From the NCBI GenBank assembly GCA_964430265.1, contig CAYSEI010000001.1:61574-125573 (forward strand): a stretch of 64,000 nt of DNA. The letters run 5' to 3'. A program made the position numbers and the translations under genes. This document shows positions 1 to 64,000 of the stretch, piece by piece. The notes under the pieces are model-generated. The model saw only the letters and a program-made list of their open reading frames with translations, did not search any database and had not been told where the DNA came from. How positions within the stretch are numbered: the stretch's first letter is position 1; every line of letters starts with the position of its first letter. Source of the stretch: an uncultured Pseudomonadales bacterium (GTDB taxonomy: Bacteria; Patescibacteriota; Microgenomatia; UBA1400; CAYXSR01).

Positions 1-1179
1 TTCAGACAATTCAGACATACCAACTAAAGAAACAATCCTTTCAAGTTTCTGTGCTTCCTGTAGTGTTTTTTTTGTTTTGATATATACTTCATAATGTTTT
101 TCTCCAGCAATGTCTGGTGTTAATGCAGAGGAAGTTGAATTTAACAAGTCAACTGCTGGAAGCCTACCTGTTTTATAGATATTTCTTGAGAGGACAAGAG
201 TTGTATCCAAATAGGGAAAGGTAGTTTGTACACTCTGGTCAGTAATATCATCAGAGGGTAGATAAACAGCTTCAATAGTAGTGATATCTGCTTTGTTAGT
301 TGAAGAAAGTCTTTGGTGCAGGTGGCCAATTTCTGAAGGTAGAGTAGGTTGGTAACCTCCTTCAGAAGGGATCATGTTCATTAATGTTGAAAGTTCATAT
401 CCTGCCTGTGCAAAGCGGAACACATTATCCATAAAAAAGAAAACATCTGTTTCTAAATGATCACGGAAATATTCTGCAATAGCTGCACCAGCAGAACCCG
501 TTCTAAACCTCACAGCCGGATTTTCACCCATTTGTCCAACAACTAAGCTAGTGTTTTGCATTACTTTTGCTTGTTTTAGCCTTTGGTGAAGCTCTTTTGC
601 CTCTCTAGAGCGCTCACCAACTGCGCTGAAAACAGATATAGTGTTATTTTTACTTTTGCTTTTGCTTTCCTGACGTATTACCAAGTTATTGATAAGCTCT
701 GTTAACAAAACAGTTTTTCCTAGGCCAGCTCCGCCAAAAAGCCCAAGCTTGCCGCCACGAAGTAGGGGAGCAAAAAAATCAATTGCCTTAATACCAGTTT
801 CAATTATTTCTTCCGGAGGTGCTATTTCCTGTAAGTGCAGTGTGTTTGCTGAAGCAACAGGATAATTATCTTCAGTTTCTAAAGGTTTTTCATCAAGCGG
901 TTTGCCAAAGATGTCAATTACTCTTCCCAGTACTTTTTGACCAACTGGTATTGTTAATTTTTCTTTTGTATTTATAATTGTTGTTCCTCTAATAAGTTTG
1001 TTTGAATTTGAAAGAATTAAACAGTCAATTGAGTTTTTGTCAGGGACAGAATAGACTTCCATTTTTACTTCAGGATTTTCCTGCATAACCAAAATATCTC
1101 CGATTTCCGGAAGTTTTTCCAAAAACTGGATTCTGGCAATTTGGCTGTTAACAGCCAATACTTTTCCTGTATTTTGCAT
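1..1179 (-). CDS. atpD: F0F1 ATP synthase beta subunit; start codon at 1177-1179, C-terminal end cut by the window edge
   Basis: Own minus-strand translation begins MQNTGKVLAVNSQIARIQF and contains a GGAGLGKTVL P-loop and DNVFRF-type motifs. It lies immediately downstream of atpG in operon order. Confidence 0.9.
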   Translation of the reverse strand, partial: MQNTGKVLAVNSQIARIQFLEKLPEIGDILVMQENPEVKMEVYSVPDKNSIDCLILSNSNKLIRGTTIINTKEKLTIPVGQKVLGRVIDIFGKPLDEKPLETEDNYPVASANTLHLQEIAPPEEIIETGIKAIDFFAPLLRGGKLGLFGGAGLGKTVLLTELINNLVIRQESKSKSKNNTISVFSAVGERSREAKELHQRLKQAKVMQNTSLVVGQMGENPAVRFRTGSAGAAIAEYFRDHLETDVFFFMDNVFRFAQAGYELSTLMNMIPSEGGYQPTLPSEIGHLHQRLSSTNKADITTIEAVYLPSDDITDQSVQTTFPYLDTTLVLSRNIYKTGRLPAVDLLNSTSSALTPDIAGEKHYEVYIKTKKTLQEAQKLERIVSLVGMSELSE

Positions 1180-1181
1180 AT

Positions 1182-2063
1182 TTATCTCCATAAGCTCATA
1201 CCTGCTAAACGTTCCTGTCTTTTTTTAGTTTTTTCACGCTGTTTTAAAACTTTTCTTTTTCTTTCTAATTTTTTCAGGCGTTGTTCTATTGCATCTGATG
1301 CGTTTTCTAAAGTAGTAATTCTTGATCCCAGATTACCTAGCCGGGATTCATAAATTGTCTGGACAAAAAGTATTGCTGATATCTGTTTTTCAAAAAAAGC
1401 TAATATTTCCTCAAAATCAGGTTCAAACCAGTAGCTTTCTTTTTTTTCAATCTTTTCCTGGTCTTCCTGAACAAGCATTTGATCAGCAGTAATGTCTGTG
1501 TGTACAGCTTTTTGTTTGACAAGGGATTCAAACTTGGCATTAAAAACCTGTACTTTAGCATAAACATTTACATGCTCTATTAATTGTTTAAATCTTTTAT
1601 CATCTATACTAGATTCGTCAATGTCAAAAAAGCGGAATTCCTTATTAAATTCAGGGTTTTGTTCAACTATTTCTTTACCGATCTTGCCAACAACTGCAGC
1701 ATCAGTTTTTTTATTTTTTTGCAAATATGCGTAAAAATTCTGAAAAACCTGTTGTACAATACCGCCGGAGAATCTTTTTGCCGGGCTTAAAAATATTGCC
1801 AGCTCCTGTCCGTGGTTTTTAAACCGGGAGACCTGGGCTTTTTTCTTTTTTCTTTTTTTAAGCTCTTTTAAAAGTTTTTTGTAATAGGAGGCCTGTACAT
1901 CTGTTGACAACTCATGCAAACCTTCTGTGTATGGACGCGCTTTTAAAACTGAGTCACGGGTTTTTTGGATACGCATAACTGATATTTCTTTATAGGCTCT
2001 AACTAAAGAACCTAAAGTTGCCACTGCTTGAGAATCTGCTGTTATTTGTTTTAGTGTTGACAT
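1182..2063 (-). CDS. atpG: F0F1 ATP synthase gamma subunit
   Basis: The 293-aa ORF (MSTLKQITADSQAVATLGSLVRAYKEISVMRIQKTRDS...) lies between atpA and atpD. Its N- and C-terminal helices are typical of a gamma subunit. Confidence 0.85.
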   Translation of the reverse strand: MSTLKQITADSQAVATLGSLVRAYKEISVMRIQKTRDSVLKARPYTEGLHELSTDVQASYYKKLLKELKKRKKKKAQVSRFKNHGQELAIFLSPAKRFSGGIVQQVFQNFYAYLQKNKKTDAAVVGKIGKEIVEQNPEFNKEFRFFDIDESSIDDKRFKQLIEHVNVYAKVQVFNAKFESLVKQKAVHTDITADQMLVQEDQEKIEKKESYWFEPDFEEILAFFEKQISAILFVQTIYESRLGNLGSRITTLENASDAIEQRLKKLERKRKVLKQREKTKKRQERLAGMSLWR

Positions 2064-3481
2064 AATTTTTTAAATGCTTTGTCTAATTTTTTAATTTTTT
2101 CTCTATATTCTTCCCATTTTTTAAGTTCAGCTAGTTTGTCTAATCGCTGTTTTAAACTACTATCTTTTGCATAATGATTAATTATATTTTCCCTGCAATT
2201 ATGGATATTTTCTGTGTTTTCAAAAAAGTTGTTTTGTACTAAAGCAACAATAGCTAATTGAACAGATAATGGCACAACTTCCAAAGTTGCTTGAGAAAGC
2301 ATTTCCCTTAACATTTCTCCCTGCTCAAGTATTTTTCTTGTTTTAGGATTCAACTCTGCGCCAAAATGAGAGAGCTGGTCAATTTTTTGGTATTGGTTCA
2401 TAAAAGCATTTAATTTTTGATTGGCATTGCGTGCCAGCGTTGTTTGGGTTTGTTTACCGATTCTTGTTACTGAAAGGAAAGTATTAATGGCTGGCTGATT
2501 GCCCTGTAAGAAAAGGTTGTAGTCAAATAGTAAGTGGCCGTCAGTTATTGAAATCAGGTTTGAAACAATAAAATCGGTTAAATCATTTTCCGTTGTTTCT
2601 GCAACTGGGAAGCAGGTTATACTACCATTTTGAAAATTACCCGCACGTTCCAGTAAACGTGCGTGTGTGTAAAATATATCTCCGGGATATGAATCTCTTC
2701 CAGGGAATTGTTTTGATAAAAGTGCAGTCTCTCTATAAAATTTTGCATGAGTGCTTAAATCATCTAAAAAAACTAGAACCTCTCTGTTTTGATCGCGGAA
2801 ATATTCAGCCAAAGCCATGGCACTAAAAGGTGTTAAAGATATTAAGCTTGTTGGGTCCTGGGTATTAGTGGCAACAATAATTGTTTGATCAGCAAAACGT
2901 TTCTGGGATAATATTTTATATAACTGCTTAATCTCAGTAATTTTTTTTCCGATTAAAGCATAGACAATAATTGTGTCTTTATCTGACTGTGCTTCTGCAG
3001 CATTTAAAAGAAAGGAAGTTTTGCCTGTTTTACGGTCACCGATAATCAATTCACGCTGTCCTTTGGCAATCGGCAGCATTAAATCAACAATGCTTACTCC
3101 AGTCACAAGCTGTTCTGATTTTGTTTTTCTTGTTTTTAGAGTAGGTGGGCGCAGGTCAATTGTTCTTTTTATATTTTTCTCGATATCTGTTTCTTGAAAA
3201 AGGTTGTTTCCTAAAGGGTCAATGGTTTGTCCGAGAATTTGCTCGGAAAAAGAGATGGTCAGAGTATCTTGGTAGTGGAAGCATTTACTGTTAATTCTTG
3301 GCGCCTGAGAGTCTAGTAGCAGTATCTGGGCACTGTTTTGATTAAATGAAAGCACTTGTCCTTTCTGCTTTTTTTCAAATTCAACCAGTTCACCTACACG
3401 AAGATTGGGCAGGCCTTCAATTTCAACTAAAGAATGTTCAACTTTGTTTACAATGCCGAATTCTTTTATTTGGTTATTCAT
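2051..3481 (-). CDS. atpA: F0F1 ATP synthase alpha subunit
   Basis: The 476-aa ORF has a GDRKTGKTS Walker A motif and the architecture of the alpha/beta family. It sits at the expected operon position. Confidence 0.9.
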   Translation of the reverse strand: MNNQIKEFGIVNKVEHSLVEIEGLPNLRVGELVEFEKKQKGQVLSFNQNSAQILLLDSQAPRINSKCFHYQDTLTISFSEQILGQTIDPLGNNLFQETDIEKNIKRTIDLRPPTLKTRKTKSEQLVTGVSIVDLMLPIAKGQRELIIGDRKTGKTSFLLNAAEAQSDKDTIIVYALIGKKITEIKQLYKILSQKRFADQTIIVATNTQDPTSLISLTPFSAMALAEYFRDQNREVLVFLDDLSTHAKFYRETALLSKQFPGRDSYPGDIFYTHARLLERAGNFQNGSITCFPVAETTENDLTDFIVSNLISITDGHLLFDYNLFLQGNQPAINTFLSVTRIGKQTQTTLARNANQKLNAFMNQYQKIDQLSHFGAELNPKTRKILEQGEMLREMLSQATLEVVPLSVQLAIVALVQNNFFENTENIHNCRENIINHYAKDSSLKQRLDKLAELKKWEEYREKIKKLDKAFKKLCQH

Positions 3482-3839
3482 ATTTTTTAAATTCTTTTTT
3501 TAATGTTAAATCATATTTTTTGCCCAAAAACTCCAGAATACATCCAGGGCAAATATTCTCAGCGTATTCAATTTGTAAAAACAGTTTTTTGTCTAGTTTT
3601 TTTCTTAGCAAACTCACTAATTCTTGTTCTTGATTATCAGTAGGGGAATATGCCAAAAATAGCTTTGCAATTGGCAGCTGCAGTATTTTGTCAATTAATT
3701 GCTGGTATTGTTTGGCTTTATCGGTTTGTTTTGTTTTAGGGTCTTGATAAAGCTTGTTAATTTTGTTTTGCAATTGTCTGATTATTAAGTTGCGCTGATT
3801 TATGCTGGCAGCTTGTTTTAAAACCTGGTCAAGATCCAT
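3474..3839 (-). CDS. atpH: F0F1 ATP synthase delta (OSCP) subunit, short form
   Basis: The 121-aa ORF lies between atpF and atpA. The call rests on operon position and size only. Confidence 0.55.
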   Translation of the reverse strand: MDLDQVLKQAASINQRNLIIRQLQNKINKLYQDPKTKQTDKAKQYQQLIDKILQLPIAKLFLAYSPTDNQEQELVSLLRKKLDKKLFLQIEYAENICPGCILEFLGKKYDLTLKKEFKKYE

Positions 3840-4335
3840 TTTTCTTTTCTCCTAGATGTTTGTTAAGTAACTGTAAAACTAGTTTGTGCTGGTTGTCTGG
3901 TGAAATCTGTTGTTGGAGTTTTTTTCTTGCTACCTGAATGGCAATTGCATCAGCATGTTCATCAATTTCATGGATTTTATCTTTTTTTATTTTTCTTAAT
4001 TGCTGTTCCAATTCTTTTTGAAAAGCAGCAGAGATTTTTTCAATTGTTTTGGGTAAGAGTTCCTTGTTTTCTTGGATATATTTAACGATATTTTCTTTTT
4101 GGGTTTGCAAAATTTCCTGGTGGAGTTTTTTTGTTTCCTCTTTTATTTTCTCAACTTCTTCTTGAACTTTCTTTTGTATTTGCTCTTTTTTCTTTGCTTT
4201 TATTTTTTCTGCGTCTTTTTTTAAATCAACTAGTTGTTTCTTCTTTTGTTTGATTTTTTTCCAGGCTGAAAATATGAGTATTTCAAGGACAACAATCTGA
4301 AAAACTAAAATATTTATTAATATCAAACTATTCAT
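3829..4335 (-). CDS. atpF: F0F1 ATP synthase subunit b
   Basis: The 168-aa ORF has an N-terminal transmembrane helix followed by a long K/E-rich coiled coil. It is directly downstream of the c-like gene. Confidence 0.75.
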   Translation of the reverse strand: MNSLILINILVFQIVVLEILIFSAWKKIKQKKKQLVDLKKDAEKIKAKKKEQIQKKVQEEVEKIKEETKKLHQEILQTQKENIVKYIQENKELLPKTIEKISAAFQKELEQQLRKIKKDKIHEIDEHADAIAIQVARKKLQQQISPDNQHKLVLQLLNKHLGEKKNGS

Positions 4336-4356
4336 TTTTTCCTTTAACTTTTTTAA

Positions 4357-5151
4357 TTAAGGTAAATAAACAATAATATAGGCAGCACCAAGTCCAGCAC
4401 CAACTATTACAAGGTTAATGATCAGATTGAAAATCATGCTAAAAATTATTGAGTTTTTAGATAAAGGATTACGCGCAACTCCTTCAACTCCGTTGCGCAC
4501 TACTTTGCCAAAAGTAAAAAAACTAAAGGAAATACAGCTTAAAACAACCAATCCTGCAATAGTATGGCGAAGGATTTCCTTTGGCTCCTCAATTGCTGCA
4601 ATTGTGCTTAAACTGACCATGTTTAAAAGCCGTTGGCTGATTACTTCTGAGGCAGGAGAATCTTCTCCGTAAGTGAACTTTATGTTTAAGTATACGGGGA
4701 TAGTTGTAGTTTCTTCTTTGCTTTGCAGTGTGTGGTTAGCTTGGGCTGTTCCCAGGGTAAACCCAGTTTTAGTTGCCTTCATTCCAATACCGGTAACACT
4801 TGAGCTGGTAATTCGGTCACCTTTTTCAATTGGCCCGTTTTCTCCAGAAATTAGAACAGGAACCGTTCCTTCAGCCATAACTGGATAGGTTTTTCCTGAT
4901 CCATTGCCGCTGTTTATTTCCAAAGCGGGTTTTTCAACTACCACGCCCATCATATTTTTATCATATGCTTCCTGGCTAAGGAAGTTTTGCGATTCATCTG
5001 CAGAAACAATTGAACCGTATCTGATATTGTCTCCCTGAATTTCCAAGCGGTGGGCAACACCCAGACCTTCATTTGCCGCATGTACAAAGTTTAAAGAAGC
5101 AAAAATAATTGCTAGAGCAATTAATATGGTAGAGGGCAGAGCTTTTTTCAT
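4357..5151 (-). CDS. Atypical ATP synthase c-subunit-like protein. An N-terminal signal/anchor and a soluble domain of about 175 aa are fused to a C-terminal c-subunit hairpin that lacks the conserved carboxylate
   Basis: The C-terminal 70 aa (...GKVVRNGVEGVARNPLSKNSIIFSMIFNLIINLVIVGAGLGAAYIIVYLP) carry the c-subunit loop signature (cf. EGAARQP) and the VGxGLG motif. The hairpin was re-translated by hand from the DNA. One continuous 264-codon ORF has no in-frame stop. Confidence 0.6.
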   Translation of the reverse strand: MKKALPSTILIALAIIFASLNFVHAANEGLGVAHRLEIQGDNIRYGSIVSADESQNFLSQEAYDKNMMGVVVEKPALEINSGNGSGKTYPVMAEGTVPVLISGENGPIEKGDRITSSSVTGIGMKATKTGFTLGTAQANHTLQSKEETTTIPVYLNIKFTYGEDSPASEVISQRLLNMVSLSTIAAIEEPKEILRHTIAGLVVLSCISFSFFTFGKVVRNGVEGVARNPLSKNSIIFSMIFNLIINLVIVGAGLGAAYIIVYLP

Positions 5152-5247
5152 GCTATTTTATATATTAACGTACAAAACCATAATTGTACAAGTTAAATTG
5201 GGTAAATTCTTCTTTACTATCTTTACTGGGATGAATATAATAAATTT

Positions 5248-8200
5248 ATGCGACAACACCTGCCTAAAATAATTGGAGCATTAACAGCTTTTGTGTTTAG
5301 TGCTGCTATCGGGGCTTTCAGTTTCCACATTATACCTGTTTTTAAACAAAGCTATTTAAAAGAAAAACCTCAAGTTGCTGAAAACAATCCTGTTGCTGAA
5401 TCCAGCGGTAGAGTTTTGGCAGCTGAAGACATACAGAACTCACCTAAGTTAAGCATTAACCTGCCAGCTTTTTTTTCTGATACTACTGAATTTCAGGAGG
5501 AAACAACTTTTACCAAAAAAGTTAATTTACAGGATGAAGTTGAGGGGAGTGGAGTAAGGTTGAACCTGGATGATGCAAGCGAGGTTGTCAGCGGCAGTGT
5601 TACAACAGGCACATTGACGGCTGAAAACATTATTTACTCAATTACTGTTGGTGAAGGCTTGTCTATTACTGAAGGGCAGGAGCCTGTGATTACTAACCTG
5701 GATAAAGGCAGTGATCAAAGCATATACAGCACTTTTAAAGTAAACGGAAGTTCTGTTACTGCAGGTTCAAATGAAGATGTTTTTGAGCTTGTTGAAGGTG
5801 ACAACATGAGCTTGTCATTGGACAGTGGTAGTAAAAAAGTTACCTTTAGCTCTTCAGCGCCTTTAATTTGGACATCCAGTGGAGACAACATCTACTACAA
5901 CAGTGGCAATGTAGGAATAAAAAATATAGATCCGCAGACTGCCCTGGATGTAACAGGAACAATAACTGCAGAAGGTTTAAAACTGACAGACGGAGCACAA
6001 GCTGGATATTATTTAAAAACTGACGTTTCGGGCAATGCTTCCTGGGTGAAGATTGGAAGCGAAGATGCACCATGGAGCTTGGATGGATCAACAGTAACTC
6101 TTGATGAATTAAACTACAATGTTGGGATTGGAACCACTAACCCCAATGCTCAGGTTAACATTGTAGCTAATAGTACAGACCAGCAGCAATTAGTTTTGCA
6201 AGGAGTGGCTGGGCAAACTGCAAATGCACTTGAAATACACGATGAGGATGGGAACGCAAATATATCTTTTGACAAGGAGGGTAATGCAAATTTTGCTGGT
6301 ACAATCACTCAGGAAGGATTTGCTCTATCCGGTAACGGTCTTAATTTTACTGGTGATGCAACTAGTGTTTCCTTGGATGCTTCTACACCTGAGCCGGATA
6401 ATCTTTTTAATAACGGCCTTTTGGAAGATGATCTGTCTGAATGGAATTATACAAAAACCAAAAAAGAAAAATTTTCCAATAATACCCTGGAAACAAATTT
6501 GGATAGCTGGGAAACAAATGGAACTCAGGCAAGCGCCTGGTATGGCAGCAGCTGGGAATACCGTAAAAAGATTACTTTTAATAATTCAGACCAGACAGAA
6601 GATTTGTCTGAGTTTCCTGTTTTAATTAAATTGGAGGAAGGCGTAAATATTGCTTATGACAAAATAGCAGCAAATGGAGCAGATATTAGATTTACTGATT
6701 CGGACGGAACAACAGAGTTATCTTATGAAATAGAAGAATGGAATGAGGGTGCCACTAGTTATGTCTGGGTTGAAGTGCCGCAAATAGATGGTGCCTCAGA
6801 TACTGACTATATTTACATGTACTACGGTAATGATGCTGCCTCTAATGGAGAAGATGCAGACGGGGTTTGGAATGCCAATTATGTAGGTGTCTGGCATTTA
6901 AAAGAAGATCCTAGTGGTGCTGAACCACAGATTCAGGATAGTACCGGTAACAACAATGACGGAAGTTCAAGAGGTAGTATGACAAGTGAAGATCAAATGG
7001 AGGGGGAAATAAACGGTAGTATTGATTTTGCTGGGGACGATGATTATCTTACTTTTGGTACAGAAACAGCAAACTTTGATACAGCAGACCCTTTTACATT
7101 TGAAGGCTGGGTAAAAATTGATGCAAGCTCTAACCAGGCAATAATATCAAAAAAGCGTGTTGGAGGTACTCATAATGGTTATAACTTGAATTATGATGGA
7201 AATAATAAGAAGTTCTATTTTCAGTTGGCCAGAGATGATTATTGGAATGCAGAAATTTATGTTAGAGGTTCAACAGAGGTATCTGCAGGGACAGATACTT
7301 GGTATTATGTAGTGGGAACATATGATGGTTCAGGTACTGCAGCAGGCACACAAATATTTGTAAATGGAGACGGGGAGACAGAAGAAATTGTAATTGATGC
7401 AATGACAGGAAGTTTTTCACCTACTTCGTATAATTTTCAGATAAGCGGTCGTTCAGGAGGAAGTTTGCTTTTTGACGGACAAATTGATGAAGTCAGAGTC
7501 TCAAATAATGCACGCTCAGCAGACTGGATTGCTGCCACATACAAGAGTGTGAAAAATACTTTTGTTTCTTACGGGGATGAACAAAGTGCAGGAAGTGGGC
7601 TTGTAATGCATGAAACAGATACAACATATGATTCTAGTTCTGGTTCAGTGGTTATTAATGCAACCGGTGATAACACAAATCTCAGACAAGCAATAAATCT
7701 TATAAGTACAGAAACATTTAACTTGGAAGCTTATGCATATACTGACGGCAGTGAAGTAACTGCTGATGATGTTCAGTTGTATTACAATGATGCAGCAATT
7801 ATTACATCATACACGAATATGGGTTCCGGATGGTACAAGTTGAGTGCGGAGGTTACTGGTGCTAATGCAGACCGGACAGTAGGAGCTTTAGTTAAGCATA
7901 ATGCGCAGGTATATTTGGACAGTTTCAGCTTACAAATCAGTGATACAAGCAACAAAGTAGTGCACGAGACAACTACAACTTATGGTTCTTCATCTGGATC
8001 AGGATTGATTGATGCAATTGGATTGGAGGATTTGGAGTTTAACCAAGAGATTACTGTAGCTGTTAACGGTACACACACTTTTAGTGTTTATGTGTACAAT
8101 AATACGCCCGGGACAATCGGGGGAACAGTGGATAGTTCAGTGGTAGAGCTTAATCATGAAGGATCAAATATTTCTAATATTTCATATACAGATCAGGGAA

Positions 8201-9390
8201 ATGGTTGGTGGAAGGTAGAAGGTTCAAAATCACTTACCACAGGCAGTAATACGTTTGGGGTGAATGTAAAAACAGATAAATCAGTATATATTGATAATCT
8301 GCAGGTGGTGGCAGGCAGGGGAGAGACAAAAACAATTACTATACAGAATACAGGCTCTGGTTTAGCCAAGCTAGTTGTTGAGTCAACAACAACTTTAAAT
8401 ACGGGGTTGGATTCGGAAAATGCTTTGGTTTTAAAAGGAGTGGAAAACCAGCAGGCTGATCTGATGCAGTGGAAGGATTATGAAAACAATATTCTGGGAG
8501 TTATTGATCAAGATGGCAACCTGGGTGTGGGAACTTCGGATCCTGGGTATAAGCTGCAAGTTGGTGAAGCAGGAGACGGAACAGTAGCACGGGCAAATGC
8601 CTGGGAAACTCTTTCTGATGCCAGTTTGAAAACAAACATTGATCAAATATTAGATCCTTTGGGGAAGATTGATGAAATGAGGGGAGTAAGATTTGATTGG
8701 GTATCTACACAAGAAAGTTCAATTGGTTTTATTGCCCAAGAATTAGAAAAAGTGATGCCCGAGGTGGTATCCACGGGAGAAGATGGATATAAATCAATTA
8801 ACTATCAGGTACTAACTGCATTATTAACGGAAGGAATTAAACAGCAACAGCAGGAAATTGAATTTATACAGAAACATTTAGGGTTAAAAACTGATTTTGT
8901 CGTATCATCAACAAGTAATTATAGTGATTTGAATGCAACCAGTTCAGCACAGCTTGATAAATTGATTGTGACTGACCTGGGAGTAACCGGAGAGATAACT
9001 AACGGAGTTGTTAATATAGACGGCTTAGACGGTGAGATAAATGCATTGGGAAGCACACTTAGACTGCAAAGCTTACCCGGTGCGGGCAGTTTGGATGTTT
9101 TTAAGGGAAAAATAGTTTTAAATCCCAATGGTGATATTGAAATAACTGAGGGGGTTTTAAAAGCAAACGATTCAATGCGCGGTAAAGTTGAATTAGAGGA
9201 GGATGTTGAAGGCAACAAAATAGAAGTTGAAAAAGAATGGGAAGAATCTCCTGTAAGTATTAATCTTACTCCGAGCTGGGATACCAATGTTTGGGTGACT
9301 GAATTAAACAAAAACGGGTTTGTAATCAACTTTTCCAAACTTCCTGAAAATGCAGAAGAGAAGCAAATATACTGGACAGCCATCTGGTAA
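5248..9390 (+). CDS. Giant membrane-anchored surface protein with DUF2341-like, LamG/concanavalin-like and tandem CBM-like domains plus a tail-fibre intramolecular chaperone (peptidase S74-like) autoprocessing domain
   Basis: Features seen in the 1380-aa ORF:
- An N-terminal transmembrane helix.
- A YRKKITFNN...DIRFTD...YEIEEW...VWVEVP...YMYYGN block (DUF2341-like).
- A GVWHL...FTFEGWVK region (LamG-like).
- Two domains of about 110 aa each beginning HET(D/T)TTY(D/G)SSSGS.
- TLSDASLKTNIDQILDP...GFIAQELEKVMPEVV...INYQVLTALLTEGIKQQQQEIEFI, the hallmark of the endosialidase/tail-fibre chaperone domain. Confidence 0.75.
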   Translation: MRQHLPKIIGALTAFVFSAAIGAFSFHIIPVFKQSYLKEKPQVAENNPVAESSGRVLAAEDIQNSPKLSINLPAFFSDTTEFQEETTFTKKVNLQDEVEGSGVRLNLDDASEVVSGSVTTGTLTAENIIYSITVGEGLSITEGQEPVITNLDKGSDQSIYSTFKVNGSSVTAGSNEDVFELVEGDNMSLSLDSGSKKVTFSSSAPLIWTSSGDNIYYNSGNVGIKNIDPQTALDVTGTITAEGLKLTDGAQAGYYLKTDVSGNASWVKIGSEDAPWSLDGSTVTLDELNYNVGIGTTNPNAQVNIVANSTDQQQLVLQGVAGQTANALEIHDEDGNANISFDKEGNANFAGTITQEGFALSGNGLNFTGDATSVSLDASTPEPDNLFNNGLLEDDLSEWNYTKTKKEKFSNNTLETNLDSWETNGTQASAWYGSSWEYRKKITFNNSDQTEDLSEFPVLIKLEEGVNIAYDKIAANGADIRFTDSDGTTELSYEIEEWNEGATSYVWVEVPQIDGASDTDYIYMYYGNDAASNGEDADGVWNANYVGVWHLKEDPSGAEPQIQDSTGNNNDGSSRGSMTSEDQMEGEINGSIDFAGDDDYLTFGTETANFDTADPFTFEGWVKIDASSNQAIISKKRVGGTHNGYNLNYDGNNKKFYFQLARDDYWNAEIYVRGSTEVSAGTDTWYYVVGTYDGSGTAAGTQIFVNGDGETEEIVIDAMTGSFSPTSYNFQISGRSGGSLLFDGQIDEVRVSNNARSADWIAATYKSVKNTFVSYGDEQSAGSGLVMHETDTTYDSSSGSVVINATGDNTNLRQAINLISTETFNLEAYAYTDGSEVTADDVQLYYNDAAIITSYTNMGSGWYKLSAEVTGANADRTVGALVKHNAQVYLDSFSLQISDTSNKVVHETTTTYGSSSGSGLIDAIGLEDLEFNQEITVAVNGTHTFSVYVYNNTPGTIGGTVDSSVVELNHEGSNISNISYTDQGNGWWKVEGSKSLTTGSNTFGVNVKTDKSVYIDNLQVVAGRGETKTITIQNTGSGLAKLVVESTTTLNTGLDSENALVLKGVENQQADLMQWKDYENNILGVIDQDGNLGVGTSDPGYKLQVGEAGDGTVARANAWETLSDASLKTNIDQILDPLGKIDEMRGVRFDWVSTQESSIGFIAQELEKVMPEVVSTGEDGYKSINYQVLTALLTEGIKQQQQEIEFIQKHLGLKTDFVVSSTSNYSDLNATSSAQLDKLIVTDLGVTGEITNGVVNIDGLDGEINALGSTLRLQSLPGAGSLDVFKGKIVLNPNGDIEITEGVLKANDSMRGKVELEEDVEGNKIEVEKEWEESPVSINLTPSWDTNVWVTELNKNGFVINFSKLPENAEEKQIYWTAIW
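7600..8310 (+). repeat. Tandem duplication of a domain of about 110 aa within the 1380-aa gene (copy A about 7600-7945, copy B about 7957-8310)
   Basis: The protein segments HETDTTYDSSSGSVVINATGDN...YLDSFSLQI and HETTTTYGSSSGSGLIDAIGLE...YIDNLQV are clearly homologous and look like carbohydrate-binding modules. Confidence 0.6.
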
Positions 9391-9425
9391 TTACTTCAAT
9401 TACCTAAAATTGAAAAAAGTAATCA

Positions 9426-12251
9426 TTGATATATAATGAATTTATGGCGCAAAAATACTCTGCAAAGCAGGTTCTGATTGGCCTTATTATTGCTATTACC
9501 TTCAGTTTGATGCTTCTGCTTGTAGCAGGAGACAGTCAAAAAAATGCCCAAATTGTTCAGGCAGAGGACAATTCATTTACAACAAAAAATGCTCCTTTTA
9601 TAGCTACGTTTGCAAGTGTTGATGACCCGCAAAAAATATCTTTTAAAAAAGAAAATTCAGCAATTTCATTTAAAATACCTGACAAGAGTGTAAAATGGGC
9701 AAAAAAAGGAGACAAGCTAGAAGCAGAGGCAGAAAACGGGAAGACCTATTCATATACGCTTTTAAAAACAGAAAAAGGCACAGCTACTGGTTTAAAAGAA
9801 GAAATAGTTTTAAAAAAACCAATAGAACAAAATGTTTTTGCATTTGATATTGATTTTTCTTTATTAAAAGCAAAAAAGGAAAACAATCTTTGGCACTTTT
9901 ACAACTCAGAAGGGAAAGCCCTTTTCTATATCCCCAAACCTTTTATGGAGGATGCAAACGGGGAAAGAAGTGAAAATATAAAAATAGATATTACACAAGA
10001 TAAGCTAAAAATTACTGCAGATAAAGAATGGCTTTTATCAACGGACAGAAAATATCCAGTCACAATTGATCCGACTTTTAAGCTGACAATCCTCACAGTT
10101 CATTCCCATCCCCAGTCAGGAGATAACTGGGTAGTGGATTTTGAAACTCATGGTAAAGCAGACCTTAAAATAATTCCTGATGATCAGGCAACAATTGAGG
10201 ATATTGATTTTGTTTCCCTTAAATGCGGAAGCAAAAAAATGAATCCAGAGATATTACAAAATGATGTTATTTCCTACAAAAACTGGGAATGTAATCAAAC
10301 AGCGACAGTAACACATCTTGTTAATACAGCAGATCCACATACTCTTAAATTTGATTTTGGTGGAGAAATAAACTATGCCTACAATGCACCAGGAAGTACA
10401 ACATATACTTTTACCGGTGTAACTCAATCAACAAATGACTATTATGCCTATGAAGATTACGGAGCAACAGTATTTTCAAACCAGGATGATACAGGGACAA
10501 GTGAAGCAAGCAATACAGATTATGACAACATAGAGGCAGATGATGGAAATAGATGGGTGACAGAAGAAGCAACAAGTGATGGTGATTATGATTCCCAGCT
10601 ATATAAATTTTATATTGATGAAACAGAATCAACAGTATCCCAGCTTGATTTAAAATGGAACGGCTACGGAGAAACAGAGACAGGATATTCCACCTATTTT
10701 TACATCTGGGATTACAACTCTTCTAACTGGGAACAGCTTGACTCCAATGACTTTACAGCAGCTACTGATGCCGATTTAACCGGAACAATTGATAGCAGTG
10801 TAGGCAATTATATTGACATTGAAGGAGAAGTGACGCTGATGGCAAAAACGGAAAAAGTAGTTCCTTGTCCTGAATTTACAGACTGTACATGCGCTGGTAC
10901 AAGTTATGAGACGGTAAACTGTAGTAATGGAGATACTATCTATGTTGACTGTAATGCAGATAAATGTTGGGCACCAACGCCTTCAGGCTTGTATTCTTAC
11001 GATGACGCAATGGATTATTGCGATAACCTGGATCACGGTGGTATTTCTAATTGGGTCCTTCCAGATAAAGATACTTTAGCCAATCTTTGTAATTCAGATT
11101 CTTGTTCTAGTTACTGTTTTGGAGGAGATGGTTACGACGGTGGTTATTTATCTTCAGATATTAATGGATTACAGATCAATACTGTTTTTTTTGATGGTTG
11201 TATTGAGTATACACAAACAGATCCTTACTTTATTCGCTGTGTCAAGGTTTCAAATTCGCTTTATACTGACTACGTAGAACTCAAAGTCACCTACACTAAA
11301 GATAGTGGGGAAACATGTGAGGCGGATAGTGACTGTACTTCCGGAAACTGTGTTGATGGTTACTGCTGTGATACGGCTTGCGACGGCATCTGTGAAGCTT
11401 GTGATATTTCCGGATCTGAAGGCACTTGTACAAATATAGCAGAGGATACTGATCCGGACAATGAATGTGATTTAAGTTGTGCTAATGGCTGTGCAGACCA
11501 GACAGGGGATTGTAATGGCTCTGGTGCTTGTAAAAAAACATATTGTGCTGAAGGTCAGGCATGTTCAAGCGGCAGCTGTGGAACAGGCAACTATTGCAAT
11601 AGCGGCAACCAGGCATATTGTTCTTGTGAAGGTGCAGGTTGTTATAATGACGGCGGATTTGATTATGTCTGCCAGGGGCAGTGTGACGCTTCAGGCAATT
11701 GTACATACTCTGCAAATTGTTCAACACCGGATGAGGTGCCAAACAAGGTAGGCTTTTCCGGAGGAGTGGGCTTGGAAAATGTGGGATTGGATTATGATAT
11801 GCCTGAACCTTGTGCTGACACTACGATTGATAATTGTTTCTGTGATGGAACGGGATATTGTGAGATTACAGCATCAGGCGATACTGTCTATGTTGACTGC
11901 AACGCAGATAAATGTTGGACACCAACTGCTAGTTCCACTTATACTTGGTCGTCAAACTATAGTGAAGGCAATTGTGTTGGTCAAGGTAGCGATTATGAGG
12001 CCTGTCACTACTGTGATACTTTGTCCTACGGTGGTAAGGATGATTGGTTTCTACCAGGCAGAGATACCTTAGGGGATCTCTGTGATTCTGGTGCCTGTGA
12101 AGGAACTTGTTTCGGTGGTGATGGATTCAGCGAGAGATATTGGTGTTCTCAGGATTGGGATCTTATAGAAGCTGGCGTTGTAGATTTTTCTGGTTGTTTA
12201 CGTCAGACCGACGATAAGCACAACGACAACTATGTGCGTTGCGTCCGCTAG
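9426..12251 (+). CDS. Secreted cysteine-rich giant protein with two copies of a DUF1566-like (Lcl C-terminal-like) module
   Basis: The 941-aa ORF has an N-terminal signal/anchor (LIGLIIAITFSLMLLLVAG) and a Cys-rich linker (CTSGNCVDGYCCDTACDGICEAC...). A module with YVDCNADKCW...W(V/F)LP..DTL..LC...CFGGDG...RCV motifs occurs twice. Confidence 0.65.
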   Translation: MIYNEFMAQKYSAKQVLIGLIIAITFSLMLLLVAGDSQKNAQIVQAEDNSFTTKNAPFIATFASVDDPQKISFKKENSAISFKIPDKSVKWAKKGDKLEAEAENGKTYSYTLLKTEKGTATGLKEEIVLKKPIEQNVFAFDIDFSLLKAKKENNLWHFYNSEGKALFYIPKPFMEDANGERSENIKIDITQDKLKITADKEWLLSTDRKYPVTIDPTFKLTILTVHSHPQSGDNWVVDFETHGKADLKIIPDDQATIEDIDFVSLKCGSKKMNPEILQNDVISYKNWECNQTATVTHLVNTADPHTLKFDFGGEINYAYNAPGSTTYTFTGVTQSTNDYYAYEDYGATVFSNQDDTGTSEASNTDYDNIEADDGNRWVTEEATSDGDYDSQLYKFYIDETESTVSQLDLKWNGYGETETGYSTYFYIWDYNSSNWEQLDSNDFTAATDADLTGTIDSSVGNYIDIEGEVTLMAKTEKVVPCPEFTDCTCAGTSYETVNCSNGDTIYVDCNADKCWAPTPSGLYSYDDAMDYCDNLDHGGISNWVLPDKDTLANLCNSDSCSSYCFGGDGYDGGYLSSDINGLQINTVFFDGCIEYTQTDPYFIRCVKVSNSLYTDYVELKVTYTKDSGETCEADSDCTSGNCVDGYCCDTACDGICEACDISGSEGTCTNIAEDTDPDNECDLSCANGCADQTGDCNGSGACKKTYCAEGQACSSGSCGTGNYCNSGNQAYCSCEGAGCYNDGGFDYVCQGQCDASGNCTYSANCSTPDEVPNKVGFSGGVGLENVGLDYDMPEPCADTTIDNCFCDGTGYCEITASGDTVYVDCNADKCWTPTASSTYTWSSNYSEGNCVGQGSDYEACHYCDTLSYGGKDDWFLPGRDTLGDLCDSGACEGTCFGGDGFSERYWCSQDWDLIEAGVVDFSGCLRQTDDKHNDNYVRCVR
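10857..12250 (+). repeat. Intragenic duplication (copy 1 about 10857-11250, copy 2 about 11798-12250)
   Basis: One nucleotide stretch is nearly identical in both copies: gatact(a/g)tctatgttgactg(t/c)aa(t/c)gcagataaatgttgg. The protein-level similarity extends about 130 aa. Confidence 0.7.
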
Positions 12252-12293
12252 GAGAAAAAACTAGAATTTAATTATTTAAAAAATTTAGAATTT

Positions 12294-12315
12294 CCCGCCG
12301 ATAGGCGGGATTTTT
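12294..12315 (+). terminator. Intrinsic terminator downstream of the 941-aa gene
   Basis: A cccgcc-gata-ggcggg hairpin is followed by atttttt. Confidence 0.7.
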
Positions 12316-12547
12316 CATTTCCTCCGCCTTTGGCGGAGCGCTTGCAAATTTTTATTTTAAATTTATATTCAGCACTTTTAAATAAGGGTTGTTAATGAAT
12401 ACACATTTATTCTTCATTGACAAAAATAGGGGAATGATATTAAATAAAATCATGATGAATCCGACCCATCTTTCTTTTTTTATTTGTAAGCAAAATAAAA
12501 GCAGGGGGGTTGGTTGTTGAAGAATTGCCCAAATTAAGAAAACAACG

Positions 12548-12571
12548 GCCTCCTGAAAAGGAGGCTTTTTT
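12548..12571 (+). terminator. Second intrinsic terminator-like hairpin in the noncoding gap
   Basis: A gcctcct-gaaa-aggaggc stem-loop is followed by tttttt. Confidence 0.6.
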
Positions 12572-12982
12572 AGTCTAAGAAACAAAAAATGGAAACAGAA
12601 GCATACAAACCACCAGAAAATATACAAAATAAAGAGAATGAAAAACAGTTGAATAATTATTATCATGCACACTTGTTTAATAATACAGTTGGGCTGACAA
12701 GTTCAAGCAAACTGTTTTTAGAACAGGCTGCGCGCGCCTATCAAGAAAAGAGAAAGTAATTTGTCTTGAAACTTCTGATGGTATTGTCAAAATTTAAACT
12801 GACCGAATTTATACAGATACAGTCACTTATTGACTAAATTACAAAAAATCTGAATTCAAATTAATTAATAAAAATAATTACTTAACTTTGTTTTTTGAAC
12901 TTTTTTAGTAATTAATATCTATATACAAGTTTATACTTTGATATATAGGTTTATAATACAGTTGATAGTTTTTGAGGTATTA

Positions 12983-13726
12983 TTATATTTCCAGTTCTTC
13001 TAGGTTTAGTTTAATTCCCGGTGATTGGGTAGAGGTGATGGTTGCTTTTTTAATATTATGCTTTTTTATACCTTCAATTGCTGCTTTAAGGTTTTCCAAA
13101 AGCTTTTTTTTCTTAAATGAATTTTTACCGATTGCTAAATGGATAATGGGAGCTTTTCTTTCAGTGCGGAAGTGGATTTCTCCGCTTTCCACTTTCTTTT
13201 TTAGTTCCTCAGGTTTTTCTGTGATTGTATTGTTTTTGGGGTTGGGCATTAAACCTCTTGGTCCCAGGATTGGTCCCAGTTTGGCAACTTTTGGCATCAT
13301 TTTAGGAGTAGCTATAAGGACATCAAAATCTATTTTTTCAGTTTTTTCAATCTTTTTTATGAGTTTTTCATCTGCAATTGCAACTTTCCTTTTTTTACCG
13401 CTTCCGTGGGGTAAATTTATGGTGCCATTTAGATTTTCTTTGCGGGTGTTGATGTGCAGTTCAACTGTTTCATCAATATTGCTGTTTGAAATGTCTATTA
13501 AAAGTTCAATAGCTTTTTTTGGAGAGTACTGTTTAGTGCGAATAACTTTTTTACTGATTTTTCTGTACCTTTTGGAGTGAGCTGGACCTTTGTCTTTTTT
13601 TTCTTCTTTTTTATCTGTTTCTTCTTTTACTTGAGTTTTTTTATCCTCAGTCTTTTTATCTTTAGCTTCTTCTTTTTTTTCCTGTTCTTCTGCTAGATCA
13701 ATTTTTTGTACTTTTTTTTGTCCCAT
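12983..13726 (-). CDS. rplA: 50S ribosomal protein L1 with an N-terminal K/E-rich extension of about 50 aa
   Basis: The 247-aa ORF contains ...LIATPKMMPKVAKLGPILGPRGLMPNPK...GEIHFRTERKAPIIHLAIGK, which is typical of L1. Confidence 0.9.
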   Translation of the reverse strand: MGQKKVQKIDLAEEQEKKEEAKDKKTEDKKTQVKEETDKKEEKKDKGPAHSKRYRKISKKVIRTKQYSPKKAIELLIDISNSNIDETVELHINTRKENLNGTINLPHGSGKKRKVAIADEKLIKKIEKTEKIDFDVLIATPKMMPKVAKLGPILGPRGLMPNPKNNTITEKPEELKKKVESGEIHFRTERKAPIIHLAIGKNSFKKKKLLENLKAAIEGIKKHNIKKATITSTQSPGIKLNLEELEI

Positions 13727-14145
13727 TATTTTACCCCAATTCCCATACTTCTGGCTGTGCCTTTAATAATTTTTTTTGCGTTTTCCATGTCTTTGGCATT
13801 TAAATCTTCCATTTTTTCTTTGGCAATTTCTTCAATTTGTTCCTCACTTATTGTTCCTGCCTGCTCTCTGCCGGGTTTTTCACTGCCTTTTTCTAGATTA
13901 ATCTTTTGTTTGATGTATTCAGATACAGGAGGTTTTCTTAGTTCCATATCAAAAGAACGGTCCTGGTAGATAGTAAGAATACAGGGGATAACTCCGCTTT
14001 TATCAGCAGTCATCTTATTGTATTCACTACAAAACTGGCCAATGTTCACACCGTGCTGTCCCAGAACTGGGCCAATAGGAGGGGCAGGGTTTGCTTTTCC
14101 TGCTTCCAAATTCAACTTTAGTTTTCTTTTTATTTTCTTTGCCAT
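13726..14145 (-). CDS. rplK: 50S ribosomal protein L11
   Basis: The ORF begins MAKKIKRKLKLNLEAGKANPAPPIGPVLGQHGVNIGQFCSEYN, the classic L11 N-terminal domain. Confidence 0.9.
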   Translation of the reverse strand: MAKKIKRKLKLNLEAGKANPAPPIGPVLGQHGVNIGQFCSEYNKMTADKSGVIPCILTIYQDRSFDMELRKPPVSEYIKQKINLEKGSEKPGREQAGTISEEQIEEIAKEKMEDLNAKDMENAKKIIKGTARSMGIGVK

Positions 14146-14223
14146 AACAAGAGTATATTTTAACAGAAAAAAGTCTCTTATAAAAGGGGAATTATTTTTA
14201 CTTTATAATTTAAGTCCTGTTTT

Positions 14224-14478
14224 TTATTTATCTTCAAGATAAATTTCCCAGAAATTCTTAGACATTGGGCTTAAGTTATATTCCGAGAGATTGTTTTTAA
14301 CCTCTTTTTTGTTGACTTTTTTAAACAGCCATTTGATTGACTTTGAGTCTCCTTTATCCAATATTTTTTCGATGATGTATTTTTTGTTTTCGTTCCAGTT
14401 TAACTGGGATAAGTTATCGCCCCAGAAGTATTTTTGCACAGATTTAGGGAGTTTTGCTTTCATACATATATTATACAA
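14224..14478 (-). CDS. Hypothetical 84-aa protein inserted between nusG and rplK
   Basis: The ORF looks protein-like (KYFWGDNLSQLNWNENKKYIIEKILDKGDSKSIKWLFKK). A TGTATAAT extended -10-like element lies just upstream, which suggests a leaderless transcript. Confidence 0.45.
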   Translation of the reverse strand: MYNICMKAKLPKSVQKYFWGDNLSQLNWNENKKYIIEKILDKGDSKSIKWLFKKVNKKEVKNNLSEYNLSPMSKNFWEIYLEDK

Positions 14479-14540
14479 TTTTTAGCAGAATATTTCATTT
14501 ATAAACAGAAGCTAAAAACGTTGGATTATAAGCTGGGGTG

Positions 14541-15233
14541 TTAGATTTTGCTTACCTGAAGAAAATCCAGTTCAACAGGTGTTTCTCTGCCAAATATGGA
14601 GACCAGAACTCTGATCTTGCCTTTTTCTTCATCAATTTTGTCAACTGTTCCCAAAAAGTCTGCAAAAGGACCTTCAGTAATCTTGACTGCTTCACCTTCT
14701 GAGAATTTTGTTTTGTATTTGGGCGCTTCCATCTTGGAAAATTTCAAAATGGTTTCCACTTCTTCTTTGGGAAGGGGAGTGGGTTTGTTTTCTGCGCCGA
14801 CAAAAGTGGTTACCCCCGGAGTGGTTCTGACTGTCAGCCAGGCATCATCATTTAAAACCATCTTCACTATAATATATCCGGGAAAGATTTTTTCTGCGAC
14901 TTCTTTTTTCTTGCCTCTCTGGATTTTAATTTTATTCTGGGTGGGAACAAGAATTTCTAAAACATTGTTTTGCAATCCCATAGTTTCCACTCTTTGTTTG
15001 AGTGCCAGGGCAACTTTTTGCTCCCTTCCGGAGTAGGTGTGGACCACATACCAACGGGAGCCCTCTTGATCTTCGTCATTGATTACCAGGTGGTTGGAAC
15101 TGCCCAGTTTGGGTTCTTCCTCTTCAGAAGCAGCTTCTTTTTTTTCTTTTGCTTCTTTAGAAGGAGTTTCCTTTTTAACAGGTTTTTTGATTTTTTCTTC
15201 CTGGTTTTGCTTTTCTTCTTGTTTTTTGTTCAT
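14541..15233 (-). CDS. nusG: Transcription termination/antitermination factor NusG with an N-terminal K/E-rich extension
   Basis: The N-terminal domain reads WYVVHTYSGREQKV...FPGYIIVKM and the KOW domain reads FSEGEAVKITEGPFADFLGTVDKIDEEKGKIRVLVSIFGRETPVELDF. Confidence 0.9.
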   Translation of the reverse strand: MNKKQEEKQNQEEKIKKPVKKETPSKEAKEKKEAASEEEEPKLGSSNHLVINDEDQEGSRWYVVHTYSGREQKVALALKQRVETMGLQNNVLEILVPTQNKIKIQRGKKKEVAEKIFPGYIIVKMVLNDDAWLTVRTTPGVTTFVGAENKPTPLPKEEVETILKFSKMEAPKYKTKFSEGEAVKITEGPFADFLGTVDKIDEEKGKIRVLVSIFGRETPVELDFLQVSKI

Positions 15234-15409
15234 ATAATTGTGATTAATAAATTAAGCAATCTTTTAAAGATAATGTCAAGTACTGTCATGATTCCGGCTA
15301 CGCCTGCACTGACAACAATAACAGTGATTGTCATTCGGATGATTTCTTGTTTACCAGGCCAGGAGACTTTGTTAAGTTCTCTTCTAACCTCTTTTAAGTA
15401 CTGAATCAT
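15230..15409 (-). CDS. secE: Preprotein translocase subunit SecE; 59 aa, absent from the ORF track
   Basis: Own translation gives MIQYLKEVRRELNKVSWPGKQEIIRMTITVIVVSAGVAGIMTVLDIIFKRLLNLLITII. The stop codon overlaps the nusG start (ATGA) in classic secE-nusG synteny. Confidence 0.85.
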   Translation of the reverse strand: MIQYLKEVRRELNKVSWPGKQEIIRMTITVIVVSAGVAGIMTVLDIIFKRLLNLLITII

Positions 15410-15512
15410 ACGAAGTTAATTTTAACACAAACCTCTTTTTTTGACAAACAAATTAAAAACTTCTATACTTTTGGTGTGTCTTATTATTAAATATGCACAA
15501 AGGAGACTCTAT

Positions 15513-16403
15513 ATGAAAATCACCAAAGCGGTTATTGCAGTTGCAGGCTATGGAACCAGATTTTTACCCGCTACTAAGAACCAGCCTAAAGAAATGCTTC
15601 CGATAATTGACAAGCCGATTGTTCAATATTTAGTAGAGGAGGCAGTTGAATCGGGAATTGAGGACATTATTCTAGTTACCCGGGTTGGCCAGACCTCTTT
15701 GGAAAACCACTTTGATACCAACATGGAACTAGAAATCCAGCTGAAAAGAGCTAACAAAATGGACCGCTTGGAAAAAGTGCAAAAAATCTACAAGATGGCA
15801 AATTATGTATATATCAGGCAGGGAAGACATCTTCCTTATGGAAACGGAACTCCGCTTCTTTGTGTTAAAAACCTGATTAGGGAAAATGAGCCTTTTGTAT
15901 ATATGTTTGGCGACGACTTGGTCCTGCATGAAAACGGCAGTCCTTGTGTTAAACAGTTAATGGATGTCTATTACCAGCATGAACCTGCTTCAATGATTGC
16001 TGTACAGGAAGTTCCGGACGAGGAAGTGGAAAGATACGGAACAGTTAATTACAAACAAGGCACAAAGATAAACCAGATAACCGATATCCAGGAAAAGCTT
16101 CCTTTAGGTGAAGCTCCTTCAAACATGGCACAATTCGGCCGCTTTATTTTAACTCCTAAAGTGATCCATATTTTGCAGAGTTTTTATAAGAATGAAAACT
16201 TTGGCAAGGACGGAGAACTTTGGTTGACCGATGCTTTAAACAAGCTGGCAAAGGAAGATACAGTTATTGCTCAGCCAATTAAAGGCAAATGGATGACAAC
16301 CGGTGATCCGCTGCGTTTTATGAAAGCAGCAGTGGAATATGCACTGATAAGAGATGATATTGGTCCGGAATTTAAAGAATATCTTAAAAGCTTGAATCTG
16401 TAA
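15513..16403 (+). CDS. galU: UTP--glucose-1-phosphate uridylyltransferase
   Basis: The ORF begins MKITKAVIAVAGYGTRFLPATKNQPKEMLPIIDKP. An AAGGAG Shine-Dalgarno sequence lies 8 nt upstream of this Met. The ORF track begins 72 nt earlier, at 15441. Confidence 0.85.
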   Translation: MKITKAVIAVAGYGTRFLPATKNQPKEMLPIIDKPIVQYLVEEAVESGIEDIILVTRVGQTSLENHFDTNMELEIQLKRANKMDRLEKVQKIYKMANYVYIRQGRHLPYGNGTPLLCVKNLIRENEPFVYMFGDDLVLHENGSPCVKQLMDVYYQHEPASMIAVQEVPDEEVERYGTVNYKQGTKINQITDIQEKLPLGEAPSNMAQFGRFILTPKVIHILQSFYKNENFGKDGELWLTDALNKLAKEDTVIAQPIKGKWMTTGDPLRFMKAAVEYALIRDDIGPEFKEYLKSLNL

Positions 16404-16411
16404 AAAATATA

Positions 16412-16705
16412 TTGGTGGAAACAGAAAGAATAGGACAGGCACCATCTTCAGAAATAATTTCTAATGGTCGTTGTGTGGAAGATAAGGCTTTGGATAATGT
16501 CTTTCAGGAAAGATTAAGAGAGGCAGTTGATCCGATAGCAGAAAGCATAATTATGGATTTAATTGATAATATGCCGGAGGAGGAAAGGACAAAGATTGTT
16601 AGGAAAGCAAAAAGGCTAAGAAGTTTGGGAATTAAGGGAAACAGGGAACAGGTTTTAAGAATGGCACATAGAAAATACTGGGAAGAAAAACAAAATGAAA
16701 GTTGA
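16412..16705 (+). CDS. Hypothetical small charged protein (97 aa)
   Basis: The ORF starts 8 nt after the galU stop and is purine-rich in the coding strand. No domain was recognised. Confidence 0.4.
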   Translation: MVETERIGQAPSSEIISNGRCVEDKALDNVFQERLREAVDPIAESIIMDLIDNMPEEERTKIVRKAKRLRSLGIKGNREQVLRMAHRKYWEEKQNES

Positions 16706-16970
16706 AAGATCAGATAGAAAACATTCTTCTTCAAGCAGATCAGAATACCGAACTATAGAAAATGATTTTGAATTATCAGGACAAAGTGTATTAATGGAAC
16801 TAGGGGAGGAATTAAATATAGAAATATCTATTCCGGATAATCCTGATGCTAAAAAGTGGGTGGAGAATAGGACAAGAGAAATAGTTGAACAATTTAGGGA
16901 AACAGGGGAAGAAATTGAAAAGCGTGCACAAAGACTGGCGCGTATTGAATGGATTAAAAAAGAAAATTAA
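16695..16970 (+). CDS. Hypothetical small acidic protein (91 aa)
   Basis: It overlaps the preceding ORF by 11 nt in the +1 frame. No domain was recognised. Confidence 0.4.
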   Translation: MKVERSDRKHSSSSRSEYRTIENDFELSGQSVLMELGEELNIEISIPDNPDAKKWVENRTREIVEQFRETGEEIEKRAQRLARIEWIKKEN

Positions 16971-16972
16971 GT

Positions 16973-18295
16973 TTACTGGTTTTTAGTTTTTTTCCAAAAA
17001 TTGCTTTGTCTGCAGAGCAAAGCATCCGCTTTTTTGGGGTTATTCATAATTTTTTTAACAACAATTTCTAAGAAAATGGTGTTTTGTGAGCCCTTAACAA
17101 GGATCAGATCATTTTTTTGGATATTCTTTTTGACAAATTCTGCTGCTTTGGATGGTGATAAAAATGTATGAATCTTTTCTTTGTTAAAACCTTTTTTAAC
17201 AGCTTCATTATAAAAGTATTTTTTCATTAAGGGACCGACTAAAATAATTTCATCAGCAATTTTGACTGCTTTTCTTGCAGCTTTTATGTGTTCTGTTTCT
17301 GCTTGTTCTCCCAGCTCGCGCATGTCTCCCAGAACTGCAACTTTTCTATTTTTAAACTGTTTAAGCGTATCAAGCATGCCTAAAAGCGGCTGCAAAGAAG
17401 AATTGTATGATGAATCAATTATTATAGAATTATTGATTCCTTGTATCAGAGTAGCTCTTCCCGGCGGAAGCTCCCAATTGCTTTGCAAATTTTTGGCAGT
17501 CTGCTTTTTTGATAATCCAATGTGTGTAGTAACTGTAAAGACAATTTCCAATGAAGAAAGATAGTATTTGGGTAGGGCATAACTGGGAAAATTGAGTGTT
17601 TGGTCCATAATTTCTACTTGTGTTCCTTTTTTTGTCACCTTAATTTGTCCACTATTATTATCCATATCAAATGATATCATTTCTGCTTTAATATGTTTTT
17701 TTATCTTGTCCAAGTAAAAAAAGTCTTTAGGGTAGACTGCCAATCCGTTTTCAGGGGCGGAAACAAGTATTTTGCTTTTTTGTTTGGCTATAGCATTTAC
17801 AAGAATTTTTTGTTTTTTATCTGGTGGAAGATTTTTTTGTTGTTTATTAAGAATTTTTTCAAACTGCATGGTGTGAACAGGGTAGACATTTAAAAGGATT
17901 GCAATGTCAGGTTTAACAATGGAAAGCAGATAGTCCATGTTTTTGGGTGGATAAGGGTCATCAATTCCATATTCAATAATTAAATACTCCGTATTTTTTA
18001 AATAGAAGAGACCAAAAGGCGCTTTAAGTGCTAGTAAAAGCCAGTTTTTAAGTGAATAAGTGTTTACTTTAACACCCAGGATTCCAAAAGGGATGCCGGT
18101 TTCGGAATTACCCTTTTTTATTGTTTTGGTTCTAAACGAGGGGGAAATTGCAGAGTAAAGCATATCCCTTAAAGAGCTTTTTCCGGCTGAGCCGGTAACA
18201 CCGATGATTTGTACTTTATTAATTTTTAAAGCTAATTTGGATAATAAGCGGATGTAAAATAAAAATGGCCAGCGCAGGATATTTTTAAAACTCAT
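16973..18295 (-). CDS. murF: Mur ligase family protein, most similar to UDP-MurNAc-tripeptide--D-Ala-D-Ala ligase MurF
   Basis: It has an IIGVTGSAGKSS P-loop and a C-terminal DSSYNSS...VAVLGDMRELGEQ block like MurF. Confidence 0.7.
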   Translation of the reverse strand: MSFKNILRWPFLFYIRLLSKLALKINKVQIIGVTGSAGKSSLRDMLYSAISPSFRTKTIKKGNSETGIPFGILGVKVNTYSLKNWLLLALKAPFGLFYLKNTEYLIIEYGIDDPYPPKNMDYLLSIVKPDIAILLNVYPVHTMQFEKILNKQQKNLPPDKKQKILVNAIAKQKSKILVSAPENGLAVYPKDFFYLDKIKKHIKAEMISFDMDNNSGQIKVTKKGTQVEIMDQTLNFPSYALPKYYLSSLEIVFTVTTHIGLSKKQTAKNLQSNWELPPGRATLIQGINNSIIIDSSYNSSLQPLLGMLDTLKQFKNRKVAVLGDMRELGEQAETEHIKAARKAVKIADEIILVGPLMKKYFYNEAVKKGFNKEKIHTFLSPSKAAEFVKKNIQKNDLILVKGSQNTIFLEIVVKKIMNNPKKADALLCRQSNFWKKTKNQ

Positions 18296-18313
18296 AAATA
18301 TATTTTACCAAAA

Positions 18314-19192
18314 TTAGCCAAGCATTCTGCAAGCTTGAGCCTGGGATACTTCTTTAAAAACAACAGCTGATAACAGGTCTTGGGGGAATAGGTGAGTGCT
18401 GCGGCTAAGCTTTATGCTTGTAAGGATGCAGTCACTGTATGAAGCTTGAGCAATACCAAAATCACCTTCAATACCTTCCTGTGCTGGGAAATAGTCAAAT
18501 CTGTGCGGAGAATCTTTTATAAACTCCAAAACGTTTCTTAAAGTAATATGGTAGTTATTAGTATTTGGTCGTAATTCTGAATCCACTTTTTTAAGATGAG
18601 CTTCTACTTTAGCAAGATCTTTTCTAAGCGTTTGTTCCTCTGTTTGTGGATCTTTTAGATCAGGATGGTTAGAAAAATCAAAAACAACTGGAACATAGTC
18701 AGCCGGAGGTTGGTAGGGATCGGAAAATTGTTTTCCCAGCTCCCAAATTAAACCATCAGCTGGATCAATAATATTAAGAAATTTATCGTCCAACTGAGGA
18801 TGAATTCCTCTTTCTTCAAGAATTTTCTGATATTTTTTAAAATGAAAGTATGGGTTGGGGCTGCCCTGGATAGTGTATTCTGAAAGGTTAGCCATTGCTT
18901 TTGCTACTTTTTCGTCTGTGACAGGGTAAACTATAGGCAAAGCATAGAGCAGGGAAGCTGTTTCAATATATTCCTGTCTTTCAACCATTGCTTCGTAAGT
19001 GGGGTTAGTAGGAACTTCCGGAGTGGGGGTGGGTGTTTTATTCTCATGATTAGAGCAAGCGCCCAAAATTGAAGATAAGCCTAATATGCAGGTATTTCGG
19101 ATAAAAGTTCTTCTGTCCATTCTTGAATCATCTGTTTTGTCCGGTTGATTTAACTCTATTGGTTCTGGTTGAAAAAAGCTTTTTCTTTCCAT
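18314..19192 (-). CDS. Hypothetical lipoprotein with a twin-arginine-like signal
   Basis: The N-terminus reads ...RMDRRTFIRNTCILGLSSILGACS, with an RRxFI motif and an LGAC lipobox. Confidence 0.5.
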   Translation of the reverse strand: MERKSFFQPEPIELNQPDKTDDSRMDRRTFIRNTCILGLSSILGACSNHENKTPTPTPEVPTNPTYEAMVERQEYIETASLLYALPIVYPVTDEKVAKAMANLSEYTIQGSPNPYFHFKKYQKILEERGIHPQLDDKFLNIIDPADGLIWELGKQFSDPYQPPADYVPVVFDFSNHPDLKDPQTEEQTLRKDLAKVEAHLKKVDSELRPNTNNYHITLRNVLEFIKDSPHRFDYFPAQEGIEGDFGIAQASYSDCILTSIKLSRSTHLFPQDLLSAVVFKEVSQAQACRMLG

Positions 19193-19243
19193 ATGTTTTG
19201 GTATTTTACCATGAATTAAAAAGTAAGGAAATATAACTTGGGT

Positions 19244-20758
19244 TTAATTCTTTAAAATAGCAATTTCATTGATTTGTACAATAGTTTGGTTAAAGTTCAG
19301 GGTATCAGGAATTTTTTCTAAGTTTTCAATTATTGTGTATTTTAATCCGGGTTTGTCTTTTATTGGCTCTTTTCCTAGAAGCCAGCCAATGTAATAGTAG
19401 TTATCTGCAAAATTGTTTTCAAAATGATCATAAGGACCGATTCTTGATAAAGAATACGATTTTTCTCCAGAATCAACCACCACTATTTTCATAATCTTTG
19501 TTTGCAGAGAATAGGGGATATAGTGGGGGTTAAGTGAAACTTCATTCTTTGGAAGGTAATACCATTGCTTGGAAAAATAGAAGTTGGCGGAGACTAAGGA
19601 CAAGAATATGATTATGAATCCCAAAATCCTATTTTTTACAGTAGCTGATAGTTTAAAATTTAAAAGCCAGGATGCTAAAAAAATTTGAGGCAAGGGTAGG
19701 ATAGGAAGGAAATAATGGAGTGGAGGACTGGTGTGAATAAATAAGGCAACAAATGACCAGGCAGTTAAAAAAAGAAGAAATATCTGTATGCTATTTTTTT
19801 CTTTAAATATTTTCTTGATATTGCGATATATAAGAGTAAAGGGTCTTTTATAAATAATTAAGAAACCGGCAAGGATTAAAAGATAAAAGGAAGTAGAAAA
19901 CTGCCAAGGAAAAGTTTTGGGGAAAAATGAAAGTTTTAAAAAGCTTGTAAAACCACCAACAGTATCTGTAAAACTTGCAGAAGTTAGATTGTTCTTAGGG
20001 TATAGATGTAGAAAGCCAGCAATTCTATAAGGAATCCACAAAACAAACTTGGATATCATTTGAAAACCATTAAACACATCATAGATTAATAAAGGTGACA
20101 AAGGAATTAAAAAACCAAGAATAATTTTTTTCCATTTAATGTTTTTTTTTGTAAACCAGAAAACGGACAAAGTTGCCGGTATTAAAACCAAAGCCGTCAA
20201 GTGAAAATTAATAATTATTCCTAATAAGAGTCCCATAATAAAAGCATTTTTATCTTTTTCCAAATAGTTAGCCAAAAACCAGAAATAGAAATATAGAAGA
20301 AAAGGTACTAAGCAGAAAAATCTTGCTGATCGATTAAAATGTATAAATATTGGTGAAACAGCAATAAAAAAAGAAGAGAGTAGAGCTGTTTGTTTATTAA
20401 AAAACCTTTTAACAACAATATAGTTCAAAGGGATCATTGCTGTATAAATTAATGCAAAGAAATAAGCGGGTGCTAGAGGCGTGTAATTGGCAAGTAGCAT
20501 AACAGGAGTCATTAAATAGTAGAAAAGAGGTCCAAAGTGCAACCAAGGATGGGAAGTCGGAGGTCCAATAAAAGGTATCTTTTTATTTTCAATAAAATCT
20601 TTAATTGCTAAATAATTATCACCTTGTTCTGCATTGAAAGACATTATACTAGGAAGCCTATAAAAGCGCAGAAAAGCGGCGAGGGCAGTAATTAAAAGAA
20701 TTAAAATAAAATAAACATTTAATTTCTTCTTCATACTATAACTAATATTATACACCAT
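19244..20758 (-). CDS. GT-C family glycosyltransferase (PMT/ArnT-like, GT39/GT83)
   Basis: The 504-aa polytopic membrane protein has an N-terminal LRFYRL...PPTSHPWLHFGPLFYY motif region. Confidence 0.7.
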   Translation of the reverse strand: MVYNISYSMKKKLNVYFILILLITALAAFLRFYRLPSIMSFNAEQGDNYLAIKDFIENKKIPFIGPPTSHPWLHFGPLFYYLMTPVMLLANYTPLAPAYFFALIYTAMIPLNYIVVKRFFNKQTALLSSFFIAVSPIFIHFNRSARFFCLVPFLLYFYFWFLANYLEKDKNAFIMGLLLGIIINFHLTALVLIPATLSVFWFTKKNIKWKKIILGFLIPLSPLLIYDVFNGFQMISKFVLWIPYRIAGFLHLYPKNNLTSASFTDTVGGFTSFLKLSFFPKTFPWQFSTSFYLLILAGFLIIYKRPFTLIYRNIKKIFKEKNSIQIFLLFLTAWSFVALFIHTSPPLHYFLPILPLPQIFLASWLLNFKLSATVKNRILGFIIIFLSLVSANFYFSKQWYYLPKNEVSLNPHYIPYSLQTKIMKIVVVDSGEKSYSLSRIGPYDHFENNFADNYYYIGWLLGKEPIKDKPGLKYTIIENLEKIPDTLNFNQTIVQINEIAILKN

Positions 20759-20956
20759 GCTTAAAATTAAGAGTAAAGTGCTTTAAAATAGCTAAAATAT
20801 TGTCCGACATAATAAAGTATAAAAAATAACAGATTGTAACAGAATAAATATACGACTAATACATATGGGGGTATATGCTTATACAGTGGGAATGTATTAG
20901 GAAGAGCTAGCTTCTAGATGGAAATTACTTGAAGCTTTTATGCAGTTCTTTTTTTC

Positions 20957-22090
20957 TTAAAGATTTGATTTAAAAAATTTCTCAATTTTATTTGTAGTCT
21001 TTAACCAGGTAAATTTATTAATAACTTTGTTTCGGGCTTTTATTCCTAAATTTTCTATTTGTTTCTTATTTTTCAATAATTTTCTTACAGTTTTTGCAAA
21101 TTTTAAGGGTTCAGATCTTTCAATAAGATAGCCATTTATCTTATGATCTATAATTTCTGAAGGTCCTCCTTCGTTTACTGATATAACTGGAGTTTTACAG
21201 GCCATTGATTCAAGTAAAGATAACCCAAAAGGTTCTTTATAAGCACCGTTTAAATATAAATAAGATTCATTTAGATAATTTATTAATTCGGCATTTTTAG
21301 CTTTTTTAACAAATTTAATTTTGATTTGTTTATTATTTGCAATTTGTTTAATTTGTTTTTCTTGATTTCCTTCATAACCAGCAATAAGGAGTGTTGTAGT
21401 CATATCTGGGTAGTAGTGATTTAAAGTTTGGATAACCCAATGATGGCCTTTTAGAAAAGTGTAAGAACCAATTGATATTAAATACTTTTTATTCTTTTGA
21501 GTTGGTTTATATTTAAAGGAATCAACTCCTAAATATATTGGCTTGGAGTTTCTATTATAAATTCTGTTTATTTGTTCACTTGTATATTTAGAGTTCGTAA
21601 TAATATATTTGGCTTTTCTAGTGTTTAAAAAATCTATATGTTTAATGGGGTATCTATATAATTTTATAAGATTCATTTTAATAAATTTTGCAATTTTTTG
21701 AGTTTGAAATGTAGTTTGTTCGTAAAATTCTCGATTAGGTTCCTGACAAAAGTAAAAAGAAGGAGTTTCAAGATATTGGAGAAGATAGGGAGCTTGGGTT
21801 ACAATACAAGGATTTACAAAAACTAAATCATATTTCTTACTATCAATTTCTTTTGCAATTTTTTTCTGACAAAAACTTAATTCATTTAGTAATTTATATA
21901 AATTTATTTTTTTATTTATCTTATAAGTAAACTTTTTTTCTACTAATTTATCTAAAGTAAAAAAACTATCATTAAATAGGTCTAATGTATAACAATCAAT
22001 TTGGTTATTAAGTGAGAGATTTTCTGTAATTTTAAATAAACTCTTTCTTGCACCTCCAGGAGGTAGATTATGAAAGATTGCTATTTTCAT
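20957..22090 (-). CDS. Glycosyltransferase family 4 (GT-B)
   Basis: It has an EPFGLSLLESMACKTPVISVNEGGPSEII motif, matching the E-x7-E region. Confidence 0.8.
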   Translation of the reverse strand: MKIAIFHNLPPGGARKSLFKITENLSLNNQIDCYTLDLFNDSFFTLDKLVEKKFTYKINKKINLYKLLNELSFCQKKIAKEIDSKKYDLVFVNPCIVTQAPYLLQYLETPSFYFCQEPNREFYEQTTFQTQKIAKFIKMNLIKLYRYPIKHIDFLNTRKAKYIITNSKYTSEQINRIYNRNSKPIYLGVDSFKYKPTQKNKKYLISIGSYTFLKGHHWVIQTLNHYYPDMTTTLLIAGYEGNQEKQIKQIANNKQIKIKFVKKAKNAELINYLNESYLYLNGAYKEPFGLSLLESMACKTPVISVNEGGPSEIIDHKINGYLIERSEPLKFAKTVRKLLKNKKQIENLGIKARNKVINKFTWLKTTNKIEKFFKSNL

Positions 22091-23208
22091 TTAATTTTTT
22101 TATAAAATTGAATTAATTTTTGTGTACTTTTTTGCCAAGAAAATTTTTGTGAATGTTTATTGCCAGATTCAACATAATGATTTTTTTGTTTTGAGGAGAC
22201 TATGATTGTTTTCATAGAGTTAATTATTTCATTTGTACTTTTGGGATTTATTTTTATTGCTGAATCATTTGCGGCTTCCTCAATTCCTCCAGCATTTTTA
22301 GATGTAATTACTGGTGTATTCGATGACATAGCCTCAATAATTGGAATTCCAAAACCTTCATATAAAGAAGGATAAAGTAATGCTTCTGCACTTGAATAAA
22401 GCTTTGCTAATTCCTTTTCTTTTATATTTTTCAGGAAAATTAAATTTTTATATTTATTATCTAATTTTTGGTTTTTTCCTAGTATTACAAGCTGGAACTT
22501 ATTTTTATATAATTCATTAAACTTTAGAAATGCTTTTATTATTCTTAAGGAGTTTTTTCGAGGGGATAGTTCATAAAAAGAAAGAAAAAAATCCTTATTA
22601 ATGCCAAATTGATTTTTTATTTCTTTTTTATTTTTATCTGAGTATGGTTTAAAAATATTAGAATCAACACCTGGCTTTATGACCTCAATGATTCCTTTAT
22701 ATTTTGTTTTTTTAAGAATCTCATTTTTTGTTGAATTGGACTCAACAACTAAATATTTACAACTGTTTTCTACTCTTTTTAATTTTTCTTTATGTAGTTT
22801 ATAATTAGATTTTGATGTCCAGCTTGGATAATCGAGAAAATTCAAATCATGTATTGTAGCAATTCCTTTAATATTCCTAAGGGGAGGATGATAGACCCCA
22901 AAAGAGTGAAAAATATCGGTGTTTCTTATTAAGCAATCAATAAAAGGATAATTTAGCTTTTGCCAAATTAAAAGAACATCATTAGTTATTTTACTAGGTA
23001 AGGGAATTATTATCTTCTTAGGTTGTTTAAAGTTAGACTCCAAAAAACTAATGAAGTTTTTATGTGTTTTTATTGGACAATAGGAGAATAATGTAAGTTT
23101 AATATTAGGATCTATATCTAAGTTTTTAAGAATATAATAAGTGTATTTTGAAGACCCACTATTGATGCCATTTATTAAAGTTGAAACATCTATTGTAATT
23201 TTGAGCAT
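22087..23208 (-). CDS. Glycosyltransferase family 4 (GT-B)
   Basis: It has a YEGFGIPIIEAMSSNTPVITSKNAGGIEEAA motif. It overlaps the downstream GT4 gene by 4 nt. Confidence 0.8.
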   Translation of the reverse strand: MLKITIDVSTLINGINSGSSKYTYYILKNLDIDPNIKLTLFSYCPIKTHKNFISFLESNFKQPKKIIIPLPSKITNDVLLIWQKLNYPFIDCLIRNTDIFHSFGVYHPPLRNIKGIATIHDLNFLDYPSWTSKSNYKLHKEKLKRVENSCKYLVVESNSTKNEILKKTKYKGIIEVIKPGVDSNIFKPYSDKNKKEIKNQFGINKDFFLSFYELSPRKNSLRIIKAFLKFNELYKNKFQLVILGKNQKLDNKYKNLIFLKNIKEKELAKLYSSAEALLYPSLYEGFGIPIIEAMSSNTPVITSKNAGGIEEAANDSAIKINPKSTNEIINSMKTIIVSSKQKNHYVESGNKHSQKFSWQKSTQKLIQFYKKIK

Positions 23209-23250
23209 AGTTTATTATAAATGATTATAATTAATAAAATAAATTAATAG

Positions 23251-25818
23251 TTGAGCAAAACTCTAAACCTAGTTAGAAATATCTTAATTCTAAATTTTAG
23301 TTTATTTTTTCTTTTTTGTCCTAAGTCGTGCAGAGCTAATGAAACTGTTTTTTTTGAAGAAAATTTTAATTCTTCAACTTCTGACTTTATGTTTTCTAGT
23401 AAGTGGGATGTTTATTCTAATTTGGGTACCATATATATTAATGAAGGTAATATAAAATTAGATTCGTTTTCTTATTCATTTCCATTTGTTAAAACAAAAA
23501 TTAATCCATTTCCAGAAGAAGATTTTGTTTTAGAAATGAAGCTTAAATATTTAAGATCAGCTAATTGGGGAACAGGTATTTCTATTGGTACAGAGGCACC
23601 ATATAATGGAATTAGCCAAGAAGAGCTTTTAGATCTTGGAAATGATGTACAAATGTTTTTTATTTGGCAAGATGATCATAGAGATTTCCATGTTTCCTCA
23701 AGAAATTGTTATCAGTGTAACCCAGAAGTAACTGACTATCTCAATTGGGAGGAATCAGTAAATGAAGATTTATTTTTGAACATTATGTACATTGATGGAT
23801 ACTATGAAGTTATTTTGAATGATGTTTCCTACTTCAGAAGTTCACAAGCTGTAGTAAAAAAGCCATCTGTTATTTGGTTTGGAAATCCAATTTCGATAAC
23901 TACTGATGGGTCTCCATGGACAAGCTTTGAAATAGACTATATTAGAGTCAAAACTTCTGGATATACGCATCCAGTAATTCTTCTTCCCGGACATGGTGGG
24001 TCTTGGTGTTGGGATGGTTTAATACTGGGAAAAGAATGTAATGAGTGGAAGCAGACACCATTTGTTCATGTTTATGATAATTTTAGAAGTTCAATGTTAA
24101 ATGCAGGATATACAGAGGGAGTAGACTATTATGAATTCTATTATGATTGGAGGGATCATTTGGATAATCTTGCTGCAGATTTGGATACATATATAGATAG
24201 TACTGTTTTAAATGGAAGTCAGGATAATACAAAAGTTAAGCTTGTTGGGCATTCAATGGGAGGATTGGTATCTCGCACATATGCACAAAATTATGGAACT
24301 GAAAAGCTAGAAAAAGTTGTAACCGTAGGTTCTCCCCATAAAGGCGCATTAGCGGCCTACAGAGGATGGGAAGGAGGAGAAACGACTGAATATCCTTCGT
24401 GGCGCAATGTAGCTTTTGAGATTTTAGTGCAAATTCATAAAGATTTTTTTGAAAATCGTATGAAAGCAGTGCGTGAACTTGCTCCGTCCACAAAAGAAAT
24501 GATTCCAATATTTGATTTTCTTAAAGAAAATGACGGAACTATAAAAAAATCGGATTCTCTGATTCATACTAATAATTTCCTAATCAATCTTCAGGAAAGT
24601 ATGGATGGAACTTTAAAAAGTATTATGGCTACAGTCAATGGAAGGGGAGAGAATTCTGTTGAATATTATGTAATTAAGGATAGAAATGTCTTAGATAAAC
24701 TTATGGGTAGATGGGAAGATGGAAGAGTTGAAACTCGGGAAATGACAGATGAGGGTGACGGAACTGTTTTAACAAAAGGAGCGGAAATAGAGGTAGTTAA
24801 TACTGAAACTTTAGATATGGGTCATACAGAATTAATTGAAACATATGAAGGATTGGAGAAGATATTTAATGCTTTAAACATTAATGTTACTCCTAATATA
24901 GTGAGTGTGCCAAGTCCAATTGAAGATGCTTTAGTATTTATCATCCGCTCACCAGCAAAATTAAGAATAACTGCATCTGATGGAGAACAAGCAGGCTATG
25001 GAATAGATAATCCAATTTCTGGAAGTGAATATTATGAAGAAGAGGGTATTGTAATAATTCATCAATTGCAGGAAGGTGATTATAAAGTGGAAGTGATTCC
25101 CACTGGGAGCGGAGAATACCACTTGGATATTGGCAAAATTAAACAAGAAATAAGTGATTGGAAGACATTTAAAGGACAGATTGATGATTTAGAACAAAAA
25201 GATGAATATAATTTCGTATTTTCGTCGGGTAGTGAAGAGGTTGTGCTTGACACCCCCAAAGATGGTGTAAATTATGTTCAATTATCAATAATTAAACTTA
25301 ATCATCTTGAAAATTATATTCGCAATAACGTTGAAGAACCCCAAAAAGACCAGTTTATATGGCATATTAATATAATGTTAGAATATTTACAGGCGCTTAA
25401 AGAAAATGAAATTGAGTACAAATATACATACAATACCATGAAACAATCTTTTTTACTACGAAGAAAACTCGAAAATATAGAAAATGAGCAAAATCGTGTT
25501 TATTGTAAAAATCAAGTTGATGAAGTTATCAAATACTTAAAATATGTGTTGATCAATCGACTCCAACAAAACATATCAAACCCTAATATTCAGAAAATTG
25601 ATAATTTTTATTATGCAAATAATAATACAATTGATGATTTAGAAGATGATTTGGAAATTGAAGCAGAAAAAGGACCTAATAATGTATTAGCAAGCTTATA
25701 TAAATCAATTTTGAAAAGTAAGGAAACGGCAGAGAATACAGAAAGCTTTGAAAAATGGGCGGAGATTTTTTCTAATCGCTTCTACCTCTGGAGTCTTTTG
25801 AGTTTATTAAGTAATTAA
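23251..25818 (+). CDS. Secreted multidomain protein with an alpha/beta-hydrolase lipase/esterase domain
   Basis: It has a signal peptide, a nucleophile elbow (GHSMGG) in VGHSMGGLVSRTYAQNYG, and an upstream VILLPGHGGSW oxyanion region. N- and C-terminal domains of unknown function flank the hydrolase core. Confidence 0.7.
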   Translation: MSKTLNLVRNILILNFSLFFLFCPKSCRANETVFFEENFNSSTSDFMFSSKWDVYSNLGTIYINEGNIKLDSFSYSFPFVKTKINPFPEEDFVLEMKLKYLRSANWGTGISIGTEAPYNGISQEELLDLGNDVQMFFIWQDDHRDFHVSSRNCYQCNPEVTDYLNWEESVNEDLFLNIMYIDGYYEVILNDVSYFRSSQAVVKKPSVIWFGNPISITTDGSPWTSFEIDYIRVKTSGYTHPVILLPGHGGSWCWDGLILGKECNEWKQTPFVHVYDNFRSSMLNAGYTEGVDYYEFYYDWRDHLDNLAADLDTYIDSTVLNGSQDNTKVKLVGHSMGGLVSRTYAQNYGTEKLEKVVTVGSPHKGALAAYRGWEGGETTEYPSWRNVAFEILVQIHKDFFENRMKAVRELAPSTKEMIPIFDFLKENDGTIKKSDSLIHTNNFLINLQESMDGTLKSIMATVNGRGENSVEYYVIKDRNVLDKLMGRWEDGRVETREMTDEGDGTVLTKGAEIEVVNTETLDMGHTELIETYEGLEKIFNALNINVTPNIVSVPSPIEDALVFIIRSPAKLRITASDGEQAGYGIDNPISGSEYYEEEGIVIIHQLQEGDYKVEVIPTGSGEYHLDIGKIKQEISDWKTFKGQIDDLEQKDEYNFVFSSGSEEVVLDTPKDGVNYVQLSIIKLNHLENYIRNNVEEPQKDQFIWHINIMLEYLQALKENEIEYKYTYNTMKQSFLLRRKLENIENEQNRVYCKNQVDEVIKYLKYVLINRLQQNISNPNIQKIDNFYYANNNTIDDLEDDLEIEAEKGPNNVLASLYKSILKSKETAENTESFEKWAEIFSNRFYLWSLLSLLSN

Positions 25819-25831
25819 AGCAGAAAATTTC

Positions 25832-26947
25832 TTAAGTTAGAATTTTACCTTCTTTTAAAACAATTTTGTTGTCAACTTTAATAATTGAACCGTCCAAACG
25901 CATGTCTTTGACAATATCCCAATGTATTGCAGATTCGTTTTCCCCGCCGCCGCGTTTTTCTTTATAAGCTCGTCCAAGTGCCATATGAATGGTTCCACCA
26001 ATTTTTTCATCAAAAAGAGTATTTTTCATTACCTGGTAAATTTCGTAGTTGGCACCAATAGCAAACTCACCTATATATCTTGCACCTTCATCAGTATCAA
26101 GAGCCTTTTCAAGTGCTTTTTGTCCTTTACTGGCTTTGGCTTCCACGACTTTACCTTTTTTAAATTTTAAATATACACCTTCAACATCTCGGCCAAACCT
26201 TCTTGTTGGCAAGTCAAAAAATATTTCTCCTTCTAGGGTATTTTTAATTGGAGCAAGAAAAACTTCTCCGTCTGGAATATTTCTTTCTCCATAGCAGGCA
26301 AGTGCAAGCCTGTCTTTGATGGAAAAAGCCAATTTTGTCTTTTTCCCAAAGACCTCAACTCTTTTTCCCTTATCAAGGATCTTTTCGATTTTTTTCAACT
26401 TTTTTTTCATTTTGTTGTAGTCAATAATGCAAGCATTATAGTAAAAATCAAGGAGCCAGTCATAAGAAACTCCAGCATCCTGAGCCATTGATGGGGTTGG
26501 ATAGACTGTTAAAATCCAACGGTCAGAATCAATCATTTTGTCAATTAGAGGTTTCATTATTTTTTGTCTGGTAGTTAACTTTTCCGGCTTGATTTGAGCT
26601 AATTCCTTAGAATTACTAATTGAAGCAAGTCGGATAAAAGCATCTGCCCATTCAATCCGTGCATTGATAACATTTTCCGGGATTTGTTTTAACTGCCAAT
26701 CATTTGCAAGTTTGTAAAATTGATAGGCAAAGCCGCCTACTGAGCTTCTTCCAACAGTCATATCTAATTCACCAATATCAATAACAGGATACAGCCCCTT
26801 TTTAAGGCATTCAATATATGTGGCCTTTGCCAAAGAAAAAGCAGAAGAATCAGATACTGTAATTAATACTTTTTCCTTTTCTTTTAAATTAAGGGAGTGA
26901 TTAATAAATATTTTAGCCAGCTGGTGATCTTTAGGATGGGGAAGCAT
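25832..26947 (-). CDS. Aminopeptidase, M29 (AmpS/aminopeptidase T) family
   Basis: The C-terminus reads GEFAIGANYEI...GGTIHMALGRAY...ESAIHWDIV. The overall length also fits M29. Confidence 0.75.
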   Translation of the reverse strand: MLPHPKDHQLAKIFINHSLNLKEKEKVLITVSDSSAFSLAKATYIECLKKGLYPVIDIGELDMTVGRSSVGGFAYQFYKLANDWQLKQIPENVINARIEWADAFIRLASISNSKELAQIKPEKLTTRQKIMKPLIDKMIDSDRWILTVYPTPSMAQDAGVSYDWLLDFYYNACIIDYNKMKKKLKKIEKILDKGKRVEVFGKKTKLAFSIKDRLALACYGERNIPDGEVFLAPIKNTLEGEIFFDLPTRRFGRDVEGVYLKFKKGKVVEAKASKGQKALEKALDTDEGARYIGEFAIGANYEIYQVMKNTLFDEKIGGTIHMALGRAYKEKRGGGENESAIHWDIVKDMRLDGSIIKVDNKIVLKEGKILT

Positions 26948-26948
26948 C

Positions 26949-27749
26949 TTAAAAAGTTTCGTAGCTTAAAGTAATAGTAATAGAATAATCTGTTGATCCG
27001 GGCTGGATGTCTGTTGGTTCCCTGTCCATTTCTCCTGCTCCAGCAGGTGCCATTAATTCTCTTTGCAAAAAATAGTTGGGTGTATCAAGGTTTTCTTTGA
27101 CGTTTATAACATTACCCAATTTTAGTCCAGACAGTTTAGCTAGTTCATTTGCTTTGTCTTTGGCTTTGTCGATTGCTTGTTTTCTCAAATCTTTTCTCAG
27201 TTCCTCTTTTTTCTCTTCACTGAGTAAAAAGCTGATTCCGCCTACTTGATTAGCTCCAAGACTAGTAGCAGTATCAATTGTGTTGTTCATTTTTTCAAAG
27301 TCTGAAAGAGTAATTTGCAGATTTGAAGAAGCAGTATATCCAGTTACAGTTCTAGTGTCTCTGCTGTAATCATATTTAGGTCGAATATTGTAGTTTCTGG
27401 TTTTGATATTCTCTTCTTTTACTCCCAGATTTTTAAGTTCATTTGTAATATTATTAATAGTTTGATTTAGTTCATCTTGTGCTTGAGAAACTGTTGCTCT
27501 GTCAATTGTCATTCCCAAAGAAACTCTTGCCTGATCCGGAGTAGTGCTGACTTCAGCTGTCTCTGTTACCTGAAAAGTGTTTTCTTTGTCCACTGAGGTT
27601 TGTTTTACTTGAATTGGAACTGGTCCGGAAATTTTAAATAGCAAGGCGGCTGCAAAAAAAGTTGTCAAAATGGAAGCAAATATTGTTGCAAAAGGGGTTG
27701 AAAGATATTTTTCCAAAAAAGTTTTTTTATCTGTTGAAATTTCTACCAT
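26949..27749 (-). CDS. SIMPL/DUF541 domain protein (YggE-like)
   Basis: It has an N-terminal transmembrane helix followed by ...TGYTASSNLQITLSDFEKMNNTIDTA...AIDKAKDKANELAKLSGLKLGNV. Confidence 0.7.
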   Translation of the reverse strand: MVEISTDKKTFLEKYLSTPFATIFASILTTFFAAALLFKISGPVPIQVKQTSVDKENTFQVTETAEVSTTPDQARVSLGMTIDRATVSQAQDELNQTINNITNELKNLGVKEENIKTRNYNIRPKYDYSRDTRTVTGYTASSNLQITLSDFEKMNNTIDTATSLGANQVGGISFLLSEEKKEELRKDLRKQAIDKAKDKANELAKLSGLKLGNVINVKENLDTPNYFLQRELMAPAGAGEMDREPTDIQPGSTDYSITITLSYETF

Positions 27750-27820
27750 TATAAACCTCCGGAAATAATTTGTTGTTATTTTAACTATAAATCTATTTTA
27801 ATTGTAAAGCTATTTATCCG

Positions 27821-29152
27821 CTAATTCAATATCTCAACAAAAGAGTTTGCCAAATTCCAAATTTTTATATTTTTTGGAAGTTTAATCTTTTTGCCTTTAT
27901 ATATAAAAATACCAATAGGATCAGCATTGTGTTTCCCTATTTGCGGCGGGTTGTTTTTAGTAAAAAGTTTCTCTGCAAAAAGATCAGGATCAACTATAAA
28001 TTCTTTATTTGCCAGAAAAACAACATCTGGAACGTTGGGATTCTTGTTTGATCGGGAATAAACTTCCTGTTTTGTTTTTACCCATTTAAAAACTTTTTTG
28101 TTATTATGTTTAAGTTTTTTTAAAGCTTTAATAATCGGGAGGATTTTTGTTTTGTCTTTAACAAATATGCCGTTTTGGAAAGGCTGAACATCAAGAATTT
28201 CTGAATGTTTTTTTTCTTGCTTTTTAATATAGTTATCTCTTTGTTTTTTTAGCTTTTTAAAAACAGCTAGGTTTTTTACAAGTCTCCAACCCATTTTTGC
28301 CAGGCCAATAAACGGACAGCAGGTTTTTGTTGTTTGGGGCATTAGTTTTTGTTTTTGTAAATATGGAGTAATGTAAAAGCGGGTTTTAGGTGTTGCATGA
28401 AAACCGTGGTCAGATATTACAAAAAAGTGTAGTTTATCCTCATATTTATTTTTAAACAACCGGTAGATGTTTTCTAAGTATTTATCTAGTTTTTTGTACA
28501 CCTGCAAAGTTTGCTTTTTTTTCCAAAAAATATGCTGGACAGTATCGGTTGCCCTAAAAAGTGCAAAAAAGAAATCCCAATCTTTAAAGTCGGCAAGCTT
28601 TTTAATTGCCAAATATCTTTTTTCTGCTACATCCAATATTTGTTTATAGATTTGTTCTTTTTTTTGCAAAATTTGTTCTTCCGCCCCAAAGAGTCCGTAT
28701 TTTTCCATTTCCACATCCACTTTGTAACCAATTTTTTCAAGCATTTTTTGTATTTCAGGATGGTTGCAAAAATCCCTACCAGGTGGTGTAAGAAGGGAGG
28801 AAATAATGATGCCTTTTGCTTTTGGGAGCGGATAGGCAAGGGGAAGGTTAATAAAACAATACTCTTTATTTTCCTTTTCCATTTTTTTCCAGAATCTATC
28901 TATTTTTAAAGAAGAACTGTCAACAATTTTATTATTTCTGGTTTTAAAACCCCAGATTCCATGTTCTCCGGGTGATTTGCCCGTCTGAAATGAAGCCCAT
29001 GCCGGGGCAGTCATAGCCGGTATAGTGCTTTGGAGATTAGAGTAAATTCCTTGTTTTTTCAGTTTATTTAAAAAGGGAAGTTTGTCCAGCCATGGATCAA
29101 GAATATTCCAGGTTGCACCGTCAAGACCGATGACAATTACTTTATTATTCAT
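27821..29152 (-). CDS. Alkaline phosphatase superfamily protein (type I phosphodiesterase/nucleotide pyrophosphatase-like)
   Basis: The N-terminal metal-site motif reads VIVIGLDGATWNIL...TIPAMTAPAWASFQTGKSPGEHGIW. Confidence 0.7.
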   Translation of the reverse strand: MNNKVIVIGLDGATWNILDPWLDKLPFLNKLKKQGIYSNLQSTIPAMTAPAWASFQTGKSPGEHGIWGFKTRNNKIVDSSSLKIDRFWKKMEKENKEYCFINLPLAYPLPKAKGIIISSLLTPPGRDFCNHPEIQKMLEKIGYKVDVEMEKYGLFGAEEQILQKKEQIYKQILDVAEKRYLAIKKLADFKDWDFFFALFRATDTVQHIFWKKKQTLQVYKKLDKYLENIYRLFKNKYEDKLHFFVISDHGFHATPKTRFYITPYLQKQKLMPQTTKTCCPFIGLAKMGWRLVKNLAVFKKLKKQRDNYIKKQEKKHSEILDVQPFQNGIFVKDKTKILPIIKALKKLKHNNKKVFKWVKTKQEVYSRSNKNPNVPDVVFLANKEFIVDPDLFAEKLFTKNNPPQIGKHNADPIGIFIYKGKKIKLPKNIKIWNLANSFVEILN

Positions 29153-29252
29153 AAATGTATTTTATACTAATTTATAGTTATTTTAAAATAAGAAATACAC
29201 TAATTAAGTAAGTATTGACAAATCAAGTAAGATAAATTAAAATAATCTTATT

Positions 29253-29498
29253 ATGATAACAACAGTTACAGTTAGTTCTAGAGGGCAGATAGTAATTCCT
29301 CAGAAGTTTAGAAAAGTATTTGGGATTGAGAAATCTGATAAATTGATTGTTGAATTAGACGAGGATAAACTAACAATGAAACCGGTTTTATCAATTGATG
29401 AGGCTTTTGGCATTGTAAAAACTAAGAAGAAGTTCTCAGAAAATGACTACGATAAAGCTATTTCTAAAGCTGTCATAGAAAAATTTTTGGATAAATGA
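29253..29498 (+). CDS. AbrB/MazE/SpoVT-family antitoxin
   Basis: The ORF begins MITTVTVSSRGQIVIPQKFRKVFGIEKSDKLIVE, a swapped-hairpin AbrB-type motif. Confidence 0.75.
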   Translation: MITTVTVSSRGQIVIPQKFRKVFGIEKSDKLIVELDEDKLTMKPVLSIDEAFGIVKTKKKFSENDYDKAISKAVIEKFLDK

Positions 29499-29866
29499 TT
29501 TATTTAGATACTAGTTGTTTAGTACGATTCTTTACTAAAGATCAGATAAAAAAAGCAAAACAAGTTAAAAAGCTGATTGAAAGTAGTAAGAAGCTTGCTG
29601 TTTCTGATGTAGTTTTTCCCGAACTTGAATATGTATTGTCTAATCTGTATCAAGTCAAAAGGCAGAAGCTAATAAGAATTTATCAGTTTTTAAAAGCACA
29701 AAAAAATATTAGAACATCACAAACAGCTAGCGCTTCTATAGGTTTGTATTCAAATTCTAATCTAGATATGGCTGACTGTATGATTGCTGTAAGTTCTAGA
29801 GACGGAAAATTAGCCAGTTATGATGAGCAATTATTAAAAGCAAAAGGTGTTAAAAGCTATTTTTGA
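29495..29866 (+). CDS. PIN-domain toxin (VapC-like)
   Basis: It begins MIYLDTSCLVRFF and has a ...DMADCMIAVSSRDGKLASYDEQL acidic-residue pattern. It overlaps the antitoxin gene by 4 nt. Confidence 0.7.
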   Translation: MIYLDTSCLVRFFTKDQIKKAKQVKKLIESSKKLAVSDVVFPELEYVLSNLYQVKRQKLIRIYQFLKAQKNIRTSQTASASIGLYSNSNLDMADCMIAVSSRDGKLASYDEQLLKAKGVKSYF

Positions 29867-30377
29867 TTTCATCAAAAACTTTATAGATCTTATCTAATTC
29901 TGACTTGGAAAATTTTTGTAAAACATATTTTTCACCAGGAATATCTTCCAGCTTGCGGTTTTCCGTACCAATTCTTAAACGCCAGAATTGCTCGGATCCC
30001 AATTTTTCTTCAATTGATGTAACACCGTTGTGTGAAGGAGAGCTTTTGGCAAAAGATAATTTAAATTCCCCCAAAGAAAGATCAAGCTCATCATGAATCA
30101 CAAGCAGATTATCAAAATCCTTGATGCCGTTTTTTTTACAGAATATCTGGACCGCAATTCCGGATTTATTCATGTAAGTTTGTGGTTTTAATAGGGAAGT
30201 GGATTCATATTCTGTAACTTCGGACTGAAATCGCTTGGAGCTGTTCCATTCCAGTTCGTTATTGTCTGCAAGCATGTTTAAGAACATAAAACCAACATTA
30301 TGGCGGGTTTTTGCAAATTTATTTCCCGGATTTCCTAATCCAACAATAACTTTAAAATCAGCAAATTTTTTCTCCAT
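29850..30377 (-). CDS. pth: Peptidyl-tRNA hydrolase
   Basis: It has VIVGLGNPGNKFAKTRHNVGF and ...HNGVTSIEEKLG motifs. Confidence 0.9.
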   Translation of the reverse strand: MEKKFADFKVIVGLGNPGNKFAKTRHNVGFMFLNMLADNNELEWNSSKRFQSEVTEYESTSLLKPQTYMNKSGIAVQIFCKKNGIKDFDNLLVIHDELDLSLGEFKLSFAKSSPSHNGVTSIEEKLGSEQFWRLRIGTENRKLEDIPGEKYVLQKFSKSELDKIYKVFDEIKNSF

Positions 30378-30378
30378 A

Positions 30379-30591
30379 TTAATCTTCCTCTGTTTCTATA
30401 ATTGCCAATTTCCCCCTAAATTTATCTTTTTTTGCTTCTTCAAGAGCAGCTCTGCAGATACGGCAATGAGTAGGTGATTGTAATTCTTTTTCATCATAGA
30501 ATTTTTGTTCGCCTGCAGTCCAAGCAAACTTTTGTCCGCAGCTCTTGCAGACAACAACTTTATCCTGGTAATTTTGATTATTATTGTTCAT
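30379..30591 (-). CDS. Small zinc-ribbon protein (zf-trcl-like)
   Basis: It has a CKSCGQKFAWTAGEQKFYDEKELQSPTHCRICR C4 arrangement. Confidence 0.55.
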   Translation of the reverse strand: MNNNNQNYQDKVVVCKSCGQKFAWTAGEQKFYDEKELQSPTHCRICRAALEEAKKDKFRGKLAIIETEED

Positions 30592-30640
30592 AAGTTATAT
30601 TCTTTTTTTTAGTTACTTTACATTTATATTATTAAAGCAG

Positions 30641-30713
30641 TGGACCGTAGCGGAATTGAACCGCTGACCTCATCCATGCGAAGGATGCGCTCTTCCAGCT
30701 GAGCTAACGGCCC
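30641..30713 (-). tRNA. tRNA-Ala (anticodon CGC)
   Basis: The cloverleaf folds by hand: acceptor GGGCCGT/ACGGTCC with G3:U70, D-arm GCTCAGCTGGAAGAGC, anticodon loop TTCGCAT, T-arm AGCGGTTCAATTCCGCT. No CCA is encoded. Confidence 0.8.
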
Positions 30714-30757
30714 GTCCGTATCTATTATATCAGATATTTTTATGTTAAACTCGAGAT

Positions 30758-32254
30758 ATGAAAAGGGCGAAAATACTATTAAAAAATGTAGTGGTTAATT
30801 TTTTAACCCAAGCACTGACTTTTTTGGTTTCTTTTATTGCTACTCCGTATATTTTTCATAATCTTGGTGAGGAAAAGTTTGGGTTGTTAATGCTTTTTGT
30901 AACAATAAACGGCTGGTTTGTTATTTTTGATCTGGGAATGATACCGGCAATGATAAAATATTTAGCAGAAATTTTGGAGAATAAGAAAAAAAAGAAAGAA
31001 CTGGTAAATACAGCTTGGACAGCAACTCTATTAATAGTTCTTGCAGGTGGTGGTTTGGTTGCTTTTTTTGCAGACTTTTTAATTAAAAATGTTTTTAAAG
31101 TTTCTTTGGAGATTGAAAGTTTAGCAATTATGAGTTTAAGATTGATGTCAATCAGCTTTGTTTTTACTTTATTGAGTAATTTTTTGACCGGCATACCAAG
31201 GGCAATGCAAAAATTTGAGATTGCCAATTTAAAAAATCTTTTTTTGGGACTTTTTATACCTTTAGGGTCAGTTATACTTTTGTTTTCTGGTTTTGATTTT
31301 TCCGAGGTTATTTGGGTGTATATTTGTACAAATTTTTTCGCTTTTGTAATATTTTTAATTATTGCTAACAAACTTTTGGGAGAAGTGAATATTGGGTTCG
31401 GGTTAAACAAAAAGGTATTAAAAAAGATTCTCTCTTTTTCATTTTTTAAATTTATTTCTCGTTTAACAGCACGAGTAAACTTTCAATTGAACCATTTTTT
31501 GATTGCTTCCTTTTTGTCTGTTTCACAGCTGGGTTTTTATGCAGTGCCAGCAGGAATAGGGGAGAAACTCTTGTCGGTCCTTCCCAACTTGACTCTGCCG
31601 ATTTTTCCTTTAGCTTCAGAGCTGGAAAAGGGTGGCGAAAAAGAAAATATTAAAAAATTGTATAAAGAAGCAGTCAGACTGTCCAATTTTCTTATGACGC
31701 CAGTTTTTATTTTTTTGGTGTTTTTCGGACCGGAATTTTTAGAAATTTGGATGGGAGAGGATTTTGCTAGAAATGCGGGTTTAGTTTTACAAATATTGTC
31801 TTTTGTTTATTTGCTTTCTTCCTATCCTGCAGTTCCGGCTGCAATAATAGAAGGATCAGGAAAACCACAATTGACTGCTTTTTGGGGTGGAGTAAACACT
31901 GTTTTACTAACTTTAAGTGCTTTGATTTTAATTCCGCATTTTGGACTTGTTGGAGCTGCAGGCTCAATGCTTTTTTCTCGAGTTATTCAAGTTCCACTTT
32001 TCATATTCTGGATAACTTACAAAGAGATCGGGATAAAAAAATTAAGATTTTTTTGGGACGGGTATGCAAAGATACTAATTTTAAGTGTTATCAGTGCGGC
32101 AATAGTATATTCACTTCCGCTTGGACAAAATACATTATTCAGGCTGGTTATCTCTTTGTTTATCTACTTAATAATTGGAGCATTTTTTTCCTACATTACT
32201 AATACTATCGGCAAAAGGGATATTAAGACTCTAAAGCAAATTTTAAATAAATAA
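30758..32254 (+). CDS. Polysaccharide/oligosaccharide flippase (Wzx/MOP superfamily)
   Basis: It is a 498-aa protein with about 12-14 transmembrane helices and a polysacc_synt-type N-terminus. Confidence 0.7.
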   Translation: MKRAKILLKNVVVNFLTQALTFLVSFIATPYIFHNLGEEKFGLLMLFVTINGWFVIFDLGMIPAMIKYLAEILENKKKKKELVNTAWTATLLIVLAGGGLVAFFADFLIKNVFKVSLEIESLAIMSLRLMSISFVFTLLSNFLTGIPRAMQKFEIANLKNLFLGLFIPLGSVILLFSGFDFSEVIWVYICTNFFAFVIFLIIANKLLGEVNIGFGLNKKVLKKILSFSFFKFISRLTARVNFQLNHFLIASFLSVSQLGFYAVPAGIGEKLLSVLPNLTLPIFPLASELEKGGEKENIKKLYKEAVRLSNFLMTPVFIFLVFFGPEFLEIWMGEDFARNAGLVLQILSFVYLLSSYPAVPAAIIEGSGKPQLTAFWGGVNTVLLTLSALILIPHFGLVGAAGSMLFSRVIQVPLFIFWITYKEIGIKKLRFFWDGYAKILILSVISAAIVYSLPLGQNTLFRLVISLFIYLIIGAFFSYITNTIGKRDIKTLKQILNK

Positions 32255-32276
32255 TATATATGGTAAACTATAGGAG

Positions 32277-35200
32277 ATGAAAACCTGGCAAAAACTAGTC
32301 AGTAGTATATTTTTATTGGTTGTATTGTTTCTGGTCTTTCCCAAAGAAGCAGATGCATACTTTGGCTATAATGTTCACAGTTTAGCAAAAGAAAATCCGG
32401 AAAACATTTCCCGTATTTTAAATTACCTTGCAAGCAATTGTGAAACCACAATTGTACGATTATGGGGTTATGAATCAACATTTGGCATTCAGGGATATGA
32501 TAATTTGCAAAAAGTACTTGATGCAGCTCCCTCAAATATTAAATTCATAGTTGCGCTTGAAGATTTTCCTTATGGACCTCCTGAAAGTAATCCGGGAGCC
32601 TGGTATTCAAACGGGTATAGAACCAGGTATCGAGATTATGTAGCGCGGATGCTTGACAGGTACGGCAACTCGGAGAAGATATTGATTTGGGAAATGGTTA
32701 ATGAACCGCACTGTAAGGGCGATTCTTCTTGTCTTTCTTCTCTTGTTGACTTTATAAATGACATGAGTAATTTAATGGCATCCAAAACATCAGCATACAT
32801 TTCCCCTGGGTTAATGACCTCGCAAATCCCATTAGATACTTATGAATTTATAACAAATTTGCAAAATATTACAGCCAATTCCTGCCACTATTACAATGAA
32901 TCAAATACCAAAGGGAGTTGTCTTGATGCAGCAAATATTGTTAAGGGAGCGGGAAAGTTTTACTATATTGGTGAAGCAGGATACAAAGCAAGTGGTTCAG
33001 GAGGAAGTGGAAGCTGTACAAGTGCGGACTGTACGAATGTTTGTGGTCTGCAGCCATTGCAGCAAAGATATGATCAAGTTCAAGCTGACAGAAGTCAATT
33101 AACGGGAACAGGAGCAGATGCTTTTATACTCTGGCAATTTTCTCCGCAAAGAAATCCTTTACTGATATGTGATCGTTTTTCAGTTTTTCCTGAAGATCCA
33201 TTGTGTGGAGGAGAAGGTTTGGATTTAATACCCACGGATGTTGGCGAGGACATGGACGAGATTCTGGATGTTAATCAAGAAACAGCTTACGGTCGAAGGG
33301 TCTACGGAAGGGGTATTCCCTGTGGTCCTTTGCGCAGCTGGCCAGCGACTGGGGAAGAAGAAGTACAAACATATTATGATATTTCTGAATGGGAAAACCA
33401 ATACCAAGCGGCAAACGGATTTCCCCAGCATCCGTATGATGCAATGGATTTTGTTCCTTATGATTGGAGTCCGGAAAGACCATTTGTTGGAGACAACTGT
33501 TATCCTTTGGAATATACTACTAAAACAGACTACAATATTGAATATTGTGCAGAACAGCCGGTGGGAACGGATAAAATAAAATATTTTATCCAGCCGCCTT
33601 CAGAGATAATTGATTATCTTGAAGTAGCAGATTTACACATGACTAGTTTACAAATTCCCTTTTTAGGAATAAGCAGAGCTTCATCAAACTATATGTGGGA
33701 CAAAGAAGACAGAATGCAAAACTTTTTAACCAGCTACTTACGCGGTGAATTATATTTTGATAGAACTTGGGTTGATTCAGAAGACGTTACACCGGAAATG
33801 TTGGAAAGGGAAACAGGAGTTATCAGAAAACTTTATCCAAGAGATTGGATGTATAGTGGTGATATTGCTAACAAGTGGAAAGAGAAAGATATGATAATTG
33901 ACAGACTTTTAAAAGCTACATTTCAAGAATACGAAAGTGAGCTAGAAGGACCAATACACGACTATCCATTAATTTACAAAAATGCCAGCGGGGATTTTTT
34001 GTCTGAAGATGATTTTAAAGAAACTTTTCCTTCCGGACTTCCGGACAGAAAATCATATGAAGATGTCTGGCCGGTAAGAATAAGCCAACTGGTCTGTCAG
34101 AATTCAAATATTTTGGTTGATTATGGATATGATCAGCATCCTGCTTGTCAGCAAGGAACTAATTGGCTAGCTGATTCTGGATCACATGAAGATGAAGGAC
34201 TTTTGTATCAAGAGCTCTGGCCTAAATATTTTCCAATTGCCTCAAAAGAGGATGCCAAAGTTATTGTTGACTTTAGTATGCCTGATGATAATGAAGCGAG
34301 AAATATTAATGATGTTCCAATCAAAAACCAAAGATTTTTTGATATGAGCTTAAATGAGCAGAAACAAATACTTGAACAATATAACGGTCAATATGTGACT
34401 AGGGGTGGAGATGGTTTAATGCGGCATAGGGTAGAAGAAATTTTTGTTCCGTATATAGCTGAAATGGAAGATTTAAGCGACTGGGTTTTTAAAACAGCAA
34501 TATCTGAAGAAAGACAAAAAGAAGCCAGAGATAATGAATATGCCGACTCAAGTATTGATAATGTTAAGCTTCCTAGTGACGACGAATGCAAGCTGGATGA
34601 AGCAAGAGGCGGGATAGCTGATCCAGTTGCAGTTAATTATCAAAATTATTTACACGACACAAATGATCCAACAGTTCCAATTCGCAGGGAAGATATGTGG
34701 GTTTGGGTATTAAATGAGGTTGAAGCAGACAAAAGTACAAAAGAACCGACATATTGTGCTCCTGATCCTTGTGATCCGACGTTTCAAGACTGCAGTAATG
34801 ATTGTGTCAGTCCGAACAAAGAAACTGAAAAATCAAAAGGAAAGATTGAAACAAAGTTTCCTTTACTGAATACTGTAGCTTCAAGGCTAATAGGGGAAAA
34901 ATATGGAGCCTTTAATATATTTTTTACAGATGAGCAATTAAATACAATAAAAACAAAAATTAGTGAAAAAGTAGATAACAAAGTAAATCCTTTGGAACTG
35001 CCGGCAGAAGGTAAATCAAAATTTGACTGGGTAGAGCAAAGTGGAATAAGTACTAAAAGTGATGGGAAAATGTGTGATGAATATTGTGAAGGAAACAGAG
35101 ATGTAAAATCAGTAGACAGCAGTGGGAAAGAAGTTGATTTCTATTTTCCTTATGTAGGCTCTTTACAAATTTTCCGCCAGCTGATTTCTAGGCAGCTTCT

Positions 35201-35819
35201 GCCATATGGCTATGAACTGGCAACAGCAGACGCACAATCTGTTGATTACGATACTTCAGGTAGGGAATTGGGCTCTTGCCAAGCAGTTGATATTCCTGAC
35301 ATGGCACCAATGTCGGAAAATGCAATAGCACAGGCAGCAGTCAGTGATGATGAGGCAAGAGTTTTAGGAGGTATTTTGTATGTTGAGTCAGCGCATGCTT
35401 ATCAAACGGGCGATTCAACTCATTGTCCGGTTAGTCCTTGCGGTGCAGTGGGATGGTTTCAAATAGTTTGTGGATGGGAGAATGTTAATTGTGATCCAAG
35501 CAAAGGTGCAATATGTGATGCATACTGTTCAAACGGCCAAGTGCAGAACAAAAACGCATTTGCCTGTCCAGCAGGAATAACAGATCCGCAGCAATTATGT
35601 GATCCAAATACAGCAGCAGAGGAAGCTATTAAAAAGATTAGAGGAAAAATGGGCAAGTCTTCGGGTGAAAGCTGGACTGCTGATGAAGCAGGCGAAGCAG
35701 CCGCCAGATATTTTGGTGAAAGCGCTTCTATTGCAAACTGCAGTGACGGACAAGAATGGTCACGCCTAGGAAATTGTACTTATTGTGAATTTGTCAGAGA
35801 ATACTTCAATAGTTACTAA
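32277..35819 (+). CDS. Secreted giant protein: N-terminal GH5-like glycoside hydrolase plus a C-terminal lytic transglycosylase (SLT/lysozyme-like) domain
   Basis: It has a signal peptide, a GH5-type acid/base block ILIWEMVNEPHC and a later WQFSP block. The C-terminus reads LYVESAHAYQTGDSTHCPVSPCGAVGWFQIV, resembling the SLT 'ES...GAxGLMQ' signature. Confidence 0.6.
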   Translation: MKTWQKLVSSIFLLVVLFLVFPKEADAYFGYNVHSLAKENPENISRILNYLASNCETTIVRLWGYESTFGIQGYDNLQKVLDAAPSNIKFIVALEDFPYGPPESNPGAWYSNGYRTRYRDYVARMLDRYGNSEKILIWEMVNEPHCKGDSSCLSSLVDFINDMSNLMASKTSAYISPGLMTSQIPLDTYEFITNLQNITANSCHYYNESNTKGSCLDAANIVKGAGKFYYIGEAGYKASGSGGSGSCTSADCTNVCGLQPLQQRYDQVQADRSQLTGTGADAFILWQFSPQRNPLLICDRFSVFPEDPLCGGEGLDLIPTDVGEDMDEILDVNQETAYGRRVYGRGIPCGPLRSWPATGEEEVQTYYDISEWENQYQAANGFPQHPYDAMDFVPYDWSPERPFVGDNCYPLEYTTKTDYNIEYCAEQPVGTDKIKYFIQPPSEIIDYLEVADLHMTSLQIPFLGISRASSNYMWDKEDRMQNFLTSYLRGELYFDRTWVDSEDVTPEMLERETGVIRKLYPRDWMYSGDIANKWKEKDMIIDRLLKATFQEYESELEGPIHDYPLIYKNASGDFLSEDDFKETFPSGLPDRKSYEDVWPVRISQLVCQNSNILVDYGYDQHPACQQGTNWLADSGSHEDEGLLYQELWPKYFPIASKEDAKVIVDFSMPDDNEARNINDVPIKNQRFFDMSLNEQKQILEQYNGQYVTRGGDGLMRHRVEEIFVPYIAEMEDLSDWVFKTAISEERQKEARDNEYADSSIDNVKLPSDDECKLDEARGGIADPVAVNYQNYLHDTNDPTVPIRREDMWVWVLNEVEADKSTKEPTYCAPDPCDPTFQDCSNDCVSPNKETEKSKGKIETKFPLLNTVASRLIGEKYGAFNIFFTDEQLNTIKTKISEKVDNKVNPLELPAEGKSKFDWVEQSGISTKSDGKMCDEYCEGNRDVKSVDSSGKEVDFYFPYVGSLQIFRQLISRQLLPYGYELATADAQSVDYDTSGRELGSCQAVDIPDMAPMSENAIAQAAVSDDEARVLGGILYVESAHAYQTGDSTHCPVSPCGAVGWFQIVCGWENVNCDPSKGAICDAYCSNGQVQNKNAFACPAGITDPQQLCDPNTAAEEAIKKIRGKMGKSSGESWTADEAGEAAARYFGESASIANCSDGQEWSRLGNCTYCEFVREYFNSY

Positions 35820-35854
35820 AACTATTCGTAAATAAATTTAGGAGTTATAATTTG

Positions 35855-35925
35855 CAGGTCCGCCAGGATTTGAACCCGGAATAACGGTTTTGGAGACCGT
35901 TGTGATACCATTTCACCACGGACCT
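35855..35925 (-). tRNA. tRNA-Trp (anticodon CCA)
   Basis: Hand fold: acceptor AGGTCCG/CGGACCT, D-arm GTGAAATGGTATCAC, anticodon loop CTCCAAA, T-arm CCGGGTTCAAATCCTGG. Confidence 0.75.
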
Positions 35926-35928
35926 ATG

Positions 35929-36001
35929 TGGACCGTATCGGGTTTGAACCGATGACCTCTTGCATGCCATGCAAGTGCTCTTCCAGCTGAGCTAACGGCC
36001 C
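35929..36001 (-). tRNA. tRNA-Ala (anticodon GGC)
   Basis: Its acceptor and D-arm are identical to the other tRNA-Ala, with G3:U70. The anticodon loop is ATGGCAT and the T-arm is ATCGGTTCAAACCCGAT. Confidence 0.8.
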
Positions 36002-36096
36002 GGATGCTAATATTATAGCATTTTAGATAATTGCAAGAAAGTTACAAGGGAATTTTATACTTGATACTTTAGGCTTGATAATATAAGCTAGATCTT

Positions 36097-37923
36097 ATGT
36101 GCGGGATAATTGGTTATACCGGCAGTAAAAAAGTTCTTCCATATCTTCTGACAGGTTTAAAAAATCTTGAATACCGCGGATATGATTCCTGTGGAATTGC
36201 TTTAATGGAGGAAAACGGGATTAAAATAGTTAAAACAAAAGGTGAAGTGGACAAGCTGGTCCAAATAACTTCTGATCTGGAAACAAAAGCAACATTAGGA
36301 ATAGGGCATACACGTTGGGCCACACACGGAAAGCCTTCCAAAAAGAATGCCCATCCGCATACTGACTGTACTGGTAAACTTGCTTTAGTCCATAACGGTA
36401 TTATTGAAAACTTTAAAGAGTTAAAGAAAAAACTGATAAAAAAGGGGCATAAATTAAAATCAGAAACAGATACCGAGGTTTTAGTGCATTTGATTGAGGA
36501 AAAGTTAAAGAAAGAAAAGGATATTTTATTAGCAACTAGAAAAGCGTTATCAGAAATAATTGGGGCATACGGAATTGTTTTAATATCAAGTGATTTTCCT
36601 GACCAGATTATAGTTGCGAGAAACTCTAGCCCCTTGCTTTTAGGATTTGGTGAAAAAGGAAATTTTGTTGCTTCTGACCAACCGGCTTTAGTTTCCTGGA
36701 CGCAGGATATGGCCACTCTAAAAAACGAGCAGGTTGCCAGGATAACCAAAAATAAGGTGGAAATACAAAGTCTGGATGGGCAGTCGGAACGCTACCAAAA
36801 AATATTTGTGGAAGATAAATTTGAACAAGTCAGCAAAAAAGGTTACAAACACTTTATGTACAAAGAAATTCAGGAACAACCTGAAGTGATTAAGGATGCT
36901 TTAAGCGGTAGGTTTGACAAGAATAAAGGGGTTAAGTTAGGGGGAATAGAGGATTATCTTGAGGTTTTATGTAAAAAAGACTTTATTACTCTTGTAGGGT
37001 GTGGCACTTCTAAATATGCCTGTATGACCGCAAAATATTTTTTTCAAGATATAGCAGAAATTCCCGTAGTTGTTGAAGATGCAACTGATTTAGTTGGATC
37101 AAATTATCCCTGGGAAAAAGGACAACCTGTAGTTTTTGTTTCCCAAAGCGGAGAGACAGCGGATATTTTGTCTGTTTTAAGAAAAGCAAAAGAAAAGGAT
37201 ATTTTACCCTTTGGATTGGTAAATGTTATAGGATCCTCAATTGCCAGAGAAACTGAGGCAGGAATATATACCAGGTCGGGTTTTGAAATTGGAGTTGCTT
37301 CAACAAAAAACTTTACAAATCAGATATTGGCATTTCTTCTTTGGGCAATTTTACTTGGTGTAAAAAAAGGAAATTTAAAAGGAAAAAGAAAAAAAGAATT
37401 ATTTGCAAAAATTGACAAAATACCCGAGTATGTACAAAAAGTATTGGATAAAGAAAAAACAATTAAAAAATTGGCAAAAAAGCTAAAAAAAAGAAATAAA
37501 ATATATATTTTAGGAAGGAAAAAAGGTTATGCACTTTGTTTAGAAGCAGCATTGAAAATTAAAGAAATATCATATTTGCCAGCTGAAGGAATAGGAGCAG
37601 GTTTTTTAAAACACGGACCTTTGGCACTGGTGGAAAAAGACACGGTCTTGCTATTTCTTCTTCCGGATGATCCTCAATTTGAAAAAAACCTTAATAGTAT
37701 TCATGAGGCTGCTGCCAGAGGCGGGGATATATATATTTTAACTAATAAAGATAAAGAGTTTGAAAAGGAATTCAATGTATACAACTTTCCCAAATGCAAT
37801 CAACATTTAAATATTTTCCCGATGACAGCTTGGGTGCAAATGCTGGCATATTGGACAGCTAGAGAATTAGATAGGCCAATAGATAAACCCCGAAATCTTG
37901 CTAAAAGTGTAACTGTAGAATAA
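36097..37923 (+). CDS. glmS: Glutamine--fructose-6-phosphate aminotransferase
   Basis: It begins MCGIIGYTGSKKV...RGYDSCGIA, a class II glutamine amidotransferase (Ntn GATase) start. It has two SIS domains and ends ...AKSVTVE. Confidence 0.9.
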   Translation: MCGIIGYTGSKKVLPYLLTGLKNLEYRGYDSCGIALMEENGIKIVKTKGEVDKLVQITSDLETKATLGIGHTRWATHGKPSKKNAHPHTDCTGKLALVHNGIIENFKELKKKLIKKGHKLKSETDTEVLVHLIEEKLKKEKDILLATRKALSEIIGAYGIVLISSDFPDQIIVARNSSPLLLGFGEKGNFVASDQPALVSWTQDMATLKNEQVARITKNKVEIQSLDGQSERYQKIFVEDKFEQVSKKGYKHFMYKEIQEQPEVIKDALSGRFDKNKGVKLGGIEDYLEVLCKKDFITLVGCGTSKYACMTAKYFFQDIAEIPVVVEDATDLVGSNYPWEKGQPVVFVSQSGETADILSVLRKAKEKDILPFGLVNVIGSSIARETEAGIYTRSGFEIGVASTKNFTNQILAFLLWAILLGVKKGNLKGKRKKELFAKIDKIPEYVQKVLDKEKTIKKLAKKLKKRNKIYILGRKKGYALCLEAALKIKEISYLPAEGIGAGFLKHGPLALVEKDTVLLFLLPDDPQFEKNLNSIHEAAARGGDIYILTNKDKEFEKEFNVYNFPKCNQHLNIFPMTAWVQMLAYWTARELDRPIDKPRNLAKSVTVE

Positions 37924-37925
37924 GT

Positions 37926-38099
37926 TTAGTCCAGTTTAGTAGTTTCTTTGTGTTCTGTATGTTTCCTGCAGTTTTTACAAAACTTCTTTATCTCCAGTTT
38001 GTCAGGAGAGTTGACTTTGTTTTTTTCCGATATATAGTTGTGACTGCTGCAAATATTACATTTAAGAGCAATCAGTTGTCTTGGTCCACTTTTTGCCAT
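37926..38099 (-). CDS. rpmG: 50S ribosomal protein L33 (C4 zinc-ribbon type); 57 aa, absent from the ORF track
   Basis: Own translation gives MAKSGPRQLIALKCNICSSHNYISEKNKVNSPDKLEIKKFCKNCRKHTEHKETTKLD. Confidence 0.85.
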   Translation of the reverse strand: MAKSGPRQLIALKCNICSSHNYISEKNKVNSPDKLEIKKFCKNCRKHTEHKETTKLD

Positions 38100-38159
38100 A
38101 ACAATAGGATTTTACCAGTTTCCCCTTTATTTTTCAAACTTTTGCTATAAAATAACCTT

Positions 38160-39803
38160 ATGAACTGTGTGAACCGTGAAACTTTTCCCATAGATGAACA
38201 AAGTCGGGATTTAGAAGATATTTCAGGGAATGAAATATCAACAAAACCAATAACGATTTGTCAAGCAAAAGACCAGGCCAGATTAACTTCAACATTATTG
38301 CACAATCTTGAGGTTGACGGTGAAAGTATTAATGAACTGTATGAAAGTGTTTATAGAAGGGACCATAATTTTTGTCATGGAAGAAGAACAGAAGGGGACT
38401 TAAAAGATATTTTGGAACACGGACCTTGTCTGCGTAACATGCAGGAGCTTAAACAATATTATTTTCCTGCATTTTTGGCTATCCGGGAACATGATGTGAT
38501 TCAGGTTATAACCGGGAAAAAAAGAAGACATGCACAAAGAGGAGCTTTTTTTACCTTGTGTGCTTTGTGTCATTACCGTGATCAAATGGTCAAAATTGAC
38601 AATGGAATTGATGATCCGCAAAAAGTAATAAGTGATGAGCAAATATATTCAACCATAACAATGATTAGGTATCATTCACATCCCCAAGAATTAGAAGGAA
38701 TGGATAGTTTTCTTAGTGTAAAGGAAATAGCAGAGGAAATACCTAGTATTAGTACGGAAGAAAGACAAGAAATACTAAAAAAACAGCAGGATGCAATACT
38801 TAAGGCATATAGGGAATCTGAAGGAGAGTGGAGTGCAAAAGAGGCAAGGGCTGTTGCAGCCAAAGTAAAAAGCGATTTTGAAAAATTGGGAGAAAACTAT
38901 TTTATCAGGGATGAAGAAGCAGAATTATATGATATTGTACCGGGGTGGAGGAAATACCATGAAATGGCTATGAAAGGAGAATTACTTGAAGGGGTTGAAG
39001 AAAGAGTGGATTTTGAAAATTTGCGTCTAATGGCAAAACTAGTTGCTGCGGCTGATAAATTGGACGGAATTGCAGGGGGAGCGTTTTCTTTTATAAGGCT
39101 TTTTAAAACTCCAATAAGTGATGAAAGACCTTTTTACACTAGAACAGAAGGTTATGAATTTGACAAAGAAAATTTGGATAAAATGCTTTTAAGCAGGGAA
39201 GATATTTTAAGGATTTTTCAAGGAAAGGGAGATTCAATTGAAAGAGAATTATGGCAGCAAGCTTTGATTGGCAGGGGAGAATCCCCAAGTGATGAATGCC
39301 GGATATATGCAGAGTTTTTAAAAGCATACGAATATTTGGGAAATCTTTCAAAAAGACAGGACATAATGATTGTCAAGAGCAAGCTGAGCTACTATTTACG
39401 GGAACGTTTTAAGGCTTGGAAAGGTTTTATTAATGCTCTTGAGCAAGGTGAGGGTATTGCTGATATTGAAGAAGCTGAAACTGAAAAAGATCTTAAAAAA
39501 GGAGTCATTGGTTATTTCAGAAAGGTAATTGAAAAAGAAGAAAAAAAGTCAGGGAAAGATAAACATAAGCCAAAAGAAAAAGAATGTTTAAAAGAAGATT
39601 TTGTTTTTGTAGTGGTGATGTTAATCAGTAAACTCAAAGAGGAAGGGGATATTTTTTCACTTCCGGAGGAAGAAAGAAAAAAGATTGCACAAAAAATGAA
39701 GCGGAAAGCAAACATAATAGGAAAATATCTTGATGAGTTTTATCCCCAATCTGTTTACGGAGCGGGTAATCCGAGTAAAAAGAGCTATTATCCGCCATAT
39801 TAA
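38160..39803 (+). CDS. Hypothetical cytoplasmic protein (547 aa, E/K-rich)
   Basis: It is a long clean ORF with no recognisable domain. Confidence 0.5.
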   Translation: MNCVNRETFPIDEQSRDLEDISGNEISTKPITICQAKDQARLTSTLLHNLEVDGESINELYESVYRRDHNFCHGRRTEGDLKDILEHGPCLRNMQELKQYYFPAFLAIREHDVIQVITGKKRRHAQRGAFFTLCALCHYRDQMVKIDNGIDDPQKVISDEQIYSTITMIRYHSHPQELEGMDSFLSVKEIAEEIPSISTEERQEILKKQQDAILKAYRESEGEWSAKEARAVAAKVKSDFEKLGENYFIRDEEAELYDIVPGWRKYHEMAMKGELLEGVEERVDFENLRLMAKLVAAADKLDGIAGGAFSFIRLFKTPISDERPFYTRTEGYEFDKENLDKMLLSREDILRIFQGKGDSIERELWQQALIGRGESPSDECRIYAEFLKAYEYLGNLSKRQDIMIVKSKLSYYLRERFKAWKGFINALEQGEGIADIEEAETEKDLKKGVIGYFRKVIEKEEKKSGKDKHKPKEKECLKEDFVFVVVMLISKLKEEGDIFSLPEEERKKIAQKMKRKANIIGKYLDEFYPQSVYGAGNPSKKSYYPPY

Positions 39804-39823
39804 AAATTATATAATAAAAGTTA

Positions 39824-40336
39824 ATGATTAAAGTAGGTGTGGGTTCAAACAATCCGGTTAAAATTAAAGCAACAGAAAATGTTTTTAAATCTTTGCTTGA
39901 TAAAAAAACAATAGTTGAGGGAGTAAAAGTTTTTTCTGGGGTCAGTGATCAGCCCATGAGTATAGAGGTTTGTTACCAAGGAGCTTTGCAAAGGGCAGAA
40001 AATGTGTTAAAAAAAGGCAAATTTGATTATGCAGTTGGACTTGAAGGCGGAGTCAATCAATTTTCATTTGGCTGGGTTACCCAGGGTGTAATTGTGATTT
40101 TAAATAAAGAGGGGAAGCGGGGAGTTGGAATGTCTGCTGCTTTGCCTTTAGATGAAAAAATAATTAAAAAACTTGAAAGTGGCAAAGAGCTGGGAGATTT
40201 AATTGAAGAGAGTAGTGGAATTGAAGATGTTAAGCAGAAGCAAGGTGCGTTTGGGTTATATACCAATGGTTATGTAACCCGTCAGCAGGGTTATGAACAC
40301 GGAGTGGCTTTTGCCTTATCCCGATTTCTGGTATAG
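39824..40336 (+). CDS. yjjX: Inosine/xanthosine triphosphatase (YjjX/DUF84, Maf-Ham1 superfamily)
   Basis: The ORF begins MIKVGVGSNNPVKIKATENVF...SGVSDQPMS...GLEGGV...GAFGLYTNGYVTRQQ...AFALSRF, which aligns along the YjjX family. Confidence 0.75.
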   Translation: MIKVGVGSNNPVKIKATENVFKSLLDKKTIVEGVKVFSGVSDQPMSIEVCYQGALQRAENVLKKGKFDYAVGLEGGVNQFSFGWVTQGVIVILNKEGKRGVGMSAALPLDEKIIKKLESGKELGDLIEESSGIEDVKQKQGAFGLYTNGYVTRQQGYEHGVAFALSRFLV

Positions 40337-40348
40337 TTATTAATAACA

Positions 40349-40684
40349 ATGACAGAAGAAAACAAAAGACTTGTTAAGGAAATTGAAGAATTAAACAACA
40401 AGCTGGATAAAATCTCCAATAAAAGCAAGTTTATGATTTATTCAGCCAATCCTTTTAAGTTTGCCTTTTTTAATTTTATTTCCGGAATGTTTCATTTTAT
40501 GGGTGTTTTTTTTGGTATGTTTTTGATTACCGGAGTAGCAGCTTACCTTTTGTCGCAGTTCCAGGTAGGCAGATTAATTGATGATTGGATGGTTGAGAGA
40601 ATGACGCGTTGGCAAACGGAAATTAATAGAAGCTTAAAAATTCCTTCAGGCTATGTGCCGGATTTAAGAAATAATGGAAACTAA
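40349..40684 (+). CDS. Hypothetical small membrane protein
   Basis: It has an N-terminal coiled segment and one transmembrane helix (GVFFGMFLITGVAAYLL). Confidence 0.4.
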   Translation: MTEENKRLVKEIEELNNKLDKISNKSKFMIYSANPFKFAFFNFISGMFHFMGVFFGMFLITGVAAYLLSQFQVGRLIDDWMVERMTRWQTEINRSLKIPSGYVPDLRNNGN

Positions 40685-41566
40685 GGTATCACGCAGTTTG
40701 TCCGCCAGCTCGCTTGCATTGTAAAACCACTTTTTATCTTTCCAAAGCAGATCACCGGTTTTTTTATTAATAAAGCTTGCGGCAGCGGCAATATTTAATG
40801 CATCATCTGATTGTGAGTAAAGCGCGGCTGTTAAGCCGGCTAAAACATCACCAGTTCCACCCTTTGTCATGCCCACGTTACCGCCGGTGGAATAAAGCCA
40901 GTTGTTTTTATTAGCAATAATATCAATCGGTCCTTTTAAAAGAATTGTTATCTCATATTTTCTAGCAAATTTCTGAACTAGTTCAGCGACTTTTTCAATC
41001 TCTTTTTTTTCAGCGGAGTGAGTAAGTAAAAGCTCTTCTGTTTTAACATTAAAAAGCTTGGACATTTCTTTTCTGTGAGGTGTAATTATTATTCTCTTAT
41101 TTTCCTTTAAAATTTCTGGTTCAATGACTTGCAGGCTTCCGGCATCCAAAACCACTTTTTTGTTGCTTTTAATTACTTTAAGAGTTACGTCTTTTGTAAA
41201 TTCCGCTTCTTTTTCTGATTCTTTTAATCCCGGGTCCGGCTCACGCATTAAACCGGTTCCGGATAAAATTGTTTCCGAATTTTTTAGATAAGAATCGATC
41301 TGTTCTCTTTTAATACCAATAAATGAATCATACTTTATCTTAAGGTAGTCAAGGTTTTCTGGAGTGGAAGCAAAATATACCATGTCATTGGTTTTAGTTG
41401 CCAAGGACAGGGAAACTTCCAATGCAGCTTTAGCAGCCAAGCGGCCGGCACCGTGAAAAAGCGGGGAGCCGCCAATAATTAAAATATTGCCGTTTTCTCC
41501 TTTATGTGAATTAGGATCCGGCTCTTTAATGGTGCTTTTAACTAACTTTTTAGTTACCTTCTGCAT
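40664..41566 (-). CDS. nnr: ADP-dependent NAD(P)H-hydrate dehydratase (YjeF C-terminal/carbohydrate kinase domain)
   Basis: It reads GENGNILIIGGSPLFHGAGRLAAKAAL...GGNVGMTKGGTGDVLAGLTAAL. Confidence 0.8.
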   Translation of the reverse strand: MQKVTKKLVKSTIKEPDPNSHKGENGNILIIGGSPLFHGAGRLAAKAALEVSLSLATKTNDMVYFASTPENLDYLKIKYDSFIGIKREQIDSYLKNSETILSGTGLMREPDPGLKESEKEAEFTKDVTLKVIKSNKKVVLDAGSLQVIEPEILKENKRIIITPHRKEMSKLFNVKTEELLLTHSAEKKEIEKVAELVQKFARKYEITILLKGPIDIIANKNNWLYSTGGNVGMTKGGTGDVLAGLTAALYSQSDDALNIAAAASFINKKTGDLLWKDKKWFYNASELADKLRDTLVSIIS

Positions 41567-41586
41567 TTTCCATTCTTAATTCTTAA

Positions 41587-42249
41587 TTATTTATTGTCCA
41601 TATATTCGGGAGCGGTTTTTTTAACATAATCTTTTCTGTCTTTTCCCTTGAGATGCGGAATAAATGGACGGAATTTATCCAGTTTTTCTTTTTCCTTGTT
41701 AAAAGTAAAAAGAAGCTTGTTTACGTAATTGTGCAGGTCTTCATAAAACGAGATATTAATAATTTTAAAGTTTTTAATGTTGCCGGCTGCTGAACGGGCA
41801 ACAAAATAGCCCAGATTTGTAAACGCCTGCAAATAGTTTTTCTGGTAAGCGCCGGTGTCAACAATCCGGTCAAGACCCAAAGAAAGCTGATATCTAGTAA
41901 ATGGGGTAGTGTAGATAAACTTTGTCAGGCGGCGAGTGGTGATTATAAAAAGGCTTTTTTTCCAGAGTATCCAATACCACCAAAATGCAAAAACTATTCC
42001 GGTTATAATAAGTGCAGTAACTGAAAACGAAAGGGAAGAAGGAATATTTAAAAACTGATTAGCAAACCTGATAAGTAAAAATTGTAAAAGAAAAAGCATA
42101 AAACCTACAAAAGCAACTGAAAACCAGCGGAGCCAAAGCATAATTCTACCTTCCCTGGTAACAAAAAGTATTTTTTCATCACTATGCTGGCCTGGGAAGG
42201 TAATGTTTTTATATGGGAATTCAAAATCATTACATTTAAAAACTCTCAT
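41587..42249 (-). CDS. Hypothetical membrane protein with a bacterial PH (YdbS/YdbT-like) domain
   Basis: It has two transmembrane helices followed by an IITTRRLTKF motif. Confidence 0.45.
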   Translation of the reverse strand: MRVFKCNDFEFPYKNITFPGQHSDEKILFVTREGRIMLWLRWFSVAFVGFMLFLLQFLLIRFANQFLNIPSSLSFSVTALIITGIVFAFWWYWILWKKSLFIITTRRLTKFIYTTPFTRYQLSLGLDRIVDTGAYQKNYLQAFTNLGYFVARSAAGNIKNFKIINISFYEDLHNYVNKLLFTFNKEKEKLDKFRPFIPHLKGKDRKDYVKKTAPEYMDNK

Positions 42250-42275
42250 ATGGGTATTATATCATGTAAAAATGA

Positions 42276-42346
42276 GCCTGGGATGGGAGTTGAACCCATG
42301 GCCTCTTTCTTACCAAGAAAGTGCTCTGCCCCTGAGCTACCCAGGC
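42276..42346 (-). tRNA. tRNA-Thr (anticodon GGT)
   Basis: Hand fold: acceptor GCCTGGG/CCCAGGC, anticodon stem CTTTC/GAAAG with loop TTGGTAA, T-arm ATGGGTTCAACTCCCAT. Confidence 0.75.
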
Positions 42347-42570
42347 AAAAACAATTAAGAAAACTGCCCCACTCTAAAAAGCATTGCTTGAGGCGTTTCC
42401 CCTGATATTCCAGGTGGGGTGACTGTCCTTCAGCACATTGTAAGTCCTTAAGGAACTCCGTCGCCCCGTAAAACTTTGTTGTGGAGGAAAAAATCCTCGC
42501 GCATTTTACTGCTTATTTGTAGGGCAGCAAATAAATTATATCAATGTGGATGAAAATTACAACTCCTAGA

Positions 42571-43221
42571 TTAAATTAAAAGCTGCATTAAAAAATTAAT
42601 TAATGGAGATAAAAAGGCACTAACTAAAGGTCCTTGATTTCCTAGGGGTAAAATTATCAAAATTAAAAGAATCATTCCGTATTGATCCAAAACATCTTCA
42701 ATTTTTAAAGCCAAATCTCTTGGGACAATACCCAAAAGTATTTTTTCTCCGTCCAAAGGAGGCAGGGGGATAAGGTTAAAAAAACCTAAAGCAAGGTTTA
42801 ACAATACAAAGGTTTGAATAAAAGTATAGAGAACAGGAAAAATTTGGGCTATAATTCCAATTGAATTAAGATTAAACAAAAATATCGCTTTTAAAAAAAG
42901 GCTTGCAATTATTGCGGTAATAAAATTGGAAAGCGGACCGGACAGAGAGACTAGAGCTTCATCCCTGCGCGGGTTGCGGAAATTAAAAGAATCAACCGGA
43001 ACAGGTTTTCCCCAGCCAAAGTTAACTAAAAATAAAGCCAAAGTTCCCAGAGGATCAAGATGCGCAAAGGGATTAAGTGTCAGTCTTCCGGCTAGACGTG
43101 GCGTTGGATCGCCTAAATAGTCTGCTGACCAGGCATGTGCATATTCATGGATCGTAATTGCTACAAGCAGGGCAATTATTGAAAACAAAAAAGATAAGGG
43201 AGAACCAATAAAATTTAACAT
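42571..43221 (-). CDS. Site-2 protease family zinc metalloprotease (peptidase M50)
   Basis: It has a HEYAHAW (HExxH) motif in a transmembrane helix and an LDG motif in LPPLDGEKIL. Confidence 0.8.
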   Translation of the reverse strand: MLNFIGSPLSFLFSIIALLVAITIHEYAHAWSADYLGDPTPRLAGRLTLNPFAHLDPLGTLALFLVNFGWGKPVPVDSFNFRNPRRDEALVSLSGPLSNFITAIIASLFLKAIFLFNLNSIGIIAQIFPVLYTFIQTFVLLNLALGFFNLIPLPPLDGEKILLGIVPRDLALKIEDVLDQYGMILLILIILPLGNQGPLVSAFLSPLINFLMQLLI

Positions 43222-43239
43222 GGGTATATGATATCAAAT

Positions 43240-44517
43240 TTAATATAAGTTTTCTAATTCACGAATAAGTTCTTCATCAGAGTAGTAATGTCTGAACTGC
43301 TTTTGCCAGTCGTCATTATTTATATTTATGTGTGGTTCGACGCCTTTTTCCTGGATTGGCTGTCCGTCCTCTCTTAGTGTCAGGCTATGGACTAAAAACA
43401 TAGAATATGTTTCTGTGTTATTAATCTGGTTTTCTAAAGGAAAGACCTTTTCAACGCTGCCCCAGCCTTTGCTTGTTTCACCCAAAACAACGCCGACATT
43501 ATATTTTTTAAGTACCGCAGTCATAACTTCTGCAGAAGATTGGGTGTTCTCATTAATCAGAACTATAACTTTTTTGTAGCGCACTAAGCTTGGCATCCAG
43601 CCCAGCTTGGTTTTAAAATCAATTTTTTCACCTTGGTGATAAAATTGGTGTGCATATTGGTCTTTGCCAATAAACGGTCCAAGAAGGTAGGGGAGAAGAT
43701 CAATTGAGCCGCCAATATTGTTACGCAGATCAAGGATTAAGGTATCCAACTGCTCACCTTGGTCAACTTCCTTGGTTATTTCTTCCAATTCTTGTAATGT
43801 GGTTGGAGAAAATTTAGAGAGGTGAATATAAAAGATACGCGGGGTTAATAGTCGATGGCCAAAAGTTGGTTCAATTCCTTTTTGGTCATATCTTTTTTTG
43901 TTTTCTTTATCTGCAAGCACTTCTTGAGCTTTTTTAACTTCTTGGTATTTTTTTTCAGCAGCTGGTGATGATTCTTTAATAGGTTCCAGCTCTTGGATTT
44001 TTTCCTGGGCTTTTTTTTCAATTTCATCAATGGAAGCGTTTCTATCTACTTCCAAGCTTTTATAATGATCTTTTTCTGTCTGGTTATTTACCCTTTTTGC
44101 AAGTGCTTGCTGGTCTTTTTTTGCATAAAGTCGGGAAACCCCTTGGGGTTGTAGGTTTGTAAGGACAATATCGGCAAGTTGAGTAGTAAACTTATTTTTT
44201 TCTTCATCATTTTCCAATTGATTTATTTCTTTTTCCAAGCTATTAAAAAGCTCTTTTTTTGTTTGTACTTTGAATTCTTTTTGGGGGTTGATTTTATTTG
44301 CAGCAGCAGAAAAAAGGTTGTTTAAATCTTTATCTTGTAGTTTATTCCAGTAGTTTGATTGAATTTTTGTGTAAACTTCCTCAAGAAAAGCAATATGTTT
44401 ATTAGAAGAGTATTGATTATGATTTTTTTTAATAATTTTTTTTGTTAAAAATAATCCGATAACAGAGGAGAGTAAAAGTGCTGTAAAAATAATTAGGCAA
44501 AGTCTTATTTTTTTCAT
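43240..44517 (-). CDS. ctpA: Carboxyl-terminal processing protease (S41) with a long N-terminal coiled-coil region
   Basis: It has a ...NENTQSSAEVMTAVLKKYNVGVVLGETSKGWGSVEK catalytic block. Confidence 0.75.
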   Translation of the reverse strand: MKKIRLCLIIFTALLLSSVIGLFLTKKIIKKNHNQYSSNKHIAFLEEVYTKIQSNYWNKLQDKDLNNLFSAAANKINPQKEFKVQTKKELFNSLEKEINQLENDEEKNKFTTQLADIVLTNLQPQGVSRLYAKKDQQALAKRVNNQTEKDHYKSLEVDRNASIDEIEKKAQEKIQELEPIKESSPAAEKKYQEVKKAQEVLADKENKKRYDQKGIEPTFGHRLLTPRIFYIHLSKFSPTTLQELEEITKEVDQGEQLDTLILDLRNNIGGSIDLLPYLLGPFIGKDQYAHQFYHQGEKIDFKTKLGWMPSLVRYKKVIVLINENTQSSAEVMTAVLKKYNVGVVLGETSKGWGSVEKVFPLENQINNTETYSMFLVHSLTLREDGQPIQEKGVEPHININNDDWQKQFRHYYSDEELIRELENLY

Positions 44518-44608
44518 GCAAAAGCTATCTTAACAATTAAATTTATAAAGCACAATGGTTGTCAAAACCTCTTATATTTGATATGATACTAAACGTTGTA
44601 AAATATTA

Positions 44609-44863
44609 TTGACTAGGAGAAAAATGACAAATATTTGTGAAAACTGCGGAAAAGGCGCAATTACCGGCAGACAGCATAAACACCGTAAAGGTGTGGCAGC
44701 AAAACGCTGGAGAAACAGGGTTGCTCATACTCAAAAAGTTTTTAGGCCTAATTTGCAGTCTGCTACAATCCAAGGTAAAAAAATGACGCTTTGTGCTAAG
44801 TGTTTAAGGACTTTAAAGAAAAAAGCTTTGAAAGTAAAACAAAACAAAAAAGCTTCAAAATAA
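44609..44863 (+). CDS. rpmB: 50S ribosomal protein L28
   Basis: It has CENCGKGAITGRQ...FRPNLQ...LCAKC. The true start may be the Met at 44624. Confidence 0.75.
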   Translation: MTRRKMTNICENCGKGAITGRQHKHRKGVAAKRWRNRVAHTQKVFRPNLQSATIQGKKMTLCAKCLRTLKKKALKVKQNKKASK

Positions 44864-45667
44864 ACTGTAAGGAACTTTAGTTTTAAACTTATTTTTTCCC
44901 ACCCACTTAATTATTTTTTCTGTTTTTGGCAGTTCTATTTTTTCTATAGGAATATTTTTGTCAAAATATAGGTGGAGGACTGGGTCAGCTTCTTGATAAG
45001 TAAACTCCAGCTCATCAGAATCGGTCTGACCCGGCCATAAACCCGCGGAAGGTTCTTTATCAATAATTGGTTGGGGAATGTCTAAATATTCTGCCAGTTT
45101 ATAGATTTGGGTTTTGTATAAATGTTTAATTGGTTCTAAATCCGAAGCTTCATCACCAAAACGGGTGTAATAACCCAATAAATGCTCTGAGCGGTTTTCC
45201 GTTCCGCAGACCAAAAGATTTTTCTTTTTAGCAGTATCATATAAAAGCATCATTCTTATTCTTGCAGCTAAGTTACCTTTACGTATATTAAAATACTTTC
45301 TTTCCTTTTTTATGTCTAAAGTTTGCAAAGCTTTTTTCAAAACAGGTGAAATAGAGATTTGTATTTTGTTTTTTGAATGTATTCCAAGTTTATCTATTAT
45401 CAAATCTGCATCAAGCATTTTTTGTTTTTCTGCCGGCATTTTTAAACAAAAGACATTTTCTTTTCCCAGAGCTTTTACTGCCAAAAAAACAGTGGTTGCA
45501 GAATCAATACCTCCGGAAACGGCTACAATGGTTTTTTCAAAACCTTGTTTGTTAATAGTATCTTGAATAAACTTGGTTATTTTTTTGATCTGCTCTTGCG
45601 GATCAATCTGCAGTGTTTTCATAAAGGTTGTTTTGCTTAATATATTTTCTAACTTTATTGGGTACAA
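44855..45667 (-). CDS. nadE: NH3-dependent NAD+ synthetase
   Basis: It has a TIVAVSGGIDSATTVFLAVKALG PP-loop. The true start is probably the internal Met at about 45622. Confidence 0.85.
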   Translation of the reverse strand: MYPIKLENILSKTTFMKTLQIDPQEQIKKITKFIQDTINKQGFEKTIVAVSGGIDSATTVFLAVKALGKENVFCLKMPAEKQKMLDADLIIDKLGIHSKNKIQISISPVLKKALQTLDIKKERKYFNIRKGNLAARIRMMLLYDTAKKKNLLVCGTENRSEHLLGYYTRFGDEASDLEPIKHLYKTQIYKLAEYLDIPQPIIDKEPSAGLWPGQTDSDELEFTYQEADPVLHLYFDKNIPIEKIELPKTEKIIKWVGKNKFKTKVPYSLF

Positions 45668-46199
45668 GATTCCTGATTGATAGATTGTTTTTTATTCTTT
45701 GCCGAATAATAGTCGATGAAATATTGCTTTTAACCAACAAACTATTTTTTATTAATTTAAATTTATATTCCGCGTTGTCTAAGTTGTAATTTTTTAGTTG
45801 ATAATCAAATCCCGGTCTGGGAAAGATATAAAAAGTGTGTTGTGAGACTAATTTGTCCCAATCCTGCCATTGTTTAAATTTTTTTAAGTTGTCGGAACCA
45901 AGAACAAAAGAAAAATCATGCTCGGGATATTGGTTTTTTAAAAGGTTCATTAAATCAATGGTTTCACCACTTAATTGATTTTCAATTTCCGCATGGGAAT
46001 ATTTAATATTTTTTTTAGTGATCATTTTTGTCATTTCTGCACGGTGTTGAGAAGAGGCAAGCTGTTTATCAAATGTGTGGGTGTAGCAGGGTGTCAGCCA
46101 GACTTCTTTTACAGGAGTAAACTGAAGAATCTGCTGCGATATTATTTGGTGTCCGAAATGGGGAGGGTTAAAACTGCCTCCGAATATTGCAATTTGCAT
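45603..46199 (-). CDS. nadD: Nicotinate-nucleotide adenylyltransferase
   Basis: It begins MQIAIFGGSFNPPHFGHQ. Confidence 0.9.
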   Translation of the reverse strand: MQIAIFGGSFNPPHFGHQIISQQILQFTPVKEVWLTPCYTHTFDKQLASSQHRAEMTKMITKKNIKYSHAEIENQLSGETIDLMNLLKNQYPEHDFSFVLGSDNLKKFKQWQDWDKLVSQHTFYIFPRPGFDYQLKNYNLDNAEYKFKLIKNSLLVKSNISSTIIRQRIKNNLSIRNLVPNKVRKYIKQNNLYENTAD

Positions 46200-48310
46200 T
46201 AAGTGTTTTTTAATTCTTCTAACATTTGCTTTGCTTGTTCATTGTCTGGAAAGATATTTTCCAGTAAAAATTCAAGTTTTTCAATTGCTTTTTCCGGCTC
46301 ATCCTCTTTGTAAAGCTTTGCCAATTTAATGTATACCTTGGCATAATTTGGCTTTAAACTGACAGCTTTTTCCCAGTATTTTACTGCTTGTTCTTTATTT
46401 CCCAGCTGGTTGTGTACCAATCCAAGATTGTAATAAAGTTTTGCATCACTTGGTGCCAGCATGATTGCTTGCTCCAAGATATTAACAGTAGTCTGTAAAT
46501 ATTGGGAATCAATAACTTGCAAGTAAAGTAGGGTTTTGGTTACACTTTTGTATAAGTTAATATGAACGGGATTCAATTCAAGCGCCCTTTGGCTGTGCTG
46601 TAAAGTTGATTGGGTTAGTTGGTCTATTAGTTCTGCAGACTCTGTTGCTTCTGTACTTTGATAATAGAGAAGTGCTAGTTTGGCATCATTTTCCGCCAAT
46701 TGGGAATGGAAAAGCGCCTTATTGGGCCTGATAATGATTGCTTCTGATAAAAGTTCCCGTGCTTGTACCAGGTAATTGGCTCGGGAATAGTTTTTCCCTT
46801 TGGCAAAAAAGTAATCTGCCCGCCAGATATTTACAATATATATTAATCCGTAAAAAGCTGTTGCTAAGACTACCAATATTTGTATTAATTTAATAGTGGA
46901 AATATTGATTTTATTATTCTTTTTATATTTATTTGTTTTTAATTTTTTTTCGTTTTCATGATTTGTATTTAAACTAAGTGCAAAGCTCGGCAATAAAGAG
47001 AAGAGTAAAGCAACAACAACTACGGAAAACCCAAAAAAATTTGTAATAAGAATGGTTAAATATCCTGACAAAAAGCTAAGAAGCAAAGCTCTGTTTTCTT
47101 TATTTTTCCTAATTTGTTTGTAAAAGATAAACAAAGAAGTAAATATAACAGCAAGATAGGTAATTATTCCCCAGGTGCCGGTGGTGGACATCATGTTTAA
47201 GTATTCATTATGAGCTTTATTGTACAAAAAATCCCATTCCGAAAGCAGGTTGTGTGTCTGCGGACGAAATTGGTAGTAAGAATATGCAAAAGTTTCTACT
47301 CCCGAGCCAAATACTGGGTAATTCTTCCAAATTTCAATTGCTCCCAGCCAAACAATTTTACGTATTTCCGAAGATTCGGAAACTGTAGGAGCATATTGGG
47401 GAACACCTGGTATGGAATTTTTTTGAACCTCAACTATTTCTTCCTGCTGAGGCAAAAATAGTTTTATCCATTGATCGGCTTTTTGCAAGTAAGTGTATGT
47501 TTTCCCGCCGATTAAAAGGTAAAACAGCATGCTGACAGCAAAAATTGCACCTAAAAGCTTCCATTTGTTTTTTATCAATATTGAGTAAGTAATTGTAAAA
47601 AAGAAAAAAATCAGCCAGAATGCCAAGATAGCGGATTTGGAATTGGTAAAAAGCAAGCAGAAAAACATTATAAAATAGACGGCGCTGAAAAGAATTTTTT
47701 TTCCTTTACTTTTGGATTTTAACAATAAGACAAGAGGTATGAAAATTAAGGCATCAATATATGCTCCCAGCCAGTTTGGCTGTCCCAGGGTAGAGAATAC
47801 ACGGTTTTGTACATCCTGAACCCAGTAATGAGCATCTATCCCAAATCTTTCCAAAATTCCGTAAAAACAAACAATAGTTGCGGTTCCCAATAAAAAGAAA
47901 AGTGTTTTTATAACTTTTCTTTGCATGTTTGTAACATATGCCCAGTACAAGACTAAATAGCAGAGAGTTGAAATCAGACTGCCGTGAAAACGGGAGTAAT
48001 AACCCCAGATTGAAGTTTGCCTGTGAATACTGAAGATACTGGAAAGAATTTGTGAAGACAAAAAAAGCAAAAGAGGGAAATCCAAAATGCTTTTTTTAAA
48101 AATCCATTTTTTGTTAATAATCATTTTAATTACCCATGAGGCCAAAATAATTATTGTACTGCTGTAAACAACAAGCATTTTATTGAATTCAAAAAGCTCG
48201 TAGTTCCAAGGTGTCAAGATAAGGGGGACAAGGACAAAAAGTGCATAAAAAGTATATTCAATAACTTGGTCAAGAAACTTATTTAAATTCATCAGTCTAT
48301 TATATACCAA
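46199..48310 (-). CDS. O-antigen ligase-like polytopic membrane protein fused to a C-terminal TPR-repeat domain
   Basis: It has about 12 transmembrane helices with a Wzy_C-like core. The C-terminal 250 aa carry TPR repeats (AKLYYNLGLVHNQLGNKEQAVKYWEKAVSLKPNYAKVYIKLAKLY). Confidence 0.65.
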   Translation of the reverse strand: MVYNRLMNLNKFLDQVIEYTFYALFVLVPLILTPWNYELFEFNKMLVVYSSTIIILASWVIKMIINKKWIFKKSILDFPLLLFLSSQILSSIFSIHRQTSIWGYYSRFHGSLISTLCYLVLYWAYVTNMQRKVIKTLFFLLGTATIVCFYGILERFGIDAHYWVQDVQNRVFSTLGQPNWLGAYIDALIFIPLVLLLKSKSKGKKILFSAVYFIMFFCLLFTNSKSAILAFWLIFFFFTITYSILIKNKWKLLGAIFAVSMLFYLLIGGKTYTYLQKADQWIKLFLPQQEEIVEVQKNSIPGVPQYAPTVSESSEIRKIVWLGAIEIWKNYPVFGSGVETFAYSYYQFRPQTHNLLSEWDFLYNKAHNEYLNMMSTTGTWGIITYLAVIFTSLFIFYKQIRKNKENRALLLSFLSGYLTILITNFFGFSVVVVALLFSLLPSFALSLNTNHENEKKLKTNKYKKNNKINISTIKLIQILVVLATAFYGLIYIVNIWRADYFFAKGKNYSRANYLVQARELLSEAIIIRPNKALFHSQLAENDAKLALLYYQSTEATESAELIDQLTQSTLQHSQRALELNPVHINLYKSVTKTLLYLQVIDSQYLQTTVNILEQAIMLAPSDAKLYYNLGLVHNQLGNKEQAVKYWEKAVSLKPNYAKVYIKLAKLYKEDEPEKAIEKLEFLLENIFPDNEQAKQMLEELKNT

Positions 48311-49515
48311 GATAAAGCTTCCGGGTTAAAAATCTGACTGGAAATTTCATTAATCTCTGTTAAGGTAACTTTATCAATCCTTTCAATTATTTCCTCCGGT
48401 GTTTTTTCATTTAGGTTGAAAAAAGCACTCAAAGAGATTAAAATCCCCAGTTGTTGCGATTCCTGGAGTTTTTCAAGCAATTGGTTTTTATAATATGCTT
48501 TTGCAATATCCAGTTCGTCTTGGGTGATTTGTTTTTCATATAGATTTGTTAGTTCATTTTTAATTCCTTGTTTTACTGCTTCTTTGTGTTGCGGGTTGCA
48601 CTGAGAATGTATGAGAAAAACTCCACAATCAGAATATATTTTAATCCACGGACGTAAGGAGTAGGTAAATTGTTCTTTTTGCAGTTTTTTTAAACGCTGA
48701 TTGTTGCGTCCTTTTATAAGAATATTGATCAGAAGGCTTTGAGCAACCCGCTTATTAGAGCTTCTACCAAAACATAAACTTCCGAATGTCAAATAAGCCA
48801 TTTTAGACATTGAGGAGGTTTCTTTTCTAATAATATCGGTCTGAGAAAAATCAAAAGGCTCAAAATATTGACGTTCACCCTCGGGCAATTTTTTAATTAT
48901 TGGATCAATTGTTTTAAATTCAAAATCGTGTTCAGGACCGATAATGGTTAATAAACAGTTTTGTGATACATAAAACTGATCTCTAAAGTTTTTAATAACT
49001 TGTTTATTAAATCCTTTAATTGATTCTTTAGATCCCAAAGTATTGTAACTTAAAGACGATTGGTTAAAAATTCCATTGGTAAGTTTATCCAGTGAACTTA
49101 TTTGCGGATTTTCAGAATTGTAACTAATTTCTTGTTGGGTTAATTGTTTTTCCTGGTTAATTTTTTCTTTGCTAATATCTGGTTGAAAGTAAATACTTAA
49201 TAACATTTTCAAGCTGGGGATGAGTTTATCAAAATAACAAGAGAATCCGGTAGTTGTATATTCAGGAGAGACCTTGGTTTGAAAAGAGAGTCCGAGTTTG
49301 TCAATTTCCGAAGCCAGATTATTTTTCTCCGGATATTCTTTACTTCCTTGTAAACAGAGATTGGTATAAAAACGGCTTATTCCTTCAGTTTCTTTTTTCT
49401 CAAACCTGCTGCCGGCACCAATTAAAAGTGAGGCAGTGTATGTATTAGTATTAGCACTGGAAATATAGATGGCAGGAAAGCGGTTTGAGAAAATATGTGT
49501 TTGAACATTTTCCAT
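48292..49515 (-). CDS. Peptidase M16 (pitrilysin)-like protein, probably non-catalytic
   Basis: It has M16 fold hallmarks (GAGSRFE...GISRFYTNL) but no clear HxxEH motif. Confidence 0.55.
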   Translation of the reverse strand: MENVQTHIFSNRFPAIYISSANTNTYTASLLIGAGSRFEKKETEGISRFYTNLCLQGSKEYPEKNNLASEIDKLGLSFQTKVSPEYTTTGFSCYFDKLIPSLKMLLSIYFQPDISKEKINQEKQLTQQEISYNSENPQISSLDKLTNGIFNQSSLSYNTLGSKESIKGFNKQVIKNFRDQFYVSQNCLLTIIGPEHDFEFKTIDPIIKKLPEGERQYFEPFDFSQTDIIRKETSSMSKMAYLTFGSLCFGRSSNKRVAQSLLINILIKGRNNQRLKKLQKEQFTYSLRPWIKIYSDCGVFLIHSQCNPQHKEAVKQGIKNELTNLYEKQITQDELDIAKAYYKNQLLEKLQESQQLGILISLSAFFNLNEKTPEEIIERIDKVTLTEINEISSQIFNPEALSWYIID

Positions 49516-49574
49516 ATGCTGTTATTTTATATAAAATAAATATGAAAAGAAAGATTTTTTAAAAGTATGTTAAA

Positions 49575-50630
49575 ATGAAAAATATGCTTGATTCGTTATT
49601 CTCCTTATTTAGTTATGATCTGGGAATTGACCTGGGAACGGCAAATACTTTGGTTTTGGTTAAAGGTAAAGGAATTGTAATTAATGAACCTTCGGTAGTA
49701 GCCAGACACAAAGACACAAAAAAAGTTCTTGCCATTGGTAAAGAAGCAAAGCAGATGGTGGGCAAAACTCCTTCCAAAATTGAGATTATTTATCCTCTGC
49801 GCAACGGTGTGATTGCAGATTTGGATGCTACGGAAGCAATGTTGCAAAAATATATTCGTTTTTTACACGAAACGCCGGGAATGATGCCGAAACTTCCACG
49901 GCCGCGGGTAATAATTGGCATTCCTTCCGGTATTACGGAAGTTGAAAGAAGAGCGGTTCATGAAGCTGCTTTGCATGCAGGAGCCAGAAAAGCATACTTA
50001 ATTGAAGAACCAATGGCTGCCGCAATTGGAGGCGGACTGCCGGTTGAAAAAGCGGAAGGTCAATTAATAGTGGACATTGGCGGAGGAACAACAGAAATTG
50101 CCGTAATTTCTTTAGGAGGAATAGTAGTTGACCGTTGTTTACGTGTTGCCGGGAATAAAATGGATGATGCAATTATTACTTTTAGCCGTATGAAACACGG
50201 CTTATTATTGGGTCAGCCGACAGCGGAAAGGGTAAAAAAAGAGATTGGCAGTGCAATTCCTTTTAAAAAGGAAAAAATATCAATTGTCAGAGGAAGGGAA
50301 CTGGGAAGAGGATTACCCAGATCTCTTAAGTTAAACAGTACTGAAGTTAGGGAAGCATTGGGTTCCGTAGTTCAGCAGATTATAAATGGGGTTTCAGAGG
50401 TGATTGAAGAAACTCCGCCTGAACTTTTGTCCGATGTTTTAAATCACGGTATTGCTATGGCAGGCGGAGGCAGCAAGCTATACGGAATAGATAAAGCTTT
50501 GGCTGAAGAAACAAAAATGCCGGTATGGCAGGTTGAGAACCCGCAAACAGCAGTAGTTAGAGGATGCGGCAAACTTTTGGAAGAACAAGCGTTACTGGAT
50601 AAAGTCAAGGTAATCGGCGGTTTAAAATAG
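49575..50630 (+). CDS. mreB: Rod shape-determining protein MreB
   Basis: It reads DLGIDLGTANTLV..., ...IGIPSGITEVERRAV... and DIGGGTTEIAVISLGG. Confidence 0.9.
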   Translation: MKNMLDSLFSLFSYDLGIDLGTANTLVLVKGKGIVINEPSVVARHKDTKKVLAIGKEAKQMVGKTPSKIEIIYPLRNGVIADLDATEAMLQKYIRFLHETPGMMPKLPRPRVIIGIPSGITEVERRAVHEAALHAGARKAYLIEEPMAAAIGGGLPVEKAEGQLIVDIGGGTTEIAVISLGGIVVDRCLRVAGNKMDDAIITFSRMKHGLLLGQPTAERVKKEIGSAIPFKKEKISIVRGRELGRGLPRSLKLNSTEVREALGSVVQQIINGVSEVIEETPPELLSDVLNHGIAMAGGGSKLYGIDKALAEETKMPVWQVENPQTAVVRGCGKLLEEQALLDKVKVIGGLK

Positions 50631-50648
50631 ATTTTTTCAAATACATTT

Positions 50649-51224
50649 ATGAAAATTTCTTCAATTATTTCCAGGATATTTGATCCAATTTTAATTTCTC
50701 CATTAATCTTGTTTTTTATTTCTTGGATTACACCCACTTCTCTAAGCAAAAACATTTTTTTTCTTTTATTAATGTTAATTATTTTTGTATCAAGTGTTGT
50801 TAGTTTTTATATTTTAAGAAAACTGGATTTAATCAAAGACCGGGATATTACCAATAGAGAAGAAAGGCCTTTGTTTTTTTCAATTGTGCTTTTAAGTATT
50901 GTAGTATTTTTATTGTATATTTTCTTTTTTGACAAACAACAAGCTTTTATTTTTCTATTAAAAGTTCTTTCTCCTTTTTTTGCCTTTTATTTAATCAGTT
51001 TCTTTTACAAGGTCTCTGGCCACGGATTTATTAATAGTTTGTTTTTTATGGTCCTATTTTTGTTTTTAATAAAAATTAATAAATTTAATTTTTTATGGCT
51101 GGGATTAATGCTAATAAGCATATTTGCTATTGGATGGGCCAGGGTAAAGTTGAAAAAACACACGCTTTTACAAGTAATTATTGGCAGTTTATTGCCTTGG
51201 ATAAGCTTCTTTATGTTAAGATAG
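50649..51224 (+). CDS. PAP2-superfamily membrane phosphatase (possible undecaprenyl-diphosphate phosphatase)
   Basis: All three PAP2 motifs are present: RDITNREERP (KX6RP-like), VSGHG (PSGH) and ARVKLKKHTLLQ (SRX5HX3D-like). Confidence 0.55.
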   Translation: MKISSIISRIFDPILISPLILFFISWITPTSLSKNIFFLLLMLIIFVSSVVSFYILRKLDLIKDRDITNREERPLFFSIVLLSIVVFLLYIFFFDKQQAFIFLLKVLSPFFAFYLISFFYKVSGHGFINSLFFMVLFLFLIKINKFNFLWLGLMLISIFAIGWARVKLKKHTLLQVIIGSLLPWISFFMLR

Positions 51225-51249
51225 TTTTAATATAATATATAGTATTGCT

Positions 51250-52062
51250 GTGAAATCAAAATATAAGGTATTGTCTGTTTTAATTGTATTGAGTTTGTTG
51301 CTGATGGGAATGGATTCCAAAACGTGGTTGTATTGGCCAAAAAAAAACTTTGAAAAATTGTTTAATCCCTTACAAAAAAGTATCTATGCATCCTCAATAA
51401 AAATTAGTGAATGGAAGCAGGTTATTGGGATTCGGGAAAAACAGAAAATTATAATACTTGAAAATGAAAACAGCGGACTGCAGGAAAAAGTTGCTATTTT
51501 AGAAAAAGAAAACCAAAAACTAAAAGAACTTACCCAAGATAAAGATTACCTTCTGCAAGTGCCGACCTCTCCCAAGTGGAATTTTTTACCTGCTCAAGTT
51601 TTACGTTCCAATGGAACAGATTTGCTAATAAACAAAGGAAAAGAGAACCAACTAAAAGAAGGGATGATTGTTATTAGAGGTAACAAAGATTTGAATACAG
51701 CTATTTTAATTGGAAAGATTATTCAAGTTAATCCAATTTCTTCCTTGGTCAGTCTTCCTTCTAGTACTAATAAAGAAATTGCAGTTGAATTAATCGATGG
51801 AGGAGAAGGCTTTGTTAAAGGAAAAATCAATGGAGAGATAGAGCTTTTTAATGTACTTCAAGAAGTTGAGATTAAGCAAAACGAATTGGTGGTTACCAGT
51901 GGAAAAGAAGAAAAATATCCTAAGGGACTTGTTATTGGCAGGGTAAAAAATATTATTAAAGAAGAAAGTGAAGTTTATCAAAAAGCGATTATTGAACCAA
52001 TTAGAAAATATTCAGAATTAGAAAATATTTTTGTGGTTTTAGTTAGTGATTTTAAAAGGTAA
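51250..52062 (+). CDS. mreC: Rod shape-determining protein MreC (GTG start)
   Basis: It has a transmembrane helix, a coiled coil (LENENSGLQEKVAILEKENQKLKEL) and a beta-rich domain. It lies directly after mreB. Confidence 0.75.
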   Translation: MKSKYKVLSVLIVLSLLLMGMDSKTWLYWPKKNFEKLFNPLQKSIYASSIKISEWKQVIGIREKQKIIILENENSGLQEKVAILEKENQKLKELTQDKDYLLQVPTSPKWNFLPAQVLRSNGTDLLINKGKENQLKEGMIVIRGNKDLNTAILIGKIIQVNPISSLVSLPSSTNKEIAVELIDGGEGFVKGKINGEIELFNVLQEVEIKQNELVVTSGKEEKYPKGLVIGRVKNIIKEESEVYQKAIIEPIRKYSELENIFVVLVSDFKR

Positions 52063-52064
52063 GC

Positions 52065-52430
52065 ATGGAAAACTTTTTATTGTTTATTTTAATTGCTAGC
52101 AGTTTTTATTCAAACCAGGAACAAAAAAAATTCTACTTTGCTTTTTTCTTGGGTTTGTTTATTGACCTTTGGAGCGGAGAGTTAATTGGTAGAACCAGCT
52201 TAAGCTTTTTAATTATTACTTTTTTGGCAGATTTGTACTCAAGAAAATATTCCAGCGGCCATTTTATATTTCAAGCAGTATTTACTTTTGTTTCGGTCTG
52301 GATTCTTGATTTTATAAAAGGAGGGCTTTGGACATTTGGAGAAGGACTTTTTTGGGCGATTTTTTCCAGTTTAGGCTTGTTTGTAATTAAAAAAATTTTC
52401 AGTAATACAGATTTAAAATTAGAAATATGA
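52065..52430 (+). CDS. mreD: Rod shape-determining protein MreD (putative)
   Basis: The 121-aa polytopic membrane protein lies between mreC and pbp2. Confidence 0.55.
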   Translation: MENFLLFILIASSFYSNQEQKKFYFAFFLGLFIDLWSGELIGRTSLSFLIITFLADLYSRKYSSGHFIFQAVFTFVSVWILDFIKGGLWTFGEGLFWAIFSSLGLFVIKKIFSNTDLKLEI

Positions 52431-53911
52431 AAGAAAGCATAAAAACAAGATATTTTTATATATTACTATTTATTGGGTTTGGAATTCTCTTCAGCCGTTT
52501 ATTTTGGCTGCAAATAGTTAAAGGGGCTTACTATGAAAAACTGGCAGAGGACAATAGTATTAAAGTAAAAGACATCCCTGCCCCAAGAGGAATTATTCGT
52601 GACAAAAATGACGAGATTTTGGTTCGTAACCGGCCAGAAGGAAGGGAATATATATACAAGGAAACATTGGCGCATGTTAGCGGATATATTGGGGAAGCAA
52701 GTCAAGAAGAAGTTGAAACCGGGAAATGGGAAAGCGGAGACATAATTGGAAAAATGGGTGTGGAAAAAGAGTACGACAATATATTAAGGGGTGAAAAAGG
52801 GGAAATTCTGGTGGAAACTGATGCAGAAGGTAAAGTATTACGTGAGCTGAGTAGAATTGAACCACAATCGGGTGATGATTTAAGTTTAAATATCGATTTA
52901 AAATTACAGGAGAAAGTTTATCAAGAATTAAAAGAAAAAAAGGGTGCAATAATTGTTAGTACACCTCGTGGAAAGATTCTTGCCCTGGCAAGCTATCCTT
53001 CTTTTGATCCCAATGTTTTTACTTTAAAAAAAGAAAACAAAGAAGAACAATTAGAAAACATTTTTGAGAATAAGGACCAACCATTATTTAATCGAAGCAT
53101 TTCAGGTATGTATCCGCCTGCTTCCACTTTTAAAATTGTTTCCGGAATAGCAGGTTTGGAAGAAGGAAAGATTGATGGTTCCACAGTTGTTGAAGATCAA
53201 GGAGTTTTAAGGGTGGGAAAGTGGACGTTTGGAAACTGGTACTACCGACAATACGGAAAAACTGAAGGAGATGTGGATCTGGTCAAGGCACTTCAAAGAA
53301 GTAATGATATCTATTTTTATAAAGTAGGCGAGTGGGTTGGTATTGAAAACATGGCTGAATGGGCAAAGAATTTTGGTTATGGTCAATATACGGGAATTGA
53401 TCTTCCGGGAGAAGAAAAAGGCTTGATCCCAACTCCGGAATGGAAAAAAGAGGTAAAAGGCGAATCCTGGTATTTAGGAGACTCTTTTATTACTGCTATT
53501 GGACAGGGTGATCTTTTGGCAACACCTGTTCAGGTAAATAAAATGACGATGCTGGTTGCAAATGATGGATATCTATGTAAACAAAGGCTTGCTGAAAACC
53601 AAAAAGAAGAATGTAAGCCGATTGGTGTTAATTTCGAGCATTTGCAGCTGATTAAACAAGGAATGAAAGCAGCTTGTGCTGAAGGCGGAACAGGATGGCC
53701 TTTTTTTGATTTTGATCCTTGGGTAGGCTGTAAAACCGGGACAGCAGAAACCGGAGGGGAAGAAACAGAACCCCATGCATGGTTTACGGCTTATGCTCCT
53801 TATGATAATCCTGAAATAGTAGTTACCGTGTTATTGGAAAATGCGGGTGAGGGTTCTTCTGAAGCAGGACCGGTTGCAAAGGAAATATTAAATTATTGGC
53901 TTAATGACTGA
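52427..53911 (+). CDS. mrdA: Penicillin-binding protein 2 (elongasome transpeptidase)
   Basis: It has an N-terminal transmembrane helix, an ASTFK active-site serine motif (the SxxK motif) and a KTGTA motif. Confidence 0.85.
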   Translation: MKESIKTRYFYILLFIGFGILFSRLFWLQIVKGAYYEKLAEDNSIKVKDIPAPRGIIRDKNDEILVRNRPEGREYIYKETLAHVSGYIGEASQEEVETGKWESGDIIGKMGVEKEYDNILRGEKGEILVETDAEGKVLRELSRIEPQSGDDLSLNIDLKLQEKVYQELKEKKGAIIVSTPRGKILALASYPSFDPNVFTLKKENKEEQLENIFENKDQPLFNRSISGMYPPASTFKIVSGIAGLEEGKIDGSTVVEDQGVLRVGKWTFGNWYYRQYGKTEGDVDLVKALQRSNDIYFYKVGEWVGIENMAEWAKNFGYGQYTGIDLPGEEKGLIPTPEWKKEVKGESWYLGDSFITAIGQGDLLATPVQVNKMTMLVANDGYLCKQRLAENQKEECKPIGVNFEHLQLIKQGMKAACAEGGTGWPFFDFDPWVGCKTGTAETGGEETEPHAWFTAYAPYDNPEIVVTVLLENAGEGSSEAGPVAKEILNYWLND

Positions 53912-54785
53912 ACAGAAAAAATACTGGCTCGGTTTTTCCCTTTTTCCCGGGATTGGTCCGAAAAGGTTTTTTTTGCTGTTAAACTATTTTGGATCAGCTC
54001 AAAATATATGGCAAGCCTCGGAAAACAAACTTATTCAAACAGGATTATCGCAAAAAATAGTTAAACGTTTTGTAATTTATCGAAAAAGTATTGATTTGGG
54101 AAGCAAAGAAAAAGAACTTGTAAAGAAAAAAACGCAATTTGTCACATATAGTGACAAATTGTATCCGCAATATTTAAAAGAAATTTCTTCTCCGCCAATT
54201 GGTTTGTATGTAAAAGGCAGATTATTTCTCTCTGATAAAAAAACAATTGCAGTTGTTGGAACACGTAAAGTTACAGAATACGGTAAAAAAGTAACTTTAC
54301 AGCTGGTAAAAGATTTGGTTGCAAGCGGTTTTACAATAATTTCCGGTTTGGCAAGGGGTGTAGACGGGGTTGCACATAAAGCTGCTTTAGGTAACGGTGG
54401 GAAAACAATTGCTGTTTTAGGTTCGGGAGTTGATGTTGTTTATCCGCCTGAACACAAGGCATTAGCAAGAGCAATAATTGCTTCCAATAAAGGAGCAGTT
54501 ATTAGTGAATTTCCAATGGGAACTACGCCTAAAAAAGGACACTTCCCAGCTAGGAACAGGATTGTTTCCGGTATCAGTCTTGGTGTTTTAATAATTGAAG
54601 GTGCCAGAAAATCTGGTACAAAAATAACTGCAACCTGTGCTGCTAATCAAGGCCGTGAGGTTTTTGCAGTACCGGGTCCAATTGATTCCTCCTTAAGTGC
54701 CGGTCCTGCGGATCTGATTAAAGAAGGCGCAAAGCTAGTGACAGGGATTGATGATATTTTGGAGGAATTTAAGCATGCTATTTGA
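53904..54785 (+). CDS. dprA: DNA processing protein DprA/Smf
   Basis: It reads ...IAVVGTRKVTEYGKKVTLQLVKDLVASGFTIISGLARGVDGVAHKAAL. Confidence 0.85.
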   Translation: MTEQKKYWLGFSLFPGIGPKRFFLLLNYFGSAQNIWQASENKLIQTGLSQKIVKRFVIYRKSIDLGSKEKELVKKKTQFVTYSDKLYPQYLKEISSPPIGLYVKGRLFLSDKKTIAVVGTRKVTEYGKKVTLQLVKDLVASGFTIISGLARGVDGVAHKAALGNGGKTIAVLGSGVDVVYPPEHKALARAIIASNKGAVISEFPMGTTPKKGHFPARNRIVSGISLGVLIIEGARKSGTKITATCAANQGREVFAVPGPIDSSLSAGPADLIKEGAKLVTGIDDILEEFKHAI

Positions 54786-54819
54786 CAAAATAGGCAAGTT
54801 TTCTTATGCTTAGTAAAGT

Positions 54820-56781
54820 ATGAAACTAGTTTTAGTAGAGTCACCAACCAAAGCACGTACCTTAACCAGGTTTTTAAAAGACAAGTATCAAATAGAGGCA
54901 AGTATGGGGCATATTCGTGATTTGCCTAAGAGTAAATTAGGAGTTGATGTAGAAGATAAATTTGAGCCCCACTATGTGGTTCCTTCTTCCAAGAAAAAGG
55001 TTGTCGGCAAGCTGAGAAAAATATCTAAGGATGCAGATGAGATAATTCTTGCAACTGACTTGGATAGGGAAGGAGAAGCGATTGCTTATCACTTACGCTA
55101 TTTACTAAAAAACGGTAAAGCTGGTAAAAATAATAAAAAAGAATTTAAAAGAATAACCTTCCATGAAATAACCAAAGAAGCAATTGAAAAAGCCTTAAAA
55201 GCTCCCGGGAAAATTAATATGGAATTGGTGGATTCGCAACAAGCCAGGAGAGTTTTGGACAGGCTTGTAGGGTACAAGCTTTCTCCTTTATTATGGAAAA
55301 AAGTTCGTACCGGATTATCAGCAGGACGTGTACAAACTCCGGCGGTCCGTTTAATAGTTGACAAGGAAAGGGAGATTGAAGCTTTTGATCCGGAAGAATA
55401 CTGGAAAATATATGCTATTCTGGCCCCAAAAAAAGACAAAGAATTTACCGGATTATTGATTAAAAAAGATGAAGAAACTTTAAAAATTAAAAACGAGAAG
55501 CAAGCAAAGAAACATTGTGATATATTAGATAAATCGAAGTATCGAGTAAAAGATGTCCGGAAAAAGAAAATTACTATTAGTCCACGGCCTCCTTTTATAA
55601 CTTCAAGTTTGCAGCGGGTTGCATCCATCTATTATCACTGGACAAGCAAAAAAACAATGCATTTTGCGCAAAGGCTTTATGAAAAAGGTTTAATTACCTA
55701 TCACAGGACTGACTCGTATAATCTAAACAAAAAAGCGGTTGTGAGCTGCAGAAAATATATTAAAGACAAATACGGTGACAAATATGTTCCGGAAAAGCCG
55801 CGTTTTTACAAAACAAAGTCTAAACTAGCACAAGAGGCACACGAAGCAATTCGGGTTACTGATATGACAATCACTCCGGAAAAGCTTAAACTAAAAGGTG
55901 CGGAAAAAAAACTATATGAGTTAATATTTAAGCGCTTTGTTGGCTGTCAGATGTCTGATCGGATAGTGGAAAGAACAACAATTGATGTTGAAGCAAAAGA
56001 TAATGGAAATGCATTTTTATTCAGAACTAAAGGAAGGATTGAAAAATTCCCGGGCTGGAGAAAAGTTTATGGTAATAAGAAAGAAGAAAAAGACGAACTG
56101 CCTGAAGTTAAAAAAGACGAAAAACTGGATTTGAAAAAACTGGATCCACAGCAAAAATTCACTTCACCTCCTCCCAGATATACGGAATCTACTTTAATTA
56201 AGGAACTTGAAGACAAGGGGATTGGCAGACCTTCGACTTACGCCTCAATTATCAGCACTATCCAAAACAGGCGGTATGTTGAAAAAGAGGAAGGTAGATT
56301 TAAGCCAACTCCGGTTGGCACAACTGTTACAGATTTTCTGCTTAAATACTTTCCGAAAATATTTGCTTATCAGTTTACAGCGAAAATGGAAGATGATTTG
56401 GATAAGGTGGCAGAGGGCAAAGAGAACTGGACTGAATTAATGGAAGACTTTTATGAACCTTTTGAAAAGAACTTGGAAAAAGCATTGGAAAAAGCTGAAA
56501 GACAAAAAATTGAGGCGGAAAAAATTGGCAAAAAATGCCCAAAGTGTGAAAAGGGAGAGCAAGTAATTAGAGTAGGTAAGTATGGTAAATTCTTATCTTG
56601 TTCGCGTTTTCCGGATTGTAAGTGGACAGCTGCATATGTAGAAAAACTTGAAGATTTTGAATGCCCGGAATGTGGAGGAGACGTAGTGATTAAAAGAACT
56701 CGTAAGGGCAAGAAATTTTATGGGTGCTCCAATTATCCGAAATGTGAATGGGCTTCCTGGAAAAACCCGAAAAAGAAATAA
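54820..56781 (+). CDS. topA: DNA topoisomerase I (compact form with C-terminal zinc ribbons)
   Basis: The Toprim domain begins MKLVLVESPTKARTL...GHIRDLP. The active-site region reads ...LITYHRTDS..., and C-terminal motifs read CPKCEKGE...CPECGG. Confidence 0.85.
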   Translation: MKLVLVESPTKARTLTRFLKDKYQIEASMGHIRDLPKSKLGVDVEDKFEPHYVVPSSKKKVVGKLRKISKDADEIILATDLDREGEAIAYHLRYLLKNGKAGKNNKKEFKRITFHEITKEAIEKALKAPGKINMELVDSQQARRVLDRLVGYKLSPLLWKKVRTGLSAGRVQTPAVRLIVDKEREIEAFDPEEYWKIYAILAPKKDKEFTGLLIKKDEETLKIKNEKQAKKHCDILDKSKYRVKDVRKKKITISPRPPFITSSLQRVASIYYHWTSKKTMHFAQRLYEKGLITYHRTDSYNLNKKAVVSCRKYIKDKYGDKYVPEKPRFYKTKSKLAQEAHEAIRVTDMTITPEKLKLKGAEKKLYELIFKRFVGCQMSDRIVERTTIDVEAKDNGNAFLFRTKGRIEKFPGWRKVYGNKKEEKDELPEVKKDEKLDLKKLDPQQKFTSPPPRYTESTLIKELEDKGIGRPSTYASIISTIQNRRYVEKEEGRFKPTPVGTTVTDFLLKYFPKIFAYQFTAKMEDDLDKVAEGKENWTELMEDFYEPFEKNLEKALEKAERQKIEAEKIGKKCPKCEKGEQVIRVGKYGKFLSCSRFPDCKWTAAYVEKLEDFECPECGGDVVIKRTRKGKKFYGCSNYPKCEWASWKNPKKK

Positions 56782-56865
56782 ATTAATTTAGAATATATTT
56801 ATTGCTGTTTTATTGAAAGATATCTTTAATTTGATTGTAAATTGTCTTTAGTTTAGTATAGATGT

Positions 56866-58173
56866 ATGGGTAAGTTTATTGAGAATTTTAAGAAAATAAA
56901 TAAAAAAGTTTTTTTGTTTATTACATTTTTTTTGTTTTTTGTTTTTTCTTCTTCTTTTTTGTATTTAAATGAACTTCAAGCAGCAGATTTACAACTTAAT
57001 TCAAAAGATATATTAAAAACAGTTCAATCTGCACAATCGGGTTTTCAAAGAGTGGAGGTAGGAGAAAAGGAAATATATTACAAAATGAGGACAATAGATG
57101 GTGCAATAGTGGAAAACGATTTTGTTAGCTATGAGTTTGACAAGGATTCAGAGGTTTTACTTGATACGCGGCAAATAGCAAGGACTGAAGTTCCTCCAAG
57201 TCTTCCTGATTTAAAAATAAGCAAGCAGGAAGCGGAGAGTTTGGTAGACGGACAGATACTAAACAGTCAGTTATATTTAATAGATGAGGAGTCAGATATT
57301 TTTGCTTTGGATCCGGCTCCGGAAAATCCTTGTTGGGTAGTTAAAAGTTCATTGAATGGAATTACGGAATTGACAGTTGTTGATGCTTTAACAGGAGAAA
57401 ATTTGGGTAAAGGTATAGCGCCACCTGGAAACGGTTTTGTATTCTCCGGACCAATTTATGTAATAGATTGTCAAGGGAAATGGGAAGCTTGGGTTAAAAA
57501 TGCAGAAGATTGGTTTGAAGCAATGGGATATAAAAGTGATCTTGTATATTATCCTTCAGTAAAACAAATTGAAGCATATATTCAAAATCCTAATACTGAA
57601 GTTTTTTTTGAATTAGCACACGGAAATGAAACTGGTTTTACCCACTGCTGTGATGGAGTAGATAATAATGTATATGCAGAGGATATTAAGAAATGGTTGG
57701 AGAACAGAGATAAGATGAAATTTGCTTTTATTGGAAGTTGTCAGGGAATGTGTAGAACAGAAAATGATGGAACTTTTTCTTATGCTTTTAGAAAAGGTTC
57801 CAATTCTGAAACTTCAACTGTTGGTTATTGTAGAATGGCAGCTGATAAATGTTTTAATTGCTGGTTGGAGTCAATTAATTGGCAGGATACATTATTTGAC
57901 TATTTAAATAAAGGATTAAGTGTGAAACAAGCATTTGATAATGCAAATACAGAATATCCCATGTGTGCGCCACCAACAAGCTGTATGCGTTTTGCCGGAG
58001 ATCCAAATTTGAAATTAAAAAACCCTCAATCCAGTCGATGTCTTGCTTTTGATATTACTGATGATGGAAAAGTGAATATGAATGATTTACTGGAAGTTTT
58101 AAACAGGTGGGGAAATGGATATGGCATGAATGAGCTTTTAGGATTGTTTGATTGTTGGAATGCCACAATATAA
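56866..58173 (+). CDS. Secreted putative clan-CD (caspase/gingipain-like) cysteine peptidase with a C-terminal dockerin-like motif
   Basis: It has a signal/anchor. His-Gly and Cys blocks each follow a hydrophobic strand (VFFELAHGNETGF ... MKFAFIGSCQGM, cf. caspase QACRG). The C-terminus reads DITDDGKVNMNDLLEVLNRWGN, a dockerin-type Ca-binding repeat. Confidence 0.5.
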   Translation: MGKFIENFKKINKKVFLFITFFLFFVFSSSFLYLNELQAADLQLNSKDILKTVQSAQSGFQRVEVGEKEIYYKMRTIDGAIVENDFVSYEFDKDSEVLLDTRQIARTEVPPSLPDLKISKQEAESLVDGQILNSQLYLIDEESDIFALDPAPENPCWVVKSSLNGITELTVVDALTGENLGKGIAPPGNGFVFSGPIYVIDCQGKWEAWVKNAEDWFEAMGYKSDLVYYPSVKQIEAYIQNPNTEVFFELAHGNETGFTHCCDGVDNNVYAEDIKKWLENRDKMKFAFIGSCQGMCRTENDGTFSYAFRKGSNSETSTVGYCRMAADKCFNCWLESINWQDTLFDYLNKGLSVKQAFDNANTEYPMCAPPTSCMRFAGDPNLKLKNPQSSRCLAFDITDDGKVNMNDLLEVLNRWGNGYGMNELLGLFDCWNATI

Positions 58174-58374
58174 AACGCCAATTTATGTAAATAAACAACT
58201 ATGTTTTTTATAGAATAAATAATTGTGTTTTTATACTTTGATATATTAAGTTGTAGTTGACTTTTTGGCTGTCAAAAATTAAAGTAAATATTGTCCCGGT
58301 GAGGCTATAAAATTTACGGTTAAAATATCAATTTTCCTCATATGTAGGTAGTTGTGGTTGTTAAAAAAAAAGAC

Positions 58375-60201
58375 ATGACATTTTCTCCGGACGAAAAGCT
58401 GGAGAGAATAAAAAACCATCATTTAGATATAAAAAAAACTATTAACGACTACCTGTACCAGAACGGCTGGAAAGCAAAAGCAAACTCCAATTCAAATTAT
58501 TCTTTTTCCGGTTTGGTTCTACATTCCGCAGGTTCTGTGATTGCCAACTATGCGCTTAATGAATTGTATAATAAAAAAATCCGTGAAGCGCACGAAAAAG
58601 GCATTCTTCATATCCATAATTTAACACACTCTATTATTGGCTATTGTGCTGGCTGGAGTCTGGAAAAACTTTTATTAATGGGTTTTGGCAACATCCGCGG
58701 TCAAGTTGATTCCAAACCTGCAAAACACTTGGATACAATAATTTTACATATTATCAATTTCCTGCGCTGTTCATACAATGAATTTGCCGGAGCACAAGCT
58801 TTTTCTTCTTTGGACACTTATCTTGCTCCTTTTGTAGCTGAAGACAATCTTTCTTTTGAAGAAGTAAAGCAAGAAATGCAGAGACTGGTATTTTCCCTAA
58901 ATGTTCCTTCCAAATGGGGATTTGAAATGCCTTTTACAAACTTTACGTTTGATTTAAAGGCGCCGGATGATTTAAAAGACAAAAAAATAATAATTGGAGG
59001 AGAACCACAGAAAAAGACTTATGGTGATTTTCAAAAAGAAATGGACATGATTAATAAAGCATTTTTGGAAGTAATGCTTGAAGGCGATGATTTGGGCAGA
59101 ATCTTTACTTTTCCGATCCCCACATATAATTTGACCAAGGATTTTGATTGGGATAGCAAAATTGCCAAACTATTGTTTAAAGTTACTGCACGCTATGGTG
59201 TTCCTTACTTTCAAAACTATATTGGCTCGAACTTGGATCCCAATTCAATCCGGGCGATGTGCTGCCGTTTAAATTTGGACTTGAATCAATTAACTAATCA
59301 GCCGGGCAGTTTATGGGGTAAAGGCGACAGTACCGGTTCAATTGGGGTAGTAACCATTAATTTAAACAGACTTGCATATTTGGCAAAAAAATCAAATCCT
59401 AAAGATACTAAGAAAGCAGAAGAGGAATTCTTTAATTTAATTGACAAATATATGAGTTTAGCAAAAGACAGTCTGGAAATTAAAAGGGAAGAAGTAAACA
59501 AGAATATGCAGGACGGGCTGATGCCATATACCAAAGCGTATTTAGGATCTTTCCGCAACTATTTTTCCACGATTGGTTTATGCGGCGGTAATGAAGCAGC
59601 GCTTAATCTAGTGGGAAAATCAATTGCAACCGAAGAAGGAAAAAGATTTATTCAAAAAACACTAAAATTTATGCGTAAAAAGTTGGTTGATTTTCAAGAA
59701 CAAACGGGCCACTTGTTTAATTTGGAAGCAACTCCAGCAGAATCCACAAGTTATCGCTTTGCATTATTGGATAAAAAGCTTTGTCCAGGAATAATTACTG
59801 CTGGAACTGAAGAAAGGCCGTATTTAACCAACTCCACACAACTTCCGGTAGACTATACCAATGATCCTATGGAAGCAATACTCAATCAATCCGATATCCA
59901 ACAAATGTATTCCGGAGGAACGGTTTTTCATACTTTTTTGGGTGAGGAAATTGAATGGAAAGAAGCCAAAACTTTAATCAAAAAAATTGCCCAAGAAACA
60001 AAACTGCCGTATTTTACTCTAACTCCGACATTTTCAATCTGCCATGAACACGGTAGAATTAAGGGTGAAGTTTTTAAATGTCCGGAATGCGGTAAGCCGA
60101 CAGAAGTATATTCGCGTGTGGTAGGGTATTTCCGCTCGGTAAGCTTATGGAATGATGGTAAGAAACAAGAATATGAAGAAAGAAAGGAATATAAGGTATG
60201 A
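58375..60201 (+). CDS. nrdD: Anaerobic ribonucleoside-triphosphate reductase (class III)
   Basis: The C-terminal Zn site is C-HEH...CPEC and the glycyl-radical motif is SRVVGYFRS. The ORF track uses an upstream GTG at 58354; the ATG at 58375 is the likely start. Confidence 0.75.
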
Positions 60202-61214
60202 ATAATATGGATAATAAACAAAACCAGGAATATCAATATCTCAATCTTTTAAAAGAAATTTTGGAAGAAGGTAAATGGAAATATTCTCATAGTACGGGAA
60301 TACGTTACAAAGGAGTTTTTGGCAGGCAGATAAGGTTTGATTTAAATCAAGGTTTTCCCTTATTAACCACTAAAAAAACTTTTTGGCGGGGAATTTTACA
60401 CGAGCTGCTTTGGTTTTTGTCCGGCAGTTCCAATGTTAAGTATCTGATAGATAATAATGTACATTTTTGGGATGATTATCCTTACAAACAATACAAAAGA
60501 GCAAGGGAAAAAGATTCCAACCTTCCCAAACTTTCGCAGGAAGAATTAATTAAAAAAATCAAAAATGACGACGAGTTTGCAAAAAAATGGGGACAAATTG
60601 GTCCGGTATACGGAACCCAATGGAGAAAATGGAAAAGCGGGGACAGGGAAGTAGACCAACTAAAATGGGCAATTGAAAAAATTCAAAAATATCCGCATAA
60701 AAGGCATTTAATTGTTTCTGCGTGGAATGCTGCCTATATATATGAAATGGCGCCTTCTTTTGAAGAATCAATGGCAATAGCTCCCTGCCACACTTTATTT
60801 CATATTGTTCTTTATGAGGGAAAACTTTGCTTACAGCTTTATCAGCGCTCGGCCGACGTTTTCTTGGGTGTACCTTTTAATATTGCTTCATATGCACTTT
60901 TAACGCATATGATTGCGCATGTAACAGGTTTTCCTGTGGGAGATTTTGTACACACTTTTGGAGATGTGCATATTTACGAGAATCATGTTGAGCAGGTCAA
61001 AGAGCAATTATCCAGGAAACCAAGGCAATTGCCAAAACTCAAGCTTAACCCGGAAGTAAAAGATATTGACGATTTTAGTTTTAAGGACATTGAACTTGAA
61101 GGATATGATCCGTACCCGCCAATAAAAGCGCCTTTGACTGCAGTCGGCGGTTTTGGCAAAGACAAAAAACTGGAAGATCTCAGAAAAGAGAATAAGAAAA
61201 AAGATAAAGAATAA
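60198..61214 (+). CDS. thyA: Thymidylate synthase (ThyA type) with a K-rich C-terminal tail
   Basis: It reads ...[20 protein letters not shown]..., ...[30 protein letters not shown] (catalytic Cys context) and HTFGDVHIY. Confidence 0.9.
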
Positions 61215-61251
61215 AATTAGAATAAGATAAACAAATAATAATATATATTGT

Positions 61252-61758
61252 ATGAAAAAAAATCCATTGATCAGCCTTATTGCTGCCATTGGTGAGAACA
61301 GGGAATTGGGCAGGAACAACCAACTTCTTTGGCATTTGCCCAAGGACTTGGAGTACTTCAAAAAAACAACCCAAGGCCACCCGATTATTATGGGTAGGAA
61401 AACTTTTGAAGCAATCGGCAAGCCTTTACCGGACAGAACCAATATTGTTTTAACCCGAAAAAAAAATTACAAGCAAAAAGGGGTTAAAGTTTTTAATAAT
61501 CTTAATAAAGCATTGAATTTTGCCAAGCAAATTGAAAAAGATGAGATCTTTATTATTGGCGGAGAACAGGTATACAAACAAACAATCGACATAGCAGATA
61601 TGTTATACTTAACTATAGTTAAAGGTAAGTTTAAGGCGGATGCATTTTTTCCGAAATATTCGGATTTCGGGAAGATAGTTTTTGAAAAAAAAGCTGTTGA
61701 TAATGATTATAAAATTAAATTTTTAAAAATAAATAGAAAGGAAAAAAATGAAATCTGA
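61252..61758 (+). CDS. folA: Dihydrofolate reductase
   Basis: It reads [63 protein letters not shown]. Confidence 0.9.
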
Positions 61759-63382
61759 CATAGAGATTGCCCAGGCAGCAAAACTGCAGCCGATTGAAGA
61801 GATAGCTGAAAGTATTGGACTGTCAAGGGATGATATTGACCTTTACGGAGACTATAAAGCAAAATTAAAATACTCCACTATTAATAAATTAAAAGATAAA
61901 AAGAACGGGAAATTGGTTCTAGTGACCGCAATGACTCCAACTCCTGCAGGTGAAGGTAAAACTACGACTACAGTAGGTTTGGGACAAGCATTGCATAAAT
62001 TAGGGAAAAACTCAATGATTTGTTTAAGAGAACCTTCTTTGGGGCCGGTATTTGGAATTAAAGGCGGAGCAGCGGGTGGAGGAAATGCACAAGTTCTTCC
62101 AATGGAAGACATAAACTTGCATTTTACAGGTGATATTTATGCAGTGGAAGCTGCCAACAATTTAATCAGTGCGGCTCTGGACAACCATTTAACAAAAGGA
62201 AATGAATTAAATATTGATTCCCGTAGAGTTATTTGGCATCGCGTGATTGACATGAATGATAGAGCAATGCGTAATCTAATCATTGGACTTGGAGGTGCAT
62301 ATAACGGAGTTCCGCGTGAAGACCATTTTGATATAACTGTAGCTTCGGAAGTTATGGCAGCTCTTTGTTTAGCAACGGATTTACAGGATTTAAAAGCAAG
62401 AGTTAAGAAAATGGTTGTAGCTTTGACCAAGGACCGTAAACCGGTTACTGTTGAAGACCTAAATATTTCCGGTGCAGTTACAGCGTTACTTAAGAATGCT
62501 TTGCGTCCTAATTTGGTACAGACATTGGAAGGATCAGCAGCCTTTATACACGGAGGTCCTTTTGCAAATATTGCCCATGGATGTAATTCATTAACTGCTA
62601 CACAAACAGCATTAAAACTGGTTGATTATGTAGTTACGGAAGCTGGGTTTGGTTCTGATCTTGGAGCAGAAAAATTCTTTAACATTAAATGCCGTTTTGG
62701 AGGATTAAAACCTGAAGCGGTTGTTTTAGTAGCAACAATCAAAGCTTTAAAACACCATGGTGAAGGGAATTTGGAAAAAGGTTTGCCAAATTTGGGTAAA
62801 CATATTGAAAATATTCAAGCACACGGATTAGAACCGGTAGTTGCTTTAAACCACTTTGTTAAAGATACAAAAGAAGAAGTAGAAATGGTTACCGAGTATT
62901 GCAAAGACAAGGGAGTGGAAGTAGCAGTTTCCAAGGTTTGGGAAAAGGGAGCTGAAGGCGGGGTTAACTTGGCAAATAAAGTTTTGGAAGTCTTGGAAAA
63001 AGGTTCCAATTTCCATCATTTATATGATGAAAATGATTCTATCAAAGAAAAAATCAGCACTATTGCCAAAAAAATGTATGGTGCAGACGGAGTCAACTAT
63101 ACTGCTAACGCTGAAAAACAAATTAAACAAATGGAAGATTGGGGTATGGACAAGATGCCGATTTGTATGGCAAAAACACCGGCGTCTTTATCTGATAATT
63201 CCAAGCTTTTGGCAAGGCCAGAGGGTTTTGAAATTACGGTTCGTAACATAAAACCGTCTGCTGGAGCAGGGTTTTTAGTTGTTTTGACAGGGAAAGTGAT
63301 GACTATGCCTGGATTGCCTACAAAACCGTCGGCAGAGTTGATTGATATTGATAAAAACGGTAAAATTACCGGACTTTTTTAA
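61748..63382 (+). CDS. fhs: Formate--tetrahydrofolate ligase
   Basis: It has a [21 protein letters not shown]-loop. Confidence 0.9.
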
Positions 63383-63395
63383 GGGGGGGCGTAAG

Positions 63396-64000
63396 ATGAA
63401 ATTAAAAGACAAAATTATAAACGGCAGGAAGTTAAGTGAACAGATAAAAGAAGAGGTTAAGGATACTGTTAAAGGTCTGGGTAAAAAGCCGGGGTTGGCA
63501 GTGGTATTGGTTGGTAATAATCCGGCATCAAAGGTTTATGTTGCGCATAAACAAAAAGCTTGTGAGCAAGTAGGAATGTATTCCCGGAAAGTGAAACTGT
63601 CTGCGGAAATTTCTGAAGAAGAACTTTTTGAAAAACTGGATGAACTGAACAATGACGAGCAGATCCACGGAATCCTGGTCCAATTGCCTTTACCAAAAAG
63701 GTTAAAGCATTTGGAGGACGATGTACTTAAGTTTATCAATCCGGTAAAAGACGTTGACGGATTCCATCCTGTTAATTCCGGTAAGCTATTTAGTGCCAAA
63801 GGCGGTGTTCCGCATGATATTTATGTTCCGGCAACACCCAAGGGGATACTGACTATGGTTAAAGAATACGGATTGGAAATTGAGGGTAAAGAGGTAGTTG
63901 TAATTGGCAGAAGTAATTTGGTAGGAAAGCCGGTGGCAATGTTATTTTTACTGGAGAACGGCACAGTAACTATTTGTCATTCAAGGACAAAAGATCTGAA
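63396..64000 (+). CDS. folD: Bifunctional methylenetetrahydrofolate dehydrogenase/cyclohydrolase; 3' end cut by the window edge
   Basis: The ORF begins MKLKDKIINGRKLSEQIKEEV...GLAVVLVGNNPASKVYVAHKQKACEQVG. An AAGGGGGG ribosome-binding site lies upstream. Confidence 0.85.
   Translation, partial: MKLKDKIINGRKLSEQIKEEVKDTVKGLGKKPGLAVVLVGNNPASKVYVAHKQKACEQVGMYSRKVKLSAEISEEELFEKLDELNNDEQIHGILVQLPLPKRLKHLEDDVLKFINPVKDVDGFHPVNSGKLFSAKGGVPHDIYVPATPKGILTMVKEYGLEIEGKEVVVIGRSNLVGKPVAMLFLLENGTVTICHSRTKDL

Follow-up and report, generated by a model that had tools for sequence, protein, structure and literature searches.

The question raised by this locus is why the intramolecular chaperone of phage tail fibres should be encoded within a bacterial protein with a membrane anchor, and what such a protein might do. 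In the window (the whole 64 kb stretch of DNA analysed), the gene product is, as read from sequence, a predicted membrane-anchored, phage-tail-fibre-like surface protein combining domains of sugar-binding type with a folding module predicted to cleave itself. Its family, large and hitherto undescribed, is found in ultra-small (CPR) bacteria, and the members terminate in a conserved lectin-like knob. The features of the gene and its neighbour are as follows.

4357..5151, minus strand: neighbour X, 264 aa, divergently transcribed; signal peptide, domain like the body of the G2-type chaperone slot, C-terminal two-helix hairpin
5248..9390, plus strand: complete fibre gene, 1380 aa plus stop codon, ATG start (from the list of open reading frames)
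5269..5343, plus strand: N-terminal signal-anchor/transmembrane helix, aa 8-32, following a basic MRQHLPK stretch (Kyte-Doolittle scan)
5344..6528, plus strand: conserved N-terminal module and fibre shaft, aa 33-427 (BLASTP, phmmer, shared motifs)
6529..7596, plus strand: cargo cassette, aa 428-783, DUF2341 plus Laminin_G_3/ConA-like lectin (Pfam)
7597..7941, plus strand: CBM-like jelly-roll module 1, aa 784-898 (internal repeat, module HMM)
7951..8313, plus strand: CBM-like jelly-roll module 2, aa 902-1022 (internal repeat, module HMM)
8314..8613, plus strand: stalk ahead of the predicted cleavage site, aa 1023-1122, presumed triple beta-helix
8614..8886, plus strand: Peptidase_S74/ICA intramolecular chaperone, aa 1123-1213 (Pfam, PHROG, fold)
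8614-8616, plus strand: nucleophile Ser1123 of the SDASLK motif
8629-8631, plus strand: Lys1128 of the Ser/Lys dyad, in the same motif
aa ~1186-1211, plus strand: terminal helix of S74, the coiled-coil-forming helix of the ICA fold
8887..9171, plus strand: first part of the C-terminal module, aa 1214-1308, beta-rich (conservation across clusters)
9172..9387, plus strand: terminal beta-sandwich knob, H-type-lectin-like, aa 1309-1380, ending '...IYWTAIW'

The 1380-aa membrane-anchored protein proposed at 5248-9390 in the initial annotation corresponds exactly to the open reading frame and has one N-terminal transmembrane segment (aa 8-32), the sole hydrophobic segment of a protein without any Cys residue; 'giant', as it was called there, overstates what is a large protein. 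It is on record as P0001 (NCBI; 405.5 kb contig) and forms a singleton cluster. The same N-terminal anchor is found in relatives, some of which, including P0073 and P0118, carry a cytoplasmic MerR HTH domain ahead of it. The adjoining module (aa 33-427) has no match in a Pfam search; BLASTP relates it to P0200, P0228, P0185 and P0223 (E 7e-21 to 2e-32) and phmmer to numerous S74 fibre proteins, and the motifs 'VLAAE', 'INLPAFF' and repeated 'GNVGIGTTNP'-type sequences are common to the relatives.

The cargo cassette contains the DUF2341-like and LamG domains expected from the earlier reading, both significant in a Pfam HMM search: DUF2341 (PF10102; aa 476-540; E 9.7e-15, 55.2 bits vs a gathering score of 23.4) and Laminin_G_3/ConA-like lectin (PF13385; aa 596-762; E 2.1e-20, profile positions 2-151 of 151). 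These and the Peptidase_S74 match all exceed the curated cut-offs. Taken alone, the cassette resembles proteins of Saccharibacteria, Planctomycetota, Thermoplasmatota and others (33-58% identity). A Vgb_lyase beta-propeller or FG-GAP/BNR occupies the same position in relatives, and stand-alone DUF2341-LamG genes adjoin fibre genes in two loci (L016 and L019). The tandem CBM-like domains, also anticipated, are two modules forming an internal repeat (E 2e-15; module HMM match 2.4e-65), present in three copies in relatives. Both are modelled with confidence as CBM-type jelly-rolls and superimpose on CBMs of known structure (e.g. CBM22/35/36/6/4). By sequence they match no CBM family (no Pfam match at E<0.03), and the best match of the module profile among PDB sequences (E 0.016) is a non-CBM protein.

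Identity to relatives is 39% over aa 790-1105, and PHROG tail-fibre profiles extend over the stalk, which is presumably a triple beta-helix, the monomer model being of low confidence there. Immediately after the stalk lies Peptidase_S74 (PF13884; aa 1123-1174; E 4.8e-13, 49.6 bits vs a cut-off of 22, profile positions 1-57 of 58), so that the chaperone signature placed at nt about 8570-8880 is borne out: the quoted segment spans nt 8608-8871 and SDASLK begins at aa 1123 (nt 8614). Eight PHROG families (seven tail, tail-fibre or baseplate, one of unknown function; best E 1e-26) match within aa ~684-1213, all stopping at about aa 1203-1213, and the fold of the S74 region agrees with solved ICA domains, including the C-terminal helix that forms a trimeric coiled coil. 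The conserved Ser/Lys dyad, whose absence would have spoken against the assignment and was looked for, is invariant in 40/40 aligned relatives. Where a C-terminal extension follows S74, Ser is kept in 31/31 and Lys in 32/32. The predicted scissile bond is Leu1122|Ser1123, and the dyad spacing of Ser+5=Lys (S-D-x-x-x-K; here S1123-D-A-S-L-K1128) is that of endoNF (S911/K916), MyRF (S587/K592) and T5 (S1264/K1269) (PMC8326128, PMC4690869). An Arg at +3, present in 33 of the 40 S74 relatives, is replaced by Ser1126 here. It is relaxed in the subfamily with a C-terminal extension (16/31), and the equivalent MyRF mutant, R590A, still cleaves (PMC8326128). The domain matches and the conserved dyad are far beyond chance.

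S74 is not at the extreme C-terminus, unlike the phage arrangement, and is internal as in MyRF, with 167 aa following it (about 170 in the initial annotation). This tail is conserved and reaches the last residue in nearly all matches listed, from 305 representative clusters. Its first part (aa 1214-1308), of low pLDDT when modelled as a monomer, has the consensus 'DLGVTG..G...IDGL.G.I..L...L.LQ....G..D...GK...' with invariant Gly/Gln residues, while the last ~70 aa are modelled with the beta-sandwich fold of an H-type lectin or fibre-tip knob, resembling the receptor-binding tips of pyocin and phage fibres. Pfam H_lectin (PF09458) is matched by 11/27 family members (best E 5.8e-4), and the knob of the window protein itself has no match to it at E<=0.1. 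The tail thus appears, from its modelled fold, to be an H-type-lectin-like module that is conserved and strictly C-terminal, which complicates a simple picture in which the chaperone is shed and the fibre remains. It would be odd to discard a conserved lectin-like knob resembling a receptor tip, and this counts against a reading in which cleavage frees the knob from the fibre.

Among 67 long proteins with the terminal module, 21 have S74 just upstream of it, 43 have a Peptidase_G2-like slot there, three have neither and none has both. In the G2-type slot segments the 'GAD.AE' motif is invariant, and 11/24 match Peptidase_G2. The window protein has the family's defining parts (transmembrane anchor, shared N-terminal module, S74 slot and terminal module at the exact C-terminus). 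S74, described initially as oddly 'embedded' in a single protein, instead fills a defined slot in a modular family, interchangeable with a Peptidase_G2-type chaperone. Since two unrelated self-cleaving chaperones occupy one position, chaperone-plus-cleavage has arguably been selected. The closest relatives share the N-terminal module, CBM pair, stalk and knob, with cargo and chaperone swapped (a β-propeller replaces DUF2341–LamG). We propose that the conserved pieces (the N-terminal module, and chaperone slot plus knob) are assembly machinery and that the variable cargo sets specificity.

Housekeeping genes nearby encode ATP synthase, L1, NusG, Mur ligase, MreB, PBP2 and topoisomerase I, as well as tRNAs, and genes for envelope and glycan functions (glycosyltransferases, a PMT-like protein, a flippase, a Wzy-like protein) surround the fibre gene. 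Every named relative, whether of AtpA or of the fibre, is from Patescibacteria (Woesebacteria, Levybacteria, Saccharimonadales, Dojkabacteria), in keeping with the CPR origin first assumed. The fibre gene adjoins the F-ATPase operon in 6/9 distinct loci, with both chaperone types represented, and between the two sits a membrane protein of ~265 aa, X, whose orthologues adjoin fibre genes in L012, L013, L015, L017, L018 and L019. One domain of X is homologous to the body of the G2-type slot in fibre relatives (local HMM E 3.9e-30; BLASTP match to P0200 aa 1178-1253, 42% identity). Its C-terminal hairpin resembles the F-ATPase c subunit (ATP-synt_C match sub-threshold, E 0.0024) and is without the ion-binding carboxylate, and X lies where the c-subunit gene would be expected. 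A conserved place beside the ATP synthase operon could mean a housekeeping role in the envelope, which counts against a role in host attachment.

We consider it probable that the gene encodes a self-processing, very probably homotrimeric, type-II membrane-anchored fibre adhesin on the patescibacterial (CPR) cell surface, with the layout of a phage tail fibre. Beyond the observed domain identities and folds, catalytic residues, architecture, mutually exclusive S74/G2 slot and synteny, we infer that the protein trimerises, is cleaved, binds glycans and attaches to a host in an episymbiotic lifestyle, and what becomes of its C-terminal piece, as follows. After Sec export the chain would be retained in the membrane by the helix of aa 8-32; the ICA/S74 domain (aa 1123-1213, including the terminal coiled-coil helix), probably assisted by the trimer-prone knob, would register three chains at their C-termini and so template folding of the upstream stalk and shaft. 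In a correct trimer the Ser1123-Lys1128 dyad would then cut Leu1122|Ser1123, freeing a C-terminal fragment of ~258 aa (chaperone plus lectin-like knob) from an anchored fibre of 1122 aa. In phages, ICA domains function solely in trimeric form and come off once cleavage has occurred, which unmasks a binding tip (PMC8326128; PMC4690869). The mature fibre would present, near its distal end, a swappable ligand-binding head (the DUF2341-LamG cassette and two CBM-type jelly-rolls), most likely binding glycans on another cell or surface.

It is possible, if rather unlikely, that the H-type-lectin-like knob is instead the functional distal tip (an adhesin or a partner dock), S74 serving to trimerise and fold the fibre, with the knob held non-covalently after cleavage or its detachment regulated upon target binding. 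The H_lectin matches in the family and the exact C-terminal position in nearly all members among the matches listed are consistent with this, as are CofB, whose trimeric H-type lectin domain at the pilus tip binds a partner peptide (PMC6048534), and MyRF, whose internal ICA domain cleaves for release rather than disposal (PMC8326128). However, receptor-binding tips are normally variable, whereas here the knob is conserved and the internal cargo varies. The catalytic residues kept in both chaperone types also imply that the knob probably loses its covalent attachment, and the chaperones of T5 and endoNF come away once cleaved (PMC4690869). That the fibre is a true tail fibre, part or remnant of a prophage, tailocin or extracellular contractile injection system, is effectively refuted, although phage and eCIS fibres typically carry S74 and tail-fibre and baseplate PHROG families match over aa ~684-1213. 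A membrane anchor lies at the N-terminus of the protein, phage, sheath, tube and baseplate genes are all lacking from the 64 kb and from related loci, and synteny with a housekeeping operon is kept across genomes. A tblastn search of 50,697 phage genomes did not find the terminal module, and no close relative came up in IMG/VR. The initial view of a cellular rather than a phage protein is supported by its chromosomal housekeeping neighbours.

A constitutive envelope structure (e.g. a wall-spanning or S-layer-associated spacer, or a glycan organiser) tied to the ATP-synthase/X locus, with no adhesin for host attachment, seems improbable. The operon-X-fibre layout kept across loci with both chaperone types argues for it, as do the surrounding envelope and glycan genes and the existence of X as a separate protein bearing a domain that G2-type fibres hold internally. 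Synteny alone, however, does not show a functional link, and rapid turnover of lectin-like cargo is the signature of proteins facing changing external ligands. It is a long shot that F-ATPase operon, X and fibre form one CPR-specific surface apparatus, in which X would display its slot-body domain on the cell exterior, a membrane ring of X would dock or organise the fibres, and the cleaved chaperone-plus-knob, rather than being waste, would make contact with X or the target cell. Taken to its extreme, this reading would, if true, link the fibre mechanically or energetically to the rotary ATPase.

The reading that we prefer, a self-processing trimeric fibre, has several counterparts among known systems. 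Large cellular proteins with S74 are already known and routinely annotated as 'tail fiber domain-containing protein', and MyRF provides a case of an ICA domain placed internally (PMC8326128); the C-terminal knob module, S74/G2 slot exchange, cargo swapping and F-ATPase-X-fibre synteny are new here. In the literature library searched, papers naming Peptidase_S74, judged by their titles, deal with phages, other viruses, eCIS or unrelated topics, none with CPR. Phage ICA domains (endosialidase endoNF/K1F, T5 pb1, GA-1 gp12; MEROPS S74, PF13884) share the family, Ser+5 Lys dyad, fold, terminal coiled-coil helix and position directly after the stalk. They stand at the extreme C-terminus of virion parts, whereas the window protein is membrane-anchored and chromosomal, with 167 conserved aa beyond S74. 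In MyRF (myelin regulatory factor) the transmembrane segment is C-terminal to ICA and the portion set free from the N-terminal side acts as a transcription factor in the cytoplasm, while here it is N-terminal, the remainder would be extracellular and there is no DNA-binding domain. A MyRF-like membrane-bound transcription factor was rejected, as the window protein starts with the transmembrane helix and has neither an HTH nor a second such helix. The NCBI 'tail fiber domain-containing' proteins (Bdellovibrio, Bacteriovoracaceae, Flavobacteriia and others) are likewise large and chromosomal, and combine fibre repeats with S74 near the C-terminus; in most, no more than ~60 aa follow S74, and the conserved terminal module and DUF2341-LamG-CBM head are missing. 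The phi29-type pre-neck appendage auto-chaperone (MEROPS G2, PF11962) likewise helps trimeric fibres to fold and cleaves itself. It fills this slot in 43/67 family members and is absent from the window protein, only the slot 'body' being present, in the separate gene X. H-type lectins (Helix pomatia agglutinin, discoidin I/II, SLL-2; CofB/TcpB minor-pilin tips) are a trimer-forming family of small beta-sandwiches placed, like the knob, at a distal fibre end; the knob sequence of the window protein is below every Pfam threshold. The large DUF2341/FhaB-containing proteins of Patescibacteria are likewise CPR surface proteins with DUF2341-LamG cargo and have been proposed as adhesins in host interaction (PMC11809585); the S74/G2 chaperone slot, terminal module and atp-X-fibre synteny, undescribed there, set the present family apart.

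The open reading frame of the fibre protein lies where the initial annotation placed it (5248..9390, + strand, ATG start, 1380 aa), and the three Pfam domains proposed for it all scored well above curated thresholds:

aa 476-540, + strand, DUF2341 (Pfam E 9.7e-15)
aa 596-762, + strand, Laminin_G_3 (Pfam E 2.1e-20)
aa 1123-1174, + strand, Peptidase_S74 (Pfam E 4.8e-13, from profile position 1)

NCBIfam gave no match to the protein. Eight PHROG families match it (best E 1e-26), seven of them tail, tail-fibre or baseplate and one of function not known, and all these matches stop at aa ~1203-1213, the end of the phage profiles themselves. The protein forms a singleton cluster, with an identical protein on record at NCBI, on a 405.5 kb contig. 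An antisense ORF (8919..9383, − strand, 154 aa) wholly within the fibre gene is most likely a shadow ORF, not a gene.

The peptide quoted as the S74 signature is present (SDASLK, from aa 1123, nt 8614), and the proposed Ser/Lys dyad was borne out, Ser1123 and Lys1128 being invariant across the 40 aligned S74 regions, accompanied by Asp1124 (38/40) and Asn1130 (32/40). The same Ser+5=Lys spacing occurs in endoNF (S911/K916) and MyRF (S587/K592) (PMC8326128) and in T5 pb1 (S1264/K1269; PMC4690869). At +3, where 33 of the 40 S74 relatives have Arg, the fibre protein has Ser1126. This was rejected as a sign of an inactive S74 domain, because the subfamily with a C-terminal extension tolerates other residues there (Arg kept in just 16/31) and the MyRF R590A mutant retains cleavage (PMC8326128). 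The helix at aa 1186-1211 is the counterpart of the coiled coil driving trimerisation of this intramolecular chaperone (ICA) domain (PMC8326128).

The further ~170 aa noted beyond S74 in the initial annotation proved to be a conserved C-terminal module (aa 1214-1380; terminal module). Searched alone with a word-indexed method this module gave zero matches, and exhaustive HMMER was required. At E<=1e-3 this recovered 305 representative clusters, 121 of them at <=1e-10, in proteins of up to 4708 aa. With clustering at 50% identity, the family comprises no fewer than 305 clusters. Nearly all matches listed extend to the final residue of the protein concerned. By tblastn the module occurs in none of 50,697 phage genomes, aa 1100-1380 of the fibre have no close relative in IMG/VR, and the module's profile matched nothing significant among PDB sequences. 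Taken individually, 11 of 27 sequences of the family match Pfam H_lectin, with a best E of 5.8e-4, and the sequence from the window does not; the H-type-lectin-like part is the last ~70 aa (knob). H-type lectin domains are trimeric, and CofB has one at the pilus tip, where it binds a partner peptide (PMC6048534).

The closest relatives (P0228, P0185, P0223 and P0200) have in common with the window protein the N-terminal module (aa 22-425), the two tandem jelly-roll, CBM-like modules with the stalk (aa 790-1105; 39% identity) and the terminal module. In place of DUF2341-LamG these relatives have a Vgb_lyase beta-propeller, and in place of S74 a Peptidase_G2-matching region; in another relative (P0117) the cargo is FG-GAP/BNR. 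Peptidase_G2 is the phi29-type self-cleaving auto-chaperone. In a census with local HMMs of 67 proteins of >=700 aa bearing the terminal module, the chaperone slot was S74 in 21, G2-type in 43, both in none and neither in three, and S74, where present, always lay 0-250 aa upstream of the terminal module. Peptidase_G2 was matched by 11 of 24 slot segments (best E 1.5e-10), and the motif 'GAD.AE' is invariant in the G2-type alignment, its D-x-x-E spacing presumably fitting the phi29 gp12 cleavage residues. The catalytic Ser/Lys dyad is kept in S74 members having the terminal module. That two unrelated self-cleaving chaperones share one slot, each with its catalytic residues kept, argues that what selection maintains is folding together with cleavage immediately before the knob.

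Among the matches, the combination DUF2341-LamG-CBM-S74 is unique to the window protein and is one product of ordinary cassette shuffling. When the full protein was compared with genome contigs, only the DUF2341-LamG cassette was matched, in unrelated taxa. The cassette alone (aa ~428-807, window 6529..7668) matches Saccharibacteria, Planctomycetota, Deltaproteobacteria and Thermoplasmatota archaea at 33-58% identity, the best outside match being to a Thermoplasmatota archaeon MAG (L007 8001-9348; 58% over the best segment). This stretch behaves as a mobile cassette, and its distribution suggests spread across domains of life. Whereas DUF2341-LamG is fused into the fibre in the window, in two other loci the same modules form a gene of their own, a separate 1.7-kaa DUF2341 plus multi-LamG protein directly downstream of the fibre gene (L016 8296-13551; L019 11503-16647). 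The profile of the CBM-like modules found nothing significant among PDB sequences.

Genes resembling Avd (PF05635, 23S_rRNA_IVP/bAvd) were found directly 3′ of two related fibre genes (P0034 and P0073):

L010 12808-13179 and 15422-15799, Avd-like genes
L011 9674-10045, Avd-like gene
L015 12276-12800, Avd-like gene

bAvd are accessory proteins of diversity-generating retroelements (DGR). No DGR-type template/variable repeat involving the fibre gene was found within window 1-20000.

A single hydrophobic segment (aa 8-32), preceded by basic MRQHLPK, is present in the fibre protein. Lipoprotein anchoring is excluded because the protein contains no Cys. Its C-terminal end (...IYWTAIW) does not suggest sortase anchoring, nor do any Pfam matches point to a YadA-type anchor. 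In some relatives (P0073, L015 6001-12273; P0118; P0070; P0084; P0085) the membrane anchor is preceded by one or two cytoplasmic DNA-binding domains of the MerR/HTH_17 type, which supports an uncleaved N-terminal anchor in the family. Such relatives unite a cytoplasmic HTH domain with a giant self-cleaving fibre outside the cell in a single polypeptide, which could constitute a transmembrane signalling arrangement.

With moderate confidence we favour a self-processing, anchored trimeric fibre with a swappable lectin-like head. The chain would be exported by Sec and held by its N-terminal anchor; three chains would align with one another at the ICA/S74 domain, probably with help from the knob; and stalk and shaft would fold afterwards, from the C-terminus towards the N-terminus. 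Ser1123/Lys1128 in the assembled trimer would then cut Leu1122|Ser1123, leaving an anchored 1122-aa fibre showing the head. The resulting 258-aa fragment (chaperone plus knob) may be disposed of or serve assembly, in line with a knob that is conserved while the cargo is variable, or it may have a role at the tip, in line with the knob's resemblance to a fibre tip or lectin and its position at the exact C-terminus.

The window is ordinary chromosome, encoding F-ATPase gamma and alpha, L1, NusG, a Mur ligase, glycosyltransferases, GlmS, MreB, PBP2, topoisomerase I, NrdD, FTHFS and four tRNAs. Phage, tailocin or eCIS genes are absent from the 64 kb, and a prophage or eCIS origin of the fibre gene was rejected on this genomic context. 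Named relatives of AtpA belong to the 'Patescibacteria group' and Woesebacteria (just ~45% identity) and those of the fibre to Levybacteria, Saccharimonadales and Dojkabacteria; since both sets are CPR, a CPR origin of the window is well supported by sequence comparison. Downstream of the fibre gene, a 941-aa protein (9426..12251, + strand) combines an N-terminal anchor with a GH114-associated domain, Cys-rich stretches and a C-terminal Lcl_C/DUF1566 domain (aa 831-941). Within this gene a 50-nt stretch is directly repeated at 90% identity (10929-10978 and 11877-11926), suggesting that a segment was duplicated. The fibre gene and this downstream gene may share a transcript, as no terminator-like site with >5 stem pairs was found on the + strand from 9390 to 12293. 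Further along the window, a 1180-aa protein (32277..35819, + strand) with a marginal GH5 cellulase match (23.1 bits vs the 23.5 cut-off) and an 855-aa protein (23251..25818, + strand) with an alpha/beta-hydrolase (PGAP1/LCAT-like) domain are located among glycosyltransferase, flippase and Wzy-like genes, making the region rich in envelope and glycan functions.

Upstream, atp gamma and alpha are followed by a delta-like gene (121 aa), a b-like gene (168 aa) and X (together 1182..5151), and then comes the divergent fibre gene (5248..9390). This atp operon-X-fibre layout recurs in L013/14, L015, L017, L018 and L019, with both S74-type and G2-type fibres; the fibre gene adjoins the F-type ATP synthase operon in six of the nine distinct loci examined. 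X also lies directly before the fibre gene in L012; the flanks of L010/11 and L016 lack it. Copies of X include:

window 4357..5151, − strand, X (264 aa)
L012 2781-3677, X orthologue
L013 1-285, X orthologue
L015 3866-4738, X orthologue
L017 4559-5446, X orthologue
L018 5901-6749, X orthologue
L019 3328-4113, X orthologue

X begins with a signal peptide, continues with a homologue of the G2-type slot body (E 3.9e-30; 42% identical to P0200 aa 1178-1253) and ends in a two-helix hairpin. The extracellular domain has sub-threshold Pfam matches to XM1_gp53_minor_capsid and Phage_cement_2. X takes the place expected for the F-ATPase c-subunit gene, and these loci showed no other ORF resembling a c subunit. 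Its hairpin carries a 'G.E/D.A.GRNPLA'-type (RNP) loop (ARNPLS in the window copy) and matches ATP-synt_C weakly, below threshold (E 0.0024); helix 2 has Asp/Glu in none of eight copies. The conserved linkage to the atp operon via an unusual, c-subunit-like X bears on the organisation of envelope and energy metabolism in minimal CPR cells.

Attachment to host cells is the presumed way of life of CPR/Patescibacteria, and to our knowledge very few of their attachment structures other than type IV pili have been defined. An episymbiotic lifestyle is presumed here from what is known of the group. The locus points to a widespread family of membrane-anchored fibres reusing phage tail-fibre assembly logic, in which either of two self-cleaving chaperones is followed by a conserved lectin-like knob and ligand-binding heads are exchanged, providing a candidate set of adhesins and concrete, testable candidates for CPR host specificity. 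S74 domains in large cellular proteins are already known, as are an internal ICA domain, in MyRF (PMC8326128), and DUF2341 in large CPR proteins (PMC11809585). New, as far as the searched literature goes, are a conserved terminal module that follows the chaperone, the mutual exclusion of S74 and G2 in one slot, an architecture with swapped cargo and the atp-X-fibre synteny. The fibre would represent a third setting of ICA self-cleavage besides those in phage fibres and in eukaryotic MyRF, neither of which has its topology.

What the first reader, a model, noticed from the sequence alone, without database searches (positions are those of the whole stretch)
19244..25818. Low-GC block encoding a PMT/ArnT-like GT-C enzyme, two GT4 glycosyltransferases and a secreted lipase-domain protein
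Hand counts over 60-nt samples give about 20-25% GC through 19244-23460, against 35-47% in the flanking housekeeping genes. The block encodes a PMT/ArnT-type lipid-linked glycosyltransferase and two overlapping GT4 genes. With the nearby Wzx flippase (30758) and O-antigen-ligase/TPR protein (46199), this points to a strain-variable surface glycosylation module, possibly horizontally acquired.
Basis: seen in the sequence. Interest (0 to 1): 0.5.

Follow-up and report, generated by a model that had tools for sequence, protein, structure and literature searches.

The report
Variable sugar-transferase cassette beside exported lipase
In this ultrasmall (Patescibacteria) bacterium, a real AT-rich patch holds two sugar-transferase genes that related genomes lack at this site. 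They sit back-to-back with an exported lectin-plus-phospholipase gene that marks variable surface-sugar clusters across this bacterial group, while the neighbouring membrane sugar-transferase is an ordinary conserved resident.

Summary
The GC dip is real but narrower and shallower than reported. Its core is about 20760-23600, i.e. the two GT4 genes (24.6% and 25.5% GC; window mean 35.1%; lowest 2.25-kb stretch, z = -3.6). Flanking genes are 33-40% GC, not 35-47%. All four gene calls hold.

The block is composite:
- **PMT_2/GT-C gene:** normal synonymous-site GC, and conserved next to the Mur ligase in three related genomes that have no GT4 genes beside it. It is resident backbone.
- **GT4 pair:** compositionally atypical and absent from this site in those relatives. 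It has no close homologue among billions of proteins except one at 83% and one at 49% identity.
- **855-aa "lipase":** an exported ConA-like lectin fused to a Ser-Asp-His hydrolase whose closest solved relatives are the T6SS phospholipase Tle4 and LPLA2/LCAT. Its ortholog sits beside the same M29 peptidase gene in the closest relative.

In 7 of 7 resolvable contexts, homologues of this lipase are transcribed divergently from glycan clusters of variable, often low-GC content. The Wzx-like and Wzy_C/TPR genes are distant and are not shown to belong.

Verdict: a lineage-variable glycan cassette, probably exchanged within Patescibacteria. No mobility signature or donor was found, and strain-level variability could not be tested.

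The parts
19244..20758 (-). PMT_2-family GT-C glycosyltransferase (504 aa; the NCBI protein P0241 starts 8 codons later). A resident backbone gene, not part of the atypical cassette.
   Evidence: Pfam PMT_2 32.1 bits against cut-off 26.1. AF2 model pLDDT 90.8. Foldseek hits to STT3/AglB/PglB, ArnT 5f15 (TM 0.58/0.54), Pmt4 and ALG9. GC3 27.7% and fourfold-site GC 24.9%, p = 0.32. Orthologs at 52-54% identity sit next to the Mur ligase in L001 and L172-174. 47 of 120 listed homologues are GT2-PMT_2 fusions.
20759..20956 (.). 198-bp spacer between GT4a and the PMT_2 gene; one edge of the atypical segment.
   Evidence: 28.8% GC. No repeat, tRNA or Rfam match.
20957..22090 (-). GT4a, a family-4 (GT-B) glycosyltransferase of 377 aa with an EX7E motif (EPFGLSLLE).
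   Evidence: Glycos_transf_1 107.7 bits. GC 24.6%, GC3 15.1%, fourfold-site GC 16.8%. Apart from itself, homologues are one at 83% identity (a 1.2-kb contig) and then at most 39%. No NCBIfam equivalog reached.
22087..23208 (-). GT4b, a family-4 glycosyltransferase of 373 aa with an EX7E motif (EGFGIPIIE). Its stop overlaps the GT4a start by 4 nt.
   Evidence: Glycos_transf_1 84.1 bits. GC 25.5%, GC3 17.9%. Best representative among 1.84 billion is 49% identical, the rest at most 40%. Only 29% identical to GT4a, over the C-terminal 127 residues, so not a recent duplicate.
23209..23250 (.). 42-bp divergent intergenic region between GT4b and the lipase gene.
   Evidence: 7% GC. The same back-to-back arrangement, with 26-68 bp gaps, occurs in L084-86, L168, L170/171, L175, L176 and L177.
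23251..25818 (+). Lip855, an exported multidomain protein: signal/anchor helix 2-21, ConA-like lectin domain 32-235, alpha/beta-hydrolase domain 241-545 (Ser335-Asp503-His525), beta-sandwich 559-657, helical bundle 673-854.
20759..23600 (.). True low-GC core: the GT4 pair, both spacers and the 5' end of the lipase gene.
   Evidence: 300-nt windows read 20-28% GC. The window-wide minima of GC and of tetranucleotide correlation both fall here.
25832..26947 (-). M29 aminopeptidase, the conserved anchor flanking the cassette on one side.
   Evidence: Pfam 206.6 bits. 80% identical in L167, 68% in L001, 69% in L087.
16973..18295 (-). Mur ligase, the conserved backbone partner of the PMT_2 gene on the other side.
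   Evidence: Pfam. Adjacent to the PMT_2 ortholog in L001 and L172-174.

Best explanation
The block is composite: a resident gene plus a variable cassette.

(1) Resident gene. The PMT_2 GT-C enzyme is a resident membrane glycosyltransferase of this lineage. By analogy with ArnT, PMT and STT3, it transfers sugar from a polyprenyl-phosphate-linked donor to an acceptor on the outer face of the membrane. Its usual partner is a GT2 enzyme, to which it is fused in many relatives.

(2) Cassette. Between the PMT_2 gene and the M29 peptidase gene lies a two-part unit found throughout the Microgenomates-type Patescibacteria. It consists of an exported lectin-plus-phospholipase-like serine hydrolase (Lip855) transcribed back-to-back with a glycan-synthesis cluster whose gene content differs from lineage to lineage. 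Here the cluster is minimal: two translationally coupled cytoplasmic GT4 enzymes. They would add two sugars in succession from nucleotide sugars to a membrane-bound acceptor, either a polyprenyl-linked glycan or a glycolipid.

(3) Evolution. The GT4 genes are the replaceable part. Their low GC, atypical oligonucleotide usage, absence from the same site in relatives and lack of close homologues fit cassette replacement drawn from the Patescibacteria glycan-gene pool, as happens in O-antigen and capsule loci.

(4) Lip855. It is exported, binds carbohydrate through its ConA-like domain, and cleaves or transfers an acyl ester of a membrane lipid through Ser335-Asp503-His525.

Shown: composition, gene families, folds, catalytic residues, synteny, recurrent neighbourhood. 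Inferred: donor and acceptor substrates, direction of the insertion or deletion, any functional link between Lip855 and the glycan, and any link to the distant flippase.
For: Composition.

Synteny:
- L001 has M29|PMT_2|Mur ligase with a 431-bp gap that holds no ORF of 50 aa or more, and no Lip855 or GT4 hit at tblastn E <= 1e-4 anywhere in the 21 kb held.
- L172-174 have SIMPL|PMT_2|Mur ligase|NTP transferase|SecE|NusG|L11|L1.
- L167, the closest relative (M29 80%), has Lip ortholog|M29|Pth|Wzx.
- None of the other Patescibacteria loci anchored on M29 shows a Lip855 or GT4 hit.

Recurrent neighbourhood: in 7 of 7 resolvable contexts, Lip855 homologues sit 26-68 bp from a divergently transcribed cluster of GT2, GT4, methyltransferase, Wzx, Wzy, GT87 or pyruvyl-transferase genes. 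This holds in at least three different genomic settings: S26-ParB-L27-L21-FtsW, NicO-TGT, and M29.

Other clusters:
- Their GTs are only 22-37% identical to GT4a and GT4b.
- Their genes are also mosaic in GC. In L084 the methyltransferase is 23.5% and a GT2 26.9%, against 34-40% nearby. In L170 the methyltransferase GC3 is 31%, against 60-70% nearby.
- GT4a's best homologues with known context lie in such Microgenomates clusters.

Folds and residues.
Against: - No mobility hallmark (tRNA, integrase, direct repeats) at either edge.
- No donor or close homologue was identified.
- Karlin codon bias is not an outlier.
- Another unrelated gene (56866-58173) has equally low fourfold-site GC.
- Lip855 shares the low synonymous GC yet appears vertically shared with L167. 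Low GC3 alone therefore does not prove recent transfer.
- The L167 contig ends inside the lipase gene, so whether the closest relative has the GT4 pair is unknown.
- GT4 substrates are unassigned: every NCBIfam equivalog hit is far below its cut-off.
- The PMT_2 gene lies on the same strand 198 bp downstream of GT4a, so co-transcription and a functional link cannot be excluded.
Confidence: 0.6

Rival explanations
1. There was no transfer. The GT4 pair and Lip855 are native, fast-evolving, weakly constrained surface genes. AT-biased mutation has pushed them to low GC, and relatives simply lost them.
For: - No mobile-element signature.
- All homologues lie in Patescibacteria or Chloroflexota, and none is close.
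- Lip855 is shared with L167 at the same site yet is only 42.5% identical where M29 is 80%, and its GC3 is also low.
- About half of the GT4 GC deficit comes from amino-acid composition.
- Codon bias B is within 1 SD of the mean.
Against: - Tetranucleotide usage of the GT4 pair is the most deviant in the window (r = 0.40 against 0.79 +/- 0.08).
- Homologous clusters elsewhere show GC3 jumps too large for drift, e.g. 31% against 60-70% in L170.
- Gene content differs completely between those clusters.
- Relatives L001 and L172 show no Lip855 or GT4 hit at E <= 1e-4, and the M29-PMT_2 gap in L001 has no ORF of 50 aa or more.
Confidence: 0.25
2. The whole of 19244-25818, including the PMT_2 gene, is one acquired island. 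It works as one surface-glycosylation module together with the Wzx-like flippase at 30758 and the Wzy_C/TPR protein at 46199.
For: - GT4b, GT4a and PMT_2 lie on the same strand and could be co-transcribed.
- GT-C (GT87), Wzx and Wzy genes do occur inside the equivalent clusters of other Microgenomates.
- The window's flippase-like and ligase-like genes are confirmed by Pfam.
Against: - The PMT_2 gene has normal synonymous GC.
- It is conserved beside the Mur ligase in relatives without the GT4 pair.
- Its family is fused to GT2, not GT4.
- The flippase keeps its position next to Pth and the 1180-aa protein in L001 and L087, where no GT4 or lipase genes are seen, and in L167.
- Housekeeping genes (M29, SIMPL, Pth, tRNA, GlmS, NAD synthase and others) separate the parts.
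Confidence: 0.1
3. Lip855 has nothing to do with the neighbouring glycan genes. It is a secreted, lectin-targeted phospholipase aimed at the membranes of host or neighbouring bacteria. It merely sits at a recombination-prone border where glycan cassettes are swapped.
For: - The N-terminal binding domains vary between homologues (ConA-like, beta-helix, beta-propeller, Kelch, Ig-like).
- The family carries signal peptides.
- Conserved genes that flank variable glycan loci need not be functionally related to them (general knowledge of capsule and O-antigen loci).
Against: - The back-to-back arrangement with a 26-68 bp gap is kept in at least three different genomic settings. This argues that the pair moves or stays together.
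- At least one canonical glycan locus lacks a Lip gene (L081), so Lip is not simply a fixed chromosomal landmark.
Confidence: 0.35
4. The low-GC segment is an assembly or binning chimera joined into the contig.
For: The source is a metagenome-assembled contig: the proteins P0001, P0121 and P0241 are recorded on a single 405,517-bp NCBI contig. The GT4a-PMT_2 and GT4b-Lip junctions are not seen in any other assembly.
Against: - The Lip-M29 junction is reproduced independently in L167.
- The Lip-to-GT divergent arrangement is reproduced in many assemblies.
- ORFs are intact and tightly packed, with a 4-nt overlap.
- An 83%-identical GT4a exists in another sample.
Confidence: 0.03

Closest known systems
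Variable O-antigen and capsule loci with low-GC glycosyltransferase cassettes between conserved flanking genes (general knowledge)
   Same: - Low-GC, compositionally atypical GT genes.
- Complete turnover of gene content between lineages at a conserved position.
- Cluster mates elsewhere include Wzx, Wzy, methyltransferases and pyruvyl- or acyl-transferases.
   Different: - Here the cluster is only two GT4 genes.
- No initiating phosphoglycosyl transferase, Wzx or Wzy lies in the block.
- The organism is a Patescibacterium with no outer membrane or LPS.
- The conserved partner is an exported lectin-lipase, not a sugar-nucleotide gene.
ArnT / PMT / STT3-AglB-PglB type GT-C glycosyltransferases (Pfam PMT_2, CAZy GT39/GT83-like)
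   Same: Pfam PMT_2 above its cut-off. Multi-helix GT-C fold, with the best TM score to ArnT 5f15. A nearly invariant acidic residue (E44) lies in the first external loop.
   Different: - No sequence-level PDB hit and no NCBIfam equivalog.
- A family-specific invariant GPPTSHPW motif.
- 47 of 120 listed homologues carry an N-terminal GT2 domain.
- Donor and acceptor are unknown.
Tle4 (Pseudomonas aeruginosa T6SS antibacterial lipase effector, PDB 4R1D) and LCAT / LPLA2 phospholipase-acyltransferases
   Different: - Sec-type signal peptide rather than T6SS delivery.
- No adjacent Tli-like immunity gene recognised.
- Extra ConA-like lectin, Ig-like and helical domains.
- Sequence identity only 20-23%.
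- Activity untested.
GT4 retaining glycosyltransferases (BshA, MshA, PimA/PimB, TarM, PglJ, glycolipid synthases)
   Same: Glycos_transf_1 domain and EX7E motif. The best PDB and NCBIfam similarities are to BshA, MshA, GlgA, TarM and GlcNAc-phosphatidylglycerol synthase.
   Different: Every equivalog score is far below its cut-off, so no donor or acceptor can be assigned.
Two- or three-component extracytoplasmic glycosylation (GT2 polyprenyl-phosphate sugar synthase plus GT-C transferase, e.g. ArnC/ArnT, GtrB/GtrC, CsbB/YfhO; general knowledge)
   Same: The GT2-PMT_2 fusions among homologues suggest this logic for the PMT_2 gene.
   Different: The window's PMT_2 is unfused, and no GT2 gene was found among the annotated genes of the 64-kb window. 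The fused GT2 domains resemble rhamnosyltransferase-type GT2 more than any named polyprenyl-phosphate sugar synthase.

Membership tests
CAZy GT4 / Pfam Glycos_transf_1 (GT4a, GT4b) | C-terminal Glycos_transf_1 domain above the Pfam gathering score | tested here: met
   107.7 and 84.1 bits against 26.4
CAZy GT4 / Pfam Glycos_transf_1 (GT4a, GT4b) | EX7E motif in the nucleotide-sugar binding domain | tested here: met
   EPFGLSLLE in GT4a and EGFGIPIIE in GT4b, read from the translations and aligned to each other
CAZy GT4 / Pfam Glycos_transf_1 (GT4a, GT4b) | N-terminal Glyco_transf_4-type acceptor domain | tested here: inconclusive
   GT4b scores 25.6 bits, below the 28.5 cut-off. GT4a has no hit.
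Any named GT4 equivalog (BshA, MshA, EpsE, glycolipid synthases and others) | Score at or above the NCBIfam curated cut-off | tested here: not met
   Best scores are 83 and 92 bits against cut-offs of 260-800
GT-C, PMT_2 family (ArnT/PMT-like) | PMT_2 profile above the gathering score | tested here: met
   32.1 bits against 26.1
GT-C, PMT_2 family (ArnT/PMT-like) | Polytopic GT-C fold | tested here: met
   AF2 pLDDT 90.8, pTM 0.90. Foldseek probability 1.0 to STT3, AglB, PglB, ArnT, Pmt4 and ALG9.
GT-C, PMT_2 family (ArnT/PMT-like) | Conserved acidic residue in the first extracytoplasmic loop | tested here: met
   E44 is conserved in at least 90% of 38 homologues. Its equivalence to the catalytic Asp/Glu of ArnT or PMT is inferred, not superposed.
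GT-C, PMT_2 family (ArnT/PMT-like) | Polyprenyl-phosphate-sugar donor and a defined acceptor | not testable with these tools
   Needs biochemistry
LCAT / PGAP1 / Tle4-like alpha/beta-hydrolase lipases (Lip855) | Family profiles above the gathering score | tested here: met
   LCAT 39.3 against 21; PGAP1 39.6 against 24.3
LCAT / PGAP1 / Tle4-like alpha/beta-hydrolase lipases (Lip855) | GXSXG nucleophile and Ser-Asp-His triad conserved | tested here: met
   H334, S335, G337, G338, D503 and H525 are invariant in 42 sequences
LCAT / PGAP1 / Tle4-like alpha/beta-hydrolase lipases (Lip855) | Structural similarity of the catalytic domain | tested here: met
T6SS Tle4 effector proper | T6SS delivery context and an adjacent Tli immunity gene | tested here: not met
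   The protein has a Sec-type signal peptide. Its neighbours are GT4b and M29. No T6SS genes were found in the window.
Horizontally acquired genomic island | Atypical base and oligonucleotide composition | tested here: met
   GC z = -3.6, fourfold-site GC p = 6e-4, lowest tetranucleotide correlation in the window. This applies to the GT4 pair, more weakly to Lip855, and not to PMT_2.
Horizontally acquired genomic island | Absence from the same site in related genomes | tested here: met
   Absent in L001 and L172-174. The closest relative, L167, is unresolved for the GT4 pair.
Horizontally acquired genomic island | Mobility genes, a tRNA target or flanking direct repeats | tested here: not met
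   No such repeats. The nearest tRNA is at 30640. No integrase or transposase domain among the neighbours.
Horizontally acquired genomic island | Identifiable donor or phylogenetic incongruence | tested here: inconclusive
   Nearest homologues are 83% (a fragment), 49%, and then at most 40% identical. No tree was built.
Wzx/Wzy-dependent polysaccharide gene cluster | Initiating transferase, flippase and polymerase or ligase encoded together with the GTs | tested here: not met
   None lies in 19244-25818. The MOP flippase is 5 kb away and the Wzy_C/TPR gene 20 kb away, with housekeeping genes between. No initiating transferase was found in the window.
Anti-phage defence GT4 ('GT4-conflict', PADLOC systems) | Match to defence-system models | tested here: not met
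   PF20706 scores 25.4 and 23.8 bits, below its 26 cut-off. No PADLOC hit for any of the five proteins.

The most novel reading that the evidence does not exclude
The Lip855 family could be the missing lipid-handling enzyme of Microgenomates-type Patescibacteria. In this reading it is an exported, lectin-guided, Tle4/LCAT-like phospholipase or transacylase that strips acyl chains from the membrane phospholipids of a host or neighbouring bacterium, leaving lysolipids. Its conserved back-to-back pairing with variable glycan or glycolipid GT clusters would then reflect one of two things. Either the harvested lipid is used to build or anchor the cell's own surface glycoconjugate, or the glycan protects the producer from its own lipase, serving the role of an immunity factor. 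[quoted passage not shown]
Probability: 0.12. Interest if true: 0.75.

Novelty: new variant of a known kind. Interest (0 to 1): 0.4.

Why it matters
On its own the finding is a fairly ordinary case: a variable, AT-rich glycosyltransferase cassette, here in a Patescibacteria genome. It shows that these reduced genomes also keep a replaceable surface-glycan locus.

The more useful result is the neighbour. An uncharacterised, Microgenomates-wide family of exported lectin-plus-Tle4/LCAT-like hydrolases marks the edge of these variable clusters in every context examined. These bacteria cannot make their own lipids and are thought to live on other cells. A conserved secreted phospholipase-type enzyme with interchangeable binding domains is therefore a concrete, testable candidate for host-membrane attack or lipid acquisition. 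Its linkage to surface-glycan genes gives a handle on how these cells build or protect their envelope.

Tried and rejected
- **Exact-sequence look-ups** of GT4a, M29 and P0001 found no contig on record, so the source genome's wider context could not be read. Cluster look-up gave no names or accessions.
- **Metagenome scan with PMT_2** found no relative. The repeat scan with M29 added only L087 as a close relative, and that contig ends 0.8 kb past M29.
- **Mobile-element signs.** Flanking direct or inverted repeats were only short AT-rich chance-like matches. No tRNA lies at the borders. Promoter-like and terminator-like sites occur at shuffle level. Rfam found only four tRNAs elsewhere.
- **Defence-system reading of the GT4s** was rejected: no PADLOC hit, and PF20706 is below its cut-off.
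- **Tandem duplication of the GT4s** was rejected: 29% identity over the C-terminal third only.
- **A recombination breakpoint inside the lipase gene** was rejected: GC3 is uniformly 0.20-0.24 in all domains.
- **Remnants of Lip or GT4 in the gaps of L001, L172 and L087.** A relaxed tblastn of the gaps gave only weak short matches, but its output was cut and the Lip855 and GT4 rows were not seen. The standard search found no Lip855 or GT4 hit at E <= 1e-4 in L001 or L172 and none at E <= 10 in L087.
- **Literature searches** for Patescibacteria glycan clusters, lipases or GT islands found nothing specific.
- **Assigning GT4 substrates** through NCBIfam or PDB failed; similarity is only generic.

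Full report
**Source organism.** The window has 35.1% GC. Its gene content is a patchwork of housekeeping genes: ATP synthase, L1/L11/NusG, Mur ligase, Pth, GlmS, MreBCD/PBP2, topoisomerase, NrdD, ThyA, DHFR and FTHFS. Interspersed are giant surface proteins. The nearest relatives retrieved through the M29 peptidase are metagenome-assembled Patescibacteria of the Microgenomates type (Woese-, Roizman-, Dojka- and Beckwithbacteria labels), at no more than 68% identity in GTDB species representatives. Proteins of the block occur once in the protein collection, on a 405,517-bp NCBI contig.

**The observation.**
- A GC dip exists. One-kb bins fall to 24.5-28.9% over 20001-24000, and 300-nt windows read 20-28% from about 20600 to 23600.
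- Per-gene GC: GT4a 24.6% (GC3 15.1%), GT4b 25.5% (GC3 17.9%), PMT_2 30.7% (GC3 27.7%), Lip855 32.1% (GC3 21.7%). Across 50 ORFs the mean GC is 34.5 +/- 3.8% and the mean GC3 is 28.3 +/- 4.6%.
- The lowest 2.25-kb stretch of the whole window lies on the GT4 pair (24.4%, z = -3.6). The next lowest non-overlapping stretch is 30.4%.
The figure of 35-47% for the flanks is too high; they are 33.6-38.7%.

**Is the composition atypical beyond amino-acid content?**
- Given each protein's amino-acid composition and the window's codon usage, the expected GC of the GT4 genes is already 28.5-29.0%. About half the deficit is therefore compositional (Lys, Asn, Ile, Phe and Tyr make up 45-47% of residues).
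- The remainder is synonymous: -4.4 and -3.1 points for the GT4 genes and -2.8 points for Lip855, but only -0.3 for PMT_2.
- Pooled fourfold-degenerate-site GC is 18.3% in the GT4 pair against 28.6% elsewhere (p = 6e-4). With Lip855 added it is 19.4% against 29.0% (p = 2e-6). PMT_2 is 24.9% (p = 0.32).
- Tetranucleotide usage of the GT4 pair is the most deviant in the window (r = 0.40 against 0.79 +/- 0.08). The dinucleotide signature deviates by about +1.6 to +1.9 SD. Karlin's codon bias is unremarkable.
- One unrelated gene (56866-58173) has equally low fourfold-site GC, so the measure alone is not unique to the block.

**Gene identities.** All four calls hold.
- *PMT_2.* It passes Pfam's cut-off. 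Its AF2 model (pLDDT 90.8) has the GT-C fold of STT3/AglB/PglB, ArnT (best TM score), Pmt4 and ALG9.
- *GT4a and GT4b.* Both carry Glycos_transf_1 domains and EX7E motifs, overlap by 4 nt, and are not recent duplicates. No NCBIfam equivalog or close PDB sequence assigns a substrate.
- *Lip855 architecture.* The AF2 model (pLDDT 88.7) shows an N-terminal hydrophobic helix, a ConA-like beta-sandwich, an alpha/beta-hydrolase domain, a second beta-sandwich and a helical bundle.
- *Lip855 catalytic residues.* H334, S335 (GHSMGG), D503 (GDGTV) and H525 are invariant in 42 homologues.
- *Lip855 export.* 35 of 39 full-length homologues have a signal-peptide-like N-terminus.

**Synteny.** Window order, read in the orientation of the relatives: Wzx-like | tRNA-Ala | Pth | PIN/MazE | PDE | SIMPL | M29 | Lip855 | GT4b | GT4a | PMT_2 | hyp292 | Mur ligase | two small ORFs | NTP transferase | NusG | L11.
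- *L001* (M29 68% identical): Wzx | Pth | SIMPL | M29 | PMT_2 (52%) | Mur ligase | NTP transferase | NusG | L11. The 431-bp gap between M29 and PMT_2 has no ORF of 50 aa or more, and the locus shows no Lip855 or GT4 hit at E <= 1e-4.
- *L172-174* (PMT_2 54%): SIMPL | PMT_2 | Mur ligase | NTP transferase | SecE | NusG | L11 | L1.
- *L167*, the closest relative (M29 80%, Pth 65%, Wzx 56%): a Lip855 ortholog (42.5% over residues 252-846) convergent with M29, exactly as in the window. The contig ends inside that gene, so the GT4 position is unseen.
- *L087* (M29 69%): a different small ORF follows M29.
- No other M29-anchored Patescibacteria locus shows Lip855, GT4a, GT4b or PMT_2 hits.

It follows that PMT_2-Mur ligase is conserved backbone. 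The GT4 pair is absent from the site in the two relatives where the site is fully visible. Lip855 is at least as old as the ancestor shared with L167, and it evolves much faster than its neighbours.

**Where else do these genes occur?**
- *GT4a.* One homologue is 83% identical, on a 1.2-kb contig. All others are 39% or lower.
- *GT4b.* The best representative among 1.84 billion is 49% identical; the rest are at most 40%.
- *GT4a homologues with readable context* (34-37% identity) lie in Microgenomates glycan clusters next to S26-ParB-L27-L21-FtsW-IleRS.
- *Lip855 homologues.* 182 hits with E <= 0.001, carrying Microgenomates labels wherever a source names them. They have interchangeable N-terminal domains: ConA-like/3-keto-disaccharide-hydrolase, beta-helix, GH130/GH32-like, Kelch, PQQ and Ig-like.

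**Recurrent neighbourhood.** In every context that could be resolved, the Lip gene is transcribed divergently, 26-68 bp away, from a glycan cluster. These contexts are the window, L084-86, L168, L170/171, L175, L176 and L177. The content of the cluster differs each time, drawing on methyltransferases, GT2, GT4, Wzx, Wzy_C, GT87, pyruvyl transferase, acyltransferase_3 and His-phosphatases. L177 even starts with two consecutive GT4 genes, as the window does, but they are only 24-32% identical to GT4a and GT4b. The other flank of Lip is usually S26-ParB-L27-L21-FtsW, but it is NicO-TGT in L084 and M29 in the window and L167. The pair therefore persists across different chromosomal settings. These clusters are also GC mosaics. 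In L084 the methyltransferase is 23.5% and a GT2 26.9%, against 34-40% nearby. In L168 the methyltransferase is 28%, against about 38%. In L170 the methyltransferase GC3 is 31%, against 60-70% in neighbours.

**The PMT_2 family.** All 120 listed homologues are metagenomic or Patescibacteria proteins. 47 carry an N-terminal GT2 domain fused to the PMT_2 domain. That GT2 domain resembles rhamnosyltransferase-type GT2 enzymes, below their cut-offs. This points to a GT2 enzyme, not the GT4 pair, as the natural partner of the GT-C enzyme. The window's copy is unfused, and no GT2 gene was found among the annotated genes of the 64-kb window.

**Interpretation.** The GT4 pair is the variable, compositionally foreign part. 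The most economical reading is cassette replacement or gain drawn from the Patescibacteria glycan-gene pool, as in O-antigen and capsule loci. That remains an inference for four reasons:
- There is no mobility signature.
- There is no traceable donor.
- The closest relative is unresolved at the GT4 position.
- Lip855, which appears vertically inherited, shares the low synonymous GC. AT drift in fast-evolving surface genes is therefore a live rival.

The Wzx-like MOP flippase keeps its place in relatives L001 and L087, where no GT4 or lipase genes are seen, and in L167. The Wzy_C/TPR gene is 20 kb away. Neither is shown to be part of a module with this block.

**Mechanism (inferred).**
- GT4b and GT4a, translationally coupled and cytoplasmic, add sugars from nucleotide donors to a membrane-bound acceptor.
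- The product would need a flippase. The one at 30758 is a candidate only.
- PMT_2 acts separately on the outer face, using a polyprenyl-phosphate sugar.
- Lip855 is exported, binds carbohydrate, and hydrolyses or transfers an acyl ester of a membrane lipid.

Whether Lip855 acts on the cell's own glycoconjugate or on the membranes of other bacteria is open. Its closest structural relatives (Tle4, LPLA2, LCAT, PlaB) and its swappable binding domains favour a phospholipid substrate. Its conserved pairing with glycan clusters argues for some link to the envelope glycan.

**Novelty.** A low-GC variable GT cassette is a known kind of feature. The consistent pairing with a lectin-Tle4/LCAT-like exported hydrolase was not found in the literature searched. 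It bears on the stated gap that lipid uptake and breakdown mechanisms are unidentified in Patescibacteria (PMC11665869). I rate it a new variant of a known kind, of moderate interest.

Noticed in passing
window 5248-12251 (+): Two giant predicted surface proteins. The first (1380 aa) has Laminin_G_3/ConA-like, DUF2341 and Peptidase_S74 (endosialidase-chaperone, tail-spike-like) domains. The second (941 aa) has Lcl_C and GH114-associated domains. This region has the most deviant dinucleotide signature in the window.
   Followed up: partly
window 29253-29866 (+): A MazE-like antitoxin plus PIN-domain toxin pair with low GC3. It is absent between SIMPL/M29 and Pth in relatives L001, L087 and L167. 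This is a second small insertion or deletion in the same neighbourhood.
   Followed up: partly
window 27821-29152 (-): A type I phosphodiesterase / nucleotide pyrophosphatase gene that is present here but not between SIMPL and Pth in L001 or L087.
   Followed up: no
window 18314-19192 (-): A 292-aa protein with no Pfam or NCBIfam match and a Tat/lipobox-like N-terminus (RRTFIRN...LGAC). It has relatively high GC (38.7%). It sits between PMT_2 and the Mur ligase here but is absent there in L001 and L172-174.
   Followed up: partly
window 56866-58173 (+): A 435-aa ORF with no Pfam domain. Its fourfold-site GC of 15.8% (p = 5e-4) is as low as in GT4a, so it may be another atypical or fast-evolving gene.
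   Followed up: no
window 30758-35819 (+); L167 3845-8842: The MOP-family (Polysacc_synt/MurJ-like) flippase is immediately followed by a gene for an approximately 1180-aa protein with a weak GH5 match. The same pair is conserved in L167.
   Followed up: no
PMT_2 homologues P0251-P0356: About 40% of the listed homologues of the GT-C protein are single polypeptides with an N-terminal GT2 domain and a C-terminal PMT_2 domain. The family also has an invariant GPPTSHPW motif.
   Followed up: partly
L081, L083, L168, L170, L175-L177: Many Microgenomates keep their variable glycan cluster at one conserved chromosomal position, next to signal peptidase S26-ParB-L27-L21-FtsW-IleRS. Individual genes within it drop sharply in GC.
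   Followed up: partly
L001, L011, L012, L016 and others: Several public MAG records with clearly Patescibacteria-like gene content and synteny are titled 'uncultured Pseudomonadales' or 'Gammaproteobacteria'. This is probably a labelling artefact of the submission.
   Followed up: no
window 46199-48310 (-): A 703-aa Wzy_C (O-antigen ligase-like) protein with C-terminal TPR repeats. It overlaps or abuts the nadD-like and M16 peptidase genes. Its synteny in relatives was not examined.
   Followed up: no

Follow-up and report, generated by a model that had tools for sequence, protein, structure and literature searches.

A three-module protein with a GH5 head and a GH23/SLT-like tail from a rare protein family of Patescibacteria

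The open reading frame studied here encodes a three-module protein, composed of a GH5 head, a middle scaffold and a GH23-like tail, and its source is an ultrasmall bacterium of the Patescibacteria/CPR type. We are highly confident of the domain identities of head and tail. We also lean, if only slightly, towards the proposal as a whole, namely that this is an exported three-module enzyme that acts on envelope glycans and breaches a wall locally; the wall-breaching role taken by itself, be it directed at the cell's own wall or at that of a host, is put forward more tentatively, with chances just short of even. The features that carry this reading are the following (positions are those of the 64-kb window, which is the whole stretch of DNA that was analysed):

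32277..35819, + strand: whole ORF, 1180 aa plus TAA stop, ATG start
32277..32357, + strand: predicted Sec signal peptide, residues 1-27 (MKTWQK, a 15-residue hydrophobic core, and ADA before the following Y; read by eye)
32358..33236, + strand: mannanase-like GH5 (clan GH-A) head, residues 28-320 (PF00150, PDB mannanases, 19 homologs)
32703..32705, + strand: codon of Glu143 (NEP motif), predicted acid/base (aligned with the NEP Glu of 1qno; 19/19 homologs; codon checked)
32973..32975, + strand: codon of Glu233 (YYIGEAGY), predicted nucleophile (aligned with the Glu of LLEEYGY in 3ziz; 19/19 homologs; codon checked)
33243..35255, + strand: middle module, residues 323-993, acidic, the family-defining scaffold
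35289..35816, + strand: Cys-rich GH23/SLT-like tail of lysozyme fold, residues 1005-1180 (profile and fold)
35385..35387, + strand: codon of Glu1037 (LYVES), predicted catalytic (22/22 members; gp144 alignment; codon checked)

Domain architecture

As read from its N-terminus, the protein is probably Sec-exported, in line with the initial annotation, which had called it secreted; the long relatives have N-termini similar to that of the query. When the head was scanned alone (residues 1-320), it matched the Pfam Cellulase family PF00150 (E 5.6e-6, 26.5 bits vs a cut-off of 23.5), and on the full-length protein the same family scored 23.1 bits, slightly below this cut-off. Homologs of the head (n=19, 41-57% identity) score 24-42 bits against PF00150, and some bear a precomputed PF26410 'GH5_mannosidase' tag. 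Among PDB sequences, the closest solved relatives were GH5 beta-mannanases (1qno, E 5.2e-7; 3ziz, E 1.5e-6), of the fungal type that goes by the names Trichoderma reesei Man5A and subfamily GH5_7. Six residues, R61, N142, E143, H204, E233 and W286, are invariant in all 19 homologs. The acid/base motif N142-E143-P144 belongs to the NEP block on which the GH5 assignment had initially been based, ILIWEMVNEPHC at residues 135-146, and this block indeed lies inside both the Pfam Cellulase and the PDB mannanase matches; the partner of Glu143 in 1qno is chain position 169, by count along the printed alignment. The domain was thus correctly named but drawn too long, since residues 28-320 make up the first ~27% of the protein and not its N-terminal third. 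Altogether, the matches suggest that the head folds as a (beta/alpha)8 barrel and is a retaining GH5 glycosidase nearest to the beta-mannanases, with Glu143 as its predicted acid/base and Glu233 as its predicted nucleophile; GH5 as a family spans many specificities.

At the other end of the protein, the SLT-like signature first seen by eye (LYVESAHAY...GAVGWFQIV at residues 1034-1064) is borne out, the tail being upheld by both profile and fold. Seven columns never vary in a family of 22 such tails, and this block holds three of them (E1037, G1059 and Q1062). In motif I (E1037-S1038), the counterparts of the Glu are the Glu of the IES motif in phiKZ gp144 (native residue 115, by count) and those in MltC and EmtA. 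Motif II, which is G-L-M-Q in GH23, reads G1059-W-F-Q1062 in the query, with G and Q invariant across the family; most members carry GPMQ at this point, and gp144 carries GWFQ. In the order expected of motif III (A-Y-N-x-G), an invariant Y1145 is found (ARYFGES in the query, Y(Y/H/F)G among the members), outside the alignments with known lytic transglycosylases. Pfam HMM searches, which the initial annotation had suggested for both domains, recovered Cellulase (GH5) on the head alone; with SLT the query gave no match even at E <= 10, and PF01464 was matched by only four of the 22 tail-family members, all sub-threshold (best E 0.0016). The tail is therefore filed as a divergent SLT-fold relative and not as a Pfam SLT member. 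Among PDB sequences, lytic transglycosylases came up once the 22-sequence tail profile was used and not before; the matches to lactate oxidase that were obtained with single- or 3-sequence profiles were rejected as chance (E >= 0.018, no stretch significant alone).

The structure prediction that had likewise been suggested for the tail did find a lysozyme-like alpha-helical fold. The structural neighbours at ranks 1-7 are housekeeping lytic transglycosylases, followed at ranks 8-11 by true lysozymes and a chitinase (also GH23), and at ranks 15 and 20 by the T6SS effector Tse3 and Bdellovibrio DslA. No second invariant acidic residue is present across the 22-member tail family, which would favour single-Glu chemistry for the tail; it is predicted to be a lytic transglycosylase and not a hydrolase. 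Its single invariant Glu1037 would break the MurNAc-GlcNAc linkage of peptidoglycan as lytic transglycosylases do.

Between the two catalytic-type domains lies the largest and family-defining part of the protein, which the first reading overlooked: it is a conserved module of ~670 aa and no mere linker. Searches of Pfam, NCBIfam and PHROGs with the full protein and five segments matched the GH5 head alone, and the middle module had neither a Pfam family nor a structural match, its predicted model being of moderate quality. CBM-like matches were below significance, and the middle module of one relative (P0025) contains a weak T4SS_pilin match. The 'many Cys' that had been placed between the two domains were overstated, as Cys amounts to 1.9% of the middle, 3.4% of the GH5 domain and 6.2% of the tail.

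A protein identical to the query (P0001) is found on one NCBI contig (405,517 bp). Two relatives, P0003 and P0011, match the query over head and middle without a break, and P0002 has the middle and the tail in common with it; because each domain junction recurs in independent relatives, the query is no assembly chimera. Horizontal transfer was considered from the GC content of the gene (0.37-0.40 vs 0.34 in its neighbours) and rejected, this value being inside the window range; query-like GC is also found in stretches of the window with other large secreted-protein genes.

Family spread and genomic settings

The family is rare. The tail domain had 22 matches among 1.84 billion representatives, and a locus search with a 5-sequence alignment found two loci in 185,579 species genomes (the contig of P0011 and one distant locus), the same alignment finding the contig of P0011 again when run against metagenomes. 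The relatives carry the source labels Candidatus Shapirobacteria and Patescibacteria group bacterium. Middle-module proteins bear GH5, NAGPA, CarboxypepD_reg or DUF11 heads, or others without assignment, and their tail is present or absent. Even the ortholog P0002 has a head unrelated to the GH5 domain of the query (hhalign probability 0.1%); its NE and TEFG motifs resemble clan GH-A, but with no PDB sequence match and the same hhalign value this head is left unassigned. An alternative tail in P0017 ('ALSYWGEETNFSS') had antibody matches only, by chance, and is likewise left unassigned. This rare Patescibacteria family is built around the middle module as its conserved core, with an exchangeable head and an optional tail.

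This pattern bears on the possibility that the protein serves carbon acquisition, as a secreted polysaccharide degrader in which the GH5 head does the work and the middle and tail bind or anchor. We find this quite improbable: NAGPA and CarboxypepD_reg, which are no polysaccharide depolymerases, fill the same head position, the sub-significant CBM-like matches lend no weight to binding, and the invariant catalytic-type Glu and G-x-x-Q in 22/22 tails argue for catalysis over binding. The neighbours, moreover, are envelope or T4SS genes and not genes of sugar uptake or catabolism.

At six of the 11 family loci that make up our small, non-random context sample (P0003, P0011, P0023, P0027, P0029 and P0008), the gene is the last in a VirB2-like T4SS pilin array. 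A conserved VirB6/TrbL-like gene lies downstream in four of these six, and a VirB4/TraG-like ATPase is found ~6 kb off at one family locus (L010). Three pilin-linked members, P0003, P0011 and P0008, have no GH23-like tail, so the tail is dispensable for the family's job at the array. In a cultured Saccharibacterium, the one species that is genetically tractable, both the T4SS and the VirB2-like pilins of its array have proved essential (PMC10633639, PMC12857230). Such arrays are abundant in Microgenomatia, and VirB1 is undetectable in most VirB2-bearing Patescibacteria genomes (PMC12102498). Location in a T4SS/pilin cluster, as would mark a VirB1-like protein, is seen at those same six loci and not for the query: a search of the whole window turned up neither a pilin-like nor a VirB6-like ORF. 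Instead, the query follows closely upon another gene:

30758..32254, + strand: Wzx/MurJ-type (MOP) flippase gene (Pfam Polysacc_synt 75.7 bits, MurJ 36.8 bits)

The gap between the two is 22 bp, a promoter/terminator scan of this gap stayed at background level, and the two genes are probably co-transcribed. Downstream of the query lie tRNA genes and then glmS, and the order flippase, family gene and, further downstream, glmS is kept at the P0002 locus. Such flippase and glmS neighbours suggest biogenesis of the cell's own envelope. The initial idea, that an episymbiont attacks or remodels a host envelope, draws circumstantial support from the family members that lie within T4SS pilin arrays and from the heads swapped between orthologous loci; against it stands the setting of this copy, which suits own-envelope work just as well.

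It is here that a housekeeping autolysin or wall remodeller must be weighed, in which the tail would trim the cell's own peptidoglycan and the GH5 head a self-made glycopolymer whose lipid-linked precursor is exported by the flippase. The close spacing, a gap that shows neither a clear promoter nor a clear terminator, and the gene order kept at the ortholog locus speak for it, as does the fact that lytic transglycosylases of the Slt/Mlt type classically act on the cell's own wall. Nevertheless, we consider this reading possible but doubtful: the same-locus ortholog has an unrelated head, which is odd if the enzyme is fitted to a polymer of the cell's own making, these bacteria carry the family very rarely and not universally, and T4SS pilin arrays house the gene at more than half of the loci sampled.

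In a strong form of the initial idea of host attack, a host or competitor cell would be lysed or perforated by the protein, acting as an antagonistic or predatory effector. Several traits agree with this: a predicted secreted, Cys-rich protein with two envelope-glycan-cleaving modules, heads that are swapped between orthologs as in polymorphic effectors, Tse3 and DslA among the structural neighbours of the tail, and a family tied to a T4SS that is thought to export proteins (PMC10633639). However, no immunity-like gene is evident among the adjacent tRNA genes and glmS, the protein has no toxin-delivery domain, and its tail is nearest to housekeeping lytic transglycosylases and not to effectors. 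We therefore regard an effector as very improbable; it also overlaps with our preferred explanation, from which it differs chiefly in target and outcome.

Proposed role and significance

Local breaching of a wall appears to us the most likely role because the usual site of the family is the end of a pilin array, before a VirB6/TrbL-like gene. The Sec-exported, disulfide-rich protein would act outside the cell on cell-envelope glycans, the middle module (~670 aa) tying head to tail, so that peptidoglycan and an associated glycopolymer might be opened at points of passage for a surface apparatus or a cell-cell contact. The query would be a copy relocated behind a flippase gene.

A bolder version joins several of these points: the middle-module family would be an unrecognised part of the essential Patescibacteria T4SS/VirB2 pilus, the tail the 'missing' VirB1, the heads matched to hosts, the middle a new docking fold and the query a relocated paralog. 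We judge this conjunction unlikely as it stands. If true, a tail invisible to Pfam would supply the 'missing' VirB1-type peptidoglycan breaching for the T4SS apparatus, the exchangeable heads (GH5, NAGPA and others) would each suit the glycans in the envelope of a given host, the ~670-aa module would have a new fold and dock the enzyme on the pilus or the VirB6 channel, and the query paralog would do the same job at a different site.

How Patescibacteria (CPR) attach to and exploit their hosts is little understood. A family that carries an SLT-fold domain missed by standard profiles and that often closes pilin arrays is a candidate for the wall-breaching step, and its exchangeable glycosidase heads could report host envelope specificity. 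For annotation, a 'hypothetical protein' becomes a defined three-module architecture, with two domain families that so far had no profiles.

Comparison with known systems

The head resembles the GH5 fungal-type beta-mannanases 1qno and 3ziz in that the WE(M/L)xNEP(H/R)C acid/base block and the nucleophile Glu align, and it keeps the conserved R, H, Y and W typical of clan GH-A. It differs from them in that the aligned stretch is only ~130 residues long, with modest E-values (5e-7), and in a Cys-rich insertion with conserved C247/C252. The clade of the query head was found only among Patescibacteria-type metagenome proteins.

For the tail, the comparison was with GH23 family-1 lytic transglycosylases (Slt70/Slt, MltC, MltE(EmtA), MltF, C. 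jejuni Cj0843c and phage phiKZ gp144), to which its identity is 11-21%. Unlike these enzymes, the tail has 11 cysteines, seven of them (nearly) invariant in the family, as well as a Cys-rich stretch inserted after motif II, ahead of the following helix, and the domain always stands at the extreme C-terminus of secreted proteins of 700-1500 aa.

Multidomain VirB1-type peptidoglycan hydrolases are known from Gram-positive T4SSs, namely PrgK of pCF10 and TraG of pIP501 (PMC12102498). Like these, members of the query family are large, predicted exported, multi-catalytic wall cutters with an SLT-type domain, often encoded at T4SS genes. In PrgK and TraG, however, the SLT domain is N-terminal and visible to standard profiles, and it is paired with a CHAP or LytM peptidase and not with GH5 or another glycosidase; the query, in contrast to both, lies outside a T4SS locus, and some of its pilin-linked relatives are tail-less.

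The 1180-residue protein and its GH5 head

32277..35819, + strand: query ORF, ATG to TAA, 1180 aa

The reading frame placed here by the initial annotation matched the ORF listing exactly and its codons were re-checked; both strings quoted from its product are present (ILIWEMVNEPHC at residues 135-146, LYVESAHAY...GAVGWFQIV at 1034-1064), and one identical protein exists in the public protein collection, encoded on an NCBI contig of 405,517 bp. The N-terminus (MKTWQK, a 15-residue hydrophobic stretch, then ADA|Y), which resembles the starts of the long relatives, reads as a Sec signal peptide, and the protein is probably exported. The ATG start is backed by homologs beginning MKTxQK; AGGAG (window 32272..32279), the sole Shine-Dalgarno-like string, abuts it with no spacer.

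A secreted fusion of a GH5-like hydrolase and a lytic-transglycosylase-like domain had been proposed, and its first half was borne out by a Pfam match, mannanase alignments and a conserved catalytic pair. Pfam Cellulase (PF00150; cut-off 23.5 bits) scored 23.1 bits, slightly below cut-off, against the full-length query vs 26.5 bits (E 5.6e-6), above it, against residues 1-320 alone. By sequence, the closest solved structures were all GH5 beta-mannanases (1qno, E 5.2e-7; 3ziz, 1.5e-6; 3wfl; 3wh9; 4awe). N142-E143-P144 aligns with the NEP acid/base motif, the partner Glu being position 169 of 1qno (counted on the alignment), and E233 (YYIGEAGY) aligns with the LLEEYGY nucleophile region of 3ziz. 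A homolog search returned 19 relatives, 18 of which share this head (all except P0002), with 41-57% identity to the query, or 30-34% in P0003, P0011 and P0017. Across the 19-sequence head alignment (query plus the 18 head-sharing relatives), R61, N142, E143, H204, E233, W286 and several cysteines are invariant. The head would thus be predicted to adopt a GH5 barrel; "mannanase-like" labels its nearest relatives in sequence only and would not denote substrate specificity.

A divergent GH23-fold tail

Residues 320-1180 had no match in Pfam, NCBIfam or PHROGs. With the last 206 residues as query, a word-indexed search found one fragment (P0021, 70% identity), and an exhaustive HMMER search with a 3-sequence profile against 1.84 billion representative proteins found 22 proteins at E <= 1e-3, of which almost all are 700-1500 aa long with the domain at their extreme C-terminus. 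E1037, C1055, G1059, Q1062, C1072, Y1145 and Y1169 are invariant in the 22-sequence alignment, and C1050, C1080, C1084, C1108 and C1155 nearly so. The resulting pattern, (A/G)(I/V)L-x-(I/V)-E ... C-x-x-x-C(G/S)A-x-G(P/W)(M/F)Q(I/M) ... Y(Y/H/F)G, follows what we take to be the order of lytic-transglycosylase motifs I-III, a lead only. Against PDB sequences, the tail profile gave hits that are marginal alone (phiKZ gp144 endolysin/lytic transglycosylase, E 0.01; MltC, 0.53; EmtA/MltE, ~1), in all of which the (I/A)ES Glu aligns with the invariant tail Glu (gp144 position 115, counted); gp144 also carries the identical wording GWFQ. SLT (PF01464) was the commonest weak Pfam match in the tail family (4/22, best E 0.0016), with no member reaching the Pfam threshold, and the Pfam SLT search proposed in the initial annotation returned nothing for the query tail. 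Nevertheless, the lytic-transglycosylase-like half of the proposed fusion is supported, as a divergent GH23/SLT-fold domain with a catalytic-type Glu. Its chemistry may be either lytic transglycosylation or hydrolysis. Because the 22-member family holds no second invariant acidic residue, the tail appears to lean towards a single-Glu mechanism. Altogether, we are highly confident of both domain identities, GH5 head and GH23-fold tail.

A modular family around an uncharacterised scaffold

Residues ~323-993 are not a linker; they form a module of ~670 aa. Query residues 1-950/976 are common to P0003 (1263 aa) and P0011 (1076 aa), P0017 matches residues 12-990, and P0002 (1182 aa) matches residues 326-1180 at 48% identity, its first 320 residues being different. 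As these independent relatives span the junctions, both query junctions are confirmed. Iterated profile searches of the collected sequences enlarged the middle-module set to 19 proteins, its new members scoring E 3e-69 to 1e-7 before inclusion. In the set are P0007, P0008 and P0016, which combine GH5 head and middle with no tail, as well as tail-bearing proteins with other heads, such as NAGPA phosphodiester glycosidase (P0031) or CarboxypepD_reg (P0023), or with no recognisable head. P0022, a tail-family protein with a DUF11 match, stayed outside the set. The family is rare and modular, built round this uncharacterised module; taxon labels of relatives include "Candidatus Shapirobacteria" (P0005) and "Patescibacteria group bacterium" (locus L012). 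The middle module is acidic (130 D+E vs 69 K+R) and may be a new fold, model quality being too low to claim it. The full-text literature, in the portions covered, yielded no description of the module or of the three-module architecture.

Two members differ in other ways. P0025, with a GH23-like tail, has a VirB2-like T4SS_pilin segment inside its middle module (residues 704-756, E 2.2e-4, below cut-off). P0017 ends in a different Cys-rich tail (residues ~1020-1207, "ALSYWGEETNFSS...GLGCGILG"), lysozyme-like by eye; a PDB sequence search gave chance matches only, and we assigned this tail to no family.

Genomic homes and possible role

The query sits in a cell-envelope setting. Its upstream neighbour, ending 22 bp before it, encodes a MOP-superfamily flippase of 498 aa (Polysacc_synt 75.7 bits, MurJ 36.8 bits), and two tRNA genes on the opposite strand, then glmS, follow. 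Promoter and terminator scans gave background levels only, and the two genes may plausibly be co-transcribed. The P0002 locus is syntenic: Pth and a flippase gene precede P0002, while glmS and an NTPase lie further along. P0002 is therefore the query's positional ortholog. Its similarity to the query starts at ~residue 326, and its head showed no GH5 similarity (hhalign probability 0.1%), Pfam match or PDB match; orthologous loci thus bear different heads on the same scaffold. Residues 28-320 of P0002 do contain "VVLNEINMAREW" and "KILTEFG", which recall the motifs of strands 4 and 7 in clan GH-A; for want of any Pfam, PDB or GH5-profile match, we assigned this head to no family. Other genes in the window are:

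5248..9390, + strand: 1380-aa ORF; Laminin_G_3, DUF2341, Peptidase_S74
9426..12251, + strand: 941-aa ORF; Lcl_C and GH114-associated N-terminal domain
23251..25818, + strand: 855-aa ORF; lipase-type alpha/beta-hydrolase matches (PGAP1, LCAT, Palm_thioest)
38160..39803, + strand: 547-aa ORF; no Pfam match

Peptidase_S74 serves endosialidase and tail-fibre proteins as an intramolecular chaperone, and the first ORF, set in a bacterial chromosome, encodes a surface protein of tail-fibre-like type; the second ORF, directly after it, encodes a large, putative surface or glycan-related protein. Upstream of P0002 lies a 607-aa gene whose Pfam matches are those of the 855-aa ORF. The 547-aa ORF has no similar-sized counterpart at that position in the P0002 locus, nor does it resemble the VirB6-like genes found at the pilin loci.

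The family has two kinds of genomic home. In six of the 11 loci, a small and non-random sample, its gene (P0003, P0008, P0011, P0023, P0027, P0029) closes a tandem array of T4SS_pilin genes (PF18895, VirB2-like), which number one on P0023's 3.7-kb contig and five to seven at the other five loci. Four of the six have mutually homologous TrbL/VirB6-like genes directly downstream (34-51% identity; weak TrbL tag), and the P0008 locus (L010) has a VirB4/TraG-type ATPase ~6 kb away. Upstream of the array at L003, L004, L007 and L010 lies a divergently transcribed polyprenyl synthase, with an ECF sigma factor beside it (at L010, a prenyltransferase instead) and, at the first three, mevalonate-pathway genes beyond, so that this neighbourhood is conserved. 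The other five loci (query, P0002, P0017, P0031 on a short contig, and L012) have no pilin genes, and no pilin-like or VirB6-like ORF occurs within the 64-kb window. Tail presence does not correlate with pilin linkage across the 11 loci. The P0011 contig (385 kb) is labelled "Candidatus Bathyarchaeia archaeon", yet alongside its VirB2-like pilin array and VirB6-like gene it carries a bacterial ECF sigma-70 factor and a Patescibacteria-type family protein; the label looks wrong, or the contig mis-binned.

We infer export, substrates, chemistry and cellular role for the query, a plausible candidate wall enzyme. Our tentative reading, somewhat short of an even chance, is an extracellular enzyme that opens a cell wall, in a family primarily associated with the T4SS/VirB2 apparatus: one scaffold would hold two glycan-cleaving activities. 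The wall may be the cell's own or a host's, the latter being the envelope attack suggested in the initial annotation. A self-directed, housekeeping enzyme, as the flippase-glmS context would suggest, is rather unlikely. Nutrient acquisition, following the interpretation of the broad Microgenomates glycoside hydrolase repertoire as carbon degradation by Danczak et al. 2017 (PMC5581439), is less well supported and improbable, and outright antagonism more improbable still.

Extracts of Quinonero-Coronel et al. 2025 (PMC12102498) describe 441 VirB2 arrays of 2-11 pilin genes each, especially in Microgenomatia and Saccharimonadia, and make no mention of a large gene closing them. In S. epibionticum, an epibiotic Saccharibacterium, both the pilin genes and the T4SS are described as essential by Wang et al. 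2023 (PMC10633639) and by a 2025 review (PMC12857230). The query gene merits attention because its family is linked to this apparatus, which is essential yet poorly understood. GH5 and GH23 are already known kinds of enzyme; as variants, their combination on one scaffold, the tail subfamily that Pfam does not see and the scaffold as such are new.
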